This document shows positions 1 to 64,000 of a stretch of DNA of 64,000 nt, one piece after another (positions within the stretch are counted from its first letter, which is position 1; every line of letters begins with the position of its first letter). Source of the stretch: Callorhinchus milii (Eukaryota); contig NW_024704742.1 of the NCBI RefSeq assembly GCF_018977255.1, positions 16,308,001 through 16,372,000 on the forward strand. Direction: 5' to 3'. The position numbers were made by a program, and so were the translations under genes. The notes under the pieces are model-generated. The model saw nothing but the letters and a program-made list of their open reading frames with translations. It did no database searches and was not told the DNA's origin.

Positions 1-477
1 ACAGGAACATTGTAATGCTCTTTGAGACTTTCTTTTTGTTGTAGGCATTTTTATAGCAAATGCAAGGATTATTTTCTTAATTGAGAAGAAGCCCCTTACT
101 TTGGATGCACATTTGTCAGGTGCTCAGGAAAAAAAAGCATCATGTCAATTTATCCTTTCAATGTCTGCTCCTTTTGCAATTGAAGTCAGATTTGAACAAA
201 TTAAACTTTCAAAATTCAGATAATTTCAGAAGCTTGCGTTTGGATTTGCTGTTCATCTTCATGTATGACAGAGTTGGGGTATACAATATATAACAATATA
301 GGTATACAAAGCATTATAACTGGCTATATTTGAATATGAAGTTTCATTATTAAAATAACATGACTTTTACCAGGTAGAAACGTAATGATCTGAATGGTGT
401 GTGATGAGGGGCTTTTTAATGCAGTGTACAGTACATGAATAATTTCACAAATATTCTTTTATAATCACAACTTTAAG

Positions 478-605
478 GTTGCAGAGGTGTTAAACAAGCT
501 GAAGCCGAAAAAGAATAGAATTTCAGACAAAAACATGGTGACTCATTTTCCACTGATGGTGGATTCCTTAAGGAAAATGGATAGATTGCCAGCTTTGTTC
601 TTCTC
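478..605 (+). CDS. DDX60: DDX60 exon ([10 protein letters not shown]...MDRLPALFF)
   Basis: aag|GTT acceptor, TC|gtaag donor; LPALFF matches DDX60. Confidence 0.85.
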
Positions 606-3600
606 GTAAGTGTCTCTTTTTAATATAAATTCAATTCTTTTCAGGTTTTTAATAAAAATTTGCATCATGGAATGAAAAAGGGTGGCCATCAAGCCAATTC
701 CCCTCCACAATCCACGTGGAACCTCCCTACCTTTCTGACCTGCTTACTCCCCACTCCACCACCCTCCACCTCCGCACATCTGTCTCCAGACTCCTGCCTG
801 TCCCTCGTCCCCTTCACTCCACCATCGGTGATCATGTTTTCAGCCACCATGCCCCAAACTTTAGAACTCTCTTCCTCAATCCCTCCACGTTGCCCTCACC
901 GTCCCCATTTTCAGATCACGACTGAAAACCTTCCTCTTCAACCGTGCTTATAGTCACCATTCCAGCTCCTCGTCAGGCTGTGGTATTGTTAAGTACTCCA
1001 AAATGCTACCCCGCATAAAGGGTGCTAAATAAAAGTTGTTGTTGCAAACTGCAGTGGAGCTTTGTTGTGACGTAGCGGTCAGGATCCATATATCTCAATC
1101 AGCGCTATACCAAGTTTCACTGTGTGCGCGCGTGTGTGTGTGGCTGCAGGTCCTTTTCACACTTAAACAAGCCGACCTGGGTCATTGGAACCTTGCTTCC
1201 TGTGCACTATGTATGCAAAAAGCAGGGAATATCAACGGCAGACATACCCAGAAGTTGGCAATGTTTAGCAGATGAGAAGCTAAATTTGCCAGCGTTGGAT
1301 CATTGCTACTCAGTGACTTGTGCACAAGCATGCTGCTCTCTGTGTACAATACACCACAAAGTTATCTATATAAAGTGCACAATGATACAGGAGGCTAGTT
1401 GGTGTTTGTTGCTGGCACTGAGTGGATGTTATAGTGGAGGTCTTCTGAGGTTGTTTGTAAGCACGTGTTTGCTGCTGGTACTGAGTTCTGAAACTGCTGA
1501 AGTATCTGCCATCGACATCTAGCAAGTTTATCACAATGTCACCAGAACAAAAGTGCACTTGTTAATTTTCATAAAAATGGAAATATGAGTTTTTCGAAAT
1601 ATGTCCCCTGTAAAATAAAAGGTTAGTGTGGAAATAATTAAATGATTATTTAATCATTGAAGATTTGTGAAGGGAGAGGGGACGAGGAACAACAACAAAC
1701 TGCATTTATATCGCGCTTTTCCCGTTGGGAGGATGTCCCAAGGCGCTGGACAGTGAAGGGTTTGCACTTGAGCTGGGGGTTAGAATCAAGAGGGGTGGGG
1801 GGGTGGGGTGGGGAGTTGGGAGGATGGCCGAAGGCACGGTCAAAGAGGAAGGTCTTGAGATTGGGCTTGAACTAGGGAAGGGGCGAGGCGAAGCGACTCT
1901 GGAATGGAGTTCCAGAGGGTAGGGGCAGACAGAAGATCTCCCCCGCTTTTTTGTTAAGGTCGCGTACATATTACCAGTATATTGGTCTGCTGTTTTTATG
2001 GAATTTGCTCCCGTACCGCCCCAGCTGCTCCCACTGCTCAGTGAGCACTCACCTGCTTCATGTCACTGCCCCACTATTGGTGGTTGAGCTTTCAGCCATT
2101 CTACTGACGTGCTCCTGATGTGAAAGGTGCTGTATGATTGCAAAATTGTTGAGTTCAGTTATCTTCTTGTAGATTTAGCATTTCCACGGTCGAGCGCTTG
2201 GCGAAAGCGGTGTTCGTCCATGCGACTGAGAAGGAGAGGTTGAAGCGGAAACCAGATGATGAGAAAAAGAGAAATGAACTTGAGAACAAGCTTCGAAAAC
2301 TAGCAAAGCGAGTCGGCAAAAAGCAGCCTTCTTCGTAAGTATTCTCAGCAACTCTATATTTTCCTCTTCAGATTAGATCTGGTGAAATTATATTGTGCTT
2401 TTCAATTTCAGATAAAGTTTTTTTTAAGATGTATTCTTGTACCAAAATATCAGTAGGTTTATTCTTATATAAATTACATAGTATTGTTGCTCACCAGTAA
2501 ACTCTTCTTGATTTCTATGGCAGTTGAGTAGATTTGAATCTTGATTGTTTCCTCCTTCCCATCCTCTTTCTCTATGCTCTACAATCCCTGCTGGCATTTA
2601 CTGACTTTTTTTTACTGTCAGTAAATGCTGCTACTGGCTTTGTAATTATTTGAATCCCGCGAGCAGAAGATAGCGAATAAGCTATTTTCTGCTCCTGGAC
2701 CCCAGAATGTGCGTTTGGGTACTGCTGGAGTCTAACCAGCTAAAATCTCATAGCACTGTGGCAAGCTTTGCTGCAGCTGTTCCAGCTCGGACCACCCTAC
2801 ACATTAGGGTTTTGGCTTGCAGGGCTAACAGGAGCAGAGTGGGATGACTCCCTGCCCCCAGCGACTGGTGTGCCCTTCCAAATCCTGCCGTTAAGACAAG
2901 CTGTCTGTGCTGTCATCAGCAGTGCCCAGGAATACTGCGTACCCGCCTGGCTTAGGAACCAGAATACCAAGACCACCAGAGGGCTGGTTCGATTCTGATA
3001 TTTTATTGTCTATATATGTTACCTTAGAGCCAGTTCAGCTCCAAGGAGACCCCGCTTACCTCCCCTCCCCCAAGGAGGGTAGTCATTGGTTAGTCGTTTG
3101 ACGTCCGACAAGTGCGGTTGTGAGCCCTGACTAGGTGGATGGTAGGTACTAGGAACTCCCTGCGAGCTTCCTGGTGGGCAAAATAGCTCAGCATGAAATG
3201 TGTGAGAGCATTGCCACCATCTCGTGGAGTCCTGTAGCTCAGTGGTTAGAGTAGTCACCTTGTAAGCGAGAGACCTTGGTTTTATTCCCAGCAGGGCGAA
3301 ATGTTGGGCAAGTTTCCTTACTCCCATGCCTCTTTACCTAGCAGTAAGTTGGAACCCGGTTGTTAGTCAATTGGCGGATTGCTTTTCCGGGAATAGTAAT
3401 CCTTTAAAAAAACAATAATAATTTGGTCACTCAATCAAGACTGTTTGTGGGAAACTGCTGTGAGCAATTGGCTGCTGCGTTTCGCCCACAAATACAGTCA
3501 ATTCACTTTACATTATATTCTGTGAAGTCCTTTGAGACGTCTAGAAGATGTTAAAAGCACTATATCAAATGCAAGGATTATTATTATCTTTCTATCCGCA

Positions 3601-6600
3601 GGTCTGGGCACACGTCCCTTCCCATTGAGCGATGCTAGATCTTTAAAAGTTACCGAATAGTGAAGTAATAATTAATGTATCATGAATGTTTACTGAAAAT
3701 AAGTATTTTCCTTTACATCTAATTGTTATCAGATCAGTTATTATTTGCAGCAGGTATGAGGTGCCTCTTGAGGGAGTTTACAATGTAGTTTGGAATCAAT
3801 CTTGTTCTATTATGTCCATGAATTTTAACCATTGTATCCTGTACCAATGTTGCTAATTGCAGGGAGCCAAAGGTATCCATCAGCAAGGCTGACAACATGG
3901 TACTCAATGAAACTGAGCAAGAGAGACTACAGCATAGACTTGAAGAGATGAATAAAATCCCGGAAGACTGCACTTACGCTGTAGAAACTGCTGCAGATTC
4001 CAAGGTATAAAAGCATAAGGAAAATGCTTGTTAGAAAACATCAGCCAGGCTTAACAAACTAGATAATCTTTTGTTTTCACCTTTAATCTTGTTCCTCGCC
4101 GTTGTCCTTGTTGGTGTTGGTAGCAATCCCCTGTTTTTTGCCTTGTCTGGAGTTAGGTTGTAAGAGTTTGCTGCATTTTTAAGATCCTTTTCCTGGATCT
4201 GCGTTGCTCGATCTCTGTTTAACGGTATATATGATTTCCAAGTGGCACTAACCTAGATTAATTTTCCCCTTCCCTTCTTAGCTTTTGCAGATAATCTTTC
4301 GCAGATTGCAGTATGTAACCACTGCTCCTCACATGCGTTCGTATTTGGAGAGAGGAATTGGCTACCACCACAGTTCGCTCAACACCAAAGCAAGACAAGC
4401 TGTCGAGATGCTTTTCAGACTTGGATTTGCCAGGGTTAGTGACCTTGTTTACAGATCTGTTTACTTTTATTAACGTAGAAAACATCTGGTGTTGTGACCC
4501 AGTTAAAACAAAACACCATTTTGTTTTAATAATTTAAGATTGCACAGATTTGTGGAGGCATATAACTGCAGAAACTAATTCAAGACTGAACTAAGAATTT
4601 TGCACAGTTTTTCTGCACCATGTAAAATTTAAGAAAAGATGGCTTTGCAGGCTAAAACCAGGTGGAATTTAGGGCTTGGGTTGGCCATATATAATTTTTT
4701 GAAGGTTCAATAGTTTTTAATAAATATATAAACTTTTGTGATATTACTTATCTGAAATATTTGGATCCTGTAGTACAGGGCATTTTACCTTGAAAATCAC
4801 ACACCTTTAATGTTCAAACTAAGGAGAACTCTTACTGAGATTACATGTAACTCATACTGAAATTATTTTCCTCTGCAGGTGGTGACTGCGACTGGATCTC
4901 TTGCTTTGGGTATTAATATGCCGTGCAAAACTGTGGTCTTTCTGGATGATTCAGTATTTCTGGATGCCTTGCAGTACAGACAGGTATTAACATTGGGATC
5001 AGTATTTACAGTAATGGAGTCTAATATGTGGCCGTTTCGAGTTCATTTCATCAATAAGAAAACCGAGTGGGGAGTCCTCTGGTAACCGGAAATACATTGC
5101 ACCAATTTTCGAGAGCTCTGCACTGACAGTAGATTGACTTGGAATGGCATTCCCATGAGTCGATGTGATGTATTTCTGATTTTCTTAACAAATTAATTAG
5201 AATTTGCCAGATATTGGATCTCATTGTGTGTGTTTGTTTGAAGTTCTCTCTCGGGGATGTGAACATAAAGTGAAAGGCTGCTGAACGAGTCAGTAAGGGA
5301 ATGGTTTCAGTGCACAACAGCCTATCCAACATGTCCTATTGTTACAGACCATTGCACCAATTGGCTTTGTCTGGATTTAGTTCTTGTTGCCAGTCTGTTT
5401 CAGGAGAGATGATGTGTCTTAGTGAAGTCTTGAGCAGAAGTAAAACTGCCCACTGGGAAAAACGGGTACCTGGAGGACAGCTCTTGTGTTTGTGACTAGT
5501 GACTTCCTCATCACTGGTTACAGATTGGAATTGGCATAGGTGTGTTTGCCTATCCATATTCAGTTAGAAATAGTGCAGGGAGAAGAGTAAAACTTAAATA
5601 GTATCAATGAAATAATGAAAATATTATAAAAATGTACAATTAATGGTACACACATCAGACACTGTATTTCTCTGTTTATCTTTGCAGATGTCTGGACGAG
5701 CTGGCAGAAGAGGTTTGGATGTGATTGGTAATGTACTTTTCTACAATATCCCAATGCCCAAAGTACAAAGGCTCCTGAAAGCAAGTGTGCCTACACTGAA
5801 GGGACAGTTCCCAATAAACGTTTCTCTTGTACTTCGGCTTATGCTGTTGGTGGCTATGGCTGATGACAAGATGGATGCACAAGCTAAGGTATATAATTTC
5901 GCTGAAAAGCCCTGCCATTTCAGTTGCATTTACCAACATGTGGTGTGATAATCCTTGCATTTGATATCAAGCCTTATCACATGGTCAAAACGTCTCAAAT
6001 TTAGTATAGTGTCTATATTTGTAGGCAAAAGCAGCAGCCAATTTCCAAATGGCGTTGAGCCACAAATAGACAGTGAAATAAGTGATCAATTTTATTTGGG
6101 ATGCTGGATAGTCCAGGATTTGCACTCAAGCTGGAAGTGGGAGCCAGGGGGGAAAGATGACCCAAGGCTTGGTCAAAGTCTTGAGGCAGACCTTGGAGGT
6201 AAGGAAAGAGGGTGAATCTTGGGGACTTGGGATGGAGTTAGATAGAGTGAGGACAGATAGGCTGGCCGAGCCAGCAGTATAAAGCACTTTGAGAGGTCTT
6301 CTTCATGTGAAAGACCTTATTTAAATATATAATGTTTTGTAAATTGTATCAGAGAAGGGTTTAGGAGTGGTGGAACCTCTTGTGGAATACAAACTCTGGC
6401 ACAGATTAGTTGGAGTGGCCTGTTTGTGTGCAGTAACTTGCTATGTAACATCAATTTGGATTTAAAAAACCCTTCCTGTAGGTTGGGTGTCTTGAAGAGC
6501 TCAGAAATACTATGGGAATTCCTGAGCAAGGAGGTGGAATTGAAGGGTTTTGACCATAGACATGATTACAAAGAAATGGTTTAAAGTGTTTTAAAAGCAT

Positions 6601-9600
6601 TGAGTGAACAAAACCATTTTAAAGAGTTCGGGGTGGGCATAGTGGCTCACCAGTTTGATCACCAGTTATACAATAATATGACCCCATAAATGTGTGGAGG
6701 GGGATATGATATCTCAACTAACTTTTAGTTTCAAAGTATTGGTTCCTTCAGACCCAGAGAAGGATTAGCCACAGTATTTCTGCAGCATTGCACAGAACAG
6801 ATCCTTCCTTGTTATGCAGATGTTGCCAAGCCTGGCACATCTGTTCAGGATAATGTTCTGTCATTAAGTCTATTATAGTCTTAATGAGTGCAATTTTCCA
6901 GACTAAATGGTATCTTAAAAACTTTCCTTTTCTCTACCTAGACATTGTCCTTGCTGCAACATTCTCTGTTGTATTATAATCAGCCAAAGAACCAGGTGGT
7001 GTTGAAGCTGTACTTCCTGTTCTGCACACAGTTTCTTGTCCAGGAGGTAAGAGCGAGATGAAGTTGCCTGTCAAAGGAAGGCAGACAAAAATCAAGCAAG
7101 TTTCACTCGGCTAAGTGATAAGCAGACTAGAATTTCAGTTCACTTAAAATCAGCCCTGGGTTTATGTATAAAAACAATTATAGAGATATTTGAACAAGCT
7201 AACAACATGAGACCACTATAGTTTGTCTGGATGGTGTAAAACCATTACGGTCCTGTTTTCATTAATGATTAAAGTTGAGGATTTCCGTTTTTGACAGTCC
7301 TTTACATACAAACAAAATACACTGAAAAGAAAGTTATTCTCTGGCCAGTTTCCCAATCAGACGTTATCTCCATGTGCTGCTGAACGAGCTGCTCAGAGAG
7401 ACCAAAGCCTAGAGGATTTGGAAGTCCCAAGGTGTCAGGAAGTTGTTTGTGTTGGCCAGGGTGATTATTTTCTTTTTCGATTAAAATAATACAAATAAAG
7501 TAGAATGTCTCCCTGCTTTTTGTGTGACAGTCACCGCAGATAAAAGAATTGATGATCTTGATAAACACAAGGAATTCCTGATAACTTATCCCTCCAATGG
7601 AAAAGGGCTCAGTGATGAGTTATCCCAAGTAGTGAGTTAGGCATATGCATAAATACCTAAATAAATGTGCTTAGAATAGTGACAGCATGATGACTGACTT
7701 AAGTGGTTGTGAGAATTCAGGGTCGAGTTATCAGACATTTACAGTATTATGTTTGCTTTGACTAATGTGGAAACTGTACCTATAATTGATATTTTCACTG
7801 CTAAGTGAGTACTGGATGAGGAGTAGGGTTGGGCTTGAATGGTGCTTCTTCCCCAACCAAATGGGGTGTCCAAAAGTATACTGTCCATGCTCACATAATG
7901 AGAGTAGTGAGAATAAGTGCTCAAGTGTCCAGCATAAGTGAGTCAATTGAGAAAAGGAGAAAATGGGAGAAAATATTATGTTTGTAATATGTAAGTTTGA
8001 TTCTTATAGGGTTTCCTGGATCAAGAAGGGACACCACATGGATTTGCAGGACTGGTGACCCACTTACATTATCATGAGCCGGCTAATTTTGTCTTTGTGA
8101 GCTTCCTGGTAAAAGGTCTATTTCACAAGATCTGCTCCCAGCCACAGGAATCAGCGGGAAAAGGTAAGGCCTTCTTGTTCACAACATAAAACATGGGATT
8201 TCACCCAAAGGATTGATGTTTCATGAAAAAAATACATTCTGAAAACTCACCATTTGGCCCAGGTAGTCTGTGCCGGTTTCAGTTAATAAAGAATAAAATC
8301 CCATTTGATGTGAAACTGATGCTGATGAAAATCATGTAGTCCTCAATTATAAGTGATGCAACATTTGGGGGGAATGTTGAAAAGCAGGATTGGATACCCT
8401 CACAAACCATTTATTGAATGTAACTTGGATTTAAGTGTACAGCATATCACATCTTAAAAATTGATATTTGAAACAAATCCCAAGGTTACTGGAAATAAGA
8501 TATTGATCTCATTAGTTGTTCAACTTAGAATATTCCATCAATGTGAAGAAATCCTGTATTTTGCCTTAAGCTCCCATCACTAAGGTTTTAAAAGGAGGAA
8601 TTTCAAGCCTCACATTCCTTATGGGGTTTGTAATTTAGAAGACTGATGTTGATTTCCACAATCAGTAGGGTTTGCCTGCGCGCTGTATTGAAAGTGAGAA
8701 TAAAGGGGTTTATTTATTTGCCTGTGAGAATATTCATTATTTTTATAATGTTCTTGGCAGATGCACCCCGCTTTTCTGAAGAAGTGATGGAGACCTTAGT
8801 TCTGATATTAGCAAACCTCTTTGGAAGGATATATCTGCCATCATGTTCCACTGAGGAGGGCTGGGCTAAATTTCACCAATCAAAGGTATGCAAGTGAAAA
8901 ACATTGGCTCCTTCCTCTGCCTGTATTTCTGTAGCAGTACCTGTGGCTGCCTTGACTATATTTGTGTAGATGTATCTCTGCATTTGATTTATATGTGTGT
9001 GTGTGTGTATATTTTAGATATAAAAAATATATTTTTGTGTGTTTTTTTGTATATATAACAAGCAACTCCCGTTAAAACGCTATTAGCTGGATCTAACGTC
9101 TCAGCGTTTATGTTCGAAGCAGTGCTACAATGAAGTATCTTTGTTCACAAAAAGCTGACTTAATTCTTTAACTTAAGTGATGTACCCTTGCACGAATATA
9201 GCATTAAAACTATACCAAGATTGTACATTTTATAGTTTCCTCCAGCCATTTCACAAATCAAAATGATGCTAGAAATTCCATTTCTGTTCTGAACTTTCTT
9301 TGAATTTGATTGTACTGTTAGATATCAAAAAGGTCACCCAGCATTCCGTTTAGGTAAAATCTGTTAAGCCAAGTTTATATCAAACAAAAATATCATTGAA
9401 GCGCGCTTATTTTAGCAGTCAACCGTCAACGCCGCTAGACTGAGTGCTGCGAGTCCGGAACAGGGTTCTTTCTTAGTTGCTTCAGTTATTCAGGCTTTCG
9501 TTCTTCCATCACCGTCTGTTGGCGCCGTTCCGGACTGCTTTCCACTTCTCTTTTTTGGCTACTTATAGTCAGTCGCCTGTCTTGCCATTACATCCCGTAT

Positions 9601-12600
9601 TTACATATCCAATCACTTGTATTTTACCTCGCCTTATTCGGTGGTTTGTCGACCAACCACCTCGTCCTTCCTAGGGCCCCTCTACCCACTTCTGATACAG
9701 TCATGTACTCGGGTTAATCAATCATTTGGCTTAGTGCCAGCCTGACTGAGTCTCCACAAGGTCTTCCCTTTTTCCTGTCTAAGATAGGAGATTGATCAGT
9801 TTAGGGCTGTATCTGGTGCTTGTTATTTTGTTGTGTGGGATCATTAGTACATTCCTTTTAAGTGACTGGTTATTTTTTATCAGTATCCCGGGATGGTACC
9901 AAGGTCCTCTAGTTTAAGCAACTTGCTCATTAGTTGCTAGTGTTGAGGGTTGCCTTCTGTCGCTTGGCAGCTCCTGTCAGAATCTAGTGACTTATTGCTA
10001 AGTCGAGATCCTGCGTTGACCGGTACCTTGGACCGTTACTTCTGTGGGCTTGTTGTCATTTACTGATAAGAGGTGACACCCTGCCCTTTTCCAAAGTTGT
10101 CCTGTTATTCTTTCAAAAACAGAGAAAACCAGATTTGTCCTATTCCATGACTGTCAGTACTTTCTCCATTCTACATTTGTTTAATGTTCATTATTATTAG
10201 ACTACAACTTCTATAATCTAACAGTACAGTATTTCCATTCAGCAGGTTTTACATGAAAGAAAGCCTGTGTCTTTAAATAGCTGTGAAGATATTTACACCA
10301 CTAGATTTCCCTTGGCCTTCCTACAATGGAATTAATAAAGTGCTGGGTGCAAACCGGCACCAACTAAGTGTCGTAGAGAAGCAAAGAATAATCTAATTAT
10401 ACTGTAATTACAAGTGCAAGGAATACTTTGTTGCTGCCTAGGAATCCTCCTTGACCTGGCAGGCTGCAGAAATGAGAAATGAAACCTAGCAGTTTGATTA
10501 TTTCTGATTTACATGAAACTCAGTTACATAAGAGCTGGCAGGACTTGCTGATGTGCTTTTTATATTTCTAGGTGTTCCTGGATGACCTCCCTCAAGAATT
10601 TGCAGATGCAGTTGACGAATACAACCAATCCATCCAGGAGACCTTTGGATGCTTTCTTCTTTCTGCCTCAAAGCAGGCTGACATGCTGGAAGAATGCCAG
10701 CTTCCTCTGAGCAGAATAAGTAAGAATTTAACCCGTTCTGTTTGGTCTTCTAGTTTGAAGTCACACATCTGTTGTGTTAAAAGATCTCGAGGTACTAATC
10801 AAAGAGAATAGACTTCCTCCCACTGTCTGGTAGTCCAAAGAGTGCTGGATTGGTTGAAGGACAGGCAGATGGTACAGTGGGAGAGCAAGGCGGGTTGATG
10901 CACTGGATGGTACAATGGGAGCATGTACTCACTGTAGTAGTAAAAAGTTGAGTTTTTCGGGGCTGCAAATTTCTTCCAGCATTATTTATTTATTACTGCT
11001 GTTGTCTGACTGCACGAAGGCACTAAAGATACCTTGCTTGTTGACTAGTAATGAAGAGGGGGGACTTTATTGGCAGAGATCTGGAGGCAGGAGAGAGAGA
11101 AAATCACTTTGTTTTGAGCTGCTAAACTGGAACTAGCGGTTCTCCTCTGTGCTGCTGTGGTCCCAGCATTATTTAAGAAATAAACTCAGTTCTTTCAGCT
11201 GTACAAGTACATGGAAGAAACAAGACGAATGACCAGATATGACAGAAATACAATCCAATGTAATTTAATGCACTTAATATTATTAACCCAATGCATTGAG
11301 CACTAATCTGTTTTTAATCCTAAATAAATCTTATCCCTTATGATCAACCCCTCCCTCCCCCTGATCTAATACATAATGTGGGGTTAATAATACTTTTTAC
11401 ATTGCATTTTCATTTCTGTTGAGATCGAATTATATTCTGCATTCTGCCTCCTTTTATATTCCCCAGGAGGAAAAAATGATTACAGTTCCTGCCCTCAACT
11501 CACACCACTGGCTGTGTTATGTTTTTATATATTAGTGAGTGAAAGGTTCCAAATCCAAGGTTGCATGTAATTTTAAGAACACTTTCTGATTTTTCAGAAA
11601 TATTATGAAGCTTAAATACAATGGTGTGTAATTTCTACCCAGACAGATTTTCCTCATTAATGCTTTGGCATTAGCACATGCTTTGAGAGGAGTATTCCAA
11701 GTTTTAAACAATTATTAATGCCTGCATTATTTGTGGTTTGTGGGTTCAAGACACAAGTTAAGACTCTGTACTTGTATAAACCAGGCTGACATTGGGGTGG
11801 GGGGGAGGGGAGGTTGCTGCATTATTGTAGGTACGGTTCTTTGGTTTCAATGTTAAACTGAGGTCTCTTCTGCCTGTTCAGGTGGTTGTTAAAGATCTTA
11901 TGACACTGTTTGAAAATAGAAGGGCATGTTCACTGTGTTCTGGCCAACAAACTTCCAAATTAAAAAAAAATGCGTAATTCATTTCATTGCTGTGTGCAAA
12001 TTGGCTGCCATATGTTCCCTACAAAACCCACAGAGTTTCTACATGTTATACTAAATCCTAAGGAGTACTTTGCAATGTCCTCCAGACATGAAAGGCACTA
12101 TATCAACGTAACTGATATATCTGGAATCTAGTATTGTCCAGTGTGGAAACAAATAGCCGAGTGACACTATTCATCAGTGCTTTTTGTGTTCTTTCCTACT
12201 CCACACTCTTCAGCTTCTTCAGGTGTCCAACGCCTGCCAGCTGGTGAAGGCACATTAGTAGCAGATATGACCACTCCTGGAAAACATCCCACCAATGCTG
12301 TGTCACCATTTGCACGTTTATCTGGCATTACCAACATGGATCTTTTCCAAACATATCACGTAGACAATGTAAGTACTCTTTGCTGCAAGAAGACCGTGCT
12401 TACGGTCAAACCCCCACTCCCCCTCGGAGTCAGGCTCCACCACTCTTAAGCGCTCTGAGATGCTACCCTGCGTGGAGGGCACTACATAAGTGCACGTTAT
12501 TGTTGTAATTATGTATAAGTGACTTCTGATCCCATTGATCCTCATGATGTCTATCAATCCTGTCAAAGTTTCTTTTACTTTTACTTGATTGTCTTAGTCA

Positions 12601-14611
12601 TTCCAAAATTTCAATTGTGATGAGCATTTGAGACAAAAATAATGTAAAATTGCTCATCCCAGTGATTGAATCCTTCCTGTTGTTACTATTCTTAAAGTCA
12701 TCGCTGACTTGACATATATCTGCTGTTAACAGCTATGAATCATGGTTTGCTGAAAGAAACAAACCTGGAACAAGAAAAGGCTTGTTGCTCCATTCACAGA
12801 AAAGCTACCCTCTCAATGTATCTATTCCTTCACTTGGGGTAAAGTATTGTGCAGATAATTCCAATCTCCATCAAGCATTACTATTGTTCAAAATTATGAA
12901 GTTACAATTGAAAAGTTGCTGTCTGGCTTGGTTGATAGCACTCTCGCCTCTGAGTCGAAAGATTGTGGGTTGAAGCCTGAATCGGGCCTTGGAACTCATA
13001 TAGTCTAAGCTTACACTCCAATGCATTGTTGAGGTGCCGTCCTGTGCCTCTTCAAATGGATGTTAAGGATCCATGGCACTATTCAAAAATTGAAGGGAGT
13101 TTCTTCCAATGTCTTGGACAACAATCCTCCAAATAAAATTGTCATTCACTCCATGGCTGTTTGTAGAACATTGCTATGCTGAATTGACTGCTGTGTTCAC
13201 CCACAAAAACATAGGTCACATTACTTTACGATGTATATCCTCTGAAGCGCTTTGGGATGTCCTCCTGACATGAAAGGCGTTACACCAAATTATCATTATA
13301 TTACTTATGGTAGAGAAATGTAAACTTGCTGCATTTATTTGCACATTAAAATGAAAGTAGACAGACATGTCAATTACCTACTTTCAGATGGAGAATTTAT
13401 TCTAATTAATAATCTTTTGGAATCTGCCATTTCAGATTGCTTTGCGCACGATTGACATTAACTCAAGTAACATCCCTTTGCTCGGACTGAAGAAATATGA
13501 CAGCCAAGGCAGGAAAATGCCATTGAACGCATATGCCCTGGATTTTTACAAGCATGGCTCTTTAAAGGCTTTGATGAATGACAACATGTAAGTGGTGCTG
13601 CTGCATTGCACTATGCTCTTCTTTTGATGCTAAATTTAGAGGAAAAGGAAGTGAAAAGAGAATATTTAAACATTTCTCTTCCTTTCAGGTTGCATCTGGG
13701 AGATGCCTATGTCATCCTCAATGACTTTCGTCTCGTTCTTAATTCAATCAGGTATGAAAGATGTTTGCTTACTGTAGACAATGCTTTTTGTACAGTTTAG
13801 TTACAGATGAATTCTCCTGTATTTGCTTAGAGACACGATTAATTTTTGTATCACAAAATACATTTTGGAATGATGCAATTCATTTTGTGTTTTCTGAAGC
13901 CACTGTTTGTCACTACAGTTACCTTGTGTTGTGACAGGAAAGCTGGGATAGATGGTGTTTTGCTTCGGGACTGCATTCAAGAAGGTGCATTTGGCAAAAC
14001 ATTGCACTATACTGAATACCTCCGTGGAATTAGAATCTGTCTGTAACAGTGCCAAGAGTTGGGCTAACCAGAATACTCCCGATTACCTTTTTATTGCACA
14101 TAACACTGTTGTATTCAGCGAGTACTATAAAATGTGCTGAAAGTTATTTTTTTCTTTAAAAAAGGTATAAACCGCAAAAATGAGTTGAAGGCAGCACCAC
14201 AGTCTGGAAAATGATGTAGAGAGCATAGCTTTTCCTATTAGGTGTTGTTTTATAGGATGTGTATAACTCTGAATAAGAGGCTCGCCATTAGAGTGGCAAA
14301 CACAAAGCATTTATAACCCACCAACAATCATAAAATTATTCAGTATAACTTAGTAACTAATTTCGCAAAACTGCAATCTGCCAAATATGTGGGTTTCTTT
14401 GCATTGTAGTGATGGTGAGCAAAAGAGGAATGTAACCACTCTGGGGGCAGAATATTGTTGTGAAGTATTTTGTTGTTTCAATGTTTTTCGCCCTTCTCTC
14501 CCCAGAACCTCCCTCAAAGAACTCTGCGACAACAAAGAGGACCACGTGGTGTTGGCATTTGAACAACTGAATGAGTCCTACTACCAAAAATTCGAAAAGA
14601 TAAAAAGTTAA
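478..14611 (+). CDS. DDX60: DExD/H-box helicase 60 (Ski2-like antiviral RNA helicase), 3' portion; 5' exons lie upstream of the window
   Basis: 14 GT-AG exons splice in frame: 478-605, 2173-2334, 3863-4004, 4282-4434, 4879-4983, 5688-5888, 6942-7046, 8010-8163, 8761-8885, 10572-10719, 12214-12368, 13436-13587, 13689-13751, 14506-14611 (TAA). Translation includes [75 protein letters not shown] and [20 protein letters not shown], collinear with the human DDX60 C-terminus as I recall it. Confidence 0.95.
690..1043 (+). mobile_element. decayed L2 3' fragment
   Basis: resembles the 3' part of the 44895-48673 element (accatcggtg, cactgg/ctccct tracts, ttgttgttg tail). Confidence 0.7.
1688..1945 (-). 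mobile_element. L2 3' fragment
   Basis: caacaacaa tail, ggatgtcccaaggcgc, ggccgaaggcacggtcaa; similar copies at about 22535-22790 and 34255-34487. Confidence 0.7.
2173..2334 (+). CDS. DDX60: DDX60 exon ([10 protein letters not shown]...NKLRKLAKR)
   Basis: tgtag acceptor, gtaagt donor, phases compatible with neighbours. Confidence 0.85.
3224..3587 (+). mobile_element. tRNA-derived SINE, long subfamily
   Basis: GTGGAGTCCTGTAGCTCAGTGGTTAGAG head (A box), L2-like 3' end, (TTA)n tail. Confidence 0.88.
3863..4004 (+). CDS. DDX60: DDX60 exon (...KIPEDCTYA...)
   Basis: tgcag acceptor, AAG|gtata donor; IPEDCTYA motif. Confidence 0.85.
4282..4434 (+). CDS. DDX60: DDX60 exon (ERGIGYHHS)
   Basis: Ski2-like RGIGYHH motif; an alternative in-frame acceptor at 4291 is possible. 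Confidence 0.92.
4879..4983 (+). CDS. DDX60: DDX60 exon (helicase motif [13 protein letters not shown])
   Basis: ctgcag|GTG ... CAG|gtatt. Confidence 0.95.
5688..5888 (+). CDS. DDX60: DDX60 exon (motif [11 protein letters not shown])
   Basis: ttgcag|ATG ... AAG|gtata. Confidence 0.95.
6942..7046 (+). CDS. DDX60: DDX60 exon ([10 protein letters not shown]...[15 protein letters not shown])
   Basis: cctag acceptor, GAG|gtaag donor. Confidence 0.92.
8010..8163 (+). CDS. DDX60: DDX60 exon (GFLDQEG...HLHYHEP)
   Basis: tatag acceptor, AAG|gtaag donor. Confidence 0.93.
8761..8885 (+). CDS. DDX60: DDX60 exon ([19 protein letters not shown])
   Basis: ggcag acceptor, AAG|gtatg donor. Confidence 0.92.
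9316..10223 (-). mobile_element. solo LTR (ERV/Gypsy-like) in a DDX60 intron
   Basis: TGTTAGAT...ATCTAACA termini, perfect 4-bp TSD GTAC (9312-9315 / 10224-10227); TATA-like TATAAG on - strand at about 9562-9567; strand is tentative. Confidence 0.75.
10572..10719 (+). CDS. DDX60: DDX60 exon ([18 protein letters not shown])
   Basis: tctag acceptor, gtaag donor. Confidence 0.93.
12214..12368 (+). CDS. DDX60: DDX60 exon ([10 protein letters not shown])
   Basis: ttcag acceptor, AAT|gtaagt donor. Confidence 0.85.
13436..13587 (+). CDS. DDX60: DDX60 exon ([19 protein letters not shown])
   Basis: ttcag acceptor, gtaagt donor. Confidence 0.93.
13689..13751 (+). CDS. DDX60: DDX60 exon ([10 protein letters not shown])
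   Basis: ttcag acceptor, AG|gtatg donor. Confidence 0.9.
14506..14611 (+). CDS. DDX60: DDX60 terminal coding exon
   Basis: cccag acceptor; [34 protein letters not shown]. Confidence 0.93.
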
Positions 14612-16050
14612 TGTCCTGGTTCCCACATTCATTATACCACACCAAAAAAAAACAAATCTGGATTTTTGGTTGTAACTTATATGGCATTGAAATTCTAAGT
14701 TGTACGCGCAAGACTAATTACTCCACATACTTTAATCTTAAGCTTAATTCTTTTTTAAAAGTAGACATTGTAGTAATTCAGCTGAAACCTTATTGCACTG
14801 AGCACAAAAAATTCTTTGGGTCAACAGAATTCAATGTTGATACAAATTTATCTTCCTACCCCATCAATAGTTTTGCTACCTGGTAGGAAAATCATAAATT
14901 TATTGCTTCCTCTTCTGCACCTAGCCAAACCTTCAGGTTCAGTCAGAGCGGGAGGTGAAATCAGATCAGTCATATTTCCCATTAAAACAGTGAGGCTCCT
15001 TGCCCTTCCTCACATTTGTCAAGTTGATGGTTTTGTAGTAGTAACAAACCATGTGGTCGGAGAAACTGTTTAAATGATGGACTTCTCCAGCCAGCGAAGG
15101 TTTTTAAAAAAATCTTTTTTGCAAGACATGTAAAAGGGGGAAGCACTTGAAAGCCCTCCCCCATCTTTCTCCCCCGCACCCCCCTACCCACACACACAGT
15201 AACATTCCTCTTTAATGTGCACATACAGAATTCGGGTGATACTTGGGGTAATTTGACGAAGTAGCTGTCTGTCTGCAGCTCTCTGTATTTGAACAGAATC
15301 TGCTGTGAGTGTACAGTTCCCTTACCCTATGGTTTTGTTTCCAAATTTAACTAAGAGCTCCTCCAATGTCCTAGTGGGTAAAGGGTACCGTCCAGTGCTG
15401 TACTAAGCCACAAAAGACCAGAAGCTTGCAGGTTTGAATCCTGGTCTGCTGAGGACCAGGCTACAATTGACTTCAATTGCCACTTGGTTAGGAAAATCAG
15501 TAAGGCTTCTTATGATTGCTCATCCAGAGACTCTCCCCTTCTAAAGGTGTGTACATGTATATGTAGTTGGGTGCGAACAAGATTGGAATCCACCATGATG
15601 CCCTCTGCAGTAAAATAGACCAACAATCAAAGTTTGCACATGAAGAATGCTTCCTTATGTGAGATACCATAGGGGCCCCTGTGGGACCATACCTCAGTAA
15701 AGGGAAAAATGAGTCATTTGCTGTCACAAGCAGGGGAAAAATTGGGGAGGAAAAAAGTTAGAGGATTTTATTCAGAAGCACACTGGCACAGTACATTGGT
15801 GTGCCAACGTGCTGTGTCCCAGAGTAGTGGGACTTGAACTATTGATCTTCTGAATGCTGAGTTCCCAACCTCAGGAATTTCCGCCCAGGAGGAAATAAAG
15901 TGCTGCTATACAGTCTTTGTAAAAGGTATTTTGGGCATAGTTATAACATTTAATTCCTGTTACATATTTTTCTTCAAAAAAAAGTGAATAGCAATTTGGT
16001 AAAAACTGTGGGTAAATGCAAAAATTCTTTAAGCTTTTTCATTTCAATGT

Positions 16051-16056
16051 AATAAA
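16051..16056 (+). terminator. candidate DDX60 polyadenylation signal
   Basis: AATAAA about 1.44 kb after the stop; another at about 15894. Confidence 0.35.
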
Positions 16057-17145
16057 TGAAGCACCTTTGGAAGAATACTTTCTTCAAATAAAGATGTTTA
16101 AAAAAAATTGTTTACAACTGTCTGCCTCTGTGCCATACCATGTCAAGGACTTATTTCTCAATTTCCAGCTACTCTGAACAAAAAGTTGCTTTGATTTTTG
16201 TAAAAATAGATAGCACTTGCTCCAGAAAGAATTATATTTTCTAAGGACATCAAGAAGCTGCTTCAAGGGCTGATGTGATGGGTTAAATTTGAGGCATGTT
16301 ACAGGTAAAATATTCATAATGAATCCATCCAGTATTTTGAATTGAGACTTCCTGTTTGCAAATATCCAACTGAGACATTCAGAAATTGGTGAACTAAGCA
16401 AACACTGGGGAGGGAAAGCCAGCTTTAGTTTTAAAACTAAGCAGTTTTTTTTCCCCCCAGTCTTACTCAGAATTGAGTTTTCTTCATCTCACAAAGCAGA
16501 AATGTCAATTAGCAAGGGCAAATGTTGTCATTTTGACCCAAACTAAAAGTCCTATTGGCCACAGCTAGAAATTGTGTACAATTTTCTATCCACTAAATTT
16601 GAAAGTCATTGGAATTTGTGGGAAAATGTAAGACTCTTAAAATACACACTAAATGGTGGTGCAGGCTGGGTTTGTGGTGCTGGAAGCGTTACGGGAGAAA
16701 GTCAGTGGAGGGCACAATGTTCCTGCTCCCACTCATTCTGTTCAGTTGCCAGCAGGTGGAGGGGAGATTTTTGTCTGCCGGACGGTCCCTCCCCCTGATT
16801 GTTCTCGACTTGACAGGAATGGTGATATTTGTGAAACTATCCTGGAATCTGTTCTGACTTCCTCTCCCTCCATTTCAAAGCCAAGCTCAAACCTTATTGG
16901 TTTGAATGTGCTTTGGACATCTTTCCCCTTTGAACCACCAGCTCAGGTGCTTCACCACCTGTACTGGAATACCCCTTCACAACCTTGAAATTGTGCCCTC
17001 TTGCCCTTCTATCTAAGTCTACTTAAACGTAAAATGGCTGTTTGAAGGTTGCTTTCGTCCTTAAATTACTTCTTTTGAACAACAGAGGTGGCATATTCAT
17101 TTTCATTCCCAGAGTGACAGATACACAAGTCGAAAGTATAAACAT

Positions 17146-17151
17146 TTTATT
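17146..17151 (-). terminator. candidate polyadenylation signal of the TRIM-nucleoporin gene
   Basis: AATAAA on - strand about 0.9 kb past the stop; a proximal one at 18052-18057. Confidence 0.45.
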
Positions 17152-18067
17152 GAACAAAAAATAAGGCATTGTAGTTGTGTAAACTGAAAAAAACATGTCA
17201 AAGGTCCTTCAGGAAACATGTAAAAGTGGACATTCTTGCCAATGAATACAGGCAGTTATGAGAGATTGACCTTCAACCACCCCCAAACTAAATAAAATTA
17301 TTAAAAAGCCAGTCTTAACACACTACCACCTCATCCTTTATTTCTCATGAATCAAGTTTATAACTAGGAAATGGTGTTTGGTAAAGTTACTTTAAAGAAA
17401 TAATAACTAGATTCAGAGTACATCAAATTGAAACTTCCTAAAGTAATTAGCAGACATTAAGTGTGAATTCTTATCTATCACCACTTCATAGTACCAGATT
17501 GCTCCTTATAGTAGTACATGTTGGTTTCAGTTTTCACTTGAAATTACCGCAAATAAAGGATTCATCTTGAATCTTCCTTCAGGCTTAGATCTTGTTCTGA
17601 AAGTCAATGCATTTAAAAAAAAATTCAGAATCATTAATTATTTTCTAGTCCCAATGCATTTTAAAAAAAAGTGTCTCAATGCATATTTCACTATAGCACT
17701 ATACTTTTCTCGTTCTCTGGTCTCAAACCTTGTACCTGTATCAGATGACTGCATGAAATGAACAAATTGTAACTCATGTTGCCCTTTTAATCAACAAAAA
17801 AAAATTCTGGCACTCGTTACGATGTGTGCTTGTGCAATTCAAATTTGTGATTTCAACATCACTTAACTTCCTGGACTCAAAACAACACACAGAAAATAAA
17901 GTTACATCTTGAAGAATTATTTCCCCCAAAAATCCAAGACTATTTCAAATGGTCATTAGGGATCCATACAAATATCCTCTCATAACATTGATCCACTCGA
18001 GTTGGAAAGGTATTTGTATATCAACACTCTTGGGGTTGTCTTTTCAATTCATTTATTCTTTCAATTG

Positions 18068-21000
18068 TCACAGCTCAACTGAGATGGGAGAAGAGAAAAA
18101 AAATATGAAGCCATAAGATATCCTACAACTAGGAAGCCATAAAAAAATTAGACTTAAAAAAAAGGACATCATAGTAAAAATAATCCTTGCATTTGATATA
18201 GCACCTTCCACGTTAGGAAGGCGTGAAAGGCGCTATATTTTGGCGTGGGACACTGCTATACGCAATTGGCTGCCGCGTTTTGCCAACAAAATATACAGTC
18301 AATTCACTTCACAGTATATTCTGTGAAGCGCTTTGAGACGTCTCAAAGACGTGATAAGGCTCTATATTAAATGTAAGGATTATTATTAAGGGTAATAATA
18401 AATTGAACCATAACAATAAGTTTAACATTGTAACAGATTTAAAAAAGACAGCACAGGCTCAAGCTCAGAAGAGTGAAGACAATGAAACAATGGATGCAAC
18501 CACTTTACACAGAGCTGAATATTTGGAATGGATTACTAAGTGAGGAATCAAATAGCTATTCGATGAAGAAAAATCTTTGCCAGAATTATATTAGAAACAG
18601 GGGAAAAGCTGCTTGAAGGGCAGAAGATTAAAACATTTTTTGTCTATTCCACTCAATTCCTTCACAATCACAAATTTGTAAAATGGATAACTTCAAATAA
18701 TTCAAAAATATACCTTCTTCTTCACTGCTGTGGTGGGCGGGTTTACTGTCACTGCAGAAGGCTGCTGGAAAGTGCAACTCTGTGGCCAGAGGCGTCTGCT
18801 CTGGAATCGGTTCAATTTCCTTCACTATCACTGCATCACCTACTGCTTCTTCCTCATCTTCTATACAAGTAAAAGACACACACAGAAATCTGTTACACAC
18901 TGACATCCATCTGTTCATCATTATCAAGGTATGTGATTCAAAAAGTGACAGCAGCCCTACAGAATTGATACCTTTAAGTCACAACAAAAATACATATAGA
19001 TTAAATACTTGTACAAATGAAGTACGCCAGGGTATTAAGCCATCTGGGCCATGCGTCGCAATGCAAACCTTAGAAGCTTTTGAAGAATTTCATATTTTTT
19101 TTAAACCAACAATCTCCCAGATAAAATTGCTAATTTACTTCATGGCTGTTTGTGGGACACTGTACATTTGTGTAAATTAAATGCCCCATTCACCTACAAA
19201 GATATATAGTCAATACACTTTACAGTATATCCTGTAAAGTGTTTTCAGATATCCTCACATCATGAAGGGCGCTATATGAAATACAAGGCTTATTAAGTCA
19301 AAAACTCTTCTACAAGGTTTACCTTGTATTGCTACTTGGTCAATTTCAGACAGGTCGCCGAGATTGTTCACGTTTGGGTCGGACTTTCCATTTACTCCTG
19401 AACAGTTTAGTCTCGCTTCTGGCAAATGACAAACCTCAACTGTGCTCTGCACGTTCTCGAAAACGTTCTTGAAAGCCAGAGCTGTCTCCTTTAGTTGGAA
19501 CCGCACAGCTAGATCTAGAACCATGGACTTCTCCTCAGAAAAATCCAGTGTACGCCAGGCCCAGCTGTCAAACCTGTTTTTTATTTGCCGCAGCTGCAGA
19601 TTTCTTGTGATCCAGTGGTTGGCACAGCATTTATTGACTGAGCTCCACATCACCACTCGAGATATTTTTTTTCTTTTATGTTGGAAAACTTTCATTTCGC
19701 CGACTGCTCGCTCCTTCCACTGTGAGGTGGGCCTGTCAAACTGATACAGCTTTGCCCTGTTAGAGAAGAGAACATCTTGATCTTCCATCTCTGAAGAGTG
19801 ATTAACTGGCGGGCAGGATGGCAGCATTTCCTGGGACTCACGTTTGCAGTTCCCTGTGTCGCTTGCATTGCTCTCTGACACATTAACTGGTTTATTTAAA
19901 TCCAGCTTGAACTGGAAAACACCTTCTGTCCCAAAGTTAAAAAGTGGACGATGAACAACAGGAGAAGCCAAAGGGGAGCCAGCTGTAATTGTTTTCTGAG
20001 CAGCTTCATCTTTTGGGCCATCATTCTGAACTTCCACCAAACTACTGCTGTCAGATGACACGGATGCAGCACTTGGCAGGACTAATGGAGATTGCCCTGC
20101 GTGGGACAAGGAATCCTGTGCAGAAGTGAATGCTTTTGGATTAATAAAAGCATTTTCTTTGACGAAGCTCTTAGCAGCAGCTTCCAGACAAGAAACATTG
20201 CTACTGGTGTTTACATTACTGAGGTAACATGCAGGATCTTTTTCATCTTCAGATGAACGCGGAGCTTTCATACCGCATATTTGATCGCCAAAAGCAGTAC
20301 CCTCTTTATCTGAACCATTAGCAGAACCCTCAAAGGGGTTTCCGAGAAATAAAGATGCTGTGCTACAAGGCTGCAATGATGAAAAGGATTTGATCTCCGA
20401 TACCAGTGACTGACCAGTTAAGGGCACTTCAAATGTTGAAGCTTCCTTTGGTTTAGCATCAGGATTTGGTGCGACAGAGTTTGGTTGCTGGCAGGCTGAT
20501 GAAAGATCCTTGCTGGGATTCACAGAAGTAAATGCCATGTGATTGGATATGGTTGAACTCGCAGCAGGCAAAACAAGAGGATTTTTGGCAGAAGTGGCAA
20601 ATTGAGGAGAGGCAACTGAGGAGTTACTGAAATTTGCTGTAATTACCACATGGTTAGATCTAGCTGAATCTGCTCTGCTAACAGTGGATGTTTGAGGAAT
20701 TAATGGCACTTCTGATATTGAGGCTATCTTTGGTTTGACAACATTACCTGCTGTTGCAATGCTGCTGGAGTGCTGCTTGGTCAGTGAGTGGCCCTCACAG
20801 GAATCCACCTGACTGGATCCAGTTGAATTGGTTGTGGAGAAGACGAAGGGAGATACAGCAAAAGAGGTGAAGAGAGGCAATGGTATTAAACTACTAGGAG
20901 TTGGGAGAAAATAGCTCGAAAAGCCTGGTAACGTTGAGAGGAGAGAGGATGAGGGTGGTGAGAAAGCTATCGTGGAAGCTGAAGCAATTGAAGAAACAGT

Positions 21001-24000
21001 GGTTGTGACATCACCTGCGCCTTCTTCCAGTTTGGAAGGAGGGGATGACACAGAGATAGATGAAACAGACTTGTTCTCTTTCAGGTTGAAAGTACCACTT
21101 TCAAATTTCTGAGTCAGCTTAAAGTCCTTGGACTCTTCCTTTGCTGCATCTGACTCAGAAACAGGAGCTGAACTTTCCCTGTTAGTTGCATCTGTACTTC
21201 CTGTGGCTGCTAGTTTTAGGGCCAGCATCGAAAAGGGATTAGGATCCATCATGGACTCAGAATTACAGGGTGTTGCAACGGAAAATACCGGTGCTTGTTT
21301 GCATTTATAAAATGTGGAAACAGGGGGACCAAACTTACAAGGCCCTGTTTTCAGCGAACTTTTGTTTATTTCACTTCCAAAATAAAAGATTGGCGCTGTA
21401 ATGAGCGAGTCCGCAGGTTGTGCGCTGGTAGCAATGCTAGACTTTTTGCCACTTTCTTCATCGATTTGCACCTTTGTAGATTTGATGGATGCATCACAGG
21501 CAGTTTGACTGTGGGTTTCAGACGTCAAAATACCAGTTGCGTTACTTGTAGCCGATTCTTTCTTTTCACATTTGCCAAAGGAGAAACCTGCCACTGCTGG
21601 TAATGTTTGTTGATTTGCTACTTTGTTGGCTGAAGTGCTATCAGCAGCCATTCCAAATCTGAAGGATGATTCATTGGACCAGTCAGATAACCAGAAGTCT
21701 CTAGGCTTACTGACCTGACCAGGTGGGGCTGCCCATGGTGGTAAACTAAAACCTGAATTGTTGGAGTCTTCTGATTTGGATATTGAGCTGGGAAGTTCAG
21801 TTTTTGTTAAACTCATTGCACTCAGAGTGATTGGGAGAGATTCTGTGACTTTTATTGTTTCCAGACTACTACTGATGCTTGTAATTTTCTCAGAATCATC
21901 CAAGATTGAAGGCGTAAGGTCAAGCTTCTGCTCTGGTGCACTGAACAACTTATTTAAGCCAAGGGGGTTGATGTCTTAGAGTCTCTCATAGGGAACTCTG
22001 AGTCAAGAGACAAATGCAAGTCTGAATTGCCTGCAGCCTGATCACAGACCTTTTTCACGCATCGACCCACTCTAAATTGCCTAGTGCCAGACTGTTTGGC
22101 ACTGTCATATTTTTTAAAGAAATCTTTAGAATTGTCAGAAGAAGACACTGCAGACGCTGCTAAATTTTCTGTATCCACCAGTTTTTCAGACACAAAGCAG
22201 TTCCAGTCTTTTCTGCAGGAATGATAATGGTTGTAGCGCAGTTCCTGTGAAGGCAACCAAAATATTTCCCATTGAGTAAAACAGTGAGAATATATTTAGA
22301 TCTGTAAAGAACACCAATTTATTTCTCAGTAAAATAGTCATTTCTAAGTAAAATAAACCCAGTGACATTTCACTGCAATACAAAGCCGTGTGCACAATTC
22401 CCAAACAATAAAAAACCCTCAATATAATTTTTTTTTAAAAATCACCTCTGCTGAACCTGTGAAATACTTCTGATCAGCAAATTCTTTGTTTAGTCTTCAA
22501 AATGTTGGGGCCCATTTCACAATACAATACAAATTTACATTTATATAGCTTTTCAAGTGGGGAGGCCATCCAAAGGTGCTTGACAGTCCGGGTTTTGCAC
22601 CCGAGCAGAGGGTGGTAGCCAAGGGGGAGTGGGGAGGAGAAAGATTACCGAAGGTGGGGCCAAAAAGGAAAGTCTTGAGACGGACCTTGAAAGAGTTGAA
22701 GGACAGGCAAATCAGAGGGAGTCCAGGATGGAGTTCCTGAGAATGGGGGCAGATATGCTAAAAGCCCAAAAGCCGATAATGGGGGAGGGAACATGAAGCA
22801 GATAGATATGCAGTACCTTGGATGACAGAAAATCTGTATTGAACTTAACAGAGATAAGCAAAAGTAAATGTAGAGTTTGCAGGTGGCATAAATAAAGTTC
22901 AAACTATTGTAGCGTTCAATCTGATAATATTTCTTTGAATCTCTATGGATGAACATGGATGTTGGGGATGGCTTTAATTTTATTTTTATGCAGTCTAAAA
23001 GCAATCAGTAGCACTTACCTCTAGAGTCATATTCTGGTATTCCTTCATTGCTGTCAAACAATAGTGATTGTGTTCCCCATGGGGGAATTCAAATTCAAAT
23101 CGCAATTGTGGCTGAAAGAGAATTTCTGTTTTTAAATGTAATTTTATTGTTGTTTTGTTTTCCCCTCCAATTTCCCTTCTTCTCCAAAGGCATTGTCTGT
23201 TGCCAGCACAAGGTTCGACACGCATCTAGCAACCTCAGATACACCTCCCCTCAAATTGATCATCCTGGATATGTGAGCATACACTGCAAGCTTGTGTGCT
23301 CTTTAACGACAGGGAGGTCATCACAGCTAAGTCTGACCCCGCCCTCACCAGAGGCTCAAAATCTCTCACAGTAAGCCTTAAGAACTGCAGAAAGCAGCTT
23401 CCAAATGAACAATGGATTTTAAAATTGTTCAAATTTCTGCACAACCTTACATCTTAAAAATAACAATGTTGAGGTTAAGATCATAAGATATTTTGACATT
23501 TAATAATAGCCCATGAGATGTTTGGGGCCTCTGATGTTGACATATTGGATATTCAAGAACGCTGGCTGATTTTCCCCTCCCTAACCCAGAAGTGTCAGGA
23601 CCAAATTTAGCCCTCCTACTGTTGCCCTTGCTGAGATCTGGTAAGCTCTTGAATCTGGAGCTTCCAGGTCTGGAAAGCTCAATTTCACATCAGGTACTAG
23701 TTTTAATAACTGAGTTGGTGGGAGCCAAATTGAATTTAAAAGATAAAAAAACTTGCTTTGCTTCAAGAAAAGCTGTGAATCACAATATTCTGGGAGCATT
23801 CCGTTTTTAAAATAAGCTGCAAAGCTCGTCACAGAAGCTTACTTGAAACTCGACGTGTGTACCATCCTTTGGCTGCTTCCATATTTTCAACAGTTTTTTG
23901 AATTTGTAACCATCCGTGTGGTGTTTACCCGCAGAATGATCAGTATCTGGAAGAAATACACCACAGAGCGTGATCAGTCTTGCCACTCAGTCTCCAATAC

Positions 24001-27000
24001 TTTGTTTTTAATTAACAACCTGTATTTTGCAAAGAAATTAATTGAAAGCTACTGTAGGTTTTCAACACAGAAGAGGCTGTTGATCCCATTGGCTCTATAA
24101 AGGTGTTGAGATAAAATAGTGCGACGTTTTTAAAAATAAACTGGCTAGGACTGGCTAGATGGACTACAATGGTGTTTTTTTTGTCCTATTCATTCACGTT
24201 TCTATATTAGCATAAACTCATGCTGGTTTGAATTGTTCACAAGTTTTTTTACTCCTGTAAAATATTTTCTAGGTTGCACCTTCAGGTGTTGGTTGATAAA
24301 AATAAATGCATCGAGGTAATAACAACAATCCTTGCATTTGATATAGTGCTTTTCACATCTTCTAGACGTCTCAAAGCACTTCACAGAACATAGTGCAAAG
24401 TGATTTATTTGTGGGCGAAACGCGGCAGCCAATTGTGCACAGCAGTGTCTCACAAACAGTCGTGGATTGAAGTGACCAATTTTATTATTTTGTTTTTCTT
24501 GAGGGATTAAGTACAACCTAAAATACAACTTATACATTACATTTTATTCAAAGCAATCCCCTGGTAGTGGGAACATTGCTTCCAGCACCAGATCAATCCT
24601 CAATTACCATGTTTATGGAACAAGGCAATACTTTTCTTGCTAATCCTATTAAGTAGCTTGCATTGTAACAAACACGCATTGAAAGTAATAGTAATCCGCA
24701 GTTGACAGGTTTGGCTTTATTTTACAATAACTCAAACATAAATTAATACAAGTTTAGTGATTCAAATTTTACTACTGATTTATCTTCATCGAGAAAAAAT
24801 CTAATGATCACTGAAATGCTTCTAATAAGGTTACCCTCTGATAGTGTACTTACACACAGAGCAAACAAACACCACAAATAAAAGACAAAGCATTACCAAC
24901 AGGGTCAAAAACAGACATTCTGCCGAAGGTTCCAAAATGTGATGCTCAAAACATGGCATTATTTTCTATCGTAGTTTCTTTAGCGTTCTTATTTTTCCCT
25001 CCATTATTGTCCTCCTCTGCTGAAAGCCCTGATTCACACTGAGGTGGCCACCCTTTATTAACTCGCTTAACCCTACCTTCATCCAACATGCACCCACATG
25101 CGTGCGCATGCACCCACGCACACACACACACAAAGTTCCTGAGTGAGGTGAGTTCTAACATAATTTTGCCAGCTTCCACCATTTTATAGATGGCAAATGA
25201 AGTTTAATGTAGGAAAATGCAAAATAGTTCCCTTCAGCGAATAAAGAAGCCGTTTATAGTCTGGGTTCATGACTACTGGCAGCAGCAAAGCAAATGAGTA
25301 TTGATTCTACATAAACAGCTAACGGAAGTGGTCAATCAAGAATTGTCTCTGCATTTTATAACTTCCACATCAGATATGAAGATGATTGCTCTGAATTACG
25401 TGAGTGTAAAAGCACATCATTACTTGGAGGTGGGTTAGTGGAGGCTGTGAGAAATCTGACTTTCCCCTAGTCATCTGTACAATCTGTACAATTCCCCCAA
25501 ATCTTTTTGTGAATCATTGGGGTTGAATTCGTGACTGGTGTCTATCTGTATCTTGCTGGTATAAAATATATTTTATCCCAGCAAGAGGCGGGAGGATTGT
25601 CTCATCTCCACTTGACACCTCATGTGGAATTTAGTTCAGGTGTCAGCTTGGCTCAGTTGGTTGCACTCTCGCCTCTAAGTAAAGCAAGTGGGTTTGAGCC
25701 CCACATTGGGACTTTGAACTCGTAGTCCAGGCTGATTCTCCAGTGCACTATTGGAGATGCTGTCCTTCAGATGAGACATTAAACTGTCGTCTCCGTCTGT
25801 CTGTTCAGATCTCTGTTAACGATCCCTTGGGACTATTCAAAAAGAGAAGAGAGTTTCTCCCACTGTCCTGGGCAACAATCTCCCAAATTAAATTTGTCAT
25901 TCACTTCATTGCTGTTTGTAAAACATTGCTGTGCGCAAATCGGCTGCTGCATTCATCTACAAATATACTGTCCCTACACTTCACATTAAAATCCTGTGCT
26001 TTGAGACATCTGAGATGTGATAAGGTACTTTATCAAATGGAAGGATTATTACTTATATCAGAAACTCAGGATGTGCAGAAAGGTGAGCTACACACATACA
26101 TCTTGCCACTCAAGGGTACATCTTGAGGTTCTAGAATACACATCTCTCGCTCCTTCAATTGAAATGGGACTAAAGAACCTGGAGACCGATAGCAGCAAGA
26201 AATAGTTCACTTGCGATAACGGAACTAGTTCCAAGGTAAACTACGTGGAGTCCTGTAGCTCAGTGGTTAGAGCACTCGCTTTGCAAGTGAGAGACCTGAG
26301 TTCAATTCCAGGCAGAGGGCGAAACCTTGGGCAAGTTTCCTTACTCCACACAGAGCCTAATAATAATCCCTCCAAAACCCAAAACAATAATAAGTTGGTC
26401 ATTTTCAATCTACGACTGTTTGTGGGACATTGCTGTGCGCAATTGGCTGCCGCGTTCGCCCACAAATATTCAAATAGTCAATTCACTTTACAGTGTGTTG
26501 TGTGAAGCACTTTGGGACGTCCTCCCGACGTGAAAAGCGCTATATCAAATGCAAGGATTATTATTATTATTATTACTCCAGCAATTGTAGACGTCACACA
26601 ATCATGCACTGGACAAGACCACAAAATATCTCAAAACAAATCACATCAGGAACATTGTTTTTCTGTTAAAATGTGAAACAACACAAAAATAAAAGTTAAT
26701 CAATGGAAACCAAATAGCATACCTGAATTCCAAGTAGGTTCTTTTATCTCAGTTAATTCAAGTTCAGAGATGCTATCCAGCAAAGGCGTTATTAAAAACT
26801 GTCTTGGTGCAGGACCAGCAAATTCACCACATTTCTTAAAACTAGGCATGACAGCAAGGTTGCTCTTCACTCTTGTGAAAAAAGACCAGGTAAAGATACC
26901 AAAAAGTATGATTATAAGCAGCAATTGCAACAACCTGTTCTATAATTTTCAAGAGTAAGCTACCTTACTGATAAACACATTTGATATCTTCCTAACAAAA

Positions 27001-30000
27001 CAAGACCCACAGCAAGAATTTTGAGTTCATGTTCACTTCAAAACACCGACCAGCACGCAGGAAGCTAAATGGCTATGTATTGATCATCAGTTCACCACCA
27101 AAATAACTTCATACGCACTGAAATATGGCAGTTACCATTTTGAAATGCCGATGGAGCCAGCTACATACATTTGCAGCGAACGCAAAAACAGCGAGTGGAA
27201 ATTGCACCCCATTTTCATGCCCTATTTGGACTCTCAAACCACCCCATTATAATGGAGCTCAACGGTATTTGTTTTATGGAAAGGCAGGTTTGATAGTGTG
27301 GATGACATTTTCTCAATCTATGCTTCAAGTTATGCAAAGAGGTTACAACAGATGAAAAAGTCACCTGAACATTTATTATAAGAGTTCAAGCTCCTATTGC
27401 ACAGTCAACTAGTAGCAGTTGAACTCCTTTCCTATCTCCTATGGCAACATGTTAATTCTCCAATACACTGAGTCATATTTAGTGTTGTATTTCTTCCAGG
27501 TCAAAGTGAGCTGTAAATATCCATTGGTGAAGTTAGTTATTATTAGGATGGTCTCCTAACGGGATAGCAGAATGTCTGGATGTTAAGACATGCCGATCAA
27601 CGATAACTTGGGAGTCTTCTGTCAATCGCAATTTGAATCCTCCCATCTATATCCAGGAGCCCCTCGTGGCTGAATGCAGCCACTGGACAAACAGAAGGCC
27701 CGAGCGAGTACATTCAGCAGCGACCAGCGCGGCATTTTGCCCCGAGTAACCTGGTTTTCATCCGAATTAATTGGCATATTTAAAATAGGTAAGAATACAA
27801 ATGAATTGGGGCCGTGCGTTTTGTTCGATTTACCCGTTTGGGTTAACTGCCTTGGGACCTTGGGACGTCCTCCCGACGTGAAAGGCACTCTACAAATGTA
27901 ATCTTGTTGTTTTTGTTAACTGGCATCCAGCAAAAGCGCACTCCACAGTGTGTGTATAGATATATATATATATATTTAAAAGATGTGGGAAAAAGAACTG
28001 AAAGTAACAAATAAACCAAGACATCTAACACGTCAAATGGGATTTGTAAAAACTTGAAGCATAAAAGTACAATTACCTTTCGTTTAAGTTACAAGCCACC
28101 TGTGAATGAAAGAACAATGTGTTGAATGGGGTACAGCAGAATTATGTTACCTCTAATTATTACCTCTTATTTCCCTTCTTAGCTTAGAAAGTGTTAAATT
28201 TTATGGAAATCTCACATCTACTTTCAACTCTCCGGAACACTGTTGTGGAGAGCCTCCCAGTCCTTCTGGCAGCATCTACAATTCTAGACCAGATGATGTG
28301 AGTTGGGAAATTAGGTCACAGCAGGGAAAGAACCAGTGGAAAACAACAAAATCATTACAAAAAATACGGTTGTTCTTGAAGCTTGACGGGTAGTTCAAAC
28401 TAACACTGAGAGCCTTCAATGGATAAGGGTGAGCTCATTGCGGTTCTCGCACACACTCATGGCGTTTACACTGCAGGTCGCACCAGTCCTAAAAACACTT
28501 ACTCTAAACAGTGCAGGAGTGACGCTTCAGCATGATTCCCATTGTCTGAAGCCGATTATACCTATCAGGCTGAACATGCTTGGACTCTTTCCTCTTGAAA
28601 AGAGCAGGGTAAGGGGTGACCTGATAGAGGTCTTTACAATGATGAAAGGTTTTGATAGGGTAGACATAGGGAAGATGTTTCCACTTGTGGGGAGACCAAA
28701 ACCAGGGGCCATCAATATTAAATAGTCACAAATAGATCAAATAGAAGAAAGAAGAAATTTCTTCACATAGAGGTTAGTGGAAATGTGGAATATGCTACCA
28801 CAAGGAGTTGTTGAGGCAAATCACAAGGATGTATTTAAGGGAAAGCTAGATAAGTACATGAGGGAGAAAGGAATAGAAGGTTATGCTTGAAGGCTTAGTT
28901 GAGGAAGGGCAGGAGGCTCATGTGGAGCATAAACACCGGCATAGACCAGTTGGCTGAATGGCCTTTTTCTGTATAATATATTCTATTTTAGCTGCAAGTT
29001 TAGTAGAATTTCATCATCAAACTCATGGTAATTCATTGCCCAGAGTGCACATTCCAAGCTATCTCTGGGATTTCCATGTGTAGTTGGGATGCATGGAATT
29101 CTCAGTTTGGTTTGGATACTCTTAAGCATGGTGATGAGCTTCCACATGTGTCTATCCAAAAAAAATGCAGCAAACACGGTATACTCAGGCAGCAGGGGAT
29201 CCATAACTCAGCTTTTCATTAATGCGGTTTACTGAATGGTATCGGTAGGGCTTAATGCTTTTTGCAGTGTAAAACCAGCAGGACTCTGAGGGGAATGAGA
29301 TGATGTGCCTTCACTAGGTGCTCTACACATACTTTCAACTATTTTTCATCTTTGCATTGCTTTGAAGAGGAACATGAACAAGAAGAAACTATTCTCCTTT
29401 TCTTTCTCCCCTTTGTCAACCACGTCGCATAACCTACCATTCACTATCCTTTCTAGCAAGATCAAACAAATAAACATTGAGTTAGTGTGGTCAGGTCATT
29501 TCCCTGTGCTAGTCACAGTATTTTCATGAAATCCTCTAAAGAATATTAAGTTAATCTCTGAAGGGCAACACCTGTTACACAACCTTCAATGAAGGTTCAA
29601 AGTGGTGAGAAAACGGTATACAACAGTATACAAGATTTCAGACACACTGGTAAAAAAAAAATCTCATATTTTATGTGTTTTCACCCCCTCTTTCCTAAAG
29701 TTTCTGAACCAGGATGGATTTATATAGAAACTGGCCACCATTCAGTCCATTTCCAAAGTAACCATTCCTGACATTCACGGCCAAGCAACTGGCCAGTAAT
29801 AGCTGACTGTCGGGAGTGTAAGGAGCTTCACAACTCAATACCTACATATTTAAAGGAGGATCATTGGACAGTTTTCAGAAGTGAGAACTCTGATAAATTA
29901 TTTTTTTCTTCCTCTCTTGCTCAGAAGCACAGAGGCAAATTTTAATTGACCAACACGACCTAAAATAACCTCAGATAACTCAGTGAAGACAACAGACCAA

Positions 30001-33000
30001 CATCGAGCCCTCCTTGTTTGTAAGACTTAATTCCACATGAGACAGTGCCAGTGGATAACAACAAACTTCAATCGTCCTTAACCCATAATAAACATGGATC
30101 TGAGCACTCACAAGAGACCTAAATAAAAGTTCATGAACAGGAAGGCAAAAAGCTAATGTTGTGACTGGTAACTTATTTCCAATAACTCTACTGCAGTTCC
30201 TCTTCACAATTTTCATCAACCTGAGTATTTGCACAAAAAGACTTGGAAGCAGCTTTTTAAACAAAATACAATGACTTCCAGTACAATTGGTTGCATAATT
30301 GCTGAAAAGAGTGAATAAGACAAACCTTACCATGAGAAAGTTGATGGGATTGCATTCATTCACCAGTTTCTCGCACTCCTGCAGCTGCTCTACGACAGTT
30401 CTCTGTTGCGATCGCCTTCTCTCCAATCGAGCCTTGCGTTCACACCACTTCCACTCCTTCTCCTTCTGAATCCCATCCAGCAGCTTCTCCTTCTTCAATT
30501 GGACTCTCTTCAAAATCTGATCAAACTTGGTCTTTACCATCTCCTCCTCGTACTCTAAAATGTTCTAAATAAAGGAACACATCAATCGTGCATGTTGTGC
30601 CTATACTTCTTTTTCGATCACCTGAGAATCTGACCCGAGTAGAAACCCAGCACCCAGCTTAAGAGTTTTCAAACTAAGCATGAACATTTCTCTGCCTGGA
30701 ATAATCCTAGCGCGATCTGTGGATGGATGCATTCTGCTCATCAAATTCCAGAAAGTATGAGATTCAGGTTGCGGAGAGTCAAGGCTTGATGACTCCAAGC
30801 CTTGGCATGTTGGGGGTTCTGCCCGGAGTTTAACCAGCTAAAACCACATAGCTTGCCACTGAATTGTAAGCTTTGTTTCTTGTCTAGGTAGGTCAATGCT
30901 ACCTATTAAGTCTTTGGCTTGCAGGTAACAGGACTCAAGTGGGAAGAATTCCTCCCCCTCCAAATCCTGCCAATGGGCCAGGCTGGCTGATCTGTCATCA
31001 GCGGTGCCTCGGAGTACCCTGGACCCATCTGGCTCAGGAACTAGATGACTAAGACCACCACAGAGATCTAACATTCTATTGCTAAACATGTCAACTTGCA
31101 ATCAGTTTCACCATTTACATTCACTAAATTTAAGAAATATAATTGATAAATATCCAACACTTTCTGATGCCTTGAATCAGAATTCTGTCTTGGTCTACCT
31201 ACAGTATGCATGTAATTGGGAATTCAACAGTAATTGGGGAATGTAGCATTTATATGAATTTTATTGATTGGAATGATTCTCACAATCTGAATTCAGTACT
31301 AAAAGTTAATGTGTTGATAGTCTTGTGTGAAATTACTTTCCTGGAAATTTAAGTACGCATTGTAGAAATTCAGCAGATTTACACAAAGCGAGTCATTAAA
31401 ATTGCCCACCTCCACTTCTACCTATCCCCTCAGGACACTAAAACGCTCATCCCTGCCTGCTCACCAGATCCACAGCTCTTCCCTACACAGGCTGTAGACT
31501 GTCAAGAACTCTGTAACATGTGTCCTCTCCTGCTCCTCGAACACATCACCCCATCCTCGTTCAGCTCCACTGGCTCCCCACTCCCTGGTGGATTGAATTC
31601 AAGATCCTCATTCTGACCTCAAATTCCTCCATGATCTTGCCCAGCTTACCTCAGCAACCTCCTTCAAGCCTATCGACTCGGCTGTTACCTTCACTCATTA
31701 AACTCTGGCCTGCTTCATGTTCCCTGCCATATCCGCCCAACTTGTCGACAAGTGGGCTTTTGAGATATTCTATCCCTTATCTGTGGAACTCCTAGCCTGG
31801 AATCTCTCCGACATGCTCCCTCCCCTCATCCAAAGCCAATCTGAAGACATTTGACTGTGCTTTCGGTCATCTTTCCTCTTCCTACCACCCTCAGTTCCAA
31901 ACCTTGCTCGACTGCCCAGACAGCAGTGTCACATGCTTTGAGATATCCCCCTGACAAGAAAGATGCATATTGTATAAAGCAGCAGACAAAATAGATAACA
32001 TTTAACATAACAAAGTGCAGATGGAAAGAGTGATCTGGAACAGAGAAGATCTGGTCCACCTTGCCCAACAATCCAATGGAAACTCTGGGTCAGTATCCTT
32101 AGAAGTCAAGGCACTTCCTACCTCTTTAACAGATGGATTGTCAGAAATTTCAGTCTTCATTCTGTCATTTAATTGCCTCAGTTCCTTCAGGTTATTGAAG
32201 AAAGCAAGCTGAAAAAGAGAGGGAAATGGTTATCCTTTTCCATTTAGCAGGCATGGAATGCAAAACGGCAAGCATTTACTCTGATTTATCTAGCGCTTTA
32301 GGATAAGCATTCAATCTCAACTACATGCCAACATAAATAGGCAACACACTCCCAGACAGGTAATGTCCTCACCAATTTCATCGCCTCGCAGAAATAAATT
32401 TGGGACTATTTTTCCCTTCTCCCAGGCACTGGTGCTACTGTTACCCTCTGTGTTTTATGTGCACATGTGTTTATGTGTTTTTTTGTGGAGTCCTGTAGCT
32501 CAGTGGTTAGAGCACTCGCTTTGCAAGTGAGAGACCTGAGTTCAATTCCAGGCAGGGCGAAACATTGGGCGAGTTTCCTTACTCCACACAGAGCCTAATA
32601 ATAATCCCTCCAAAAAACAAAACAAAAAAAAATTATAATAAATTGGTCATTTTCAATCTACGACTGTTTGTGGGACATTGCTGTGCGCAATTTGGCTGCC
32701 GCGTTCGCCCACAAATATACAGTCAATTCACTTTACAGCGTGTTCTGTGAAGCGCTTTGGGACGTCCTCCCGACGTGAAAAGCGCTATATTAAAATGCAA
32801 GGATTATTATTATTATTACCACTTGATGACAAGTAGGTATCATTATAGCCAGTTCTGATGCTGCGTGTCCCCAAAGTCCAGAAGTGGTATTTGCATAAAG
32901 CTCGGGTGTGGAAGCCCTGGCTGATTTTCTCCTCTTTAGCTGAGAGGTACTGAGGCCATTTGTAACTCCACTTATACATACTTGGCCATAATCAAATAAC

Positions 33001-36000
33001 TTGTCACAGACAAGGAATCAAACTTAGAACCTCTGCAGTGAGTTTGTCTCAACTACTGCTTGCTGAATAAGTAATGCCTCTTTCATTGCTAAAGCTGTAC
33101 CTTTGACTGTATGATTCTATCTCTTGCACTACTTCGAAAGTGTATTGGATGCTTTTTGTACAATAAAGTAGTTCAACTATTAGTCTGATATCACAACATG
33201 TAGGTAGCACTGTAGGTAAAAACACACACATCAAACACTATTCCAGCAAACGCACCAAAAGTACCAACACCAAAGTCATGCATGTTGACTAAAGCATGCT
33301 TCATATAACTGAAGTCCTTTGTCACAAGTTCCATGATATGAATATTCTATCATCTGGAAGTGATGGGATAAGTGAGTTAAATGAAGGGCTTGAAAAGATT
33401 ATTCACAACATGATTCACTATTAGTGACTCAGTCAGTTACTGGGAATTCAGTATTGCACAACAAACTATTTCCCTTCCGTTCCTACAGCGCAGGGTTACG
33501 CAAATTGACTGTAACATACTACCTCTTAATCTTCAGGATTCCTTGTTAAAAATTCTGAGCTGCTACAATATTGATAATTCCCATTGAGAACTACCTTTTT
33601 TTCCCCGATCCCACGTAGTAATAATAGAACAGTATAATGCTAATTTTAAAATTTCAGAGGCTGGACAGTACCCACCACTGCTTCAACTATTAGTTTGTCT
33701 AGGGCACTATTTTTCAGGCTCAAATTTAAATCTATTCAGAAAATCTGTCCTGGTTATGCTACAAGCTTTCAGAAGCAGCTGCACTGCCATTTTCCTCAAA
33801 CAATCAGCAAACTCAGTGAATCTGCATGGTTAGTTTTATTTTTTTAAATTAAAATTAAACCACAATTATAAACAGGAGACTAAAACAAAACTGCTTTCTC
33901 ATCATTGTAGCCAACTGTTGTTGCAGGAACTCACTCCTAATTGCAATGTTTGGGACGTCCTCCCGACTTGAAAGGTGCAATACAAATGTAATCTTGTTGT
34001 TGTTGTTCCCTGCTTAACGTGCCAGATTCAGCCCATTTCAGAGGCAGGTCAGATTTTTATGTCAATCCAACTTCCGAAAACATGGCTTTTGACATCCTTG
34101 TACAATGCAGCTTAAGTGCAGTCACTGCACAGCACATCAGTTACTGTGGAATCATTCTCTTACACACATTGCAATGTGCAACTGACTATCAGGTTGTTTA
34201 TTTATTGTTAGTGCTTATTCCCTCTCACCCCCACCTCATCTAGGATGTCCTCTCATCAACAACAAAATTACATTTATAAAGCACGTTTCAAGTCAGGAGG
34301 AAATCCCAAGGCACTGGACAGTTTAGGGTTTGCACCCGAGCTGGGGGTTGGAATCAAGAGGAGTGGGAAGGTGGCCGAAGGCACGGTCAAGGAGGAAGGT
34401 TTTGAGATGGGCCTCGAAGGAAGCAAGGGAGAGGTGAGACGGATGGAGTTTCCAGAGGATGGGGGTAAAGGCCTGACCGCTGCCAATAGTAGAAAAAAAA
34501 CTGCCAAAAAAAACTCATTAAGAGCGAGAAAATGGAGTATGAGGGTAAGCTAGCTAAGAACATTAAGTCTGATTGTAAAAGTTTTTACAAATATATTAAG
34601 AGGAATAGGCTAGTGAGGGTAAATGTAGGTCCACTTGAGTCAGACGGGAGAAGTTGTAATGGGGGATAAGGACATGGCAGAGTCCCTAAATGGGTACTTT
34701 GCATCTGTCTTCACCCTAGAAGACACAACAAGTCTGCCAACAATAGGGATGTATCAAAGGGATAAGGACAGGGAGCAACTTAGGGAAATTTTCATTAGTA
34801 GAGAATTGGTGCTAGGGAAACTGTTAGCACTAAAAAGTGACAAATCCCCTGGTCCGGATGGCTTGCATCCCAGGGTTTTAAAAGAGGTAGCTTATGAGAT
34901 AGTGGAGGCCTTATGTATGATCTTCCAAAATTCCTTGGATTCTGGAACAGTCCCCATGGATTGGAAGATCGCAAATGTCACACCACTATTTAAAAAAGGT
35001 GGAAAGAAAAAGATACAGAACTATAGGCCAATCAGTCTCACATCAGTGATAGGAAAAATTTTAGAATCGTTGATTAAGGATGTGGTAGTGCGGTATTTAG
35101 GGACACAATATAATTAGGCCAAGTCAACATGGCTTTACAAAAGGGAAGTCATGTTTGACAAATCTCAGAGAGTTTTTTGAGGATATTTCCAGTAAACTAG
35201 ATAAGGGTGAATCAGTGGATGTGGTCTATTTGGACTTCCAGAAGGCATTCGATAAGTTGCCGCATAATAGGTTAGTCCAAAAGTTAAGGGCCCATGGAAT
35301 TGGGGGGAGCATATTAACGTGGATTGGGGAATGGTTAACTGGTAGGAAACAAAGAGTAGGGATAAACAGGTCCTTTTCAGATTGGCGGGTTGTGACTAGT
35401 GGAGTGCCACAAGGATCAGTCCTTGGGCCTCAGCTATTTACCATCTACATCAACGATCTAGATGAGGACATCGAAGTTAATATATCTAAATTCGCAGATG
35501 ACACAAAACTAGGAGGAAGTGTTGTTGAGTTGTAACTTTTTCCCCATTCGTCCCAACCGTTGTCTTACAAACAGACCATACACCGTGGATATATCCAATG
35601 TTGAGATTTAATTGCAATTAAAAGAGCTGATTCAAGAACAGTCAACAGTCTCCCCAGTCTCCCAAGTAGAGCACCTGACAGTCCAAAAGAATGAGCTGCT
35701 TTTGGTCAGTTAAAGCAGCCTTTTTATCCCCAAAAGTGCTCAAGGTCATAAAGCATACAAAGGCAATTAAAAAAAACATTATCAATCATGTGGTTCCAAC
35801 AACTATTCGAATGGTGACGTCAATCAATCTATATCTCTAAACAAGGTTAAATGTCATCTACTTAATTAGTATCTATTCGTGTTGATTATTATACTTTAAA
35901 AAATCAATCAAATATAATTGGCATAAAATATGTACCTGATTAATACCGTTGTCTAAAGTATACAAGATATAATCTAAAGCTATCTAACAAGAATACAACC

Positions 36001-37950
36001 TTTAAATTTATAACACAGAGTAAGAAATAATGAGGGAAGGGAGCTCAGGTTAGGGGAGGATTCAGGGATGTTAGAGGCATAAGCTTATCTCCAGATGGTG
36101 TTTGTGTCAGACAATGTCATATTCATTTCAAAGTTACAGAAGTTACTGCTCCTCTGCTTCCATAGAATGTCCAGCCAGATAAGGATGTAGCTGGCATTGC
36201 CAAGTCTGAGTTTTCCCAGGACTTGTTTTTTTAATGTTTCAGCTAATGTTTGATTTAAAAAGGCATACAATTATTTCTAGGTATAAAAAAAATTCTACAA
36301 TTTCACTACAATTTCATTACAATTTCACTACAATTTCATTACAATTTCACTACAATTTGACATTGTCAGCACAAAGGACGACATTAAAAAAATGCATCAA
36401 GACATAGATAGGTTAGGTGATTGGGCAGGTAGGTGGCAGATGAAGTATAATGTAGGGAAGTGCGAAGTCATCCACCTAGGTAGCAAAAACAGTAGAGCGG
36501 GTTTTTTTTAGAAGGGGAGAGACTGGAATGTTTTAGCGTCCGGAGGGACTTGGGTGTCCTTGTACACCAATCACAGAAAGTTAGTCTGCAAGTGCAGCAG
36601 CAATCAGGAAGGCGAATGGTATGTTAGCATTCATTATGAAAGGATTAGAGTATAAGAGTAGGGAAGTCTTGCTGCAACTGTATAGGGCCCTGGTGAGACC
36701 ACACCTGGAATACTGTTTGCAGTTTTGGTCTCCTTATTTAAGGAAGGATGTACTTGCCTTGGAGGGGGTGCAGCGTAGATTTACTAGGTTAGTACCAGGG
36801 ATGAAGGGGTTGAGTTACGAGGATAGGCTGACCAATTTGGGCCGATATTCTCTAGAATATAGAAGAATTAGAGGGGATCTTATAGAAACCTATAAGATCA
36901 TCAAAGGTCATGATAGAGTAGATAGTGGGAGATTGTTTCCCCTGGTTGGAGAAACTAAAACCAGTGGTCACAATCTTAAGATTACAGGCCAGCTCTTTCG
37001 CACTGAGTTGAGGAAGAACTTCTTCACTCAAAGGGTGGTGAATGTATGGAACTCACGCTCAGTCCTTGAACATATTCAAGACTGAGATAGATAGATTTTT
37101 TATTGCAAAAGGGATTAAAGGATATGGGGATAAGGCAGGGTTATGGTATTAGCTGGAGTTAGATTAGAAGATCAGCCATGATTGAATGGCGGGGCAGGCT
37201 CGAAGGGCCGAATGGCCTACTCCTGCTCCTACATGTTATGTTATGTTAGTACAGGCAAGGCGGGGGACATGGAGCAGACCAGTGCCCGCCGAGCGGAAGG
37301 AGCAGACAAATTGGTATGGTATGCCATGCAGGCTGTTGTTTGGTCTGTTGTGCTGGTGCAGTGACGGGGCTGACCGCCATCGCTTTGCATTTAAACAGTA
37401 CCTTCTCCTCCTGGTAGGTGACGTCCACGAGGTTGACGGAGTGGAAGACCCCAGTGTGCTCCTCAGACACGCATTGGCCGCAAGCAGCCAGTTTGCAGAC
37501 CTTGCAGAAGAGCTGCATGTCTCTGTGGGAGTGCTTGGAGCACAGTGCCCGCAGCCCAGCGCCCCCCTGCCCTCCCGCAGGGGAGCCGCTCCGCAGCCCA
37601 TCCTCCTCCTCCTCTACCTCCCCCTCCTCCAGCAGACACACCCCATGGGCAGAGCCACAGCCACCATCCCTCTGACCCCTGAAGATCTTGACCACTTCCA
37701 GCAGGGTGGTGTTGACGGACAGGTTGGCCGCTCCCTCGGGGATGAAGTTGTTTTTCCTGCACAGAGGACACTCCAGTTGGCTGTTGCTCCAGATGTTGCC
37801 GTCCCCGGCGCTGCTCCAGTCCTGGCCGCTCAGGGACCGGGTCACACACTCCAGGATGCATTTCTTGCAGAAGTTGTGGGAGCAGACGGGCAGCGTGACG
37901 GGACTCTCAAACACTGACAGGCACACAGCGCACGTCAGGCTGGCCTCCAT
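18068..37950 (-). CDS. TRIM (RING-Bbox-coiled-coil) / nucleoporin chimeric protein: RBCC + GLEBS + FxFG region + RanBD + IR1-like motif
   Basis: Phase-compatible GT-AG exons: 37950-37402, 32208-32122, 30564-30331, 28099-28077, 26871-26723, 23946-23843, 23111-23019, 22244-~22071 (or read-through to a frameshift near 21960), 21948-19323, 18860-18714, 18078-18068 (TGA). About 1,400 aa. Confidence 0.8.
18714..18860 (-). CDS. RanBP2 IR1-like exon ([28 protein letters not shown]...SSEEE)
   Basis: 147 nt, phase 1-1; resembles RanBP2 [29 protein letters not shown]...SEEEE. Confidence 0.82.
19323..21948 (-). CDS. giant exon: Ser/Thr-rich FxFG region and Ran-binding domain (about 19444-19785)
   Basis: 2.6-kb open frame; [24 protein letters not shown]...QWKERAVG...CANHWIT...W...DFSE...LAVRF...FKNVFE; donor CAAG|gtaaac. 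Confidence 0.9.
21954..22244 (-). CDS. exon starting ELRYNHY (end of GLEBS); frame closes at TAA 21954-21956 unless spliced or frameshifted
   Basis: tcacag|GAACTGCGCTAC; candidate phase-0 donors at 22070 (AGA|gtgggt) and 22049 (AAG|gtctgt). Confidence 0.75.
   Translation of the reverse strand, partial: ELRYNHYHSCRKDWNCFVSEKLVDTENLAASAVSSSDNSKDFFKKYDSAKQSGTRQFRVGRCVKKVCDQAAGNSDLHLSLDSEFPMRDSKTSTPLA
23019..23111 (-). CDS. GLEBS-motif exon ([31 protein letters not shown])
   Basis: ctctttcag acceptor, GAG|gtaagt donor, 93 nt; [12 protein letters not shown] resembles Nup98 [16 protein letters not shown]. Confidence 0.85.
23843..23946 (-). CDS. exon ending ...KDGTHVEFQ (start of GLEBS region)
   Basis: tttcttccag acceptor, CAA|gtaagc donor, phase 1-0, open frame. 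Confidence 0.75.
25640..26052 (+). mobile_element. old Deu-domain SINE (SacSINE1/AmnSINE1-like)
   Basis: tRNA-like head, then gatccc.tgg.actattc..aagag...gagtt.ctccc..tgtcctgg core; decayed copies at about 11830-12110, 12920-13300, 42530-42760(-), 51680-51897(-), 54990-55410, 58500-59180(-), 62870-63120, 63740-64000. Confidence 0.75.
26245..26575 (+). mobile_element. tRNA-derived SINE, short young subfamily
   Basis: A/B boxes, tRNA-Ala(TGC)-like arm, near-identical to copies at 32485, 40124, 50633, 59615. Confidence 0.92.
26723..26871 (-). CDS. TRIM exon 5, linker ([10 protein letters not shown]...[16 protein letters not shown])
   Basis: phase 2-1; pyrimidine tract plus aag acceptor; CAG|gtatgc donor. 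Confidence 0.75.
28077..28099 (-). CDS. TRIM exon 4, 23-nt mini-exon (VACNLNER)
   Basis: cacag|GTGGCTTGTAACTTAAACGAAAG|gtaatt; a 23-nt phase 0-2 exon after the coiled coil is characteristic of many TRIM genes. Confidence 0.8.
28565..28980 (+). mobile_element. CR1 3' fragment
   Basis: [28 protein letters not shown]. Confidence 0.85.
30331..30564 (-). CDS. TRIM exon 3, coiled coil
   Basis: 234 nt, phase 0-0, E/K/R/L-rich, ends NPINFLM|gtaagg; size typical of TRIM coiled-coil exons. Confidence 0.88.
31400..31980 (+). mobile_element. decayed L2 3' fragment
   Basis: [17 protein letters not shown] remnant. Confidence 0.7.
32122..32208 (-). CDS. TRIM exon 2, coiled coil ([20 protein letters not shown]...)
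   Basis: tttttcag acceptor, GAG|gtagg donor, 87 nt, phase 0-0. Confidence 0.85.
32485..32818 (+). mobile_element. tRNA-derived SINE, short young subfamily
   Basis: same head, body and tail as the 26245 copy. Confidence 0.92.
34488..37248 (+). mobile_element. CR1 LINE, 5'-truncated, decayed RT, interrupted by a solo LTR
   Basis: [61 protein letters not shown]; several frameshifts; (ATGTT)n tail. Confidence 0.95.
35523..36362 (-). mobile_element. solo LTR nested in the CR1
   Basis: TG...CA ends with imperfect inverted termini; TSD GTGT/TTGT; removal restores CR1 frame [22 protein letters not shown]. Confidence 0.75.
37402..37950 (-). CDS. TRIM exon 1: C3HC4 RING + B-box2
   Basis: [10 protein letters not shown]...CSHNFCKKC...CPLC (RING); CSKH...[13 protein letters not shown]...H...H (B-box2); good Kozak context GTGATGG; donor AAG|gtactg. 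Confidence 0.93.
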
Positions 37951-37959
37951 CACACCACA

Positions 37960-38500
37960 CCACACTCTCTCTCTCTCTCTCTCTCACACACTCACTCTCT
38001 CTGTCTCACACCCACCCATTCAACCTCTCTCTCTCTCTCTCTCTCACACACACTTTCTCTGTCTCTCTCTCTCTCTCACACTCACTCTTTCTGTCTCTCT
38101 CTCTCACACTCACTCTCTCTGCCTCACACCTACTCACTCTCTCTCTCACACACTCACTCTCTCTCTGTCTCACACTCTCTCTGCCTCACATCCACACTCA
38201 CTCTCTGTCTGTCTGTCTGTCTGACACCTACACTCACTCTCTCTCTCTCACACACTCACTCTCTGTCTCACACCCACCCATTCACCCTCTCTCTCTCTCT
38301 CACACACTCACTTTCTCTGTCTCTCTTTCACACTCACTCTCTCTGTCTCACACCCACACTCTCTCTCTGTCTCACACTCTTTCTCTCTCACACACTCACT
38401 CTCTGTCTGCCTCTTTATCTCTTTCACACTCACTCTGTCTCTCTCTCTCACACTCTCTCTCTCAGTCTCTCTCTCACTCACTCTCTCTCTCTCTCTCTGT
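37960..38500. repeat. compound (CT)n/(CA)n microsatellite directly upstream of the TRIM ATG
   Basis: visible dinucleotide tracts. Confidence 0.95.
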
Positions 38501-38570
38501 CAGAGGGGAAGCGGAAGCAGGAAATGACCTCCAACAAAATGTGAATCTCTCAGGGTCACTGGTGCCGCGC
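38500..38570 (-). promoter_or_regulatory. candidate core promoter island of the TRIM gene
   Basis: short unique segment between the two repeat arrays with clustered ETS-type GGAA cores (GGGGAAGCGGAAGCAGGAAATGAC). Confidence 0.3.
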
Positions 38571-39407
38571 CCCCCCCCCTCCCCCCCCTCCCCCCAGTCA
38601 CTATACACCCCCTCCCCCCCTCCCCCCAGTCACTATACACCCCCTCCCCCCCCTCCCCCCTCCCCCCAGTCACTAAACACCCCCTCCCCTCCCTCCCCTC
38701 CCAGTCACTAAACACCCCCTCCCCCCTCCCCCCCCTCCCAGTCACTAAACCCCCCCTCCCCCCCAGTCACTAAACACCCCTCCCCCCCCTCCCCTCCCAG
38801 TCACTAAACACCCCTCCCCCCCCCCAGTCACTAAACACCCCTCCCCCCCCCCAGTCACTAAACACCCCCTCCCCCCCCCCCCCCCCCAGTCACTAAACAC
38901 CCCCTCCCCCCCCTCCCCCCCAGTCACTAAACACCCCCTCCCCCCCTCCCCCCTCCCCTCCCCCAGTCACTAAACACCCCCCTCCCCCCCCCCAGTCACT
39001 AAACACCCCCCTCCCCCCCCCAGTCACTAAACACCCCCTCCCCCCCCCCCAGTCACTAAACACCCCCCCCTCCCCCCCCCCTCCCCCCCAGTCACTAAAC
39101 ACCCCCTCCCCTCCCCCCCAGTCACTAAACACCCCCTCCCCTCCCCCCCCTCCCAGTCACTAAACCCCCCCTCCCCCAGTCACTAAACACCCCTCCCCCC
39201 CCCCCCCCCCCCCCCCCCCCCAGTCACTAAACACCCCCTCCCCCTCCCCCCAGTCACTAAACACCCCCCGTCAAAAACCCCCCTCCCCCCAGTCACTAAA
39301 CTATCCAACCCCCCCCCCCCTCACCACCTCGCCCCACACCAGGGGGGTCGGGTATGAGTGCCTGGGGGGGGGAATTCCCCCCCCCAGGCACTCATACCCG
39401 ACCCCCC

Positions 39408-39437
39408 NNNNNNNNNNNNNNNNNNNNNNNNNNNNNN
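39408..39437. other. assembly gap
   Basis: run of N. Confidence 0.99.
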
Positions 39438-39741
39438 TTTTTCACTCAATACCCCCCCCAGTCACTCAATCCCCCCGCGTCACTCAATCCCACCCCAAGT
39501 CACTCAATCCCTCCCCGTCACTAAATTCCCCTCCCCAGTCACTCAATAATCCCCACCTCCGTCACAAAATAACCCCCCTGTCACTCAATCCCCCCACCCC
39601 CGTTGCTCAATCCCCCACCCCCGCCACTAAATACCCTCCATCACTCAATCCCCCCACACCGTCACTAAATACCCCTCCCCCAGTCACTCAATACTCCCCC
39701 CATCACTAAATACCACCCCCCGCCCCCCCACCCCATCACTA

Positions 39742-39920
39742 TGGACTCCTGTAGCTCATTGGTTAGAGCACTCGCTTTGCAAGGGAGAGACCTGAGTTCA
39801 ATTCCAGGCAGAGGGCGAAACCTTGGGCAAGTTTCCTTACTCCACACACCTAATAATAATCCCTCCATAACAAAAAAACAATAATAAATTGGTCATTTTC
39901 AATGCACGACTGTTTGTGGA
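39742..39920 (+). mobile_element. tRNA-derived SINE, 3'-truncated
   Basis: head and body match the family, tail missing. Confidence 0.85.
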
Positions 39921-40123
39921 ACAAAGTATGATGTGACTGTATTATGTGGAAATAGCTTAGGCTGCAATAACAATTGGAAATCTATCGTAACAATAAATTA
40001 AATATTGTTTTTTTCAACATAAATGCTGAACGATAATGTAAATAAATAATGGTATAATTAACATTTGAGTATGCAAGAATTCTGTGAACGTTAGTAATTG
40101 CAGTTGCAACGTTTTAATAAAAT

Positions 40124-40553
40124 GTGGAGTCCTGTAGCTCAGTGGTTAGAGCACTCGCTTTGCAAGCGAGAGACCTGAGTTCAATTCCAGGCAGAGGGCG
40201 AAACCTTGGGCAAGTTTCCTTACTCCACACAGAGCCTAATAATAATCCCTCCAAAACCCAAAACAATAATAAATTGGTCATTTTCAATCTACGACTGTTT
40301 GTGGGACATTGCTGTGCGCAATTGGCTGCCGCGTTCGCCCACAAATATACAGTCAATTCACTTTACAGTGTGTTCTGTGAAGCGCTTTGGGACGTCCTCC
40401 CGACATGAAAAGCGCTATATCAAATGCAAGGATTATTATTATTATTATTGCTGTGCGCAATTGGCTGCCGCGTTCGCCTACAAATATACAGTCAATTCAC
40501 TTTACTTTATTCTGTGAAGTGCTTTGGGACGTCGAGAAGACGTATTATTATTG
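40124..40553 (+). mobile_element. tRNA-derived SINE plus partial tandem duplicate of its tail
   Basis: full copy to about 40448, then a repeat starting at ttgctgtgcgcaattggctgcc. Confidence 0.9.
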
Positions 40554-42151
40554 TTAAATACCAGCCCCCACCAATCACTCAATACAACCCCCACCCCACT
40601 CAATACACCCCCCACCCCCCCAGTCACTCAATCCGCCCCCCCAGTCACTCAATCCCCCCCGTCACTCAATAACGCCCCCATCACTAAATACCCCCCGTCA
40701 ATAAATAACCCCCCCACCAGTCACTCAATACCACCCCCCAGTCACTAAATACCCCTCCCGTCACTCAATACCCCCCCCAGTCACTCAATAACCCCCCAGT
40801 CACTCAATACCCCCCTCCAGTCACTAAATCCCGCCCCCCAAACCTTGGCTCTTGCCAACATTTGCCTGATACTCTCCAGGTTGCGTACCTCCAGGGAGAG
40901 TGCACATTCATACCACACACGGGGAAATTTCCATGTGCAAGTGGTATAGATATCTGGAACTCTCAGTCTAGTTAGATACTCTTAAGCATGGTACTGGGTT
41001 TCTGCAACTTAAATGATATATTTAATAACTGCATTATACTGTATTTAAAAGTGCATATGACAAATTTGATATACTTACCTGTCAGGACAGTATGTTAACA
41101 AATTGATTACGTAGAGTGCGTGGAACAGAGTTAATTTATTAGATTTCAATGTTGTGCAAAGCTTCCAGAATTCCTTCAGCAAAGCCTAAATAATATTTTT
41201 ATCCTTATGGAATACATGTTTTTCTGAGGGTTGTAACAGTTGCACTGGAGACAGATAATTTGTCAATGGGCACAATTTCACAACATTGGGCAGCTGTTTT
41301 ACACACACCAAAAAATTAGCAATTGCAATTATTTATTGCTCAGTTTCAAAAAACGGAGATATCAGGAACAAAATCAATCATACTCCATAGCAGCATCTGT
41401 TCTAACAGACGTATCTTGTATGATTAAACAAACCCATGGTGCCGAAATATGAAAGATGCCTTTTAAAATTGATGAGATAAATATAAATTTATAAACGATT
41501 CACTGGTCAGGCTCCATCACTGTTATGCTCTCCGAGATGCTACCCTGCAAGGAGGGAGCTATATAAATGCAAGTTGTTGTTGTTGTACATTATTCTGGCA
41601 TCTATTCGCTAGGTATTTTATTTCCTTTGTGTTTTTTGCTTTCTTTTCTACTCTTAATTTGGACAATTTTTAAGTCAAAATATTAAGAGAGAAGTTAATA
41701 TTCTTCCACACCCTCTTTCTCTAAAAAGACATAAGGGGTGGAATATTCATCACCAGTGATCATTGCTGAATTGCAGAAAATTCCCTCCTGTCATTTTCTG
41801 TCGTTAGGTGCGCAATGTTTGTGAATGAAGTTGCCTGTGACAGCCATTTGAACTTGCCAGCTCCCAAAGTGCCAATTTGCGGAATGTCAGTTTAATTCAG
41901 CACAAAAGGTTTTTATTTTGGTTGATGCGACCAAATCATTTGAAGAAATAACATCTAGGTAACTAGGTATTAGCCAAGCCACAGAATAAAGGGTCTGAGA
42001 GATCCTATACAGAATAACAAACTTACTGTTCTCTTACCAGAATAAATAATTATTCTTACATTTGGTATAATGCCTTTCAAGTCAGGAAGATGCCTCAAAA
42101 TGGATTTAAGGTAAAGTGAAATGTCTGTGTGCTTTGTGGGCAATCTGTTTT

Positions 42152-42507
42152 GTGGAGTCCTGTCGTTTAGTAGTTAGAGCACTTGCCTCGCAAGTCAGAG
42201 GACAAGTGTTCGATTCCCAAGCAGGGCGAAATGTTGGGAAAGTTTCCTTTCTTCACACGCCTTTGTTTACCAAGCAACCAATTGGAACCTGGTTGTTAGT
42301 CGATTGGCGGATCACTTGTCCCTTCAAAAAAAATTTGGTCACTTCAATCCACAACTGTGTGTAGGACTCTGCTGTGCGCAATTCACTGCCGCATTTAGCC
42401 CACAAAATATACAGTCAATTCACTTCACAGTATATTCTGTGAAGCGCTTTGAGACGTCTAGAAGATGTAATAAGGCGCTATATCAAATGCACGGATTATC
42501 ATTATTA
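42152..42507 (+). mobile_element. tRNA-derived SINE, long subfamily
   Basis: diverged head, core segment, L2-like tail. Confidence 0.85.
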
Positions 42508-43114
42508 GTAGTAGTTGTAGTAGTATTAATCACAGCTGCCAATTTTGTGCAAAGCATTGTCCCCCAAATAGCTATGAAGTGAATGACCAATGTTATTGGG
42601 GGATTGATCGCAGGTCAACAATAGAAACACTTCACTTTAAAAATAGCGGCAAGTGAATCTTAACTTCCATCCTAACAACGAGACAGGACAATGGTTTAAC
42701 TTTGATCGGAAAAACGACACCTCCAGCCACCCTCAGCACTACATTGGAGTATTAGCTTCCCTCGACTATTTAGAACCATAGAAATTTACAGTACAGAAGA
42801 CGGTTATTTGGCCCATAATGTCAATACTGCCACTTTTAAAAAGCAATCCTTTCAATCCCATTTACTTGCCCCTTTGCCATACCCCTATCATTGACACGAT
42901 TTAAAGGTTTCTGGAGATTTCAGACTTTAATTGCTATTTCAAATAAAAGTGATTGATTTCACATGAACAAATTTTTCAGTCAAACTGTACATTCACAAAA
43001 TTCACTGGGCAGCACAGCTCATTGGAGCTTCAATTTATTGCACTAAACTCACGTCTGTAATTCCCTACAGCGAGATTCTAGTTTGAATGTTCATCCTATA
43101 GACTGCTCAGGTAT

Positions 43115-44420
43115 TCTAGAACTACAGAAATTTACGGCACAGAAGAAGGTCATTCGGCTCATTCTGGCTTTGCTGGTTCCCTCAAGAGTAATCCTTTCAG
43201 TCCCATTTACCTGCCCAATCTCAATACCCCTGTGGCTGACTCTTTTTAAGGTATTTATCTAGTTTCCTCTTGAAGGCCAACATGAGTTCCTTCTTCCAGT
43301 GGTGGCCAACCCATAGCCCTCAGGCCAGAAGTGACCTGTGGAGCTGTCAAGGAGCTCCCCCCCTACCCCTCCACCCCACGAACATTCGCATTAGACTAGG
43401 TAAGTCCATGTTCACTCAATAGTGTGTTTCCAGTTTTTTACTTGATTGAATATTTCTTTATTTATGGCATAGATCAAGAAATATTCAATCAAGACAATTT
43501 ATTTTGTTGGCCAACCAAAACGTTGGGACACCACTGCCGTCTCCTAATTGTTCTGTGTGTGGAAAAAAAATTCTCCTAAACTTCTCATTTGCTTGTTTAA
43601 TAATTGTCTCAAACTGATCCCCTCTATTTACTGACTCAATGACCAGCAGAAATAATTTCTCACTATTTAGTCTATCAAAACCCCTCATAATTTTAAAAAA
43701 TTCCCTCAGTGTAGTGGTTAGAGTGCTTGTCTGGGTTCAATTCCCAGGCGGGGAAACACCTTAGGCAAGTGTGCTTACTACACACGCCTCTGTTTACATA
43801 GCAATAAATAGGAATCTGGTTGTTAGTCGATTAGCAGATTGCTTTACAGCGCCTTGGGACATCCTCCCGGCGTGAAAGGCGCTCTATAAATGGAATCTTG
43901 TTGTTGTTGTTGTAATAATCCCTCAAAAAAAAATTGGTCATTCAATCCATGACTGTTTGTGGGACACTGCTATAGTCAATTGGCTGATGCTTTTCGCCAC
44001 ATAATACATCGTCAATTCATGTTACAGTGTATTCTGTGAAGCTCTTTGAGATGTCTCAACGACGTGATAAAGCGCTATAACAAATGCAAGGATGATTATT
44101 ATTATTATCATCTTTATCAGGGTACCCATCAATTTTTTTTTCCAGTGGAAATAATCCCAATTCCTCAAGTTTCGGCTCATAGACCAAACTACTCAACCCC
44201 AGTATCATCCTAATAAATCTTCTCTGCTCGCCTTCTATCGCCTTGACATATTTCCAAAAATGGAATGACCAATACTGGGCACAGTAGTGTAACACCACTC
44301 CAGCTAATGATTTATATAAGATTAGCATTATTTCTTTGCTTTTACATTCTATATTTCTATTTATAAAACCTAAAGCTCCATTAGCATTTTAGCAGCTTTG
44401 TCCATCTGTCCACCCACCTT
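43115..44420 (-). mobile_element. decayed CR1 fragments interrupted by SINE pieces (about 43700-44110)
   Basis: LYKSLA...HYCAQYWS...IEGEQRRFIRMI; MRGFDRL. Confidence 0.7.
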
Positions 44421-44894
44421 TAAAAATGTATTGAAGTATTGAACTATACTTTTGATGTATCCTATTGAAAAATTGAAATATTCTATTGAAGTATTCAAAA
44501 TCTTTAAGAGTACAGTTGAATAATGTTTCAAATTGAAGCAGCCTCTATAATAAAGGGAATACTGAGTGAAGCAATAATTTTAATAGAGCGATGAATATGT
44601 GGAATAGTCTGCTCAGGGAGCAGGTAGAGGCAGCAAAATCAAGAGGAAATTAGATAGCTACTTGGTGACGAAATCAATTGAGGGATGTAAAAGCTAAAGC
44701 AGTGTATTTTTTTCTTAATTTGGGACAAACCTAATAGACCACAATGGTCTTTTCCCATTCTACCACCTAGCAGTCATAACCTAAATGGAAGTTGGTGGCC
44801 AGGATCCTCTCTGGTTTGGAAAATGGGTGGCACAGGAATAGAAAAATAAAAAAGTAGCAACAAATTCAGAATGCACTTATTGTAATGCTTGCAG

Positions 44895-47800
44895 TCGGGG
44901 AGCGGCGGCAGGACAGCGCGGGGAGGAGCCTGGGCCTACTGACCCAGGTACTTAAACTCGACGCCGGAGCGAGTTCAGCCCCGGGGGGGGGGGGGAGGGG
45001 AGGGAGGTGTGGGGGCGGAGCGGGGGAACTGCGACGTCATAGATTAGTTTTCAGGTGAGTGCGCGCGCAAAAAAAAAAAAAAAAAAAAACCTCTGCGCCC
45101 CCCCCCACCCCCCCCAGGGCTCACATCAGAGCCCACTATGGTCCTGTTGGGTTCGCTGCCCCAATCTGCGGGATAATGCCATCCACCTGACCGCTCGCTC
45201 CCGGTCCCCGCGTGCGCACTATGGCTGCCGCTTTGACCCGAGCCCCCTCACCCCCTCCCTCCCGCCCCCCTCCTCTCTCCCCCCAAACCCTCCCCCCTCT
45301 GCATCTCTCCCGCTCTCTCCTCCTCTCTCTCCGTCCCTCTCGTCTTCTATCCCCACTTGACCCTCCCACAACCTCCCTCTGTTCCAGCCTGGGAATCCTC
45401 CGCCGGGCTCACCGTGGCACTCGGCGTTGGCTGTCCAGCAGCAGCCACACCGACTGCCCCATTCCCCACCACACTCGCCACCCACCCCGGACACAGACCC
45501 GGGGAGTCAACCTCTCCTCCCTCATCCCCATTCCCCCCACCCCTGCCTCACAACCTGGACCCCCCTCCCCTCCCACACACCCTTCTGTCAACCGCTCCCT
45601 CCACATCGGACTGCAAAATGTCCGCTCCCTCTGCAACAAGGCCCTGGTCATCAACGATCTCATCCTTGATGAGAACGTTGATATCATGGCCTTAACAGAA
45701 ACCTGGCTCACCCCAGGCGACACCTTCCCCCTCACGGAGGCCACGCCACCCGGCTACACCTCCCACCACATCCCCCGCCCCAACCGCCGTGGCGGTGGTG
45801 TTGCCCTTATCTCAAGGACACCACTTGCCCTATCCCCCTACTCCACTGGCTCTTTCCCCTCCTTTGAGCACCTCACCCTCTCCCACCCCTCATTCCTCTC
45901 CCTTAAAATCCTCCTCCTCTACCGGCCCCCTAAAACCTCTCCCACCTTCATCTCTGACATTTCAACACTCCTCACATCTCTTTGCCTCTGCTCCGATCGC
46001 CTCATCATCCTGGGCGACTTTAACCTACACTTCACCCCCTCCTGCTCCATCTCCACAGACTTCTCTTCCCTGCTCTCCTCACTCAACCTCTCCTTACACA
46101 TAAACTCCCCCACTCACAGTCACGGCCACCCACTCGATTTGGTGATCACCCGGGGCCTCAGTGTCTCGGATGTCACTATTACCGACAAGGCCATCTCTGA
46201 CCACTACTTCATCTCCTTCACCACCTCCACCCCCCTCCCCACCTCCACCAGACCCACCACCATCTTCTACCGCCCTTGGAAGAAGTTACCCCCACAATCC
46301 CTAACCGATGCCTTGGAGTCCTCTGAACTCCTCTCCCTCTGGCCTTCAACCCTCACCGACCCCTCTTCTCCTCTCTCCCTCCTCCACAATACCCTCTCCT
46401 CCACACTCGATACTCTTGCCCCCATCACTTCCCGCACTGTCTCCTACTCCCGCTCCTCCCCCTGGTACACCACCCACCTCCGCTCACTGAAAAGCCAGGT
46501 GCGGGCTGCTGAACGCACCTGTGTCAAATCTGGCCTAACGGTCCACCGACAAATCTGGCTGGACCTCCTCAAAATTTACCGCTCCACTCTAGCCTCGGCC
46601 AAGTCGTCCTTCTACTCCAGGATAATCCTGGAGGCGAAGAACAACCCCAGGCTACTGTTTTCCACCACAACCCGACTCCTCCGTCCCCCCCGCCACCCCG
46701 CGCAGGTCATCTCCTCCAACCTTCACTGCGAGGAGATGCTGGATTTCCTTGAATCCAAGATCAAGGGAATCCGCTCCGCGGTCACTTCCCCTCCAACTTC
46801 CACCCACCACCCACCCCTTCCCTCCCACACTCCGACTCCTACCCATCCTCCCCTACACACCTTCGTACCCGTTTCCCCACCCTCTGTCACTGAACTCATC
46901 CTATCCCTAAAACCAACCACCTGCTCCCTTGACCCCATCCCCACTCCACTCCTTATCTCCCAGCTCCACTTTCTTGCCCCACATATCACTGACATCATCA
47001 ACCTGTCCCTCTCCTCTGGCTCTGTCCCCATTCCATTAAAAACTGCCATCATCACGCCCACCCTGAAAAAACCCTCCCTTGATGCGTCGCAGCTATCAAG
47101 CTACCGGCCCATCTCCAACCTCCCCTTTCTCTCCAAGGTCTTGGAAAGAGTTGTCGCCTCCCAACTGCGCTCTTTCCTTTCCACCCATTCTCTTTTTGAA
47201 CCCCTTCAGTCAGGTTTCCGTGCTGCTCATAGCACAGAAACTGCCCTGGTCAAGGTCACCAATGATATCCTGACCATCTGTGACCAGGGCTCCCTCTGTC
47301 TCCTCGTCCTCCTCGACCTATCGGCAGCATTCGATACGGTCGACCACGCTATCCTACTCCACCGCTTGTCCTCCCACCTCAACCTTCAAGGCACTGTCCT
47401 TGAATGGTTTAGGTCGTACCTTTCTCACCGTCTTCACTTTGTCTCAACGAATGGCTTCTCCTCCACCCCCCGTACTGTCTCATGTGGTGTCCCTCAGGGC
47501 TCTGTCCTCGGTCCCCTCCTCTTCACCCTCTATATGCTCCCCCTCGGTGACATCATCCGCAGACATGGAGTTAACTTCCACATGTATGCGGATGACACCC
47601 AACTCTACCTTTCCTCCTCTACTCTCAACTCCACGACCACCGATGTCCTGACAGCCTGCCTGTCCGACATCGAGTCCTGGACGAGAGACAACTTTCTTCA
47701 GCTCAACGTGCGAAAAACCGAGGCCCTCCTGATTGGCTCACGTCAGCGCCTCCGCACCTCAGGCGCTGACACCATCAGCATCCAAGGCTGCACTCTCCAC

Positions 47801-48673
47801 CTCTCAAAGCCAGTCAGGAACCTCGGCGTTTTGTTCGACCCTTTCTCCCTCACATCCGCACCACAACTGGCACCGCCTTCCATCACCTCCGGAACATCGC
47901 CAGACTACGGCACTACCTCACCCCTCACGCTGCTGAAACCCTGGTTCACGCCTTTGTCACCTCAAGGCTGGACTATGGGAACTCTCTCCTCGCCGGCCTT
48001 CCCGCCACCTCCCTCCACAAGCTGCAGGTCATTCAGAACTCTGCAGCTCGTGTACTGTCCCGCACCAGGCTTCGGGACCACATCACTCCCACCCTCGCTC
48101 GCCTCCACTGGCTCCCCATCCCCCAGAGGATTGATTTCAAGATCCTCATCCTCACCTACAAGGCCATTCACGGCCTTGCTCCCTCCTACCTCTCCAACCT
48201 ACTATCCCCCTACCTACCTGCCCGTACCCTCCGTTCCTCTGGCTCCGGTCTGCTCCACGTCCCCCGCCCCAACCGCCCTACCATCGGTGGTCGGGCCTTC
48301 AGCCTCTCAGCCCCTAGGCTCTGGAACTCCATCCCCCAGTGCCTTCGCCTTGCTTCCTCCCTTTCCTCCTTCAAGGCCGGTCTCAAAACCTTTCTCTTTG
48401 ACCGAGCCTTCAGCTCCCCTCTCGACTCTCTTCCCCTCCTCGCTCCCTCCCTTCCCTCCCCTCACCCTGACCATTTCCCCCCTCCTTGCTCCCTCCCTTC
48501 CCTCCCCTCACCCTGACCATTTCCCCCCTCCTCGCTCCCTCCCTTCCCTCCCCTCACCCTGACCATTTCCCCCCTGCTCGGGTCATGACCCAACTGTGCA
48601 GCGCCTTGGGACGTCCTCCTGACGTGAAAGGCGCTTTATAAATGGAATCTTGTTGTTGTTGTTGTTGTTGTTG
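44895..48673 (+). mobile_element. near full-length L2-clade LINE (APE endonuclease + RT), one frameshift at about 47841
   Basis: ORF 45212 onward: [85 protein letters not shown]; conserved L2 3' end plus (TGT)n tail; 5' limit approximate. Confidence 0.95.
48433..48575 (+). repeat. about 3 tandem copies of a ~46-bp pyrimidine-rich unit in the L2 3' UTR
   Basis: CCCCTCCTCGCTCCCTCCCTTCCCTCCCCTCACCCTGACCATTT repeated. Confidence 0.85.
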
Positions 48674-48769
48674 TAAACATTACAAATTCCAGTTTCACCT
48701 TATTCACTACTGTGCTGTTTGCTCTATTTCAATGTACAGCACTCCGCTACACATGCGCAAATGGGTTCT

Positions 48770-49082
48770 AATAATAATAATAATCTTTGCATTTGATATA
48801 GTGCTTTTCACGTCTTCTAGACATCTCAAAGCGCTTCACAGAATATATAGTAAAGTGAATTGACTGTATATTTGTGGACGAAACGTGGCAGCCAATTGTG
48901 CACAACAGTGTCCCCACAAACAGTCGTGGATTGAAGTGAGCAATTTATTATTTTTTTNCTTGAGGGATTATTATTAGGCGTGTGGAGTAAGAATAGTTGC
49001 CCAAGGTTTTGGCCTGCCACGAATCGAACCCAAGTCTCTCGCTTGTGAGGCGAGTGCTCTAACTACTGAGCTACAAGACTCC
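48770..49082 (-). mobile_element. tRNA-derived SINE
   Basis: reverse complement of the family consensus. Confidence 0.88.
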
Positions 49083-50632
49083 TTAATATTCAAACAAGAA
49101 GCTAGTGAATTAACCTGTATACACACAAATATATACATATATATGTATTACCAGATGAACTAATAGAAAATGATTAAAAAATTTGGACTTCAAATAAATT
49201 AATCAATCTGATAATGATCACTCAATTAAAAAATCTCTTTTAAATGGCTTTGGACCCATACATTGTGCTAAAGTGTCAGCGTGGGGAGAGGGGAGATGAT
49301 ATATACCAATCGCCAGTCTTTAGGTATGGACAGAACTTTTTGATATTAGTTGATTCAATAACTCATCTGGTAATTAAATCTGCTCGAAAACATCATAATT
49401 TATGTCCCCAGATTACATCTCCTGCTCAGGTATTCTGCTCATATCACACATTAGGCAATTCATTTTTTGAAAAATGCATCATTTTTAACAGAAGCAGAAT
49501 TGTGCATGCAATAATTCTGGTGCTTTTGCTGTGACACTTTTGACTGCACCAGCTGCTTTCCATGAATCACAAAATAATATAAAAACTTTGCCACGCTCAC
49601 TGGTGGTACAATAAACATTCACTATCATACACCACAGTCACTCCATTTGACTTTAAAAGAATAAAATACCAACTGTTTTGAGACATTTTTCTTAGCCAGC
49701 TGAAGTCAGTTTAGAATCAAAAACAAAAGATCGGAACTAGTGAAGCAAGATTGTGAACGACAGATAAACAGAGATTGCTCTCTGGGTAGGTGGGAGATCA
49801 AGAACAAACTGAATCATTTGAAGGCACATTTTCGGCTTTGATTCCCAACATAAAACGACACCAACTTGCATTTGTAGAATGCCCTTTACACAGGGTGGGG
49901 TCTTGGAGCAATAAAAATGCGTTGTTGCTTCAAAGTATTGAATCATTTTTATCATTGAAAGTGAGGAAAGTGGAACACTTTGTTGTTCTGCTCCATTCAC
50001 CCAATATGTGGGTGTTCACTTTCTGTTTTGGCGAAATTTGGTGAAATTTTAGCTGAGTGCTTATAAATAATGGTAAAACAATTCTGGACTATGGATAAAA
50101 ACAAGAACACACTTACAATTATATAGCTGTCCATATTTTGAATAGATATAGTTATCGTGAGTTCCATTACCCGTCATAGAGCTTGAACCCATAACCTTCT
50201 GGTACACAAATTATTGAGAAAAAAACTATTTTTTAAGAAAGAAATCAGGCCAGCCTTAATAGGTAAGAACAGGAACATTTACATGATGCTTTCATTTACA
50301 TTGTTATCTAAAAAAAATACTTTTGCAAGCTCTCAATTTGTGACTATATTTAAATCTATTTCATATAATCATTAAAAAGGCTCTGCTAATTTGTTTTGCA
50401 TTATAACAATTACTTTTTATTGAATAACTAAGTAATGAACACCTCATAAGACAATAAAGTAATTTATAAAAGAGTGTTGCAGAATATTTTATTTTCTAAG
50501 ACGCTTAGCAAAATCTTGATCTTAACATGTCTTTCCTGTGAGTTTTTCCAGTAATACTTCCTAAGAGAAACATGTTACATTTACAATCTGTATAAATCAC
50601 TACAAGTAGAAATATAATTTGGTTTTGTAAGT

Positions 50633-50961
50633 GTGGAGTCCTGTAGCTCAGTGGTTAGAGCACTCGCTTTGCAAGCGAGAGACCTGAGTTCAATTCCAGG
50701 CAGAGGGCGAAACCTTGGGCAAGTTTCCTTACTCCACACGCCTAATAATAATCCCTCCAAAACCAAAAACAATAAATAAATTGGTCATTTTCAATCTACG
50801 ACTGTTTGTGGGACATTGCTGTGCGCAATTGGCTGCCGCGTTCGCCCACAAATATACAGTCAATTCACTTTACAGTGTGTTCTGTGAAGCGCTTTGGGAC
50901 GTCCTCTCGACGTGAAAAGCGCTATATCAAATGCAAGGATTATTATTATTATTATTATTAT
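50633..50961 (+). mobile_element. tRNA-derived SINE, short young subfamily
   Basis: near-identical to the 40124 copy. Confidence 0.92.
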
Positions 50962-51030
50962 TTTCATAACTTTTGCTTCTCCGGATGAAATAATAATCCT
51001 TACATTTGATATAGAAACTTAGGGGAGTTT

Positions 51031-51407
51031 GTGGAGTCCTGTAGCTCAGTGGTTAGAGCACTCATCTCGCAAGCGAGTGATCTGGGTTCGATTCCTGGCA
51101 GGATGAAACTTTGGGCAAGTTTCGTTACTCCACACACTTCTGTTTACCTAGCAGTACGTAGGAACCTGGTTGTTAGTCGTTTGGCGGATTGCTTTTCTGG
51201 GGGTAATAATTCCTTCAAAATAAATCTAAAAATAATAAATTAGTCACTCAATCCACGACTGTTTGTGGGACACTACTGTGCGCAATTGACTGCTGCGTTT
51301 TGCCCACAAAATATACAGTCAATTCACTGACAGCATATTCTGCAAGTGCTTTGTGACGTCTCGATGATGTGATAAGGCGCTATATCAAATGTAAGGATTA
51401 TTATTAT
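51031..51407 (+). mobile_element. tRNA-derived SINE, long subfamily
   Basis: contains the ctgtttacctagcagt...ggcggattgcttttc segment. Confidence 0.9.
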
Positions 51408-52659
51408 ACAGAAAGTATATGATCAAGGTGTCTCAAAGCCCTTCATGGGATTTTACTGTGAAGTGTAGTGATTGTATATTTGTAGGCAAAGACAACAGCC
51501 AATATTCCATAATCAGTCATAAAGTAAATGATCAATTTTATATTTCGCCCACAAATATACAGTCAATATAATTTACAGTATATTCTGCGAAGCGCTTTGA
51601 GATGTCTTGAGGACATGATAAGGCACTATATCAAATGCAAGGATTCTTACTGTTACCATATGAAGGATTGTTGGCCAGGACGCTGTGAGAACCCCTGCTC
51701 TTTTCAAGTAGTACAATGTGATCTTTAGCATCCACCTGAACAGGCAGATGGGACTGTGGTTTAATGTATGAACGGAAGGATGCCAATTCCGAAAATATAG
51801 GACTCCAATGCAGTGACAACCTAGACTGTGAATTCAAATTCCCCATATGGGGCTTGAATCAACAACCTCCTGATTCAGAAGACAGCCAGGCTGACACAAC
51901 ATGTACAGATATTATTTTCTTCACTTAATATTCAGGATCACTGCCGCAAACCGCAATAATGTCTGCTGTCTCATAGTTTCCTGAGTACAGTTCTTTTTCT
52001 GCAAGAAATGAAACTGAAATCAAGTTGAAAGACATATACAGTATCACACTGTTAACTGTAGAGGGCACCCTAAGATTGGGGCCTGAGGCACATTGCTAGG
52101 GCAAAACTAAGCCACATTTAAGGCTTGAAATCCTTGATTATAGCCTATGAGATTATTATGACTTAAAATTTAAGATCCACAAGATTGTGGAAAATCCTTA
52201 AATTCAGTCTTAATTTTGAAGCTGTTTTTCCTGCTGTTATTAAACGTAAGCAGGTTTCAAATTGAAGCTGAATGTCTTGACCCAGGGTAATAATTGGTTG
52301 TTTAATATACTTTCACTTCACCAGAGTAGTTCAGTGTGTACTAGAGAACCTGAGAGTCCATGTTGTACAAATTAAGTTTACATTTTGTATGAAATGTTCA
52401 TGCAAAATGCAGAAAGATTTCTGTTCTGACATTTTTTTCTGGGGACCACACTCTTATGCAGTAATGAGCTACTGACAAAATATTGTAGTGCATTGTGCAC
52501 TCTGTTGTTCTATATCCTACTTTCCCGGAATCTCAAAGCAGCACACAAATACATTGTCATTTTGAAGCACGTTTTTTGAATAGCCATGATACATTTTCAA
52601 ACTGATCACAACAATTCACCTATTGATTTGTGAACACAAGATGGCGCCCTGTTATCATT

Positions 52660-52974
52660 GGAGTTCTGTAGCTCAGTGGTTAGAGCACTCGCCTCTCAAG
52701 CAAGAGATCTGGGTTCAATTCCGGCACGACGAAGCCGTGGGTAAGATTCCTTATTCCACACGCCTAATAATAATCCCTGAAGAAAATAGACAATAATAAA
52801 TTGGTCATTTCAATCCATGACTGCTTGTGGGACACTGCTGTGCGCAATTGGCTGCCGCGTTTCGCCCACGAATATAGTCAATTCACTTTACAGTATATTT
52901 TGTGAAGTGCTTTGAGACATCTAGAAGATGTGAAAAGCACTATATCAAATGCAAGGATTATTATTATTATTATT
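52660..52974 (+). mobile_element. tRNA-derived SINE
   Basis: family head and tail. Confidence 0.88.
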
Positions 52975-53364
52975 GTGCAACCATACAACAGCTTACATAG
53001 ATATACTTATGGCCAGATACAGCTTTCAACATGAGAATTTAATCGTTCCAAAACTGCAATGAATCAGTATTGCACATGTGTTTTGCATGTATTATTTAAT
53101 ACAGTAGGATGGAATTCAAAATACAGGGTTATCAAAAAGTCGTGATATCATTGAAATGTTTAATAAGTCTTAAAGAAATTATAATTTTTTAGATAATAGG
53201 GTATTATATAGGCTTTTTGGTCACCCTGTATAACAACAGAGTATGGTTTAATTGATTCAGCGCAAGTAGAACTTCAGTGGTGGCAATTATGAGGTGTGGT
53301 TGTAATTTTCACTCGCTTTAAAAATCGGTTGAGGCCAATCTACATTGAGTGGTCCACAAGTATG

Positions 53365-53780
53365 AACCTTTCTCTCCTTGAGTATAGAAAGTTAAGTGGT
53401 GATTTGATTAAGGTGTTTAAAATGATAAAGGGATTTTATAGGTTAGCTACAGATAAAGTATTTCCTCTGGTGGGAGAATCCAGAGCAAAGGGACATAATC
53501 TTAAAATTAGAGCTAGGCCATTTAGGAGTGAAATTAGGAGGCAGTTTTTTATGTAGAGGGTAGTGGAAATCTGGAACTCTCTCCCCAAAAGGCTGTGGAT
53601 GCTGGATCCATTCAAATTTTCAAGGCTGAGATGGATAGATTTTTGTTAGGTCAGGGTATTAAGGGATATGGGGCAAAGGCAGGCATTTGGAATTGAAGTA
53701 CAAATCAACCATGATCTAATAGAATGGTGGAACAGGCTTGAGGGGCTGAATGGCCTACTCCTGTTCTATGTTCCTATGTT
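53365..53780 (+). mobile_element. CR1 3' fragment
   Basis: LEYRKLSGDLIKVFKMIKG; ggctgaatggcctactcctgttc tail. Confidence 0.85.
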
Positions 53781-56659
53781 CCCTCTCCTGACTTTGCCAC
53801 AGTGGTTAGATGCAAAGTTGCCAGCGTCTGGCATTGGAGTTAATGGAACTCAAATGCATTCTAAAATCATGGTTGGAAAGGATGCTGACTCTGTACATGC
53901 TTGCATTGCAAAATAAGAAACTTTGCCCATAATAGAAAGAACTGAAAATAAAAAGAATATAAATTGACCAAGAAGACAGGATATAATCTGATGACATTTC
54001 CACTTGAAAATTTAAATGCAATGTATTCTTGCAACTGGAATAAAATAAATGTTATTCACTTTCCAATTTCAAAAAAGTAATTCTTGGTAGCATCCATCAA
54101 AACCTGCCCAGGCAATGAGATGAAAAGCTCCAAGTGCAAGGGAGGTTATTGAAGGTTATTATTTTTTTTCCAGCTATATTGTGCTTGCAATGACACAGAA
54201 AGGAGAAAGTATCAGTAATTTAAGTGCAAATTGTTTGAAATGTAACACAGAGTTAGAAAATAACTGACTGCATTTATCATGCTCGATGAAAATCCTAAGG
54301 AGCAGCTCATCGATGCCATTGATCAAAATAAATTAAAAGGGAAAACTACGCTTAAGGACTAAGAATGTTCTGACTTTGAAAAATGTGATTTTGATCTTGG
54401 AACCTTGAATAGAATTATTCCTAGCTAACATTTGCATGTGTTTGAGATCCATTATGCACATCCATCTGAAGCTGAATACACCGTCTAGAAAAAGAAATAA
54501 ATGAAAAGGCGTGCATTTATTCTGAGGCTTATCACACAAAGGAATTTCAGCACAAGGTAAAATCACAGGAGAAACATTTGTTTTCAATGTTAGAATCTGC
54601 AACAATTTTACAGCGATTGTAAAAGTGGTTAAAGTTCCTGGCGTAATATTTACAGTACTTTAAAGGAGTGATGAATATGCCAATTAAATCAATAATTTCT
54701 AATTATTTGTTGCTTAGACTTTGCTGGACCATGTTAAAAGTTGTATTATTATTTACTGAGGTGCTTTTAATTTTTTTCTCGATGAACTTTCTCCCCAGTG
54801 TCCCTGGAATAACCTTTTCACAATCAGCTCTTCCATTGTCCTTCTGGAACAACATTCCAGGAACCTATATTCTCATTTCAAAACAGTGATGCTGTTGATG
54901 AAAAATGGATCCTGCTACTGAAAAATATTAAGGACAAATATATCCAGGAAAGACGTAATTTAATGCTTGTAGGGTTAAATATGTTTTTGTGTCAGGTCAT
55001 CGCATTGGTAGCACTCTCACCTCTGAATAAGAAGGTTCTGAGTTCAAGCCCCACATTGGGCCTTGGAATTACATAGTTTAAGATGACACTCCAATTCAGC
55101 TGGGTGGAGGAGGTGTTGCATTGTCAGAGGTGTTGTCCTTCAGATGACATATTAAATGAAGGTCCCTGTTCAGGTGGACTATTCCAAAAGAGAAGGGTGT
55201 TTCTCCCAGTGTCCTGGCCAACAAATCCCCCAAATAAAATTGGTTACTCAATCCATGACTGTTTGTGAGACATGCTGAGTGCAAATTGGCTGCCGTGTTT
55301 CACCCACAAAATATAGTCAATCCAATTTGCAATATATCCTGTGAAGAGCTTTGAGGTGTCTGGCCAACAAGAGAAGGCTCTATATCAAATGCAAGGATTA
55401 TCATTATTATAAAATGTGACCTTTTACAAAGGACTTGATGTGAAATTGACTCGGAATTACTCATGTCCTTAGAACTAAAACCATTGTTTTAAAAGTTAAG
55501 ATTGTGAGAAATATTGGGAAACATTCTTAAACTCACTTTTAATTTGAAGGTCAATTTTTCCACAGCACCGATAAAGAATTGTGGAAGACCAACTTCCAAA
55601 TTAAGGCTGAATTTTATGACTGCTTTCCAGAATGCCACATCATCTTACATTTGCAGATAATGGTCTTAAGCCTAAGAAATAGCCTGGAACACAATCTAGT
55701 CAGAGCTTGTGAGATGATTTGTCTTAAAATTTAGGATTGCACAGAATTGTAAAAAAAACTTCAATCATAATGTGGAAGCCAGTTATTTGAAGTTCTTTAA
55801 AATAACTAGCTTCCACATTAAGATTGAATTTAAAATTTAAGCCAAGATGGTCGTAAGGTGCAATAAGGGACTCTGGACTTCTTTGCTACTTGTTCTTCAA
55901 GGGATCCATGAGGCATGCCAGCTTCTCTCCTTTAGGCCACAAGACTTTCTGTCGATCTCCACTGTAGACTTGGAAAAGGAATTGGCCTTTTGCTGTATTT
56001 CCCATGTTGCTCTCTTGCCTCAAACTGAACCTTTCAGTTTTAATGCCCCAAAAGGACACAGTTGTATTTGCAGACTTCATTTGAAAAATTACCTCTTTGT
56101 CCTTTGACATTTTCCGTATGTTGGAAATCTTCCAGGTAACGTTGCATACATTACAGTCACAGCACGTTTTCTCTGCATTGGCTCCAGTTATTCACAGCAC
56201 CCCACCGCCCACCATATCTTCTCACTTCCTATTGCTCAGAAGTACAGGTGTGAAGGTTTACTATTTATTTTAATAACAGTCTTTGTGCATTTCCACAAAT
56301 AGAAATAACTAAGAGATGCTTCTAAACATATTTTATCAAAAGTGACTTATTTTTGTCCAGCAAACTGTTTTATATTCCATATTTTGAGCAGCTCTGGAAG
56401 AATTCATTCTCATCACAGAGTGTGGAGCAAATATGTTTTTGTTGCATCAAGAAAAACAAAGTTGTATCTCTGTTCACCACCAGATGTAAGAGTTCAGAGT
56501 CACCAAGTGACCATCTGTAGCTGACGCAATGATGCTGCTGCAATAGCTGAAAGTTATTTAGATAAAAAAAAGATATTACTGAAATCCGAAATCCAATGGT
56601 CCATTGAATTCGATGGGCTTGAAGGGAACATCACAATTCATTATTCAAAAATAAATCAA

Positions 56660-57370
56660 TTAACAACAACAATTTACATTGACATGATGCCTTTCACATC
56701 GGGTGGTTGTCTCAAAGTGCTTCACCAACTGGGAACTCATACTCGGGCAGGAGCTGAGGAAGGCAAGGGAACGGTGACTGAATGTACGGTAGAAGAATGG
56801 GGTCTTAAGATTGTGAAGGCAAAGAGGTAGCGAGCAATGTGAAGGGACTAAGGGATGCAATTCCAGAGTGTGGGGGTTGAGTTACTGAAGGCTTGCTCAC
56901 CGATGGTGGGATTCAACTGGCGGGGATATAAAGCAATGTTGTGTTTGCTGAATGCAGGGAATGGCTGGGGAATTGACTTCACATGAGGCTACAGAGGTAG
57001 GGTGGGACAAGACTGCGGAGGTATTTGAATGTGAGGATGAGAATTTTTAAAACTAAGGATGATGATGGACTTGCAGAGCCTGGTGTGGGAGATGACATTA
57101 ATCTGGATGGTCTGCAGCTTGTGCAGAGAGTAGACGGGGTATCTGGTGAGCAGGACATTTGAGCAATTGAGTCTGGAGGTAATGAAGATGTGCACGAGGC
57201 CTTAGCTTCCTACAGGGGAAGGTCATGACACAGGCTGGCAATGTTGTGGAGATGAAGGAAAGGAAAGCTACTGAGAAACCAGGTGTAGGATTTGAAGGAT
57301 AGTTGGGGGTCAAACAAGACATTGAAGTTCTGCATTGACTGTAAAAGACTTGTTCATGGTCAAACAAAGT
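56660..57370 (-). mobile_element. decayed L2 3' fragment
   Basis: FITSRL.CSN.LL...LHKLQ.IQ remnant and aacaacaac tail. Confidence 0.7.
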
Positions 57371-59614
57371 CTGCGAACTTACTTCATTTTTTTTAAGATT
57401 GTTAACATATTAATATATTGCTGGAAGGCAGTAGTTCCAAACCTTCCTTATACCTTGTGTTATTATTAACCTTTCCCCATCAGAGCGGAACAAAATGGTA
57501 TCAGCAATACAGCGGATTTTAAAAAGCAAATTTGCATATCAAAACGGACATTTCAGTTAAAATAGGAAACGTTATAATTGCATAAAACTGTAACACGAGC
57601 ATAATTTTTCCATTAACATCACACTGATTCTGACAGTGTCCATGCAGTCAGGCTCTGGAGATCATTAAAAAAGTCATTACGTGAATTAGTTCAAACACGC
57701 AGAGGACGTAGCTGATCTCAAAGCGAAACGTTTAAATCAAAGTTTATTTTAAAAAGAAATGGTATCCAAATTCTATGAGAGGAGCAGCAAGCATTCAACC
57801 ATTGCCATTGCCTTTATGGTTCCGCACTAATATAATAACAATAATTGAGACTGTCTGCAAGCGGAAGCTGTAATTACTCAGTCACATCTGCTGATAGCTC
57901 ATTTTACACAGAATGATTTGCAACATAATTTTATGCTCCCCTGTTTTCCCTTGGTAAACTCCCTAAGGATCTGTAATACCAAAATTAAAAAAAAATGAGT
58001 AGAGTGTCATGTTGTCTATTAGTAATGATTTAGATAGAAGAACTTGCATTCTTATAGCATTGAAAGATCTCAAAGCACTTCACTAGAAATTACTGTCGAG
58101 TGTAATGGCTGTTTTTGTATGCAATGTGACAATCAATTATGCCAACAAAGTCCCATAAACAGGCACAAGGTATTTGACCATTTCATCTGGAGATTGGCCA
58201 AAGTTCGCAAGGTACATGCAGTATGGGAGAGTATCTTGTGCAGCAAGACTTGGCATTTCTATCTATTCTCTCTGTGAGAAGCTTACTTAATGATTTAAAC
58301 GTACAGGAGATCCTGTTACAAATTGCTGTGCTTAAGTGCGATTTTCAAGTGTCCTGTAAACATGCAGTTGCCATGTGTAAAGTACTATGCTGCACATAGG
58401 GAGCAGGCCAACTCATGCCAGAAGCCCAAAGTGAAGTCAGTGGTGACCTCACCATCCATTTTTTGTTCACTGACCCAGTGTTTAATTTGCACTGTATTAT
58501 TTGCACCACAATTTACACTGTATCTAAAATAAAACAGAACTAACCATAATTTGGAGGTAAATGAGGAAGCCAATTTACACACAGCAATGTTGAACAAACA
58601 GCCATGAAGTGAATGATGAGTTGTATTTGGTAATTTTTTGACCAAGCCATTAAGGAAAACTTTTCTTTTCCAATAGTTCTGCAGGATGTTAAATATCTAC
58701 CTGAACAGGCAATTTTCACACAGCAATGACCCCCACACAGCTATGAAGTGACCAATTCTATTTGAGGGATTATTGGTCAGGACAAAAGGGAGAAACTCTG
58801 TTCTTCAAATAATATTATGAGCTCTTTAACGTCCATCTGAACAGGTGGGTCTTGATTTAATGTTTCATGCGAAGGCTGGCATCTAAGACAAATGCAGCAC
58901 ACTACCAGTACTACACTGGAGTGTCATCCTAGACTATATGAGTTCCAAGTCCCGATGTGAGGCCTGAACCCACAACCTTCAAACTCAGAGGCAATAGTGA
59001 AGCTCACTGAGGCAGCCTGACACACATCTTATCTGAAGGATGTCATCTCTGACAATGAATCACTCCTCAGGAATACACTAAAGTGTCAGCCTAGATTATG
59101 AGTTCAAAGTCCCAGCATGGGTGCTGAACCCAAAACCTCTGGCTCAGAGGTGAGAGTGCTACTAATTGAGCCAGACTGATACCTGGTGAACTGTTGGCCA
59201 CCTCATGAGAAACTTTCTTCTCTTTTTGAAGACCACCTGAACAGACAGCCAACACCCTGGTTTTACGTCTCTTCTAACCACCTCCAACATTGCAGCACTC
59301 CTCTAGCATTGCAGTGGATTGTCCTGGGATTGTCCTCTAATAATAATACTTGCATTTGACATAATGCTTTCAAAATGTCTCAAATCACTTCACAGGATTT
59401 TACTGTGAATGGTGTGACTATATTTGTAGGCAAAATGGCAGTCAATTTGCACTCTGGATGTCCCATAAACAGGCATGAAGTGAATGACCAATTTTATATG
59501 GGGATTGTTGGCCAGCACACTGGGAGATACTCCCTTCTCGAATAGTGCCATGGGATCTTTAAAGTCCACCGGAACAGGTAAATGGGACCTTGGTTTAACA
59601 TCTCATCCACTGAC

Positions 59615-59653
<39 letters not shown>

Positions 59654-59952
59654 CCTTGCATTTGATATAGCGCTTTTCACGTCGGGAGGACGTCCCAAAG
59701 CGCTTCACAGAACACATTGTAAAGTGAATTGACTGTATATTTGTGGGCGAACGCGGCAGCCAATTGCGCACAGTAATGTCCCACAAAGAGTCGTAGATTG
59801 AAAATAACCAATTTTATTATTGTTTTTGGTTTTGGAGGGATTATTATTAGGCTCTGTGTGGAGTAAGGAAACTCGCCCAAGGTTTCGCCCTGCCTGGAAT
59901 TGAACTCAGGTCTCTCGCTTGCGAGGCGAGTGCTCTAACCACTGAGCTACAG
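59615..59952 (-). mobile_element. young tRNA-derived SINE nested in an older Deu-type SINE
   Basis: long (AAT)n tail; flanks 59340-59614 and 59953-60077 are continuous halves of the older SINE. Confidence 0.88.
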
Positions 59953-60231
59953 CAATCCCCTGCACTGAATTGGAGTGTTAGCTTACACTATGAGCTCAAA
60001 GTCATGACATGGGACTTGAATCCACAATCCTCTGACTCAGAGATAAGAATCCTACCCACTGAGCCAGGCTTACACCTCTATCCCAATATAAATCTTGAAC
60101 ATACAACCTTCTAATCCAATGGTAACAGTGCTACACAATGGGCTAATACTATTGTGAATTATTGAGCTCTAGTCCCTAGTCCATTTGTAGGGATTTGTCC
60201 ACAAAATACAGAGTTGCTACACTTCCCAATG

Positions 60232-60631
60232 TGAAAGGCACTATATCTAATGACACATCTTATCATATCTTCGAGACATCTCAAAGTGCTTCACAGAATA
60301 TGCTGGAAAGTGAATTGACTGTATATTTTTTGGGGGTAAATGCAGTAGCCAATTCCACAACAGCAGTGTCCTACAAACAGTTGTGGATTGAGTGATCAAA
60401 TTATTATTTTTTTAAATTTTATTTATTTAATTTTTGAAGGGTTTATTACCCCTGGAAAAACAATTCGCCAGTCGACTAATAACTGGATTCCTACTTACTC
60501 TACTTACTCTAGGTGAACAGAGGTGTGTGGAGTAAGGAAATATGCCCAAAGTTTCGTCCTGCCCTGGAATCGAACCCAAGTCCTCTTGCTTGCAAGACGA
60601 GTGCTCTAACCACTAAGCTACAGGACTCCAC
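60232..60631 (-). mobile_element. tRNA-derived SINE, long subfamily
   Basis: reverse complement of consensus; another copy at about 61730-62056. Confidence 0.88.
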
Positions 60632-63600
60632 GTGTTTGCGTCTGTTATTAATAACACACCCAAATATAAGTGCTGAGTGTTCTCAGTGACTTCTGTTTTT
60701 ATTTCAGATTTCCAGCACCTGCAGTATTTTGTCCTTTTTTTCCAGCATATTACTTCACTTGTCTAAAGGGTCTAAAGTCACCTTATATGGAAGTAAATCT
60801 GATGAAACATTAGCCTGTACTGGAACCCTGACCCACAGCTGTGGAGATATAAAATGATTGCCTTAACAGCTACGTTCCTGGAATGTTCTGTGAGTCAAAC
60901 GTTTTACATTAATTTTGCTGAGCACTGCAATGACATTTGAAAGTGGAGGAGAAAAGGACAGTTTTTTCCCTCTGCATCTGGTGACTATATTGATCTTGCT
61001 GTAGGACAGAAAGGGCCAATCCTCACACACCTTTGGCAACAGAATCTATTCACACACAAACCCAGAACAAAATCAGTTAATAATCCTTGCATTTGATATA
61101 GCGCCTTATATCATCGATACGTCTCAAAGTGCTTCACAAGATATACTTAAAGGTGGTGTGATTGTGTGTTTTGTGGGCAAATGCTGTGTTTCACTACTCT
61201 CATACAGTGTGAATGTATAATATTCAGTGAAGATTTGTGAGTATCTTTGGGGGTGAAAGTAACACATTTGGTGTGAGAATTATCACATTGATTAAAATAG
61301 TTGTCAAAACTCTCAACAAAACAATAATACTCCTTGCATTTGATACAACTTTACTTCAAGAGGATGCCTTTACAGGATTTATTATAAAGTGTAGTGACTG
61401 TGTCCTTTATAGGCAATACTCATCACCCAGCTGCAGGGGTGTTCCCCCAGCTGTTCCCCTTCAGACTTCAACACTATATTTGGGACCGAATCTGGTCAAA
61501 GTATTCAGTACCCATCATTGTTGCCAAATGTAGAACGCAGTATTTGAGTGATGCTTCACCAGATTCCGGTAATCAAATTCTGTGATCAGCCACAATAACG
61601 GCAGACTTCAGCCTTTACTAGATTCAGCTCCTCTACGTGATACTGTCCGACACACATGGTGGGTTACTGCCTAAATTGAAGCTCCATGTAATAGCTGGCT
61701 GGGGATGTATTTACACATAATAATAATATTAATAATAATAATAATCCTTGCATTTGATATAGCGCCTTATCACGTCTTCAAAACGTTTCAAAGCGCTTCA
61801 CAGAATATCCCGTAAAGCAAATTGACAGCAGGGTCCCAAACACAGTCATGAATTGAGTGATCAAATTATTATTATTATATTTTATATGAGATTATTATCC
61901 CTGGAAAAGCAATCCGCCAATCGACTAATAACCAGGTTACTGCTTACTGCTAGATAAACAGAGGCGTGTGGGGTAAGTAACATTTCGCCGTGCCCAAGAA
62001 TTGTATCCGAGTCCTCTCGTTTGCAAGGTGAGTGCTCAAACCAATACTCTACAGGTATTCTGCAGTTGGTAGAAAGCAAAGATAATGGCACAAAGGAAGA
62101 TTTATCTGATTCAGAGCTAATTTTGAATGTTGTGCTATACGGATCTGTTTTGTACCATAAATGGTTATCATTTTTATAATATAATGATTTTCACTTTCTG
62201 CATACAGTCTCCTTTTATCTTTCTCTCTCCGGTGCAAGAATGGAGTTGGCTCTGGTGAGACCAGACAGCAGCCCCTACCTTATCTAGAGAGACTGCCAAT
62301 GTACAAACATTTATACAAGTGGCCTCAGAGCAATGAATCACTCCATCAACTCCATTTCCCCCCTGACGTGCTTCGTGATGGCACATTGCAGAACACTTCA
62401 GAAGATTCTTATTTAGCACCTGCCTCTGCTGCTTTGCTGGTATGTTTAATGGATTTTACAAACAAATTTAAAACTTATTTGAGTTGGGAATAAAAATGAA
62501 TTCAGATAATATGTTCCCAATTTGACAATTAGACTTGATACAGCATCATCCTAGACAGATACAACAGATGCCAAAATTAGAATTTTGATTCATATGTGGA
62601 AACGTCTCATGCACACAGCCTTGGGACAATTTAACCTGCTGGTGATCTGGAATGAGCACCCGAGCTGAGTTCAGAATGAAGGCAAATTCAGTTCAGATTC
62701 CAACTATCAGATTGTTTAATGTAACTCGCCTATTAGCATTGTGCCAGTCAATCTGAAACATAATTGATTCAAAATATTATTATTTTTGATCGGAATGGAA
62801 CAAAAGCATAATCTGAAAGGATTTTTCCCTCCTGATCCATTGGGGTATCCCCTGGTAGCATTCTGTCTTCTGAGTCAGGTGGATGTTAATGATCCCATGG
62901 CACTATTCAAAAAGAGAAAGGAGTTTCTCCCGATGTTGTGGCCAACAATTCCTCAAATAAAATTAGTCATTCACTGAATGGCTGTTTGTGGGAAATTCCT
63001 GTGAGCAAATTAGCCGCAGTGTTTGCCTACAACAGTCACTCCACTTCACAGTATATCCTATGATGTGCTTGGAGACATCCTCCTTATATGAAAGGTGCTG
63101 TATCAAATGCAAGGATTATATTTATCATCAGACTTGTACATTACCAGCTCTCTCATGTATTTTTTTTTCTATTTTCCTCTCTTTGCCCTTTATCTTTTTT
63201 TATTTTGATTCATCAAACATTTATCAAATTCTATTTTTAAAAAAACTTGGAAACTCACCATCAGTGCTACAAACTGGAAACATTACACTCGAGAAAAGGA
63301 TGATTTTTGTCTTTTTATGTTTCAAAAAGGCATACTTTCTGTCATTTTTAGCTCTGACATGTGATCCCTTATGGCACACGCCTCCAAGTGTCATGACAGT
63401 GCTGAAAATGGTATTCTTTAAGCAGCCACTAGTAAAGGGTGCTGTAAATTGAAATGATGTACTCCCAAAGTTGGTAGACTGAGGTGTGAGCCTGAGTTGT
63501 ACCACATGATGGCACAGTTTGTCAGTGCACCAACTCAACATCTCTATCCATGACTCAGTAACTCCATCTTCTCACCCCTCTGCAGGTTCTGTTTCCATGG

Positions 63601-64000
63601 CAACACTTGTTACATTAACAAATCCAATAGACTTATTATCTCGCTTATCGGTATATTTCACCCTGAGGGACATAGAGACCTTCGGGAATAATGAAACTTA
63701 GGCACATAATGTTTCAGACTTGCGCATTTGACAGCACTCTGAGTCAATTGAAGTGGATTCAAGTCCTACATTGTAACTTTGAGCTTTGGGTGTGCTGAAT
63801 TGATGCCATTCGGATGAGATGTTAAACAGAGGCTCCACCTGCCTGTTCGGGTAAATGTTCATGATCCCATAGCACAACTCAAAAGGAAAAAACACAACCA
63901 CCAGATCTTTTGATAAAAAAATGGTTATTGACTTCATGGCTCTTTGTGGGACATTGCTGTATGTAAATTGCCTGCTGCATTCATCTATTAACAATCGCCT

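What the first reader, a model, noticed from the sequence alone, without database searches (positions are those of the whole stretch)
18068..37950. TRIM E3 ligase fused to Nup98- and RanBP2-type nuclear pore modules (RBCC-GLEBS-FxFG-RanBD-IR1)
Seen: about 11 minus-strand exons with compatible phases join a canonical RING/B-box/coiled-coil, including the typical 234-nt and 23-nt TRIM exons, to a C-terminus with no SPRY, FN3, NHL or PHD domain. It carries a GLEBS-like motif, four FxFG motifs, a Ran-binding domain and an IR1-like motif instead. No promoter-like or ATG-bearing first exon is evident between the halves. Known: GLEBS of this type comes from Nup98 and binds Rae1; RanBD followed by IR1 is the RanBP2/Nup358 arrangement; TRIMs gain target specificity by C-terminal domain capture (TRIMCyp; I recall a zebrafish finTRIM with RanBP2-derived RanBD and cyclophilin, to be verified). 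Inference: modules from two different nucleoporins were assembled on one TRIM scaffold. I know of no description of this architecture. It could be an E3 for nuclear transport factors, or an integrated-decoy antiviral sensor for viral proteins that attack Rae1-Nup98 or FG nucleoporins.
Basis: partly seen in the sequence, partly recalled or inferred. Interest (0 to 1): 0.95.

Follow-up and report, generated by a model that had tools for sequence, protein, structure and literature searches.

The report
TRIM ligase carrying nuclear-pore docking modules
This is one real, ancient vertebrate gene in which a TRIM-type ubiquitin ligase carries the Rae1-docking motif of nucleoporin Nup98 and, in sharks, rays and chimaeras, also a Ran-binding domain and SUMO-ligase motif copied from RanBP2; no paper I could find describes it.

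Summary
Ten minus-strand coding exons (37950-17562, all GT-AG) encode a 1447-aa protein: RING, B-box, coiled coil, a Nup98-type GLEBS motif, an S/T-rich stretch with four FxFG, a RanBD and an IR1-like motif. RNA-like contigs from three studies join most exons. They do not show the E4-E5 junction; public gene models and orthologues supply that link.

Two corrections. That error explains why current RefSeq splits the gene into "TRIM63" (509 aa) and "RanBP2-like" (891 aa).

The gene is not lineage-specific. At least 16 cartilaginous fishes have the full architecture. Coelacanth, amphibians, reptiles, birds and echidna have RBCC+GLEBS without RanBD/IR1. The GLEBS and IR1 exons keep the borders or phases of Nup98 and RanBP2, which indicates exon shuffling.

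IR1 is degenerate in this species but intact in elasmobranchs. FG motifs are sparse.

Six literature searches found no description. The likely function, a dimeric E3 docked on Rae1 and RanGTP, is inferred and untested.

The parts
37402..37950 (-). Coding exon 1 (549 nt), ATG at 37950. RING at 37932-37759, B-box at 37545-37435.
   Evidence: Pfam. Exon borders. RNA-like contig pieces 37402-37558 and 37402-37962.
32122..32208 (-). Coding exon 2 (87 nt), start of the coiled coil.
   Evidence: tblastn of P0001. AG/GT borders. X5 record 20 has 87 letters between its exon 1 and exon 3 pieces.
30331..30564 (-). Coding exon 3 (234 nt), coiled coil.
   Evidence: X5 record 20. The model shows one long helix, residues 174-305.
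28077..28099 (-). Coding exon 4 (23 nt).
   Evidence: Only AG/23 nt/GT candidate in the intron that encodes VACNLNE. The frame is kept.
26723..26871 (-). Coding exon 5 (149 nt), linker after the coiled coil.
   Evidence: X5 record 19 lies on 26723-26871 and on exon 8.
23843..23946 (-). Coding exon 6 (104 nt). It ends ..EFQ, at the position where the preceding Nup98 exon ends ..KFN.
23019..23111 (-). Coding exon 7 (93 nt, phase 0 at both ends): first half of the GLEBS motif. Skipped in isoform X2.
   Evidence: Joint 23094/23843 in X2 (table 5c).
19323..22244 (-). Coding exon 8 (2922 nt here, 2923 in reads). Second half of GLEBS at 22244-22209; S/T-rich region; FxFG at 21663-21652, 21585-21574, 21387-21376 and 19941-19930; RanBD at 19791-19444.
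   Evidence: X2 record 9 and X5 record 19 cover it.
21963..21967 (-). C5 homopolymer with one base missing in this assembly (reads have six). This is the cause of the split RefSeq models.
   Evidence: table 4: the extra base is in X2, X5, X7 and X11 at full depth..
18714..18860 (-). Coding exon 9 (147 nt, phase 1 at both ends): acidic stretch plus the IR1-like motif, degenerate in this species.
   Evidence: Pfam IR1-M 14-15 bits. Alignment with RanBP2 IR1 and elasmobranch copies. Joint 18860/19323 in 3 RNA-like runs and not in the DNA run.
17562..17596 (-). Coding exon 10 (last 11 residues plus TGA).

Best explanation
This is a single, intact, single-copy gene of a chimaera; by protein identity the species is Callorhinchus milii. 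It belongs to an old jawed-vertebrate family of TRIM-type RING E3 ubiquitin ligases. The substrate-recognition end of these ligases was built by exon shuffling from nucleoporin genes.

Shown here: the gene structure, the domains, their homology to Nup98 and RanBP2, the shared exon borders, and the conservation across species.

Inferred mechanism. The RING/B-box/coiled-coil part forms the usual TRIM dimer with ligase activity. The GLEBS hairpin docks the protein on the mRNA-export factor Rae1, in competition with or beside Nup98. Skipping the 93-nt exon 7 would switch that docking off. In cartilaginous fishes the RanBD binds RanGTP, with a conserved FxFG just before it. The IR1(-M) motif, intact in elasmobranchs and decayed in Callorhinchus, recruits SUMO-RanGAP1/Ubc9.

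The ligase would therefore act on transport or export complexes at or near the cytoplasmic face of the nuclear pore.
For: One gene. All 10 exons are GT-AG and in frame, and give P0010 with 5 residue differences. The joint 18860/19323 is in 3 RNA-like runs of 3 studies and absent from the DNA run. X5 record 20 lies on E1 and E3, with 87 unplaced letters between (the length of E2) and 18 after. X5 record 19 lies on E5 and E8, with 198 letters between (E6+E7 = 197 nt). X2 record 9 lies on E8 and E9, and a joint at the same depth links E7 to E6. The RefSeq split sits at the frameshift.

Family. RING+B-box+RanBD(+IR1-M) is listed by precomputed or fresh Pfam for 16 chondrichthyan proteins. RBCC+GLEBS proteins occur in coelacanth, amphibians, reptiles, birds and echidna. 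Over 30 aligned members: RING 30/30, B-box 30/30, GLEBS 13/30, RanBD 10/30, IR1-M 8/30.

GLEBS. The family profile against PDB hits 3mmy_B, 4owr_B, 7byf_B and 7vpg_B at E about 4e-11, covering chain residues 5-56 of 56. G394, E413, E414, R416 and Y420 are invariant in 30 sequences. Exon borders match the own Nup98.

RanBD. Pfam scores are 89-107 bits. Identity among chondrichthyans is 0.41-0.64 in this domain, against about 0.18-0.44 in the S/T-rich part. The TRIM RanBDs form one clade (100/99) that follows the species tree.

IR1-M. Elasmobranch copies score 54-68 bits and are nearly the RanBP2 IR1+M motif.

Long helix at residues 174-305, pLDDT 84-92 over 220-300.

NUP98 residues 181-224 suffice for RAE1 binding, and a free GLEBS titrates RAE1 from the pore (PMC2133102, passages).
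Against: No binding was tested, and no Rae1, Ran, Ubc9 or SUMO sequence was available for a complex prediction.

GLEBS is below Pfam's cut-off in most members scanned: 17 bits in Heterodontus and Cetorhinus, and none at E 0.01 in Scyliorhinus or Pristis.

The RanBD clade sits on a long stem (1.48 changes per column), so its function may have shifted.

IR1 in this species lacks the LPPTFF..YKNKPGY and M parts.

FG motifs are sparse and only one is conserved in 16 of 16 chondrichthyans; turtles have none.

The E4-E5 junction is not shown in the read tables and rests on public gene models and orthologues.

The RNA label of the runs is the tool's guess, though the GT-AG joints absent from DNA support it.

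The monomer model is poor overall (mean pLDDT 57).
Confidence: 0.55

Rival explanations
1. Two neighbouring genes, as in the current RefSeq annotation: a 509-aa 'TRIM63' and an 891-aa 'RanBP2-like' protein. On this reading the fused models are read-through artefacts.
For: The current models XP_007889661.2 and XP_042193473.1 are separate. Leucoraja is also annotated in two pieces, 403 aa and 1178 aa.
Against: P0008 ends ..TSTPLA* exactly at the 1-bp deletion, and P0009 starts at an internal Met of the same exon. Contigs of all 4 runs carry the missing base and run through the site. GLEBS and RanBD lie in one exon. Sixteen other chondrichthyan models are continuous, including Amblyraja, a close relative of Leucoraja.
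Confidence: 0.03
2. The gene is real, but the nucleoporin-derived pieces are relics. The protein acts as an ordinary TRIM ligase with a long disordered tail, and GLEBS, RanBD and IR1 no longer bind Rae1, Ran or Ubc9.
For: GLEBS is below threshold in many members. IR1 has decayed in Callorhinchus. RanBD/IR1 are absent in all sarcopterygian members. The RanBD stem is long.
Against: Five GLEBS positions are invariant across 30 sequences that span cartilaginous fishes to echidna. RanBD and elasmobranch IR1-M are far better conserved than the flanking S/T-rich sequence.
Confidence: 0.2
3. Antiviral guard or decoy. The TRIM-GLEBS-Rae1 complex copies the Rae1-Nup98 surface that many viral proteins attack, so that they are caught and ubiquitinated.
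For: Viral proteins (VSV M, SARS-CoV ORF6, MHV-68 ORF10) bind Rae1-Nup98 GLEBS (PMC12666860, passages). TRIMs repeatedly gain viral-target domains, as in ftr52 and TRIMCyp (PMC3137616). Human TRIM34 co-precipitates RAE1 (PMC13189347, passages).
Against: The gene is single-copy here. The N-terminal 25 residues are 85-91% identical from sharks to birds, which is unlike fast-evolving restriction factors. There are no data on interferon induction or expression.
Confidence: 0.15
4. The GLEBS binds Bub3, the paralogue of Rae1, rather than Rae1, and the ligase works in mitotic checkpoint control.
For: From my own knowledge (recalled, not tested here): GLEBS motifs of Bub1 and BubR1 bind Bub3, and Rae1 and Bub3 are related WD40 proteins.
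Against: Pfam and PDB matches are to Nup98 GLEBS only, and the exon borders are those of Nup98.
Confidence: 0.07

Closest known systems
Zebrafish ftr52 (finTRIM RBCC-RanBD-CypA; PMC3137616, passages read)
   Same: A TRIM RBCC joined at exon level to a piece of a RanBP2-like gene that includes a RanBD.
   Different: ftr52 belongs to a different TRIM lineage and carries a different RanBP2 piece (RanBD plus cyclophilin; no IR1, no GLEBS). It has a premature stop in all fish tested and is reported in one species. The present gene is intact and conserved across cartilaginous fishes.
RanBP2/Nup358
   Same: RanBD preceded by FxFG and followed by IR1(-M). The IR1 exon has the same phases (1/1). The best PDB stretch is RanBP2 2231-2529, which I recall covers its third RanBD.
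   Different: The present gene has one RanBD instead of four, and no N-terminal domain, zinc fingers, IR2 or cyclophilin. The RanBD is only 40-42% identical to those of this genome's own RanBP2 and sits on a long branch.
Nup98
   Same: The GLEBS hairpin, with identical exon borders at three junctions (..KFN|PPTG...KSLE|ELRLEDY in Nup98..EFQ|PQLR...MTLE|ELRYNHY here).
   Different: The present gene has no GLFG repeats (0 GLFG in 32 members). No Nup98 autoproteolytic-domain family appeared in the Pfam scans.
TRIM59, TRIM13 and MuRF (TRIM54/55/63)
   Same: These are the nearest RBCC relatives by automatic naming and by language-model features (0.86, a lead only).
   Different: This genome has its own single-exon TRIM59-like and TRIM13-like ORFs elsewhere (my labels, from recalled likeness to human TRIM59 and TRIM13), only 25-28% identical to this RBCC. 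They have hydrophobic C-termini rather than GLEBS/RanBD.
TRIM5-CypA (TRIMCyp)
   Same: The principle is the same: a TRIM gains a new target-binding end by capturing a foreign domain (cited in PMC3137616).
   Different: TRIMCyp arose by retrotransposition and is recent. Here intron positions of the donor genes are kept, so the DNA was shuffled with its introns, and the event is hundreds of millions of years old.
Human TRIM34-RAE1 interaction (PMC13189347, passages)
   Same: A TRIM protein associated with Rae1 and the nucleocytoplasmic transport machinery.
   Different: TRIM34 has no reported GLEBS, and its interaction may be indirect. There is no homology beyond the RBCC.

Membership tests
TRIM / RBCC E3 ligases | N-terminal RING finger with all zinc ligands | tested here: met
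   Pfam zf-C3HC4 and zf-RING_UBOX are above cut-off. C7, C10, C23, H25, C28, C31, C61 and C64 are invariant in 30 sequences.
TRIM / RBCC E3 ligases | B-box zinc finger after the RING | tested here: met
   Pfam zf-B_box scores 24.4-27.5 bits against a cut-off of 24.1 and is found in 30/30 members.
TRIM / RBCC E3 ligases | Long coiled coil directly after the B-box | tested here: met
   The AlphaFold model has helices at 174-205, 208-280 and 285-305 with pLDDT up to 92. PDB chain 8amr_A (TRIM3) aligns over residues 5-300. Pfam TRIM_CC matches only 2/30 members at E 0.01. Dimerisation was not tested.
TRIM / RBCC E3 ligases | Ubiquitin ligase activity | not testable with these tools
   This needs an in vitro ubiquitination assay.
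Nup98-type GLEBS (PF21240) | Match to the family profile at its curated cut-off | tested here: met
   27.7 bits (P0010) and 29.1 bits (P0008) against a cut-off of 27. Single exons alone reach only 21.5 bits. 13/30 members match at E 0.01. The family profile against Nup98 GLEBS chains gives E about 4e-11.
Nup98-type GLEBS (PF21240) | Binds Rae1/Gle2 | not testable with these tools
   No Rae1 sequence could be obtained, so the complex was not predicted.
Ran-binding domain (PF00638) | Match to the family profile | tested here: met
   106-107 bits against a cut-off of 23.2, covering profile positions 5-121 of 122.
Ran-binding domain (PF00638) | Binds RanGTP | not testable with these tools
   The long stem branch leaves this open.
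RanBP2 IR1-M SUMO E3 module (PF12185) | Match to the family profile at its cut-off | tested here: not met
   14-15 bits against a cut-off of 25 in this species, and no hit at this locus in the genome-wide scan. The feature is met in elasmobranch orthologues (54-68 bits).
FG nucleoporins | Dense FG-repeat region | tested here: not met
   There are 6 FG in 1447 aa, not enriched. Four FxFG are enriched, but only one is conserved in all 16 chondrichthyans. No GLFG.

The most novel reading that the evidence does not exclude
This would be an undescribed class of TRIM ligase, present since the first jawed vertebrates. It impersonates the Nup98 docking site for Rae1. In cartilaginous fishes it also carries RanBP2's RanGTP- and SUMO-RanGAP1/Ubc9-docking modules. 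That would place ubiquitin and SUMO ligase functions on one protein that polices mRNA-export and transport complexes, or traps the viral proteins that attack them. An alternatively spliced 93-nt exon would act as the Rae1 on/off switch. My searches found members only in cartilaginous fishes and in coelacanth, amphibians, reptiles, birds and a monotreme. They found none in therian mammals or ray-finned fishes, which would explain why the family has never been studied.
Probability: 0.2. Interest if true: 0.85.

Novelty: new variant of a known kind. Interest (0 to 1): 0.62.

Why it matters
TRIM ligases are sorted into classes by their C-terminal domains. None of the classes I know of uses nucleoporin modules, and none of my six searches found one.

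A conserved ligase with a Nup98-type Rae1-docking motif gives a direct, testable link between ubiquitination and the Rae1-Nup98 mRNA-export hub, which many viruses target. It can be tested in chicken, Xenopus and shark material.

The shared exon borders make it a clear case of exon shuffling from two different nucleoporin genes onto one scaffold.

On the practical side, the current RefSeq models for this species are split by a 1-bp assembly error. Orthologues also carry misleading automatic names such as "serine-rich adhesin", "mucin" and "TRIM59-like".

Tried and rejected
The look-up of sequencing runs listed no holder on record as RNA. The RNA label of X1-X10 is the tool's guess.

The read tables shown do not contain a contig that joins E4 to E5 (most rows were not shown).

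Its top hits were family members or generic RING/TRIM proteins. Of the 20 proteins looked up by name, none came from ray-finned fishes, therians or cyclostomes; P0174, P0175, P0178 and P0182 carry no name. This is not proof of absence.

Pfam on 150 ORFs of 48 aa or more from 1-16854 gave 0 hits. On 114 ORFs from 49244-64000 it also gave 0 hits. DDX60 synteny could therefore not be checked inside the window; short exons would be missed.

The RanBD tree could not name the donor RanBD. This genome's own RanBP2 RanBD3 is nearest, without decisive support.

The ESM Atlas gave MuRF-like clusters at 0.86, which is a lead only.

The monomer model has mean pLDDT 57, so no fold search was run.

The search of earlier findings gave nothing.

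The paper on the Rae1-Nup98 structure (PMC2890840) is not held, so contact residues are not cited.

A phmmer search of a toad orthologue against PDB did not list Nup98 at E 0.001.
Full report
**What is in the window**

The best protein match of the large minus-strand ORF is XP_007889662.1. This is a 1416-aa Callorhinchus milii model named "E3 SUMO-protein ligase RanBP2-like isoform X2", 98% identical, and its precomputed Pfam list already pairs RING families with Ran_BP1. The window lies on contig C1 of a 991-Mb assembly.

I mapped that protein and its 1447-aa sister isoform P0010 (XP_007889661.1) back onto the window. This gives ten coding exons on the minus strand:
- E1 37950-37402
- E2 32208-32122
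- E3 30564-30331 (234 nt)
- E4 28099-28077 (23 nt)
- E5 26871-26723
- E6 23946-23843
- E7 23111-23019
- E8 22244-19323
- E9 18860-18714
- E10 17596-17562

All have AG/GT borders and compatible phases. Their translation differs from P0010 at 5 residues.

**Domains**

On single exons Pfam gives RING (1e-7), B-box (3.5e-6), Ran_BP1 (1e-30), IR1-M (0.015) and Nup98_GLEBS (2.5e-4). On the spliced protein GLEBS reaches the curated cut-off (27.7 and 29.1 bits against 27). IR1-M does not (14-15 bits against 25).

PDB searches agree. RanBP2 chains score up to 1.7e-94, and the best stretch is RanBP2 2231-2529, which I recall holds the third RanBD. TRIM3 matches across residues 5-300. Nup98 GLEBS chains and the RanBP2 IR1 chains 3uin_D and 1z5s_D match weakly.

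An AlphaFold model of the first 509 residues has a nearly continuous helix from 174 to 305, with pLDDT up to 92. This is the TRIM coiled coil. The rest of the model is poor (mean pLDDT 57).

There are four FxFG motifs against 0.15 expected, and 0 of 20000 shuffles reach 4. FG as such is not enriched.

**One gene or two?**

The protein's 90% cluster holds four records. Two are the older fused isoforms. The other two are current models: "TRIM63" (509 aa) and "RanBP2-like" (891 aa).

The 509-aa model ends ..TSTPLA* at a C5 run at 21963-21967. The 891-aa model starts at an internal Met of the same exon.

I laid contigs of four runs from four studies on 18000-37962. All four, including the genome-sized DNA run X11, carry one extra base at that run, at full depth (table 4). 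So this assembly lacks one base, either through error or as a private allele, and the annotation split is a consequence.

**Read support for the exon joins**

The tool only guesses that the three smaller runs are RNA. However, they carry a CT..AC joint at 18860/19323 that the DNA run lacks. Their contigs show the following:
- X5 record 20 lies on E1 and E3. It has 87 unplaced letters between, which is the length of E2, and 18 after.
- X5 record 19 lies on E5 and E8, with 198 letters between (E6+E7 = 197 nt).
- X2 record 9 lies on E8 and E9. At the same depth there is a joint 23094/23843 whose in-between letters equal the 5' end of E7.

The E2, E6 and E7 contents of those gaps are my inference from their lengths. 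No contig joining E4 to E5 appears in the rows shown. That link rests on the gene models, old and new, and on the orthologues.

**The family**

A search with residues 1-520 found 104 proteins of 795-2533 aa. Sixteen are from other cartilaginous fishes, both sharks and batoids. They are 48-58% identical over the query region, 974-1669 aa long, and have RING/B-box plus Ran_BP1 and mostly IR1-M in the precomputed Pfam lists. Fresh scans of six of them confirm RanBD in five (89-97 bits) and IR1-M in five (54-68 bits). Two skates were added by cluster look-up; Leucoraja is annotated in two pieces and Amblyraja in one.

The remaining hits, and 54 shorter ones, come from coelacanth, caecilians, salamanders, frogs, turtles, crocodilians, squamates, birds and echidna. 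They align through the RBCC and GLEBS and then through an S/T-rich region. They lack RanBD and IR1.

An exhaustive HMMER pass with the 509-aa piece found 34 representatives at E 1e-30 or better, then a drop to generic RING/TRIM hits. None of the 20 proteins I looked up by name is from ray-finned fishes, therian mammals or cyclostomes, and four have no name. This is a negative from limited searches.

Names are "uncharacterized", "serine-rich adhesin for platelets", "mucin", "TRIM59-like" or "TRIM75".

The gene is single-copy in this genome. The genome has its own single-exon TRIM59-like and TRIM13-like ORFs elsewhere, only 25-28% identical to this RBCC. I labelled them from recalled likeness to human TRIM59 and TRIM13.

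**Where the modules came from**

In a 30-sequence alignment G394, E413, E414, R416 and Y420 of the GLEBS are invariant. The profile of that alignment hits the Nup98 GLEBS chains of four Rae1 complexes at E about 4e-11 over nearly their whole length.

This genome's own Nup98 has the borders ..IKFN|gt, ag|PPTG...KSLE|gt and ag|ELRLEDY... The present gene has ..VEFQ|gt, ag|PQLR...MTLE|gt and ag|ELRYNHY... So the borders and phase 0 are the same at three junctions.

The IR1 exon of this genome's own RanBP2 and E9 both start and end in phase 1 within acidic runs.

Elasmobranch copies keep almost the whole RanBP2 IR1+M motif. Callorhinchus has lost much of it: [13 protein letters not shown] in place of LPPTFFCYKNKPGY, and no M part.

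The TRIM RanBDs form one clade (100/99) that mirrors the species tree. It sits on a long stem, with RanBP2's third RanBD nearest but not decisively so.

Both modules therefore entered as genomic DNA with their introns. The GLEBS capture predates the split of cartilaginous and bony vertebrates. The RanBD-IR1 capture predates the split of chimaeras and elasmobranchs, or is older and was later lost in sarcopterygians.

**How it probably works (inference)**

A TRIM dimer with RING ligase activity is docked on Rae1 by the GLEBS. NUP98 residues 181-224 suffice for RAE1 binding, and a free GLEBS titrates RAE1 off the pore and blocks poly(A)+ RNA export (PMC2133102, passages). A GLEBS-bearing ligase should therefore compete with or parallel Nup98.

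Exon 7 holds half of the motif, is 93 nt in phase 0, and is absent from 9 of 32 representative models. Those nine span cartilaginous fishes, amphibians and alligator. That points to a conserved splice switch.

In cartilaginous fishes the RanBD is preceded by an FxFG that is conserved in 16 of 16 sequences. Together with IR1-M it adds RanGTP and SUMO-RanGAP1/Ubc9 docking.

The rivals are relic modules, an antiviral decoy, and Bub3 binding. They are listed with their odds in the Rival explanations section.

**Comparison and novelty**

Zebrafish ftr52 (RBCC-RanBD-CypA) is the nearest precedent. It belongs to another TRIM lineage, uses another RanBP2 piece, and carries a premature stop (PMC3137616, passages). 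Human TRIM34 co-precipitates RAE1 without a reported GLEBS (PMC13189347, passages).

Six full-text searches found no description of a TRIM with GLEBS, RanBD or IR1 beyond ftr52. The term sets were: finTRIM+RanBP2; GLEBS+tripartite motif; TRIM+Ran-binding domain+B-box+RanBP2; GLEBS+RING finger+B-box; Callorhinchus+TRIM+RanBP2; and GLEBS+E3 ubiquitin ligase+Rae1+TRIM. Subscription journals are largely not covered.

I rate it a new variant of a known kind: a TRIM class defined by nucleoporin-derived modules.

Noticed in passing
window 21963-21967: One base is missing from a homopolymer in this assembly relative to contigs of four runs. It splits the public gene models into 'TRIM63' and 'RanBP2-like'.
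   Followed up: yes
window 45191-48562 (+): A 1123-aa open frame with endonuclease and reverse-transcriptase domains (LINE-type retrotransposon), upstream of the gene. Observed only.
   Followed up: partly
window 34629-37085 (+), inside intron 1: Broken reverse-transcriptase frames of a retrotransposon (RVT_1 at 35101-35535), with very high contig depth.
   Followed up: partly
window 18068-18400, 24200-24540, 26240-26630, 32400-32840, 40180-40520, 42180-42580: Copies of one short interspersed repeat whose frames read ..[16 protein letters not shown].. They show extreme depth in all runs and cause many false joints.
   Followed up: partly
window 37965-39700: A long CT-rich, low-complexity tract (GC skew -0.73) directly upstream of the start codon, with a run of 31 N in the window.
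   Followed up: no
orthologues (alignment): The 93-nt GLEBS exon is missing from 9 of 32 representative models, from cartilaginous fishes to alligator. This suggests conserved alternative splicing.
   Followed up: partly
G000:C11:17439160-17439408 and G000:C4:15523231-15523461 (L021, L022): Single-exon TRIM59-like and TRIM13-like ORFs with hydrophobic C-termini. They are the nearest RBCC paralogues in this genome, at 25-28% identity.
   Followed up: partly
Leucoraja erinacea models: The orthologue is annotated as two proteins (403 aa 'TRIM63-like' and 1178 aa), while the related Amblyraja has one of 1488 aa. This may be a second annotation split.
   Followed up: no

Follow-up and report, generated by a model that had tools for sequence, protein, structure and literature searches.

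The stretch of the Callorhinchus milii genome analysed here (64,000 nucleotides of contig NW_024704742.1, hereafter called the window) carries on its minus strand a gene for a TRIM-like protein of 1447 aa, in which a C3HC4 RING, a B-box and a coiled coil follow each other in the TRIM/RBCC order, and whose C-terminal part comprises an FxFG-poor, S/T-rich region, then a RanBD and then an exon resembling the IR1 segment of RanBP2 (Table 1). In the database model P0008 the RING and the B-box are recognized by Pfam (zf-C3HC4, 31.2 bits at a cut-off of 21; zf-B_box, 26.1 bits at a cut-off of 24.1), and the RING ligands encoded in exon 1 are C7, C10, C23, H25, C28, C31, C61 and C64 (numbering of model P0010). 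Residues 131-300 align with the B-box and coiled coil of TRIM3, and a profile of the family matches the coiled-coil region of TRIM3 with an E-value of 1.9e-14; the TRIM_CC profile stays under its cut-off in the relatives. Among seven other ORFs of the window, Pfam returned only matches to LINE reverse transcriptases and endonucleases.

Table 1. Exons and other features of the TRIM-like gene, in positions of the window (a slash marks an exon border)
Feature	Position	Strand	Basis
Exon 1 (start codon, C3HC4 RING, B-box)	37400..37950, 3' end approximate	-	tblastn, P0010 residues 1-186 at 37950-37393
Exon 2, coiled-coil start	32122..32208	-	tblastn; splice context tttttcag/CTTGCT..AAAGAG/gtagga
Exon 3, coiled coil	30331..30564, 3' end approximate	-	tblastn, 100% over residues 213-291; splice context
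Exon 4, end of TRIM-like region	26723..26871	-	tblastn; joined to exon 5 in X1 and X9 contigs
Exon 5, ends in phase-0 intron	23843..23946	-	sequence; X1 and X9 contigs
Exon 6, 93-nt cassette, GLEBS core, last codon is first E of EE pair	23019..23111	-	sequence, Pfam, X9 contig 24, X1 contig
Exon 7, opens with second E, then S/T-rich region with four FxFG, then RanBD	19323..22244	-	sequence, tblastn, contig joints
RanBD	19444..19791	-	Pfam Ran_BP1 (PF00638), 107 bits, cut-off 23.2, residues 729-844 of 906-aa frame
Exon 8, RanBP2 IR1-like segment, phase-1 introns on both sides	18714..18860	-	tblastn; profile; contig joints
Last coding exon, ..EQDLSLKEDSR and stop	17562..17596	-	search with P0010 tail; ctttcag/AA CAA GAT
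G5 homopolymer (C5 on coding strand), G6 in reads	21963..21967	.	read sets X1, X9, X11, X3

Splicing of the gene and a one-base error in the assembly

As read from the sequence, the junctions of exon 6 with both neighbours are canonical (ag/gt) and in phase 0: exon 5 ends with GAG TTT CAA/gtaagc (protein ..DGTHVEFQ), the 31 codons of exon 6 are bordered by ttcag/CCA..GAG/gtaagt, and exon 7 begins with cacag/GAA CTG CGC (protein ELRYNHY..). The original prediction had taken exon 6 to be spliced in, and this is indeed the case. The junction peptide is present exactly in the database models P0008 and P0010, contig 24 of read set X9 joins 26723-26871, 23843-23946, 23018-23111 and 21145-22243, and a 4781-nt contig of X1 spans exon 4 to exon 8, with 94 unlisted letters separating exon 5 from exon 7; the depth of the latter contig in bin 22765-23055 is 5.84, which equals 44.8 x 38/291, so that exon 6 is covered. 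The joint of exons 7 and 8 (18860/19323) was found in X1, X9 and X11. Such RNA-like contigs come from three studies, and it is their splicing only that identifies the runs as RNA, as 0 of 24 are recorded as such. One old model (P0001, isoform X2) leaves out exon 6, and the middle exon is exactly absent from 6 of 33 aligned relatives.

In the current RefSeq annotation two models, P0008 and P0009, share the locus, a 509-aa 'TRIM63' ending at 21954-21956 and an 891-aa 'RanBP2-like' protein starting from an internal Met. That these are two separate genes agrees with the window as assembled, where the stop is present and the models are split, but is very improbable. In four of four read sets (X1, X9, X11 and the unspliced, DNA-like X3) an extra G is found at full depth behind 21962, which fuses the frames; its loss from the assembly generated the false stop and split the gene model. 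With this base restored exon 7 grows from 2922 to 2923 nt and a single open reading frame extends from the RING through the RanBD. Besides, upstream of its first Met the second frame has 55 further codons free of stops, reaching up to the break, exon 4 and exon 8 are linked by the single X1 contig, and the fused architecture recurs in five other cartilaginous fishes. A homopolymer error of one base accounts for the artefactual models 'TRIM63' and 'RanBP2-like' at this locus.

A GLEBS motif related to that of NUP98

The feature from which the analysis started is a Nup98-type GLEBS motif, originally predicted to be hidden across exons 5 to 7, and its recognition stood up to scrutiny: the spliced product P0008 exceeds the gathering cut-off (27 bits) of the Pfam profile PF21240 (Nup98_GLEBS) with 29.1 bits (E-value 1.1e-6, residues 397-420 on profile positions 16-39), whereas exon 6 alone remains under it with 22.7 bits (1e-4). 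In a search of the whole 991-Mb genome PF21240 hit seven places at E<=10, among which NUP98 was the sole match above the cut-off (68 bits) and exon 6 came second with 21.8 bits; in 14 control genomes there was no match. A profile of 26 relatives, compared with the PDB, retrieved the Nup98 GLEBS chains 7vpg_B, 4owr_B, 7byf_B and 3mmy_B with E-values of 1.1e-9 to 1.6e-9, spanning residues 5-56 of these chains. In P0001, P0008 and P0009 Pfam found no Nucleoporin_FG and no peptidase S59 match, hence the host protein as a whole is not a NUP98 paralogue.

The EE pair (E413-E414), divided by an intron as in NUP98, is the best-conserved feature of the family. Of 2000 columns in the alignment of 26 sequences, E413 alone is invariant, while P383, G394, S/T411, E414, R416 and Y420 are each at least 90% conserved. 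In C. milii profile positions 1-15, which correspond to the N-terminal arm, are without alignment, and exon 6 counts 31 codons versus 36 in NUP98; here we relied on the family alignment, as pairwise alignment of the two exons with MAFFT places the gap in the arm arbitrarily. Tetrapod members retain the pattern P-x-x-G..[LV]-x-x-G, and in sharks and rays the TAMKEY block has drifted. Only 4 of 33 family proteins match PF21240 at E<=0.01, P0020 alone above the cut-off, and the four shark and ray representatives (P0011-P0014) gave no match at E<=0.01.

The gene structure bears on the source of the motif. The original prediction had placed phase-0 introns of NUP98 at FN/P and LE/ELR, and these were found at the same aligned positions in the NUP98 gene of this genome (L001), which reads ..NGTTIKFN/gtgagt, then a 36-codon exon (cag/../gtgaga), then cag/ELRLEDYTAGRKG... 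Both genes thus share, within about 55 codons, two phase-0 introns, at F[QN]/P and LE/ELR. The end of exon 5 aligns with NUP98 ..APNGTTIKFN, and beyond the last ~8 residues the similarity of this upstream exon to NUP98 is weak (24%). Since the homology reaches both flanking exons, the unit is a three-exon genomic segment and not one shuffled exon, and since the two intron positions and phases recur in NUP98, the source would be an intron-bearing genomic copy. GLEBS motifs are present from yeast onward, which points to NUP98 as the donor. Accordingly, of the proposed exon shuffling at the DNA level the transfer with introns has held, while its scope and date have to be revised: more than one exon was involved and the capture is not recent.

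Resemblance by chance or convergence, or arrival through a retroposed NUP98 mRNA, could be entertained for a short motif whose central exon falls under the Pfam cut-off on its own. We consider it scarcely conceivable, as a retrocopy would lack introns, two introns agree between donor and recipient in aligned position and in phase, and the profile matches Nup98 chains with an E-value of about 1e-9. On the sequence comparison, retroposition is excluded by the shared introns and convergence is not credible. Taken alone, the homology of the motif to GLEBS and its genomic origin from NUP98 appear nearly certain.

An old family and its RANBP2-related modules

Members of the family were found in cartilaginous fishes, the coelacanth, amphibians (e.g. 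LOC108706634 of Xenopus laevis), reptiles, birds and the echidna, under inconsistent database names such as 'uncharacterized', 'TRIM59-like', 'TRIM63', 'serine-rich adhesin' and 'mucin'. None from mouse, human or zebrafish was among the matches listed, and therian mammals and teleosts apparently lack the family, which may explain why no paper is devoted to it; in the literature on GLEBS combined with tripartite motif, RING or exon shuffling, the portions of text available to us describe no TRIM protein with a GLEBS. As judged from its sequences, this is an old, unnamed, previously undescribed and widely conserved family of predicted RING-type ubiquitin ligases with GLEBS, and the capture of the motif, far from being recent in this lineage, is older than the split between cartilaginous and bony vertebrates. 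An intron-bearing genomic piece of NUP98, made up of a complete exon with the end of the preceding one and the beginning of the following one, would have been joined to a RING/B-box/coiled-coil gene in an early jawed vertebrate.

The C-terminal modules have a different distribution, as the RanBD and IR1 are absent from the bony-vertebrate members. Within this genome the RanBD is closest to the last RanBD encoded by the giant exon of RANBP2, and exon 8 is collinear with the IR1 exon of RANBP2, each flanked by phase-1 introns on both sides. IR1-M (PF12185) fails the cut-off of 25 bits in C. milii (15.2 bits) and exceeds it in the four shark and ray relatives scanned (55.5-67.7 bits). In cartilaginous fishes these RANBP2-derived modules would add contacts with RanGTP through the RanBD, and in sharks and rays IR1 would probably add contacts with SUMO-RanGAP1/Ubc9.

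Predicted docking on Rae1 and comparison with known systems

The reading we favour is that the three exons represent a copy of the NUP98 GLEBS that is genuine and functional, in a 1447-aa TRIM-like E3 ligase, including docking on Rae1, and we assign to it a probability of about 0.65. Modelling of the complex with Rae1 gave a score of 0.82, compared with 0.01 for the best of three controls; this mark is attained by 51 of 78 solved complexes and by 2 of 108 mismatched pairs. Because complexes of Rae1 with the Nup98 GLEBS have already been solved, the pass indicates likeness to them and may reflect memory of them. The runs share at least 53% of the contacts, with a partner pLDDT of at least 41 (42-43, which is low), and the interface is confident only for partner residues 409, 411-417 and 419-421, i.e. 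in the C-terminal arm, where E414 contacts R172 and T411 contacts R216 of Rae1. The modelled Rae1 is a bony-fish stand-in (P0200), and the folding made no use of our own alignments. A full-length Rae1 of C. milii was not among the matches listed, and of two motif-pattern searches of the genome the first returned nothing and the second L008; both arginines are invariant in 16 Rae1 sequences. As far as the consulted text of PMC3783196 goes, a crucial role is ascribed to the salt bridges of Nup98 E201/E202 with Rae1 R172/R216, and in that of PMC2133102 NUP98(181-224) is enough for co-IP of RAE1 and deletion of 192-221 abolishes it; the region 181-224 is the part conserved in the ligase motif.

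According to this model, the C-terminal arm T411-H421 would dock on the WD40 propeller of Rae1 with E413 and E414 facing the conserved arginines, which would bring a dimeric ubiquitin ligase to mRNA-export or mitotic complexes that contain Rae1; alternatively, docking may serve to compete with NUP98 for Rae1. Skipping of the 93-nt cassette, by which the first E and the entire core are lost, would yield a non-docking isoform. If so, an E3 ligase family with a conserved NUP98-derived motif would form a direct link between ubiquitination and the Rae1 hub, and the presence of the family in Xenopus and birds makes bench testing feasible.

The motif could also be real and conserved but dock on Bub3 instead of, or besides, Rae1, which would make the protein a mitotic-checkpoint factor. 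The modelling does not discriminate between Rae1 and its paralogue Bub3, GLEBS-type motifs that bind Bub3 are known, and the drift of the central TAMKEY block in sharks and rays fits this possibility. We nonetheless find it rather unlikely, given that the shared introns derive the motif from NUP98 and not from BUB1, that the profile matches are Nup98 chains only, and that the modelled contacts involve the very Rae1 arginines named in the available text of PMC3783196. Still less probable is that the stretch is a relic with no docking role in what is simply a TRIM ligase with a disordered tail. The diverged N-terminal arm and shortened exon 6 of C. milii, the Pfam scores of most relatives, which stay under the cut-off, and the skipping of exon 6 in some models are what one would expect of a relic, yet in sequences that range from cartilaginous fishes to birds the leading E of the EE pair forms the sole invariant column, with the neighbouring E, R and Y conserved as given above, in the middle of a tail that is otherwise not alignable.

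A role as guard or decoy has also to be considered. The NUP98 GLEBS anchors Rae1, and several viral export blockers target it; TRIM proteins with a captured host-factor domain are known. In the manner of the TRIM5-cyclophilin fusions, the ligase might present the Rae1-GLEBS surface hit by such blockers on a TRIM scaffold, trapping and ubiquitinating what lands there. Several viral proteins are described as binding Rae1-Nup98 GLEBS in the accessible parts of PMC7604486, PMC9376891 and PMC8790125, and the interaction of TRIM34 with RAE1 that affects antiviral mRNA export (PMC13189347, likewise in part) points in the same direction. This idea is unlikely, as the key residues of the motif are strongly conserved with none of the turnover of an arms race, and the databases appear to show about one such gene per species. 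It is only as a speculation that jawed vertebrates, except apparently therians and teleosts, might be said to keep a 'nucleoporin-mimic' ubiquitin ligase guarding the Rae1-Nup98 mRNA-export hub, with the bait toggled by a splice switch.

Returning to docking on Rae1 as the preferred reading, GLEBS motifs are to our knowledge known in very few proteins. The closest system is the GLEBS of NUP98 and yeast Nup116, represented by PF21240 and by the solved Rae1 complexes 3MMY, 4OWR, 7BYF and 7VPG. The ligase motif has in common with it the profile, the EE pair, the R and the Y, in the model the same Rae1 surface, and, for NUP98, the same two phase-0 introns. It differs from NUP98 in lying behind a RING, B-box and coiled coil instead of amid the GLFG repeats of a nucleoporin, in its diverged N-terminal arm and shorter exon in C. 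milii, and in that the exon for its core is a cassette subject to alternative skipping. Bub1 and BubR1 carry short, EE-containing hairpin motifs that dock on Bub3, a Rae1 paralogue, and are likewise cases of a GLEBS outside NUP98 for a Rae1-type WD40 propeller, the docking being predicted for the ligase; the ligase motif, in contrast, is almost certainly derived from NUP98, and no search matched the Bub1 and BubR1 motifs.

With TRIM E3 ligases (the nearest solved ones are TRIM3 and TRIM2; 8amr, 8ams) the host protein shares a complete C3HC4 RING, a B-box2 and a coiled-coil region, but instead of PRY-SPRY, NHL, COS or another usual C-terminal domain it has a long, S/T-rich tail and modules derived from nucleoporins. 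Parallels for a TRIM scaffold with a captured or contacted host factor of nuclear transport are the TRIM5-cyclophilin A fusions and the TRIM34-RAE1 interaction. The TRIM5-cyclophilin A fusions (TRIMCyp) are recent, lineage-specific and arose by retroposition, whereas the capture described here is ancient, with introns kept. Mammalian TRIM34, an interactor of RAE1, has an effect on antiviral mRNA export; unlike in the ligase, the available text of the report mentions no GLEBS for it (PMC13189347). Like RANBP2/Nup358, the host gene has a giant exon whose last part encodes a RanBD, and next to it an IR1 exon with introns of phase 1, collinear with RANBP2 of C. milii; unlike it, the protein has one RanBD, neither zinc fingers nor a cyclophilin domain, and an IR1 that is degenerate in C. 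milii and strong in sharks and rays. Partial-duplicate chimeras of RANBP2/Nup358 also exist in primates, as the RGPD genes. Beside these systems, the gene appears to be a clean case of modules that passed from one gene to another without losing their introns, from NUP98 once and from RANBP2 at least in cartilaginous fishes.

The gene and its domains

The locus at which the original prediction placed a GLEBS motif is represented in the databases by a cluster of four protein models, two older and two current, and the current ones, P0008 and P0009, divide it in two. P0008 does not differ from the window and holds the predicted junction peptide. When four public read sets were mapped on 18400-27100, all of them were found to insert a G behind position 21962 at full depth (44.8/44.8, 25.3/25.3, 3.93/3.93 and 9.21/9.21), i.e. 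six Gs stand in the reads versus five in the window (21963-21967). With six Gs, the frame ending in ..TSTPLA-stop reads through exactly into that of the older 1447-aa model. Since the extra G is present in all four read sets and removes the false stop, the separate RefSeq models 'TRIM63' and 'RanBP2-like' are an artefact of a homopolymer error.

One of the read sets, X3, is genomic DNA, because its contigs run unspliced through introns. The other three (X1, X9 and X11) behave as RNA, as judged from splicing (no run is recorded as RNA): all three pass from 18860 to 19323 in one joint, whose ends are CT..AC (GT..AG on the coding strand), and X3 has no such joint. Contig 24 of X9 connects exons 4, 5, 6 (23018-23111) and 7, hence the middle exon of the proposed motif is indeed spliced in. 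A 4781-nt contig of X1 spans exon 4 to exon 8; between exons 5 and 7 it has 94 letters that are unlisted, and its depth of 5.84 in the bin 22765-23055 is the value predicted if exon 6 is covered.

At the start of the product stand a complete C3HC4 RING and a B-box; the coiled-coil region behind them can be aligned with TRIM3/TRIM2. The GLEBS stretch is followed by an S/T-rich region with four FxFG, by a Ran-binding domain (RanBD) of the RanBP1 type (107 bits) in a frame 98% identical to a Callorhinchus milii database protein, and by an exon resembling the IR1 module of RanBP2 (15.2 bits, under the cut-off of 25).

Among the repeats of the window, the tRNA-like SINE is very abundant (in each of the four runs its depth reaches hundreds of thousands), occurs also in the NUP98 locus (L001) at 1100-1300 and 2580-2720, and is the source of the numerous false joints among the mapped reads. 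The tandem arrays account for the strongly negative GC skew between 36 and 40 kb.

Features of the locus and database models of the gene (a slash marks an exon boundary)
Feature	Position	Strand	Remarks
Exon 5	23946-23843	minus	ends ..GAG TTT CAA/gtaagc (..DGTHVEFQ)
Exon 6	23111-23019	minus	93 nt, 31 codons; ttcag/CCA CAA ..CTA GAG/gtaagt
Exon 7	from 22244	minus	cacag/GAA CTG CGC
Model P0010	37950 down to 17562	minus	older, 1447 aa, with exon 6, nine coding exons; 'RanBP2-like'
Model P0001			older, 1416 aa, without exon 6; 'RanBP2-like'
Model P0008			current, 509 aa; 'TRIM63'
Model P0009			current, 891 aa; 'RanBP2-like'
906-codon frame	19258-21975		downstream; RanBD
Homopolymer error with false stop	21954-21975		G5 for G6; divides one 1447-aa gene in RefSeq
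LINE frame	45191-48559	plus	upstream of the gene, on the opposite strand; open, 1123 codons; endonuclease 54 bits, reverse transcriptase 126 bits
Reverse-transcriptase element fragments	34629-35532, 36585-37082	plus	in intron 1; RVT_1 76.6 bits for 35101-35532
CT-dinucleotide and C-rich tandem arrays	37961-39720, 40615-40840		immediately upstream of exon 1; units of 24, ~29 and ~20 bases with ..CCCCAGTCACTAAAC..
tRNA-like SINE copies	24220-24510, 25966-26547, 40121-40405		
Open frame	5619-5945	plus	presumably resembles an exon of a Ski2-type helicase; no match to Pfam

Nucleoporin-like exons and their origin

All three exon ends in 22215-23870 of the minus strand carry canonical splice sites and both junctions fall between codons (phase 0), so the peptide put forward in the original prediction is the actual product of splicing. 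Exon 6 alone obtained 22.7 bits (E 1e-4) against Pfam PF21240 (Nup98_GLEBS), under the cut-off of 27, and matched four distinct PDB sequences, all of them Nup98 GLEBS chains (E 0.066-0.22). The spliced protein exceeds the cut-off (29.1 bits, E 1.1e-6, residues 397-420), and the assignment to the Nup98 type is thereby upheld. A PF21240 search of the whole 991-Mb genome returned seven places at E<=10: the top one (68 bits, contig C4), the sole one over the cut-off, is NUP98; exon 6 ranks second (21.8 bits), and E is 0.87-5.7 for the remaining five. None of the 14 control genomes gave a match when searched in the same way.

In NUP98 of the same genome the upstream exon ends with ..TAPNGTTIKFN/gtgagt, the middle exon has 108 nt (36 codons, cag/...../gtgaga) and the downstream one begins with cag/ELRLEDYTAGRKGPQ... 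Both introns are in phase 0, one after F-[QN] and the other separating the glutamate pair. The window gene has them at exactly these points, which are also those named in the original prediction. The likeness reaches a few residues into the upstream (P-x-(x)-G-T-x-[VI]-x-F-x) and downstream (ELR-x3-Y-x3-RK) flanking exons. Chance would have to account for two exact matches of intron position and phase within ~55 codons, which we do not find credible, and a retrocopy of NUP98 is ruled out, as it would be without introns. The two shared introns thus argue for a genomic copy that kept them, rather than for convergence or retroposition, as originally proposed. The available text of PMC2133102 and PMC3783196 describes GLEBS in yeast Nup116 and its conservation from yeast to humans, which makes NUP98 the donor.

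RanBD and IR1-M were found solely in cartilaginous-fish members of the family, both with Pfam and with phmmer (C-terminal half as query; 6/34 rows matched, all cartilaginous); they may have been gained in this group or lost in bony vertebrates. RANBP2 of the same genome (G000:C4:63169104-63190381) has a 1463-codon frame that encodes three RanBDs, an exon each for IR1 and IR2 (63179865.. and 63183852..), and a fourth RanBD further on. The window RanBD scores best with the last of the three (102 bits vs 94 and 87), downstream of which lies the IR1 exon. This exon (..ttag/AT GTA GAT..GAG GAT G/gtaaga) and exon 8 of the window gene (..atag/AA GAT GAG..GAA GAA G/gtatat) have phase-1 introns on both sides and can be aligned (..V-x-I-V..P-x-P-E-Q..A-x-E-L..P..F-x-C..K-P..S..E-E), so a second nucleoporin piece likewise moved with its introns.

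The family across vertebrates

An exhaustive HMMER search with P0008 retrieved 395 proteins at E<=1e-3, of which 34 reach E<=1e-30. Among the matches listed are proteins of at least a dozen cartilaginous fishes, of coelacanth, a caecilian, salamanders and frogs (both Xenopus laevis and X. tropicalis among the latter), and of turtles, alligator, lizards, snakes, numerous birds and echidna; teleosts and therian mammals are absent from the best 120 of 180 profile matches at E<=1e-20, a hint of family loss in both groups. The names under which databases carry them, checked for 20 representatives, are either 'uncharacterized' or clearly taken over from other proteins ('TRIM59-like', 'TRIM63', 'TRIM75', 'serine-rich adhesin', 'mucin', 'Midline-1').

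When 33 members are aligned with MAFFT, one block is seen to be kept, F-x/P..[IL]-[ST]-x-M-x-E-[YF]..S-x-E/E-[LV]-R-[YL]-x-x-Y. Frog members retain a middle exon of 36 codons, as in NUP98, exactly the middle exon is missing from 6/33 rows, and a short coelacanth isoform departs straight after ..LE, all of which fits the same exon structure throughout the family. In A1, an alignment of 26 members, E413 is the sole invariant column of the whole protein, and P383, G394, S/T411, E414, R416 and Y420 are at least 90% conserved. The A1 profile ranks solved Nup98 GLEBS chains next only to TRIM3/TRIM2 (E 1.1e-9 to 1.6e-9, chain residues 5-56). Against this stands that PF21240 itself is matched at E<=0.01 by just 4/33 family proteins scanned, one of them over the cut-off, and by none of four shark/ray representatives, in which the central block has drifted (..WCISAKDEYQDMSLEELRY..). 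The representative search also returned P0061 (1343 aa), in which Nup98_GLEBS matches eight times in a row (268.7 bits), and P0118 (245 aa), in which it matches twice; these may be tandem GLEBS units or assembly artefacts.

Proposed docking of Rae1

According to the available text of PMC3783196, the crucial Nup98-Rae1 contacts are made by two glutamates, E201/E202, with Rae1 R216/R172; that of PMC2133102 states that NUP98(181-224) is enough for RAE1 co-precipitation, that 150-186 is not, and that deletion of 192-221 abolishes it. The window gene retains the C-terminal half, i.e. the sufficient stretch. Rae1 is present in the genome (L008), and all 16 full-length vertebrate Rae1 proteins compared have R172 and R216. 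The suggested peptide model, with residues 368-430 folded together with a bony-fish Rae1 (P0200), scored 0.82 versus 0.01 for the best of three controls, a value that expresses likeness to solved Rae1-Nup98 GLEBS complexes; the mark is attained by 51/78 solved complexes and 2/108 mismatched pairs. Contact agreement between runs was at least 53% and partner pLDDT at least 41. To the confident interface the partner contributes residues 409, 411-417 and 419-421; E414 lies on R172, and T411 on R216. The score and the E414-R172 contact speak for the prediction, but as such complexes have already been solved the pass may reflect structures that the folding method has learned; it speaks for likeness rather than for binding by this copy, and the model cannot tell Rae1 from Bub3. 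We put the probability that the product docks Rae1 at about two in three.

A dimeric TRIM-type E3 would then dock Rae1 via the captured NUP98 hairpin, and the 93-nt cassette would be an on/off switch of docking, because its skipping removes the first glutamate and the core. In cartilaginous fishes contacts to RanGTP would be added, and probably also to SUMO-RanGAP1/Ubc9. A guard or decoy against viral Rae1-Nup98 binders is an attractive role, as such binders (PMC7604486, PMC9376891, PMC8790125) and a TRIM34-RAE1 interaction (PMC13189347) are described in the available text of these papers, but it finds no support in the present data and we regard it as improbable. Our search of the literature available in full text yielded no description of a TRIM or RING protein with GLEBS, and Pfam matches for a few amphibian members are already in databases. 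What was already known is the GLEBS motif and all the domains; what is new is their architecture, the genomic origin of this architecture and how widely it occurs.
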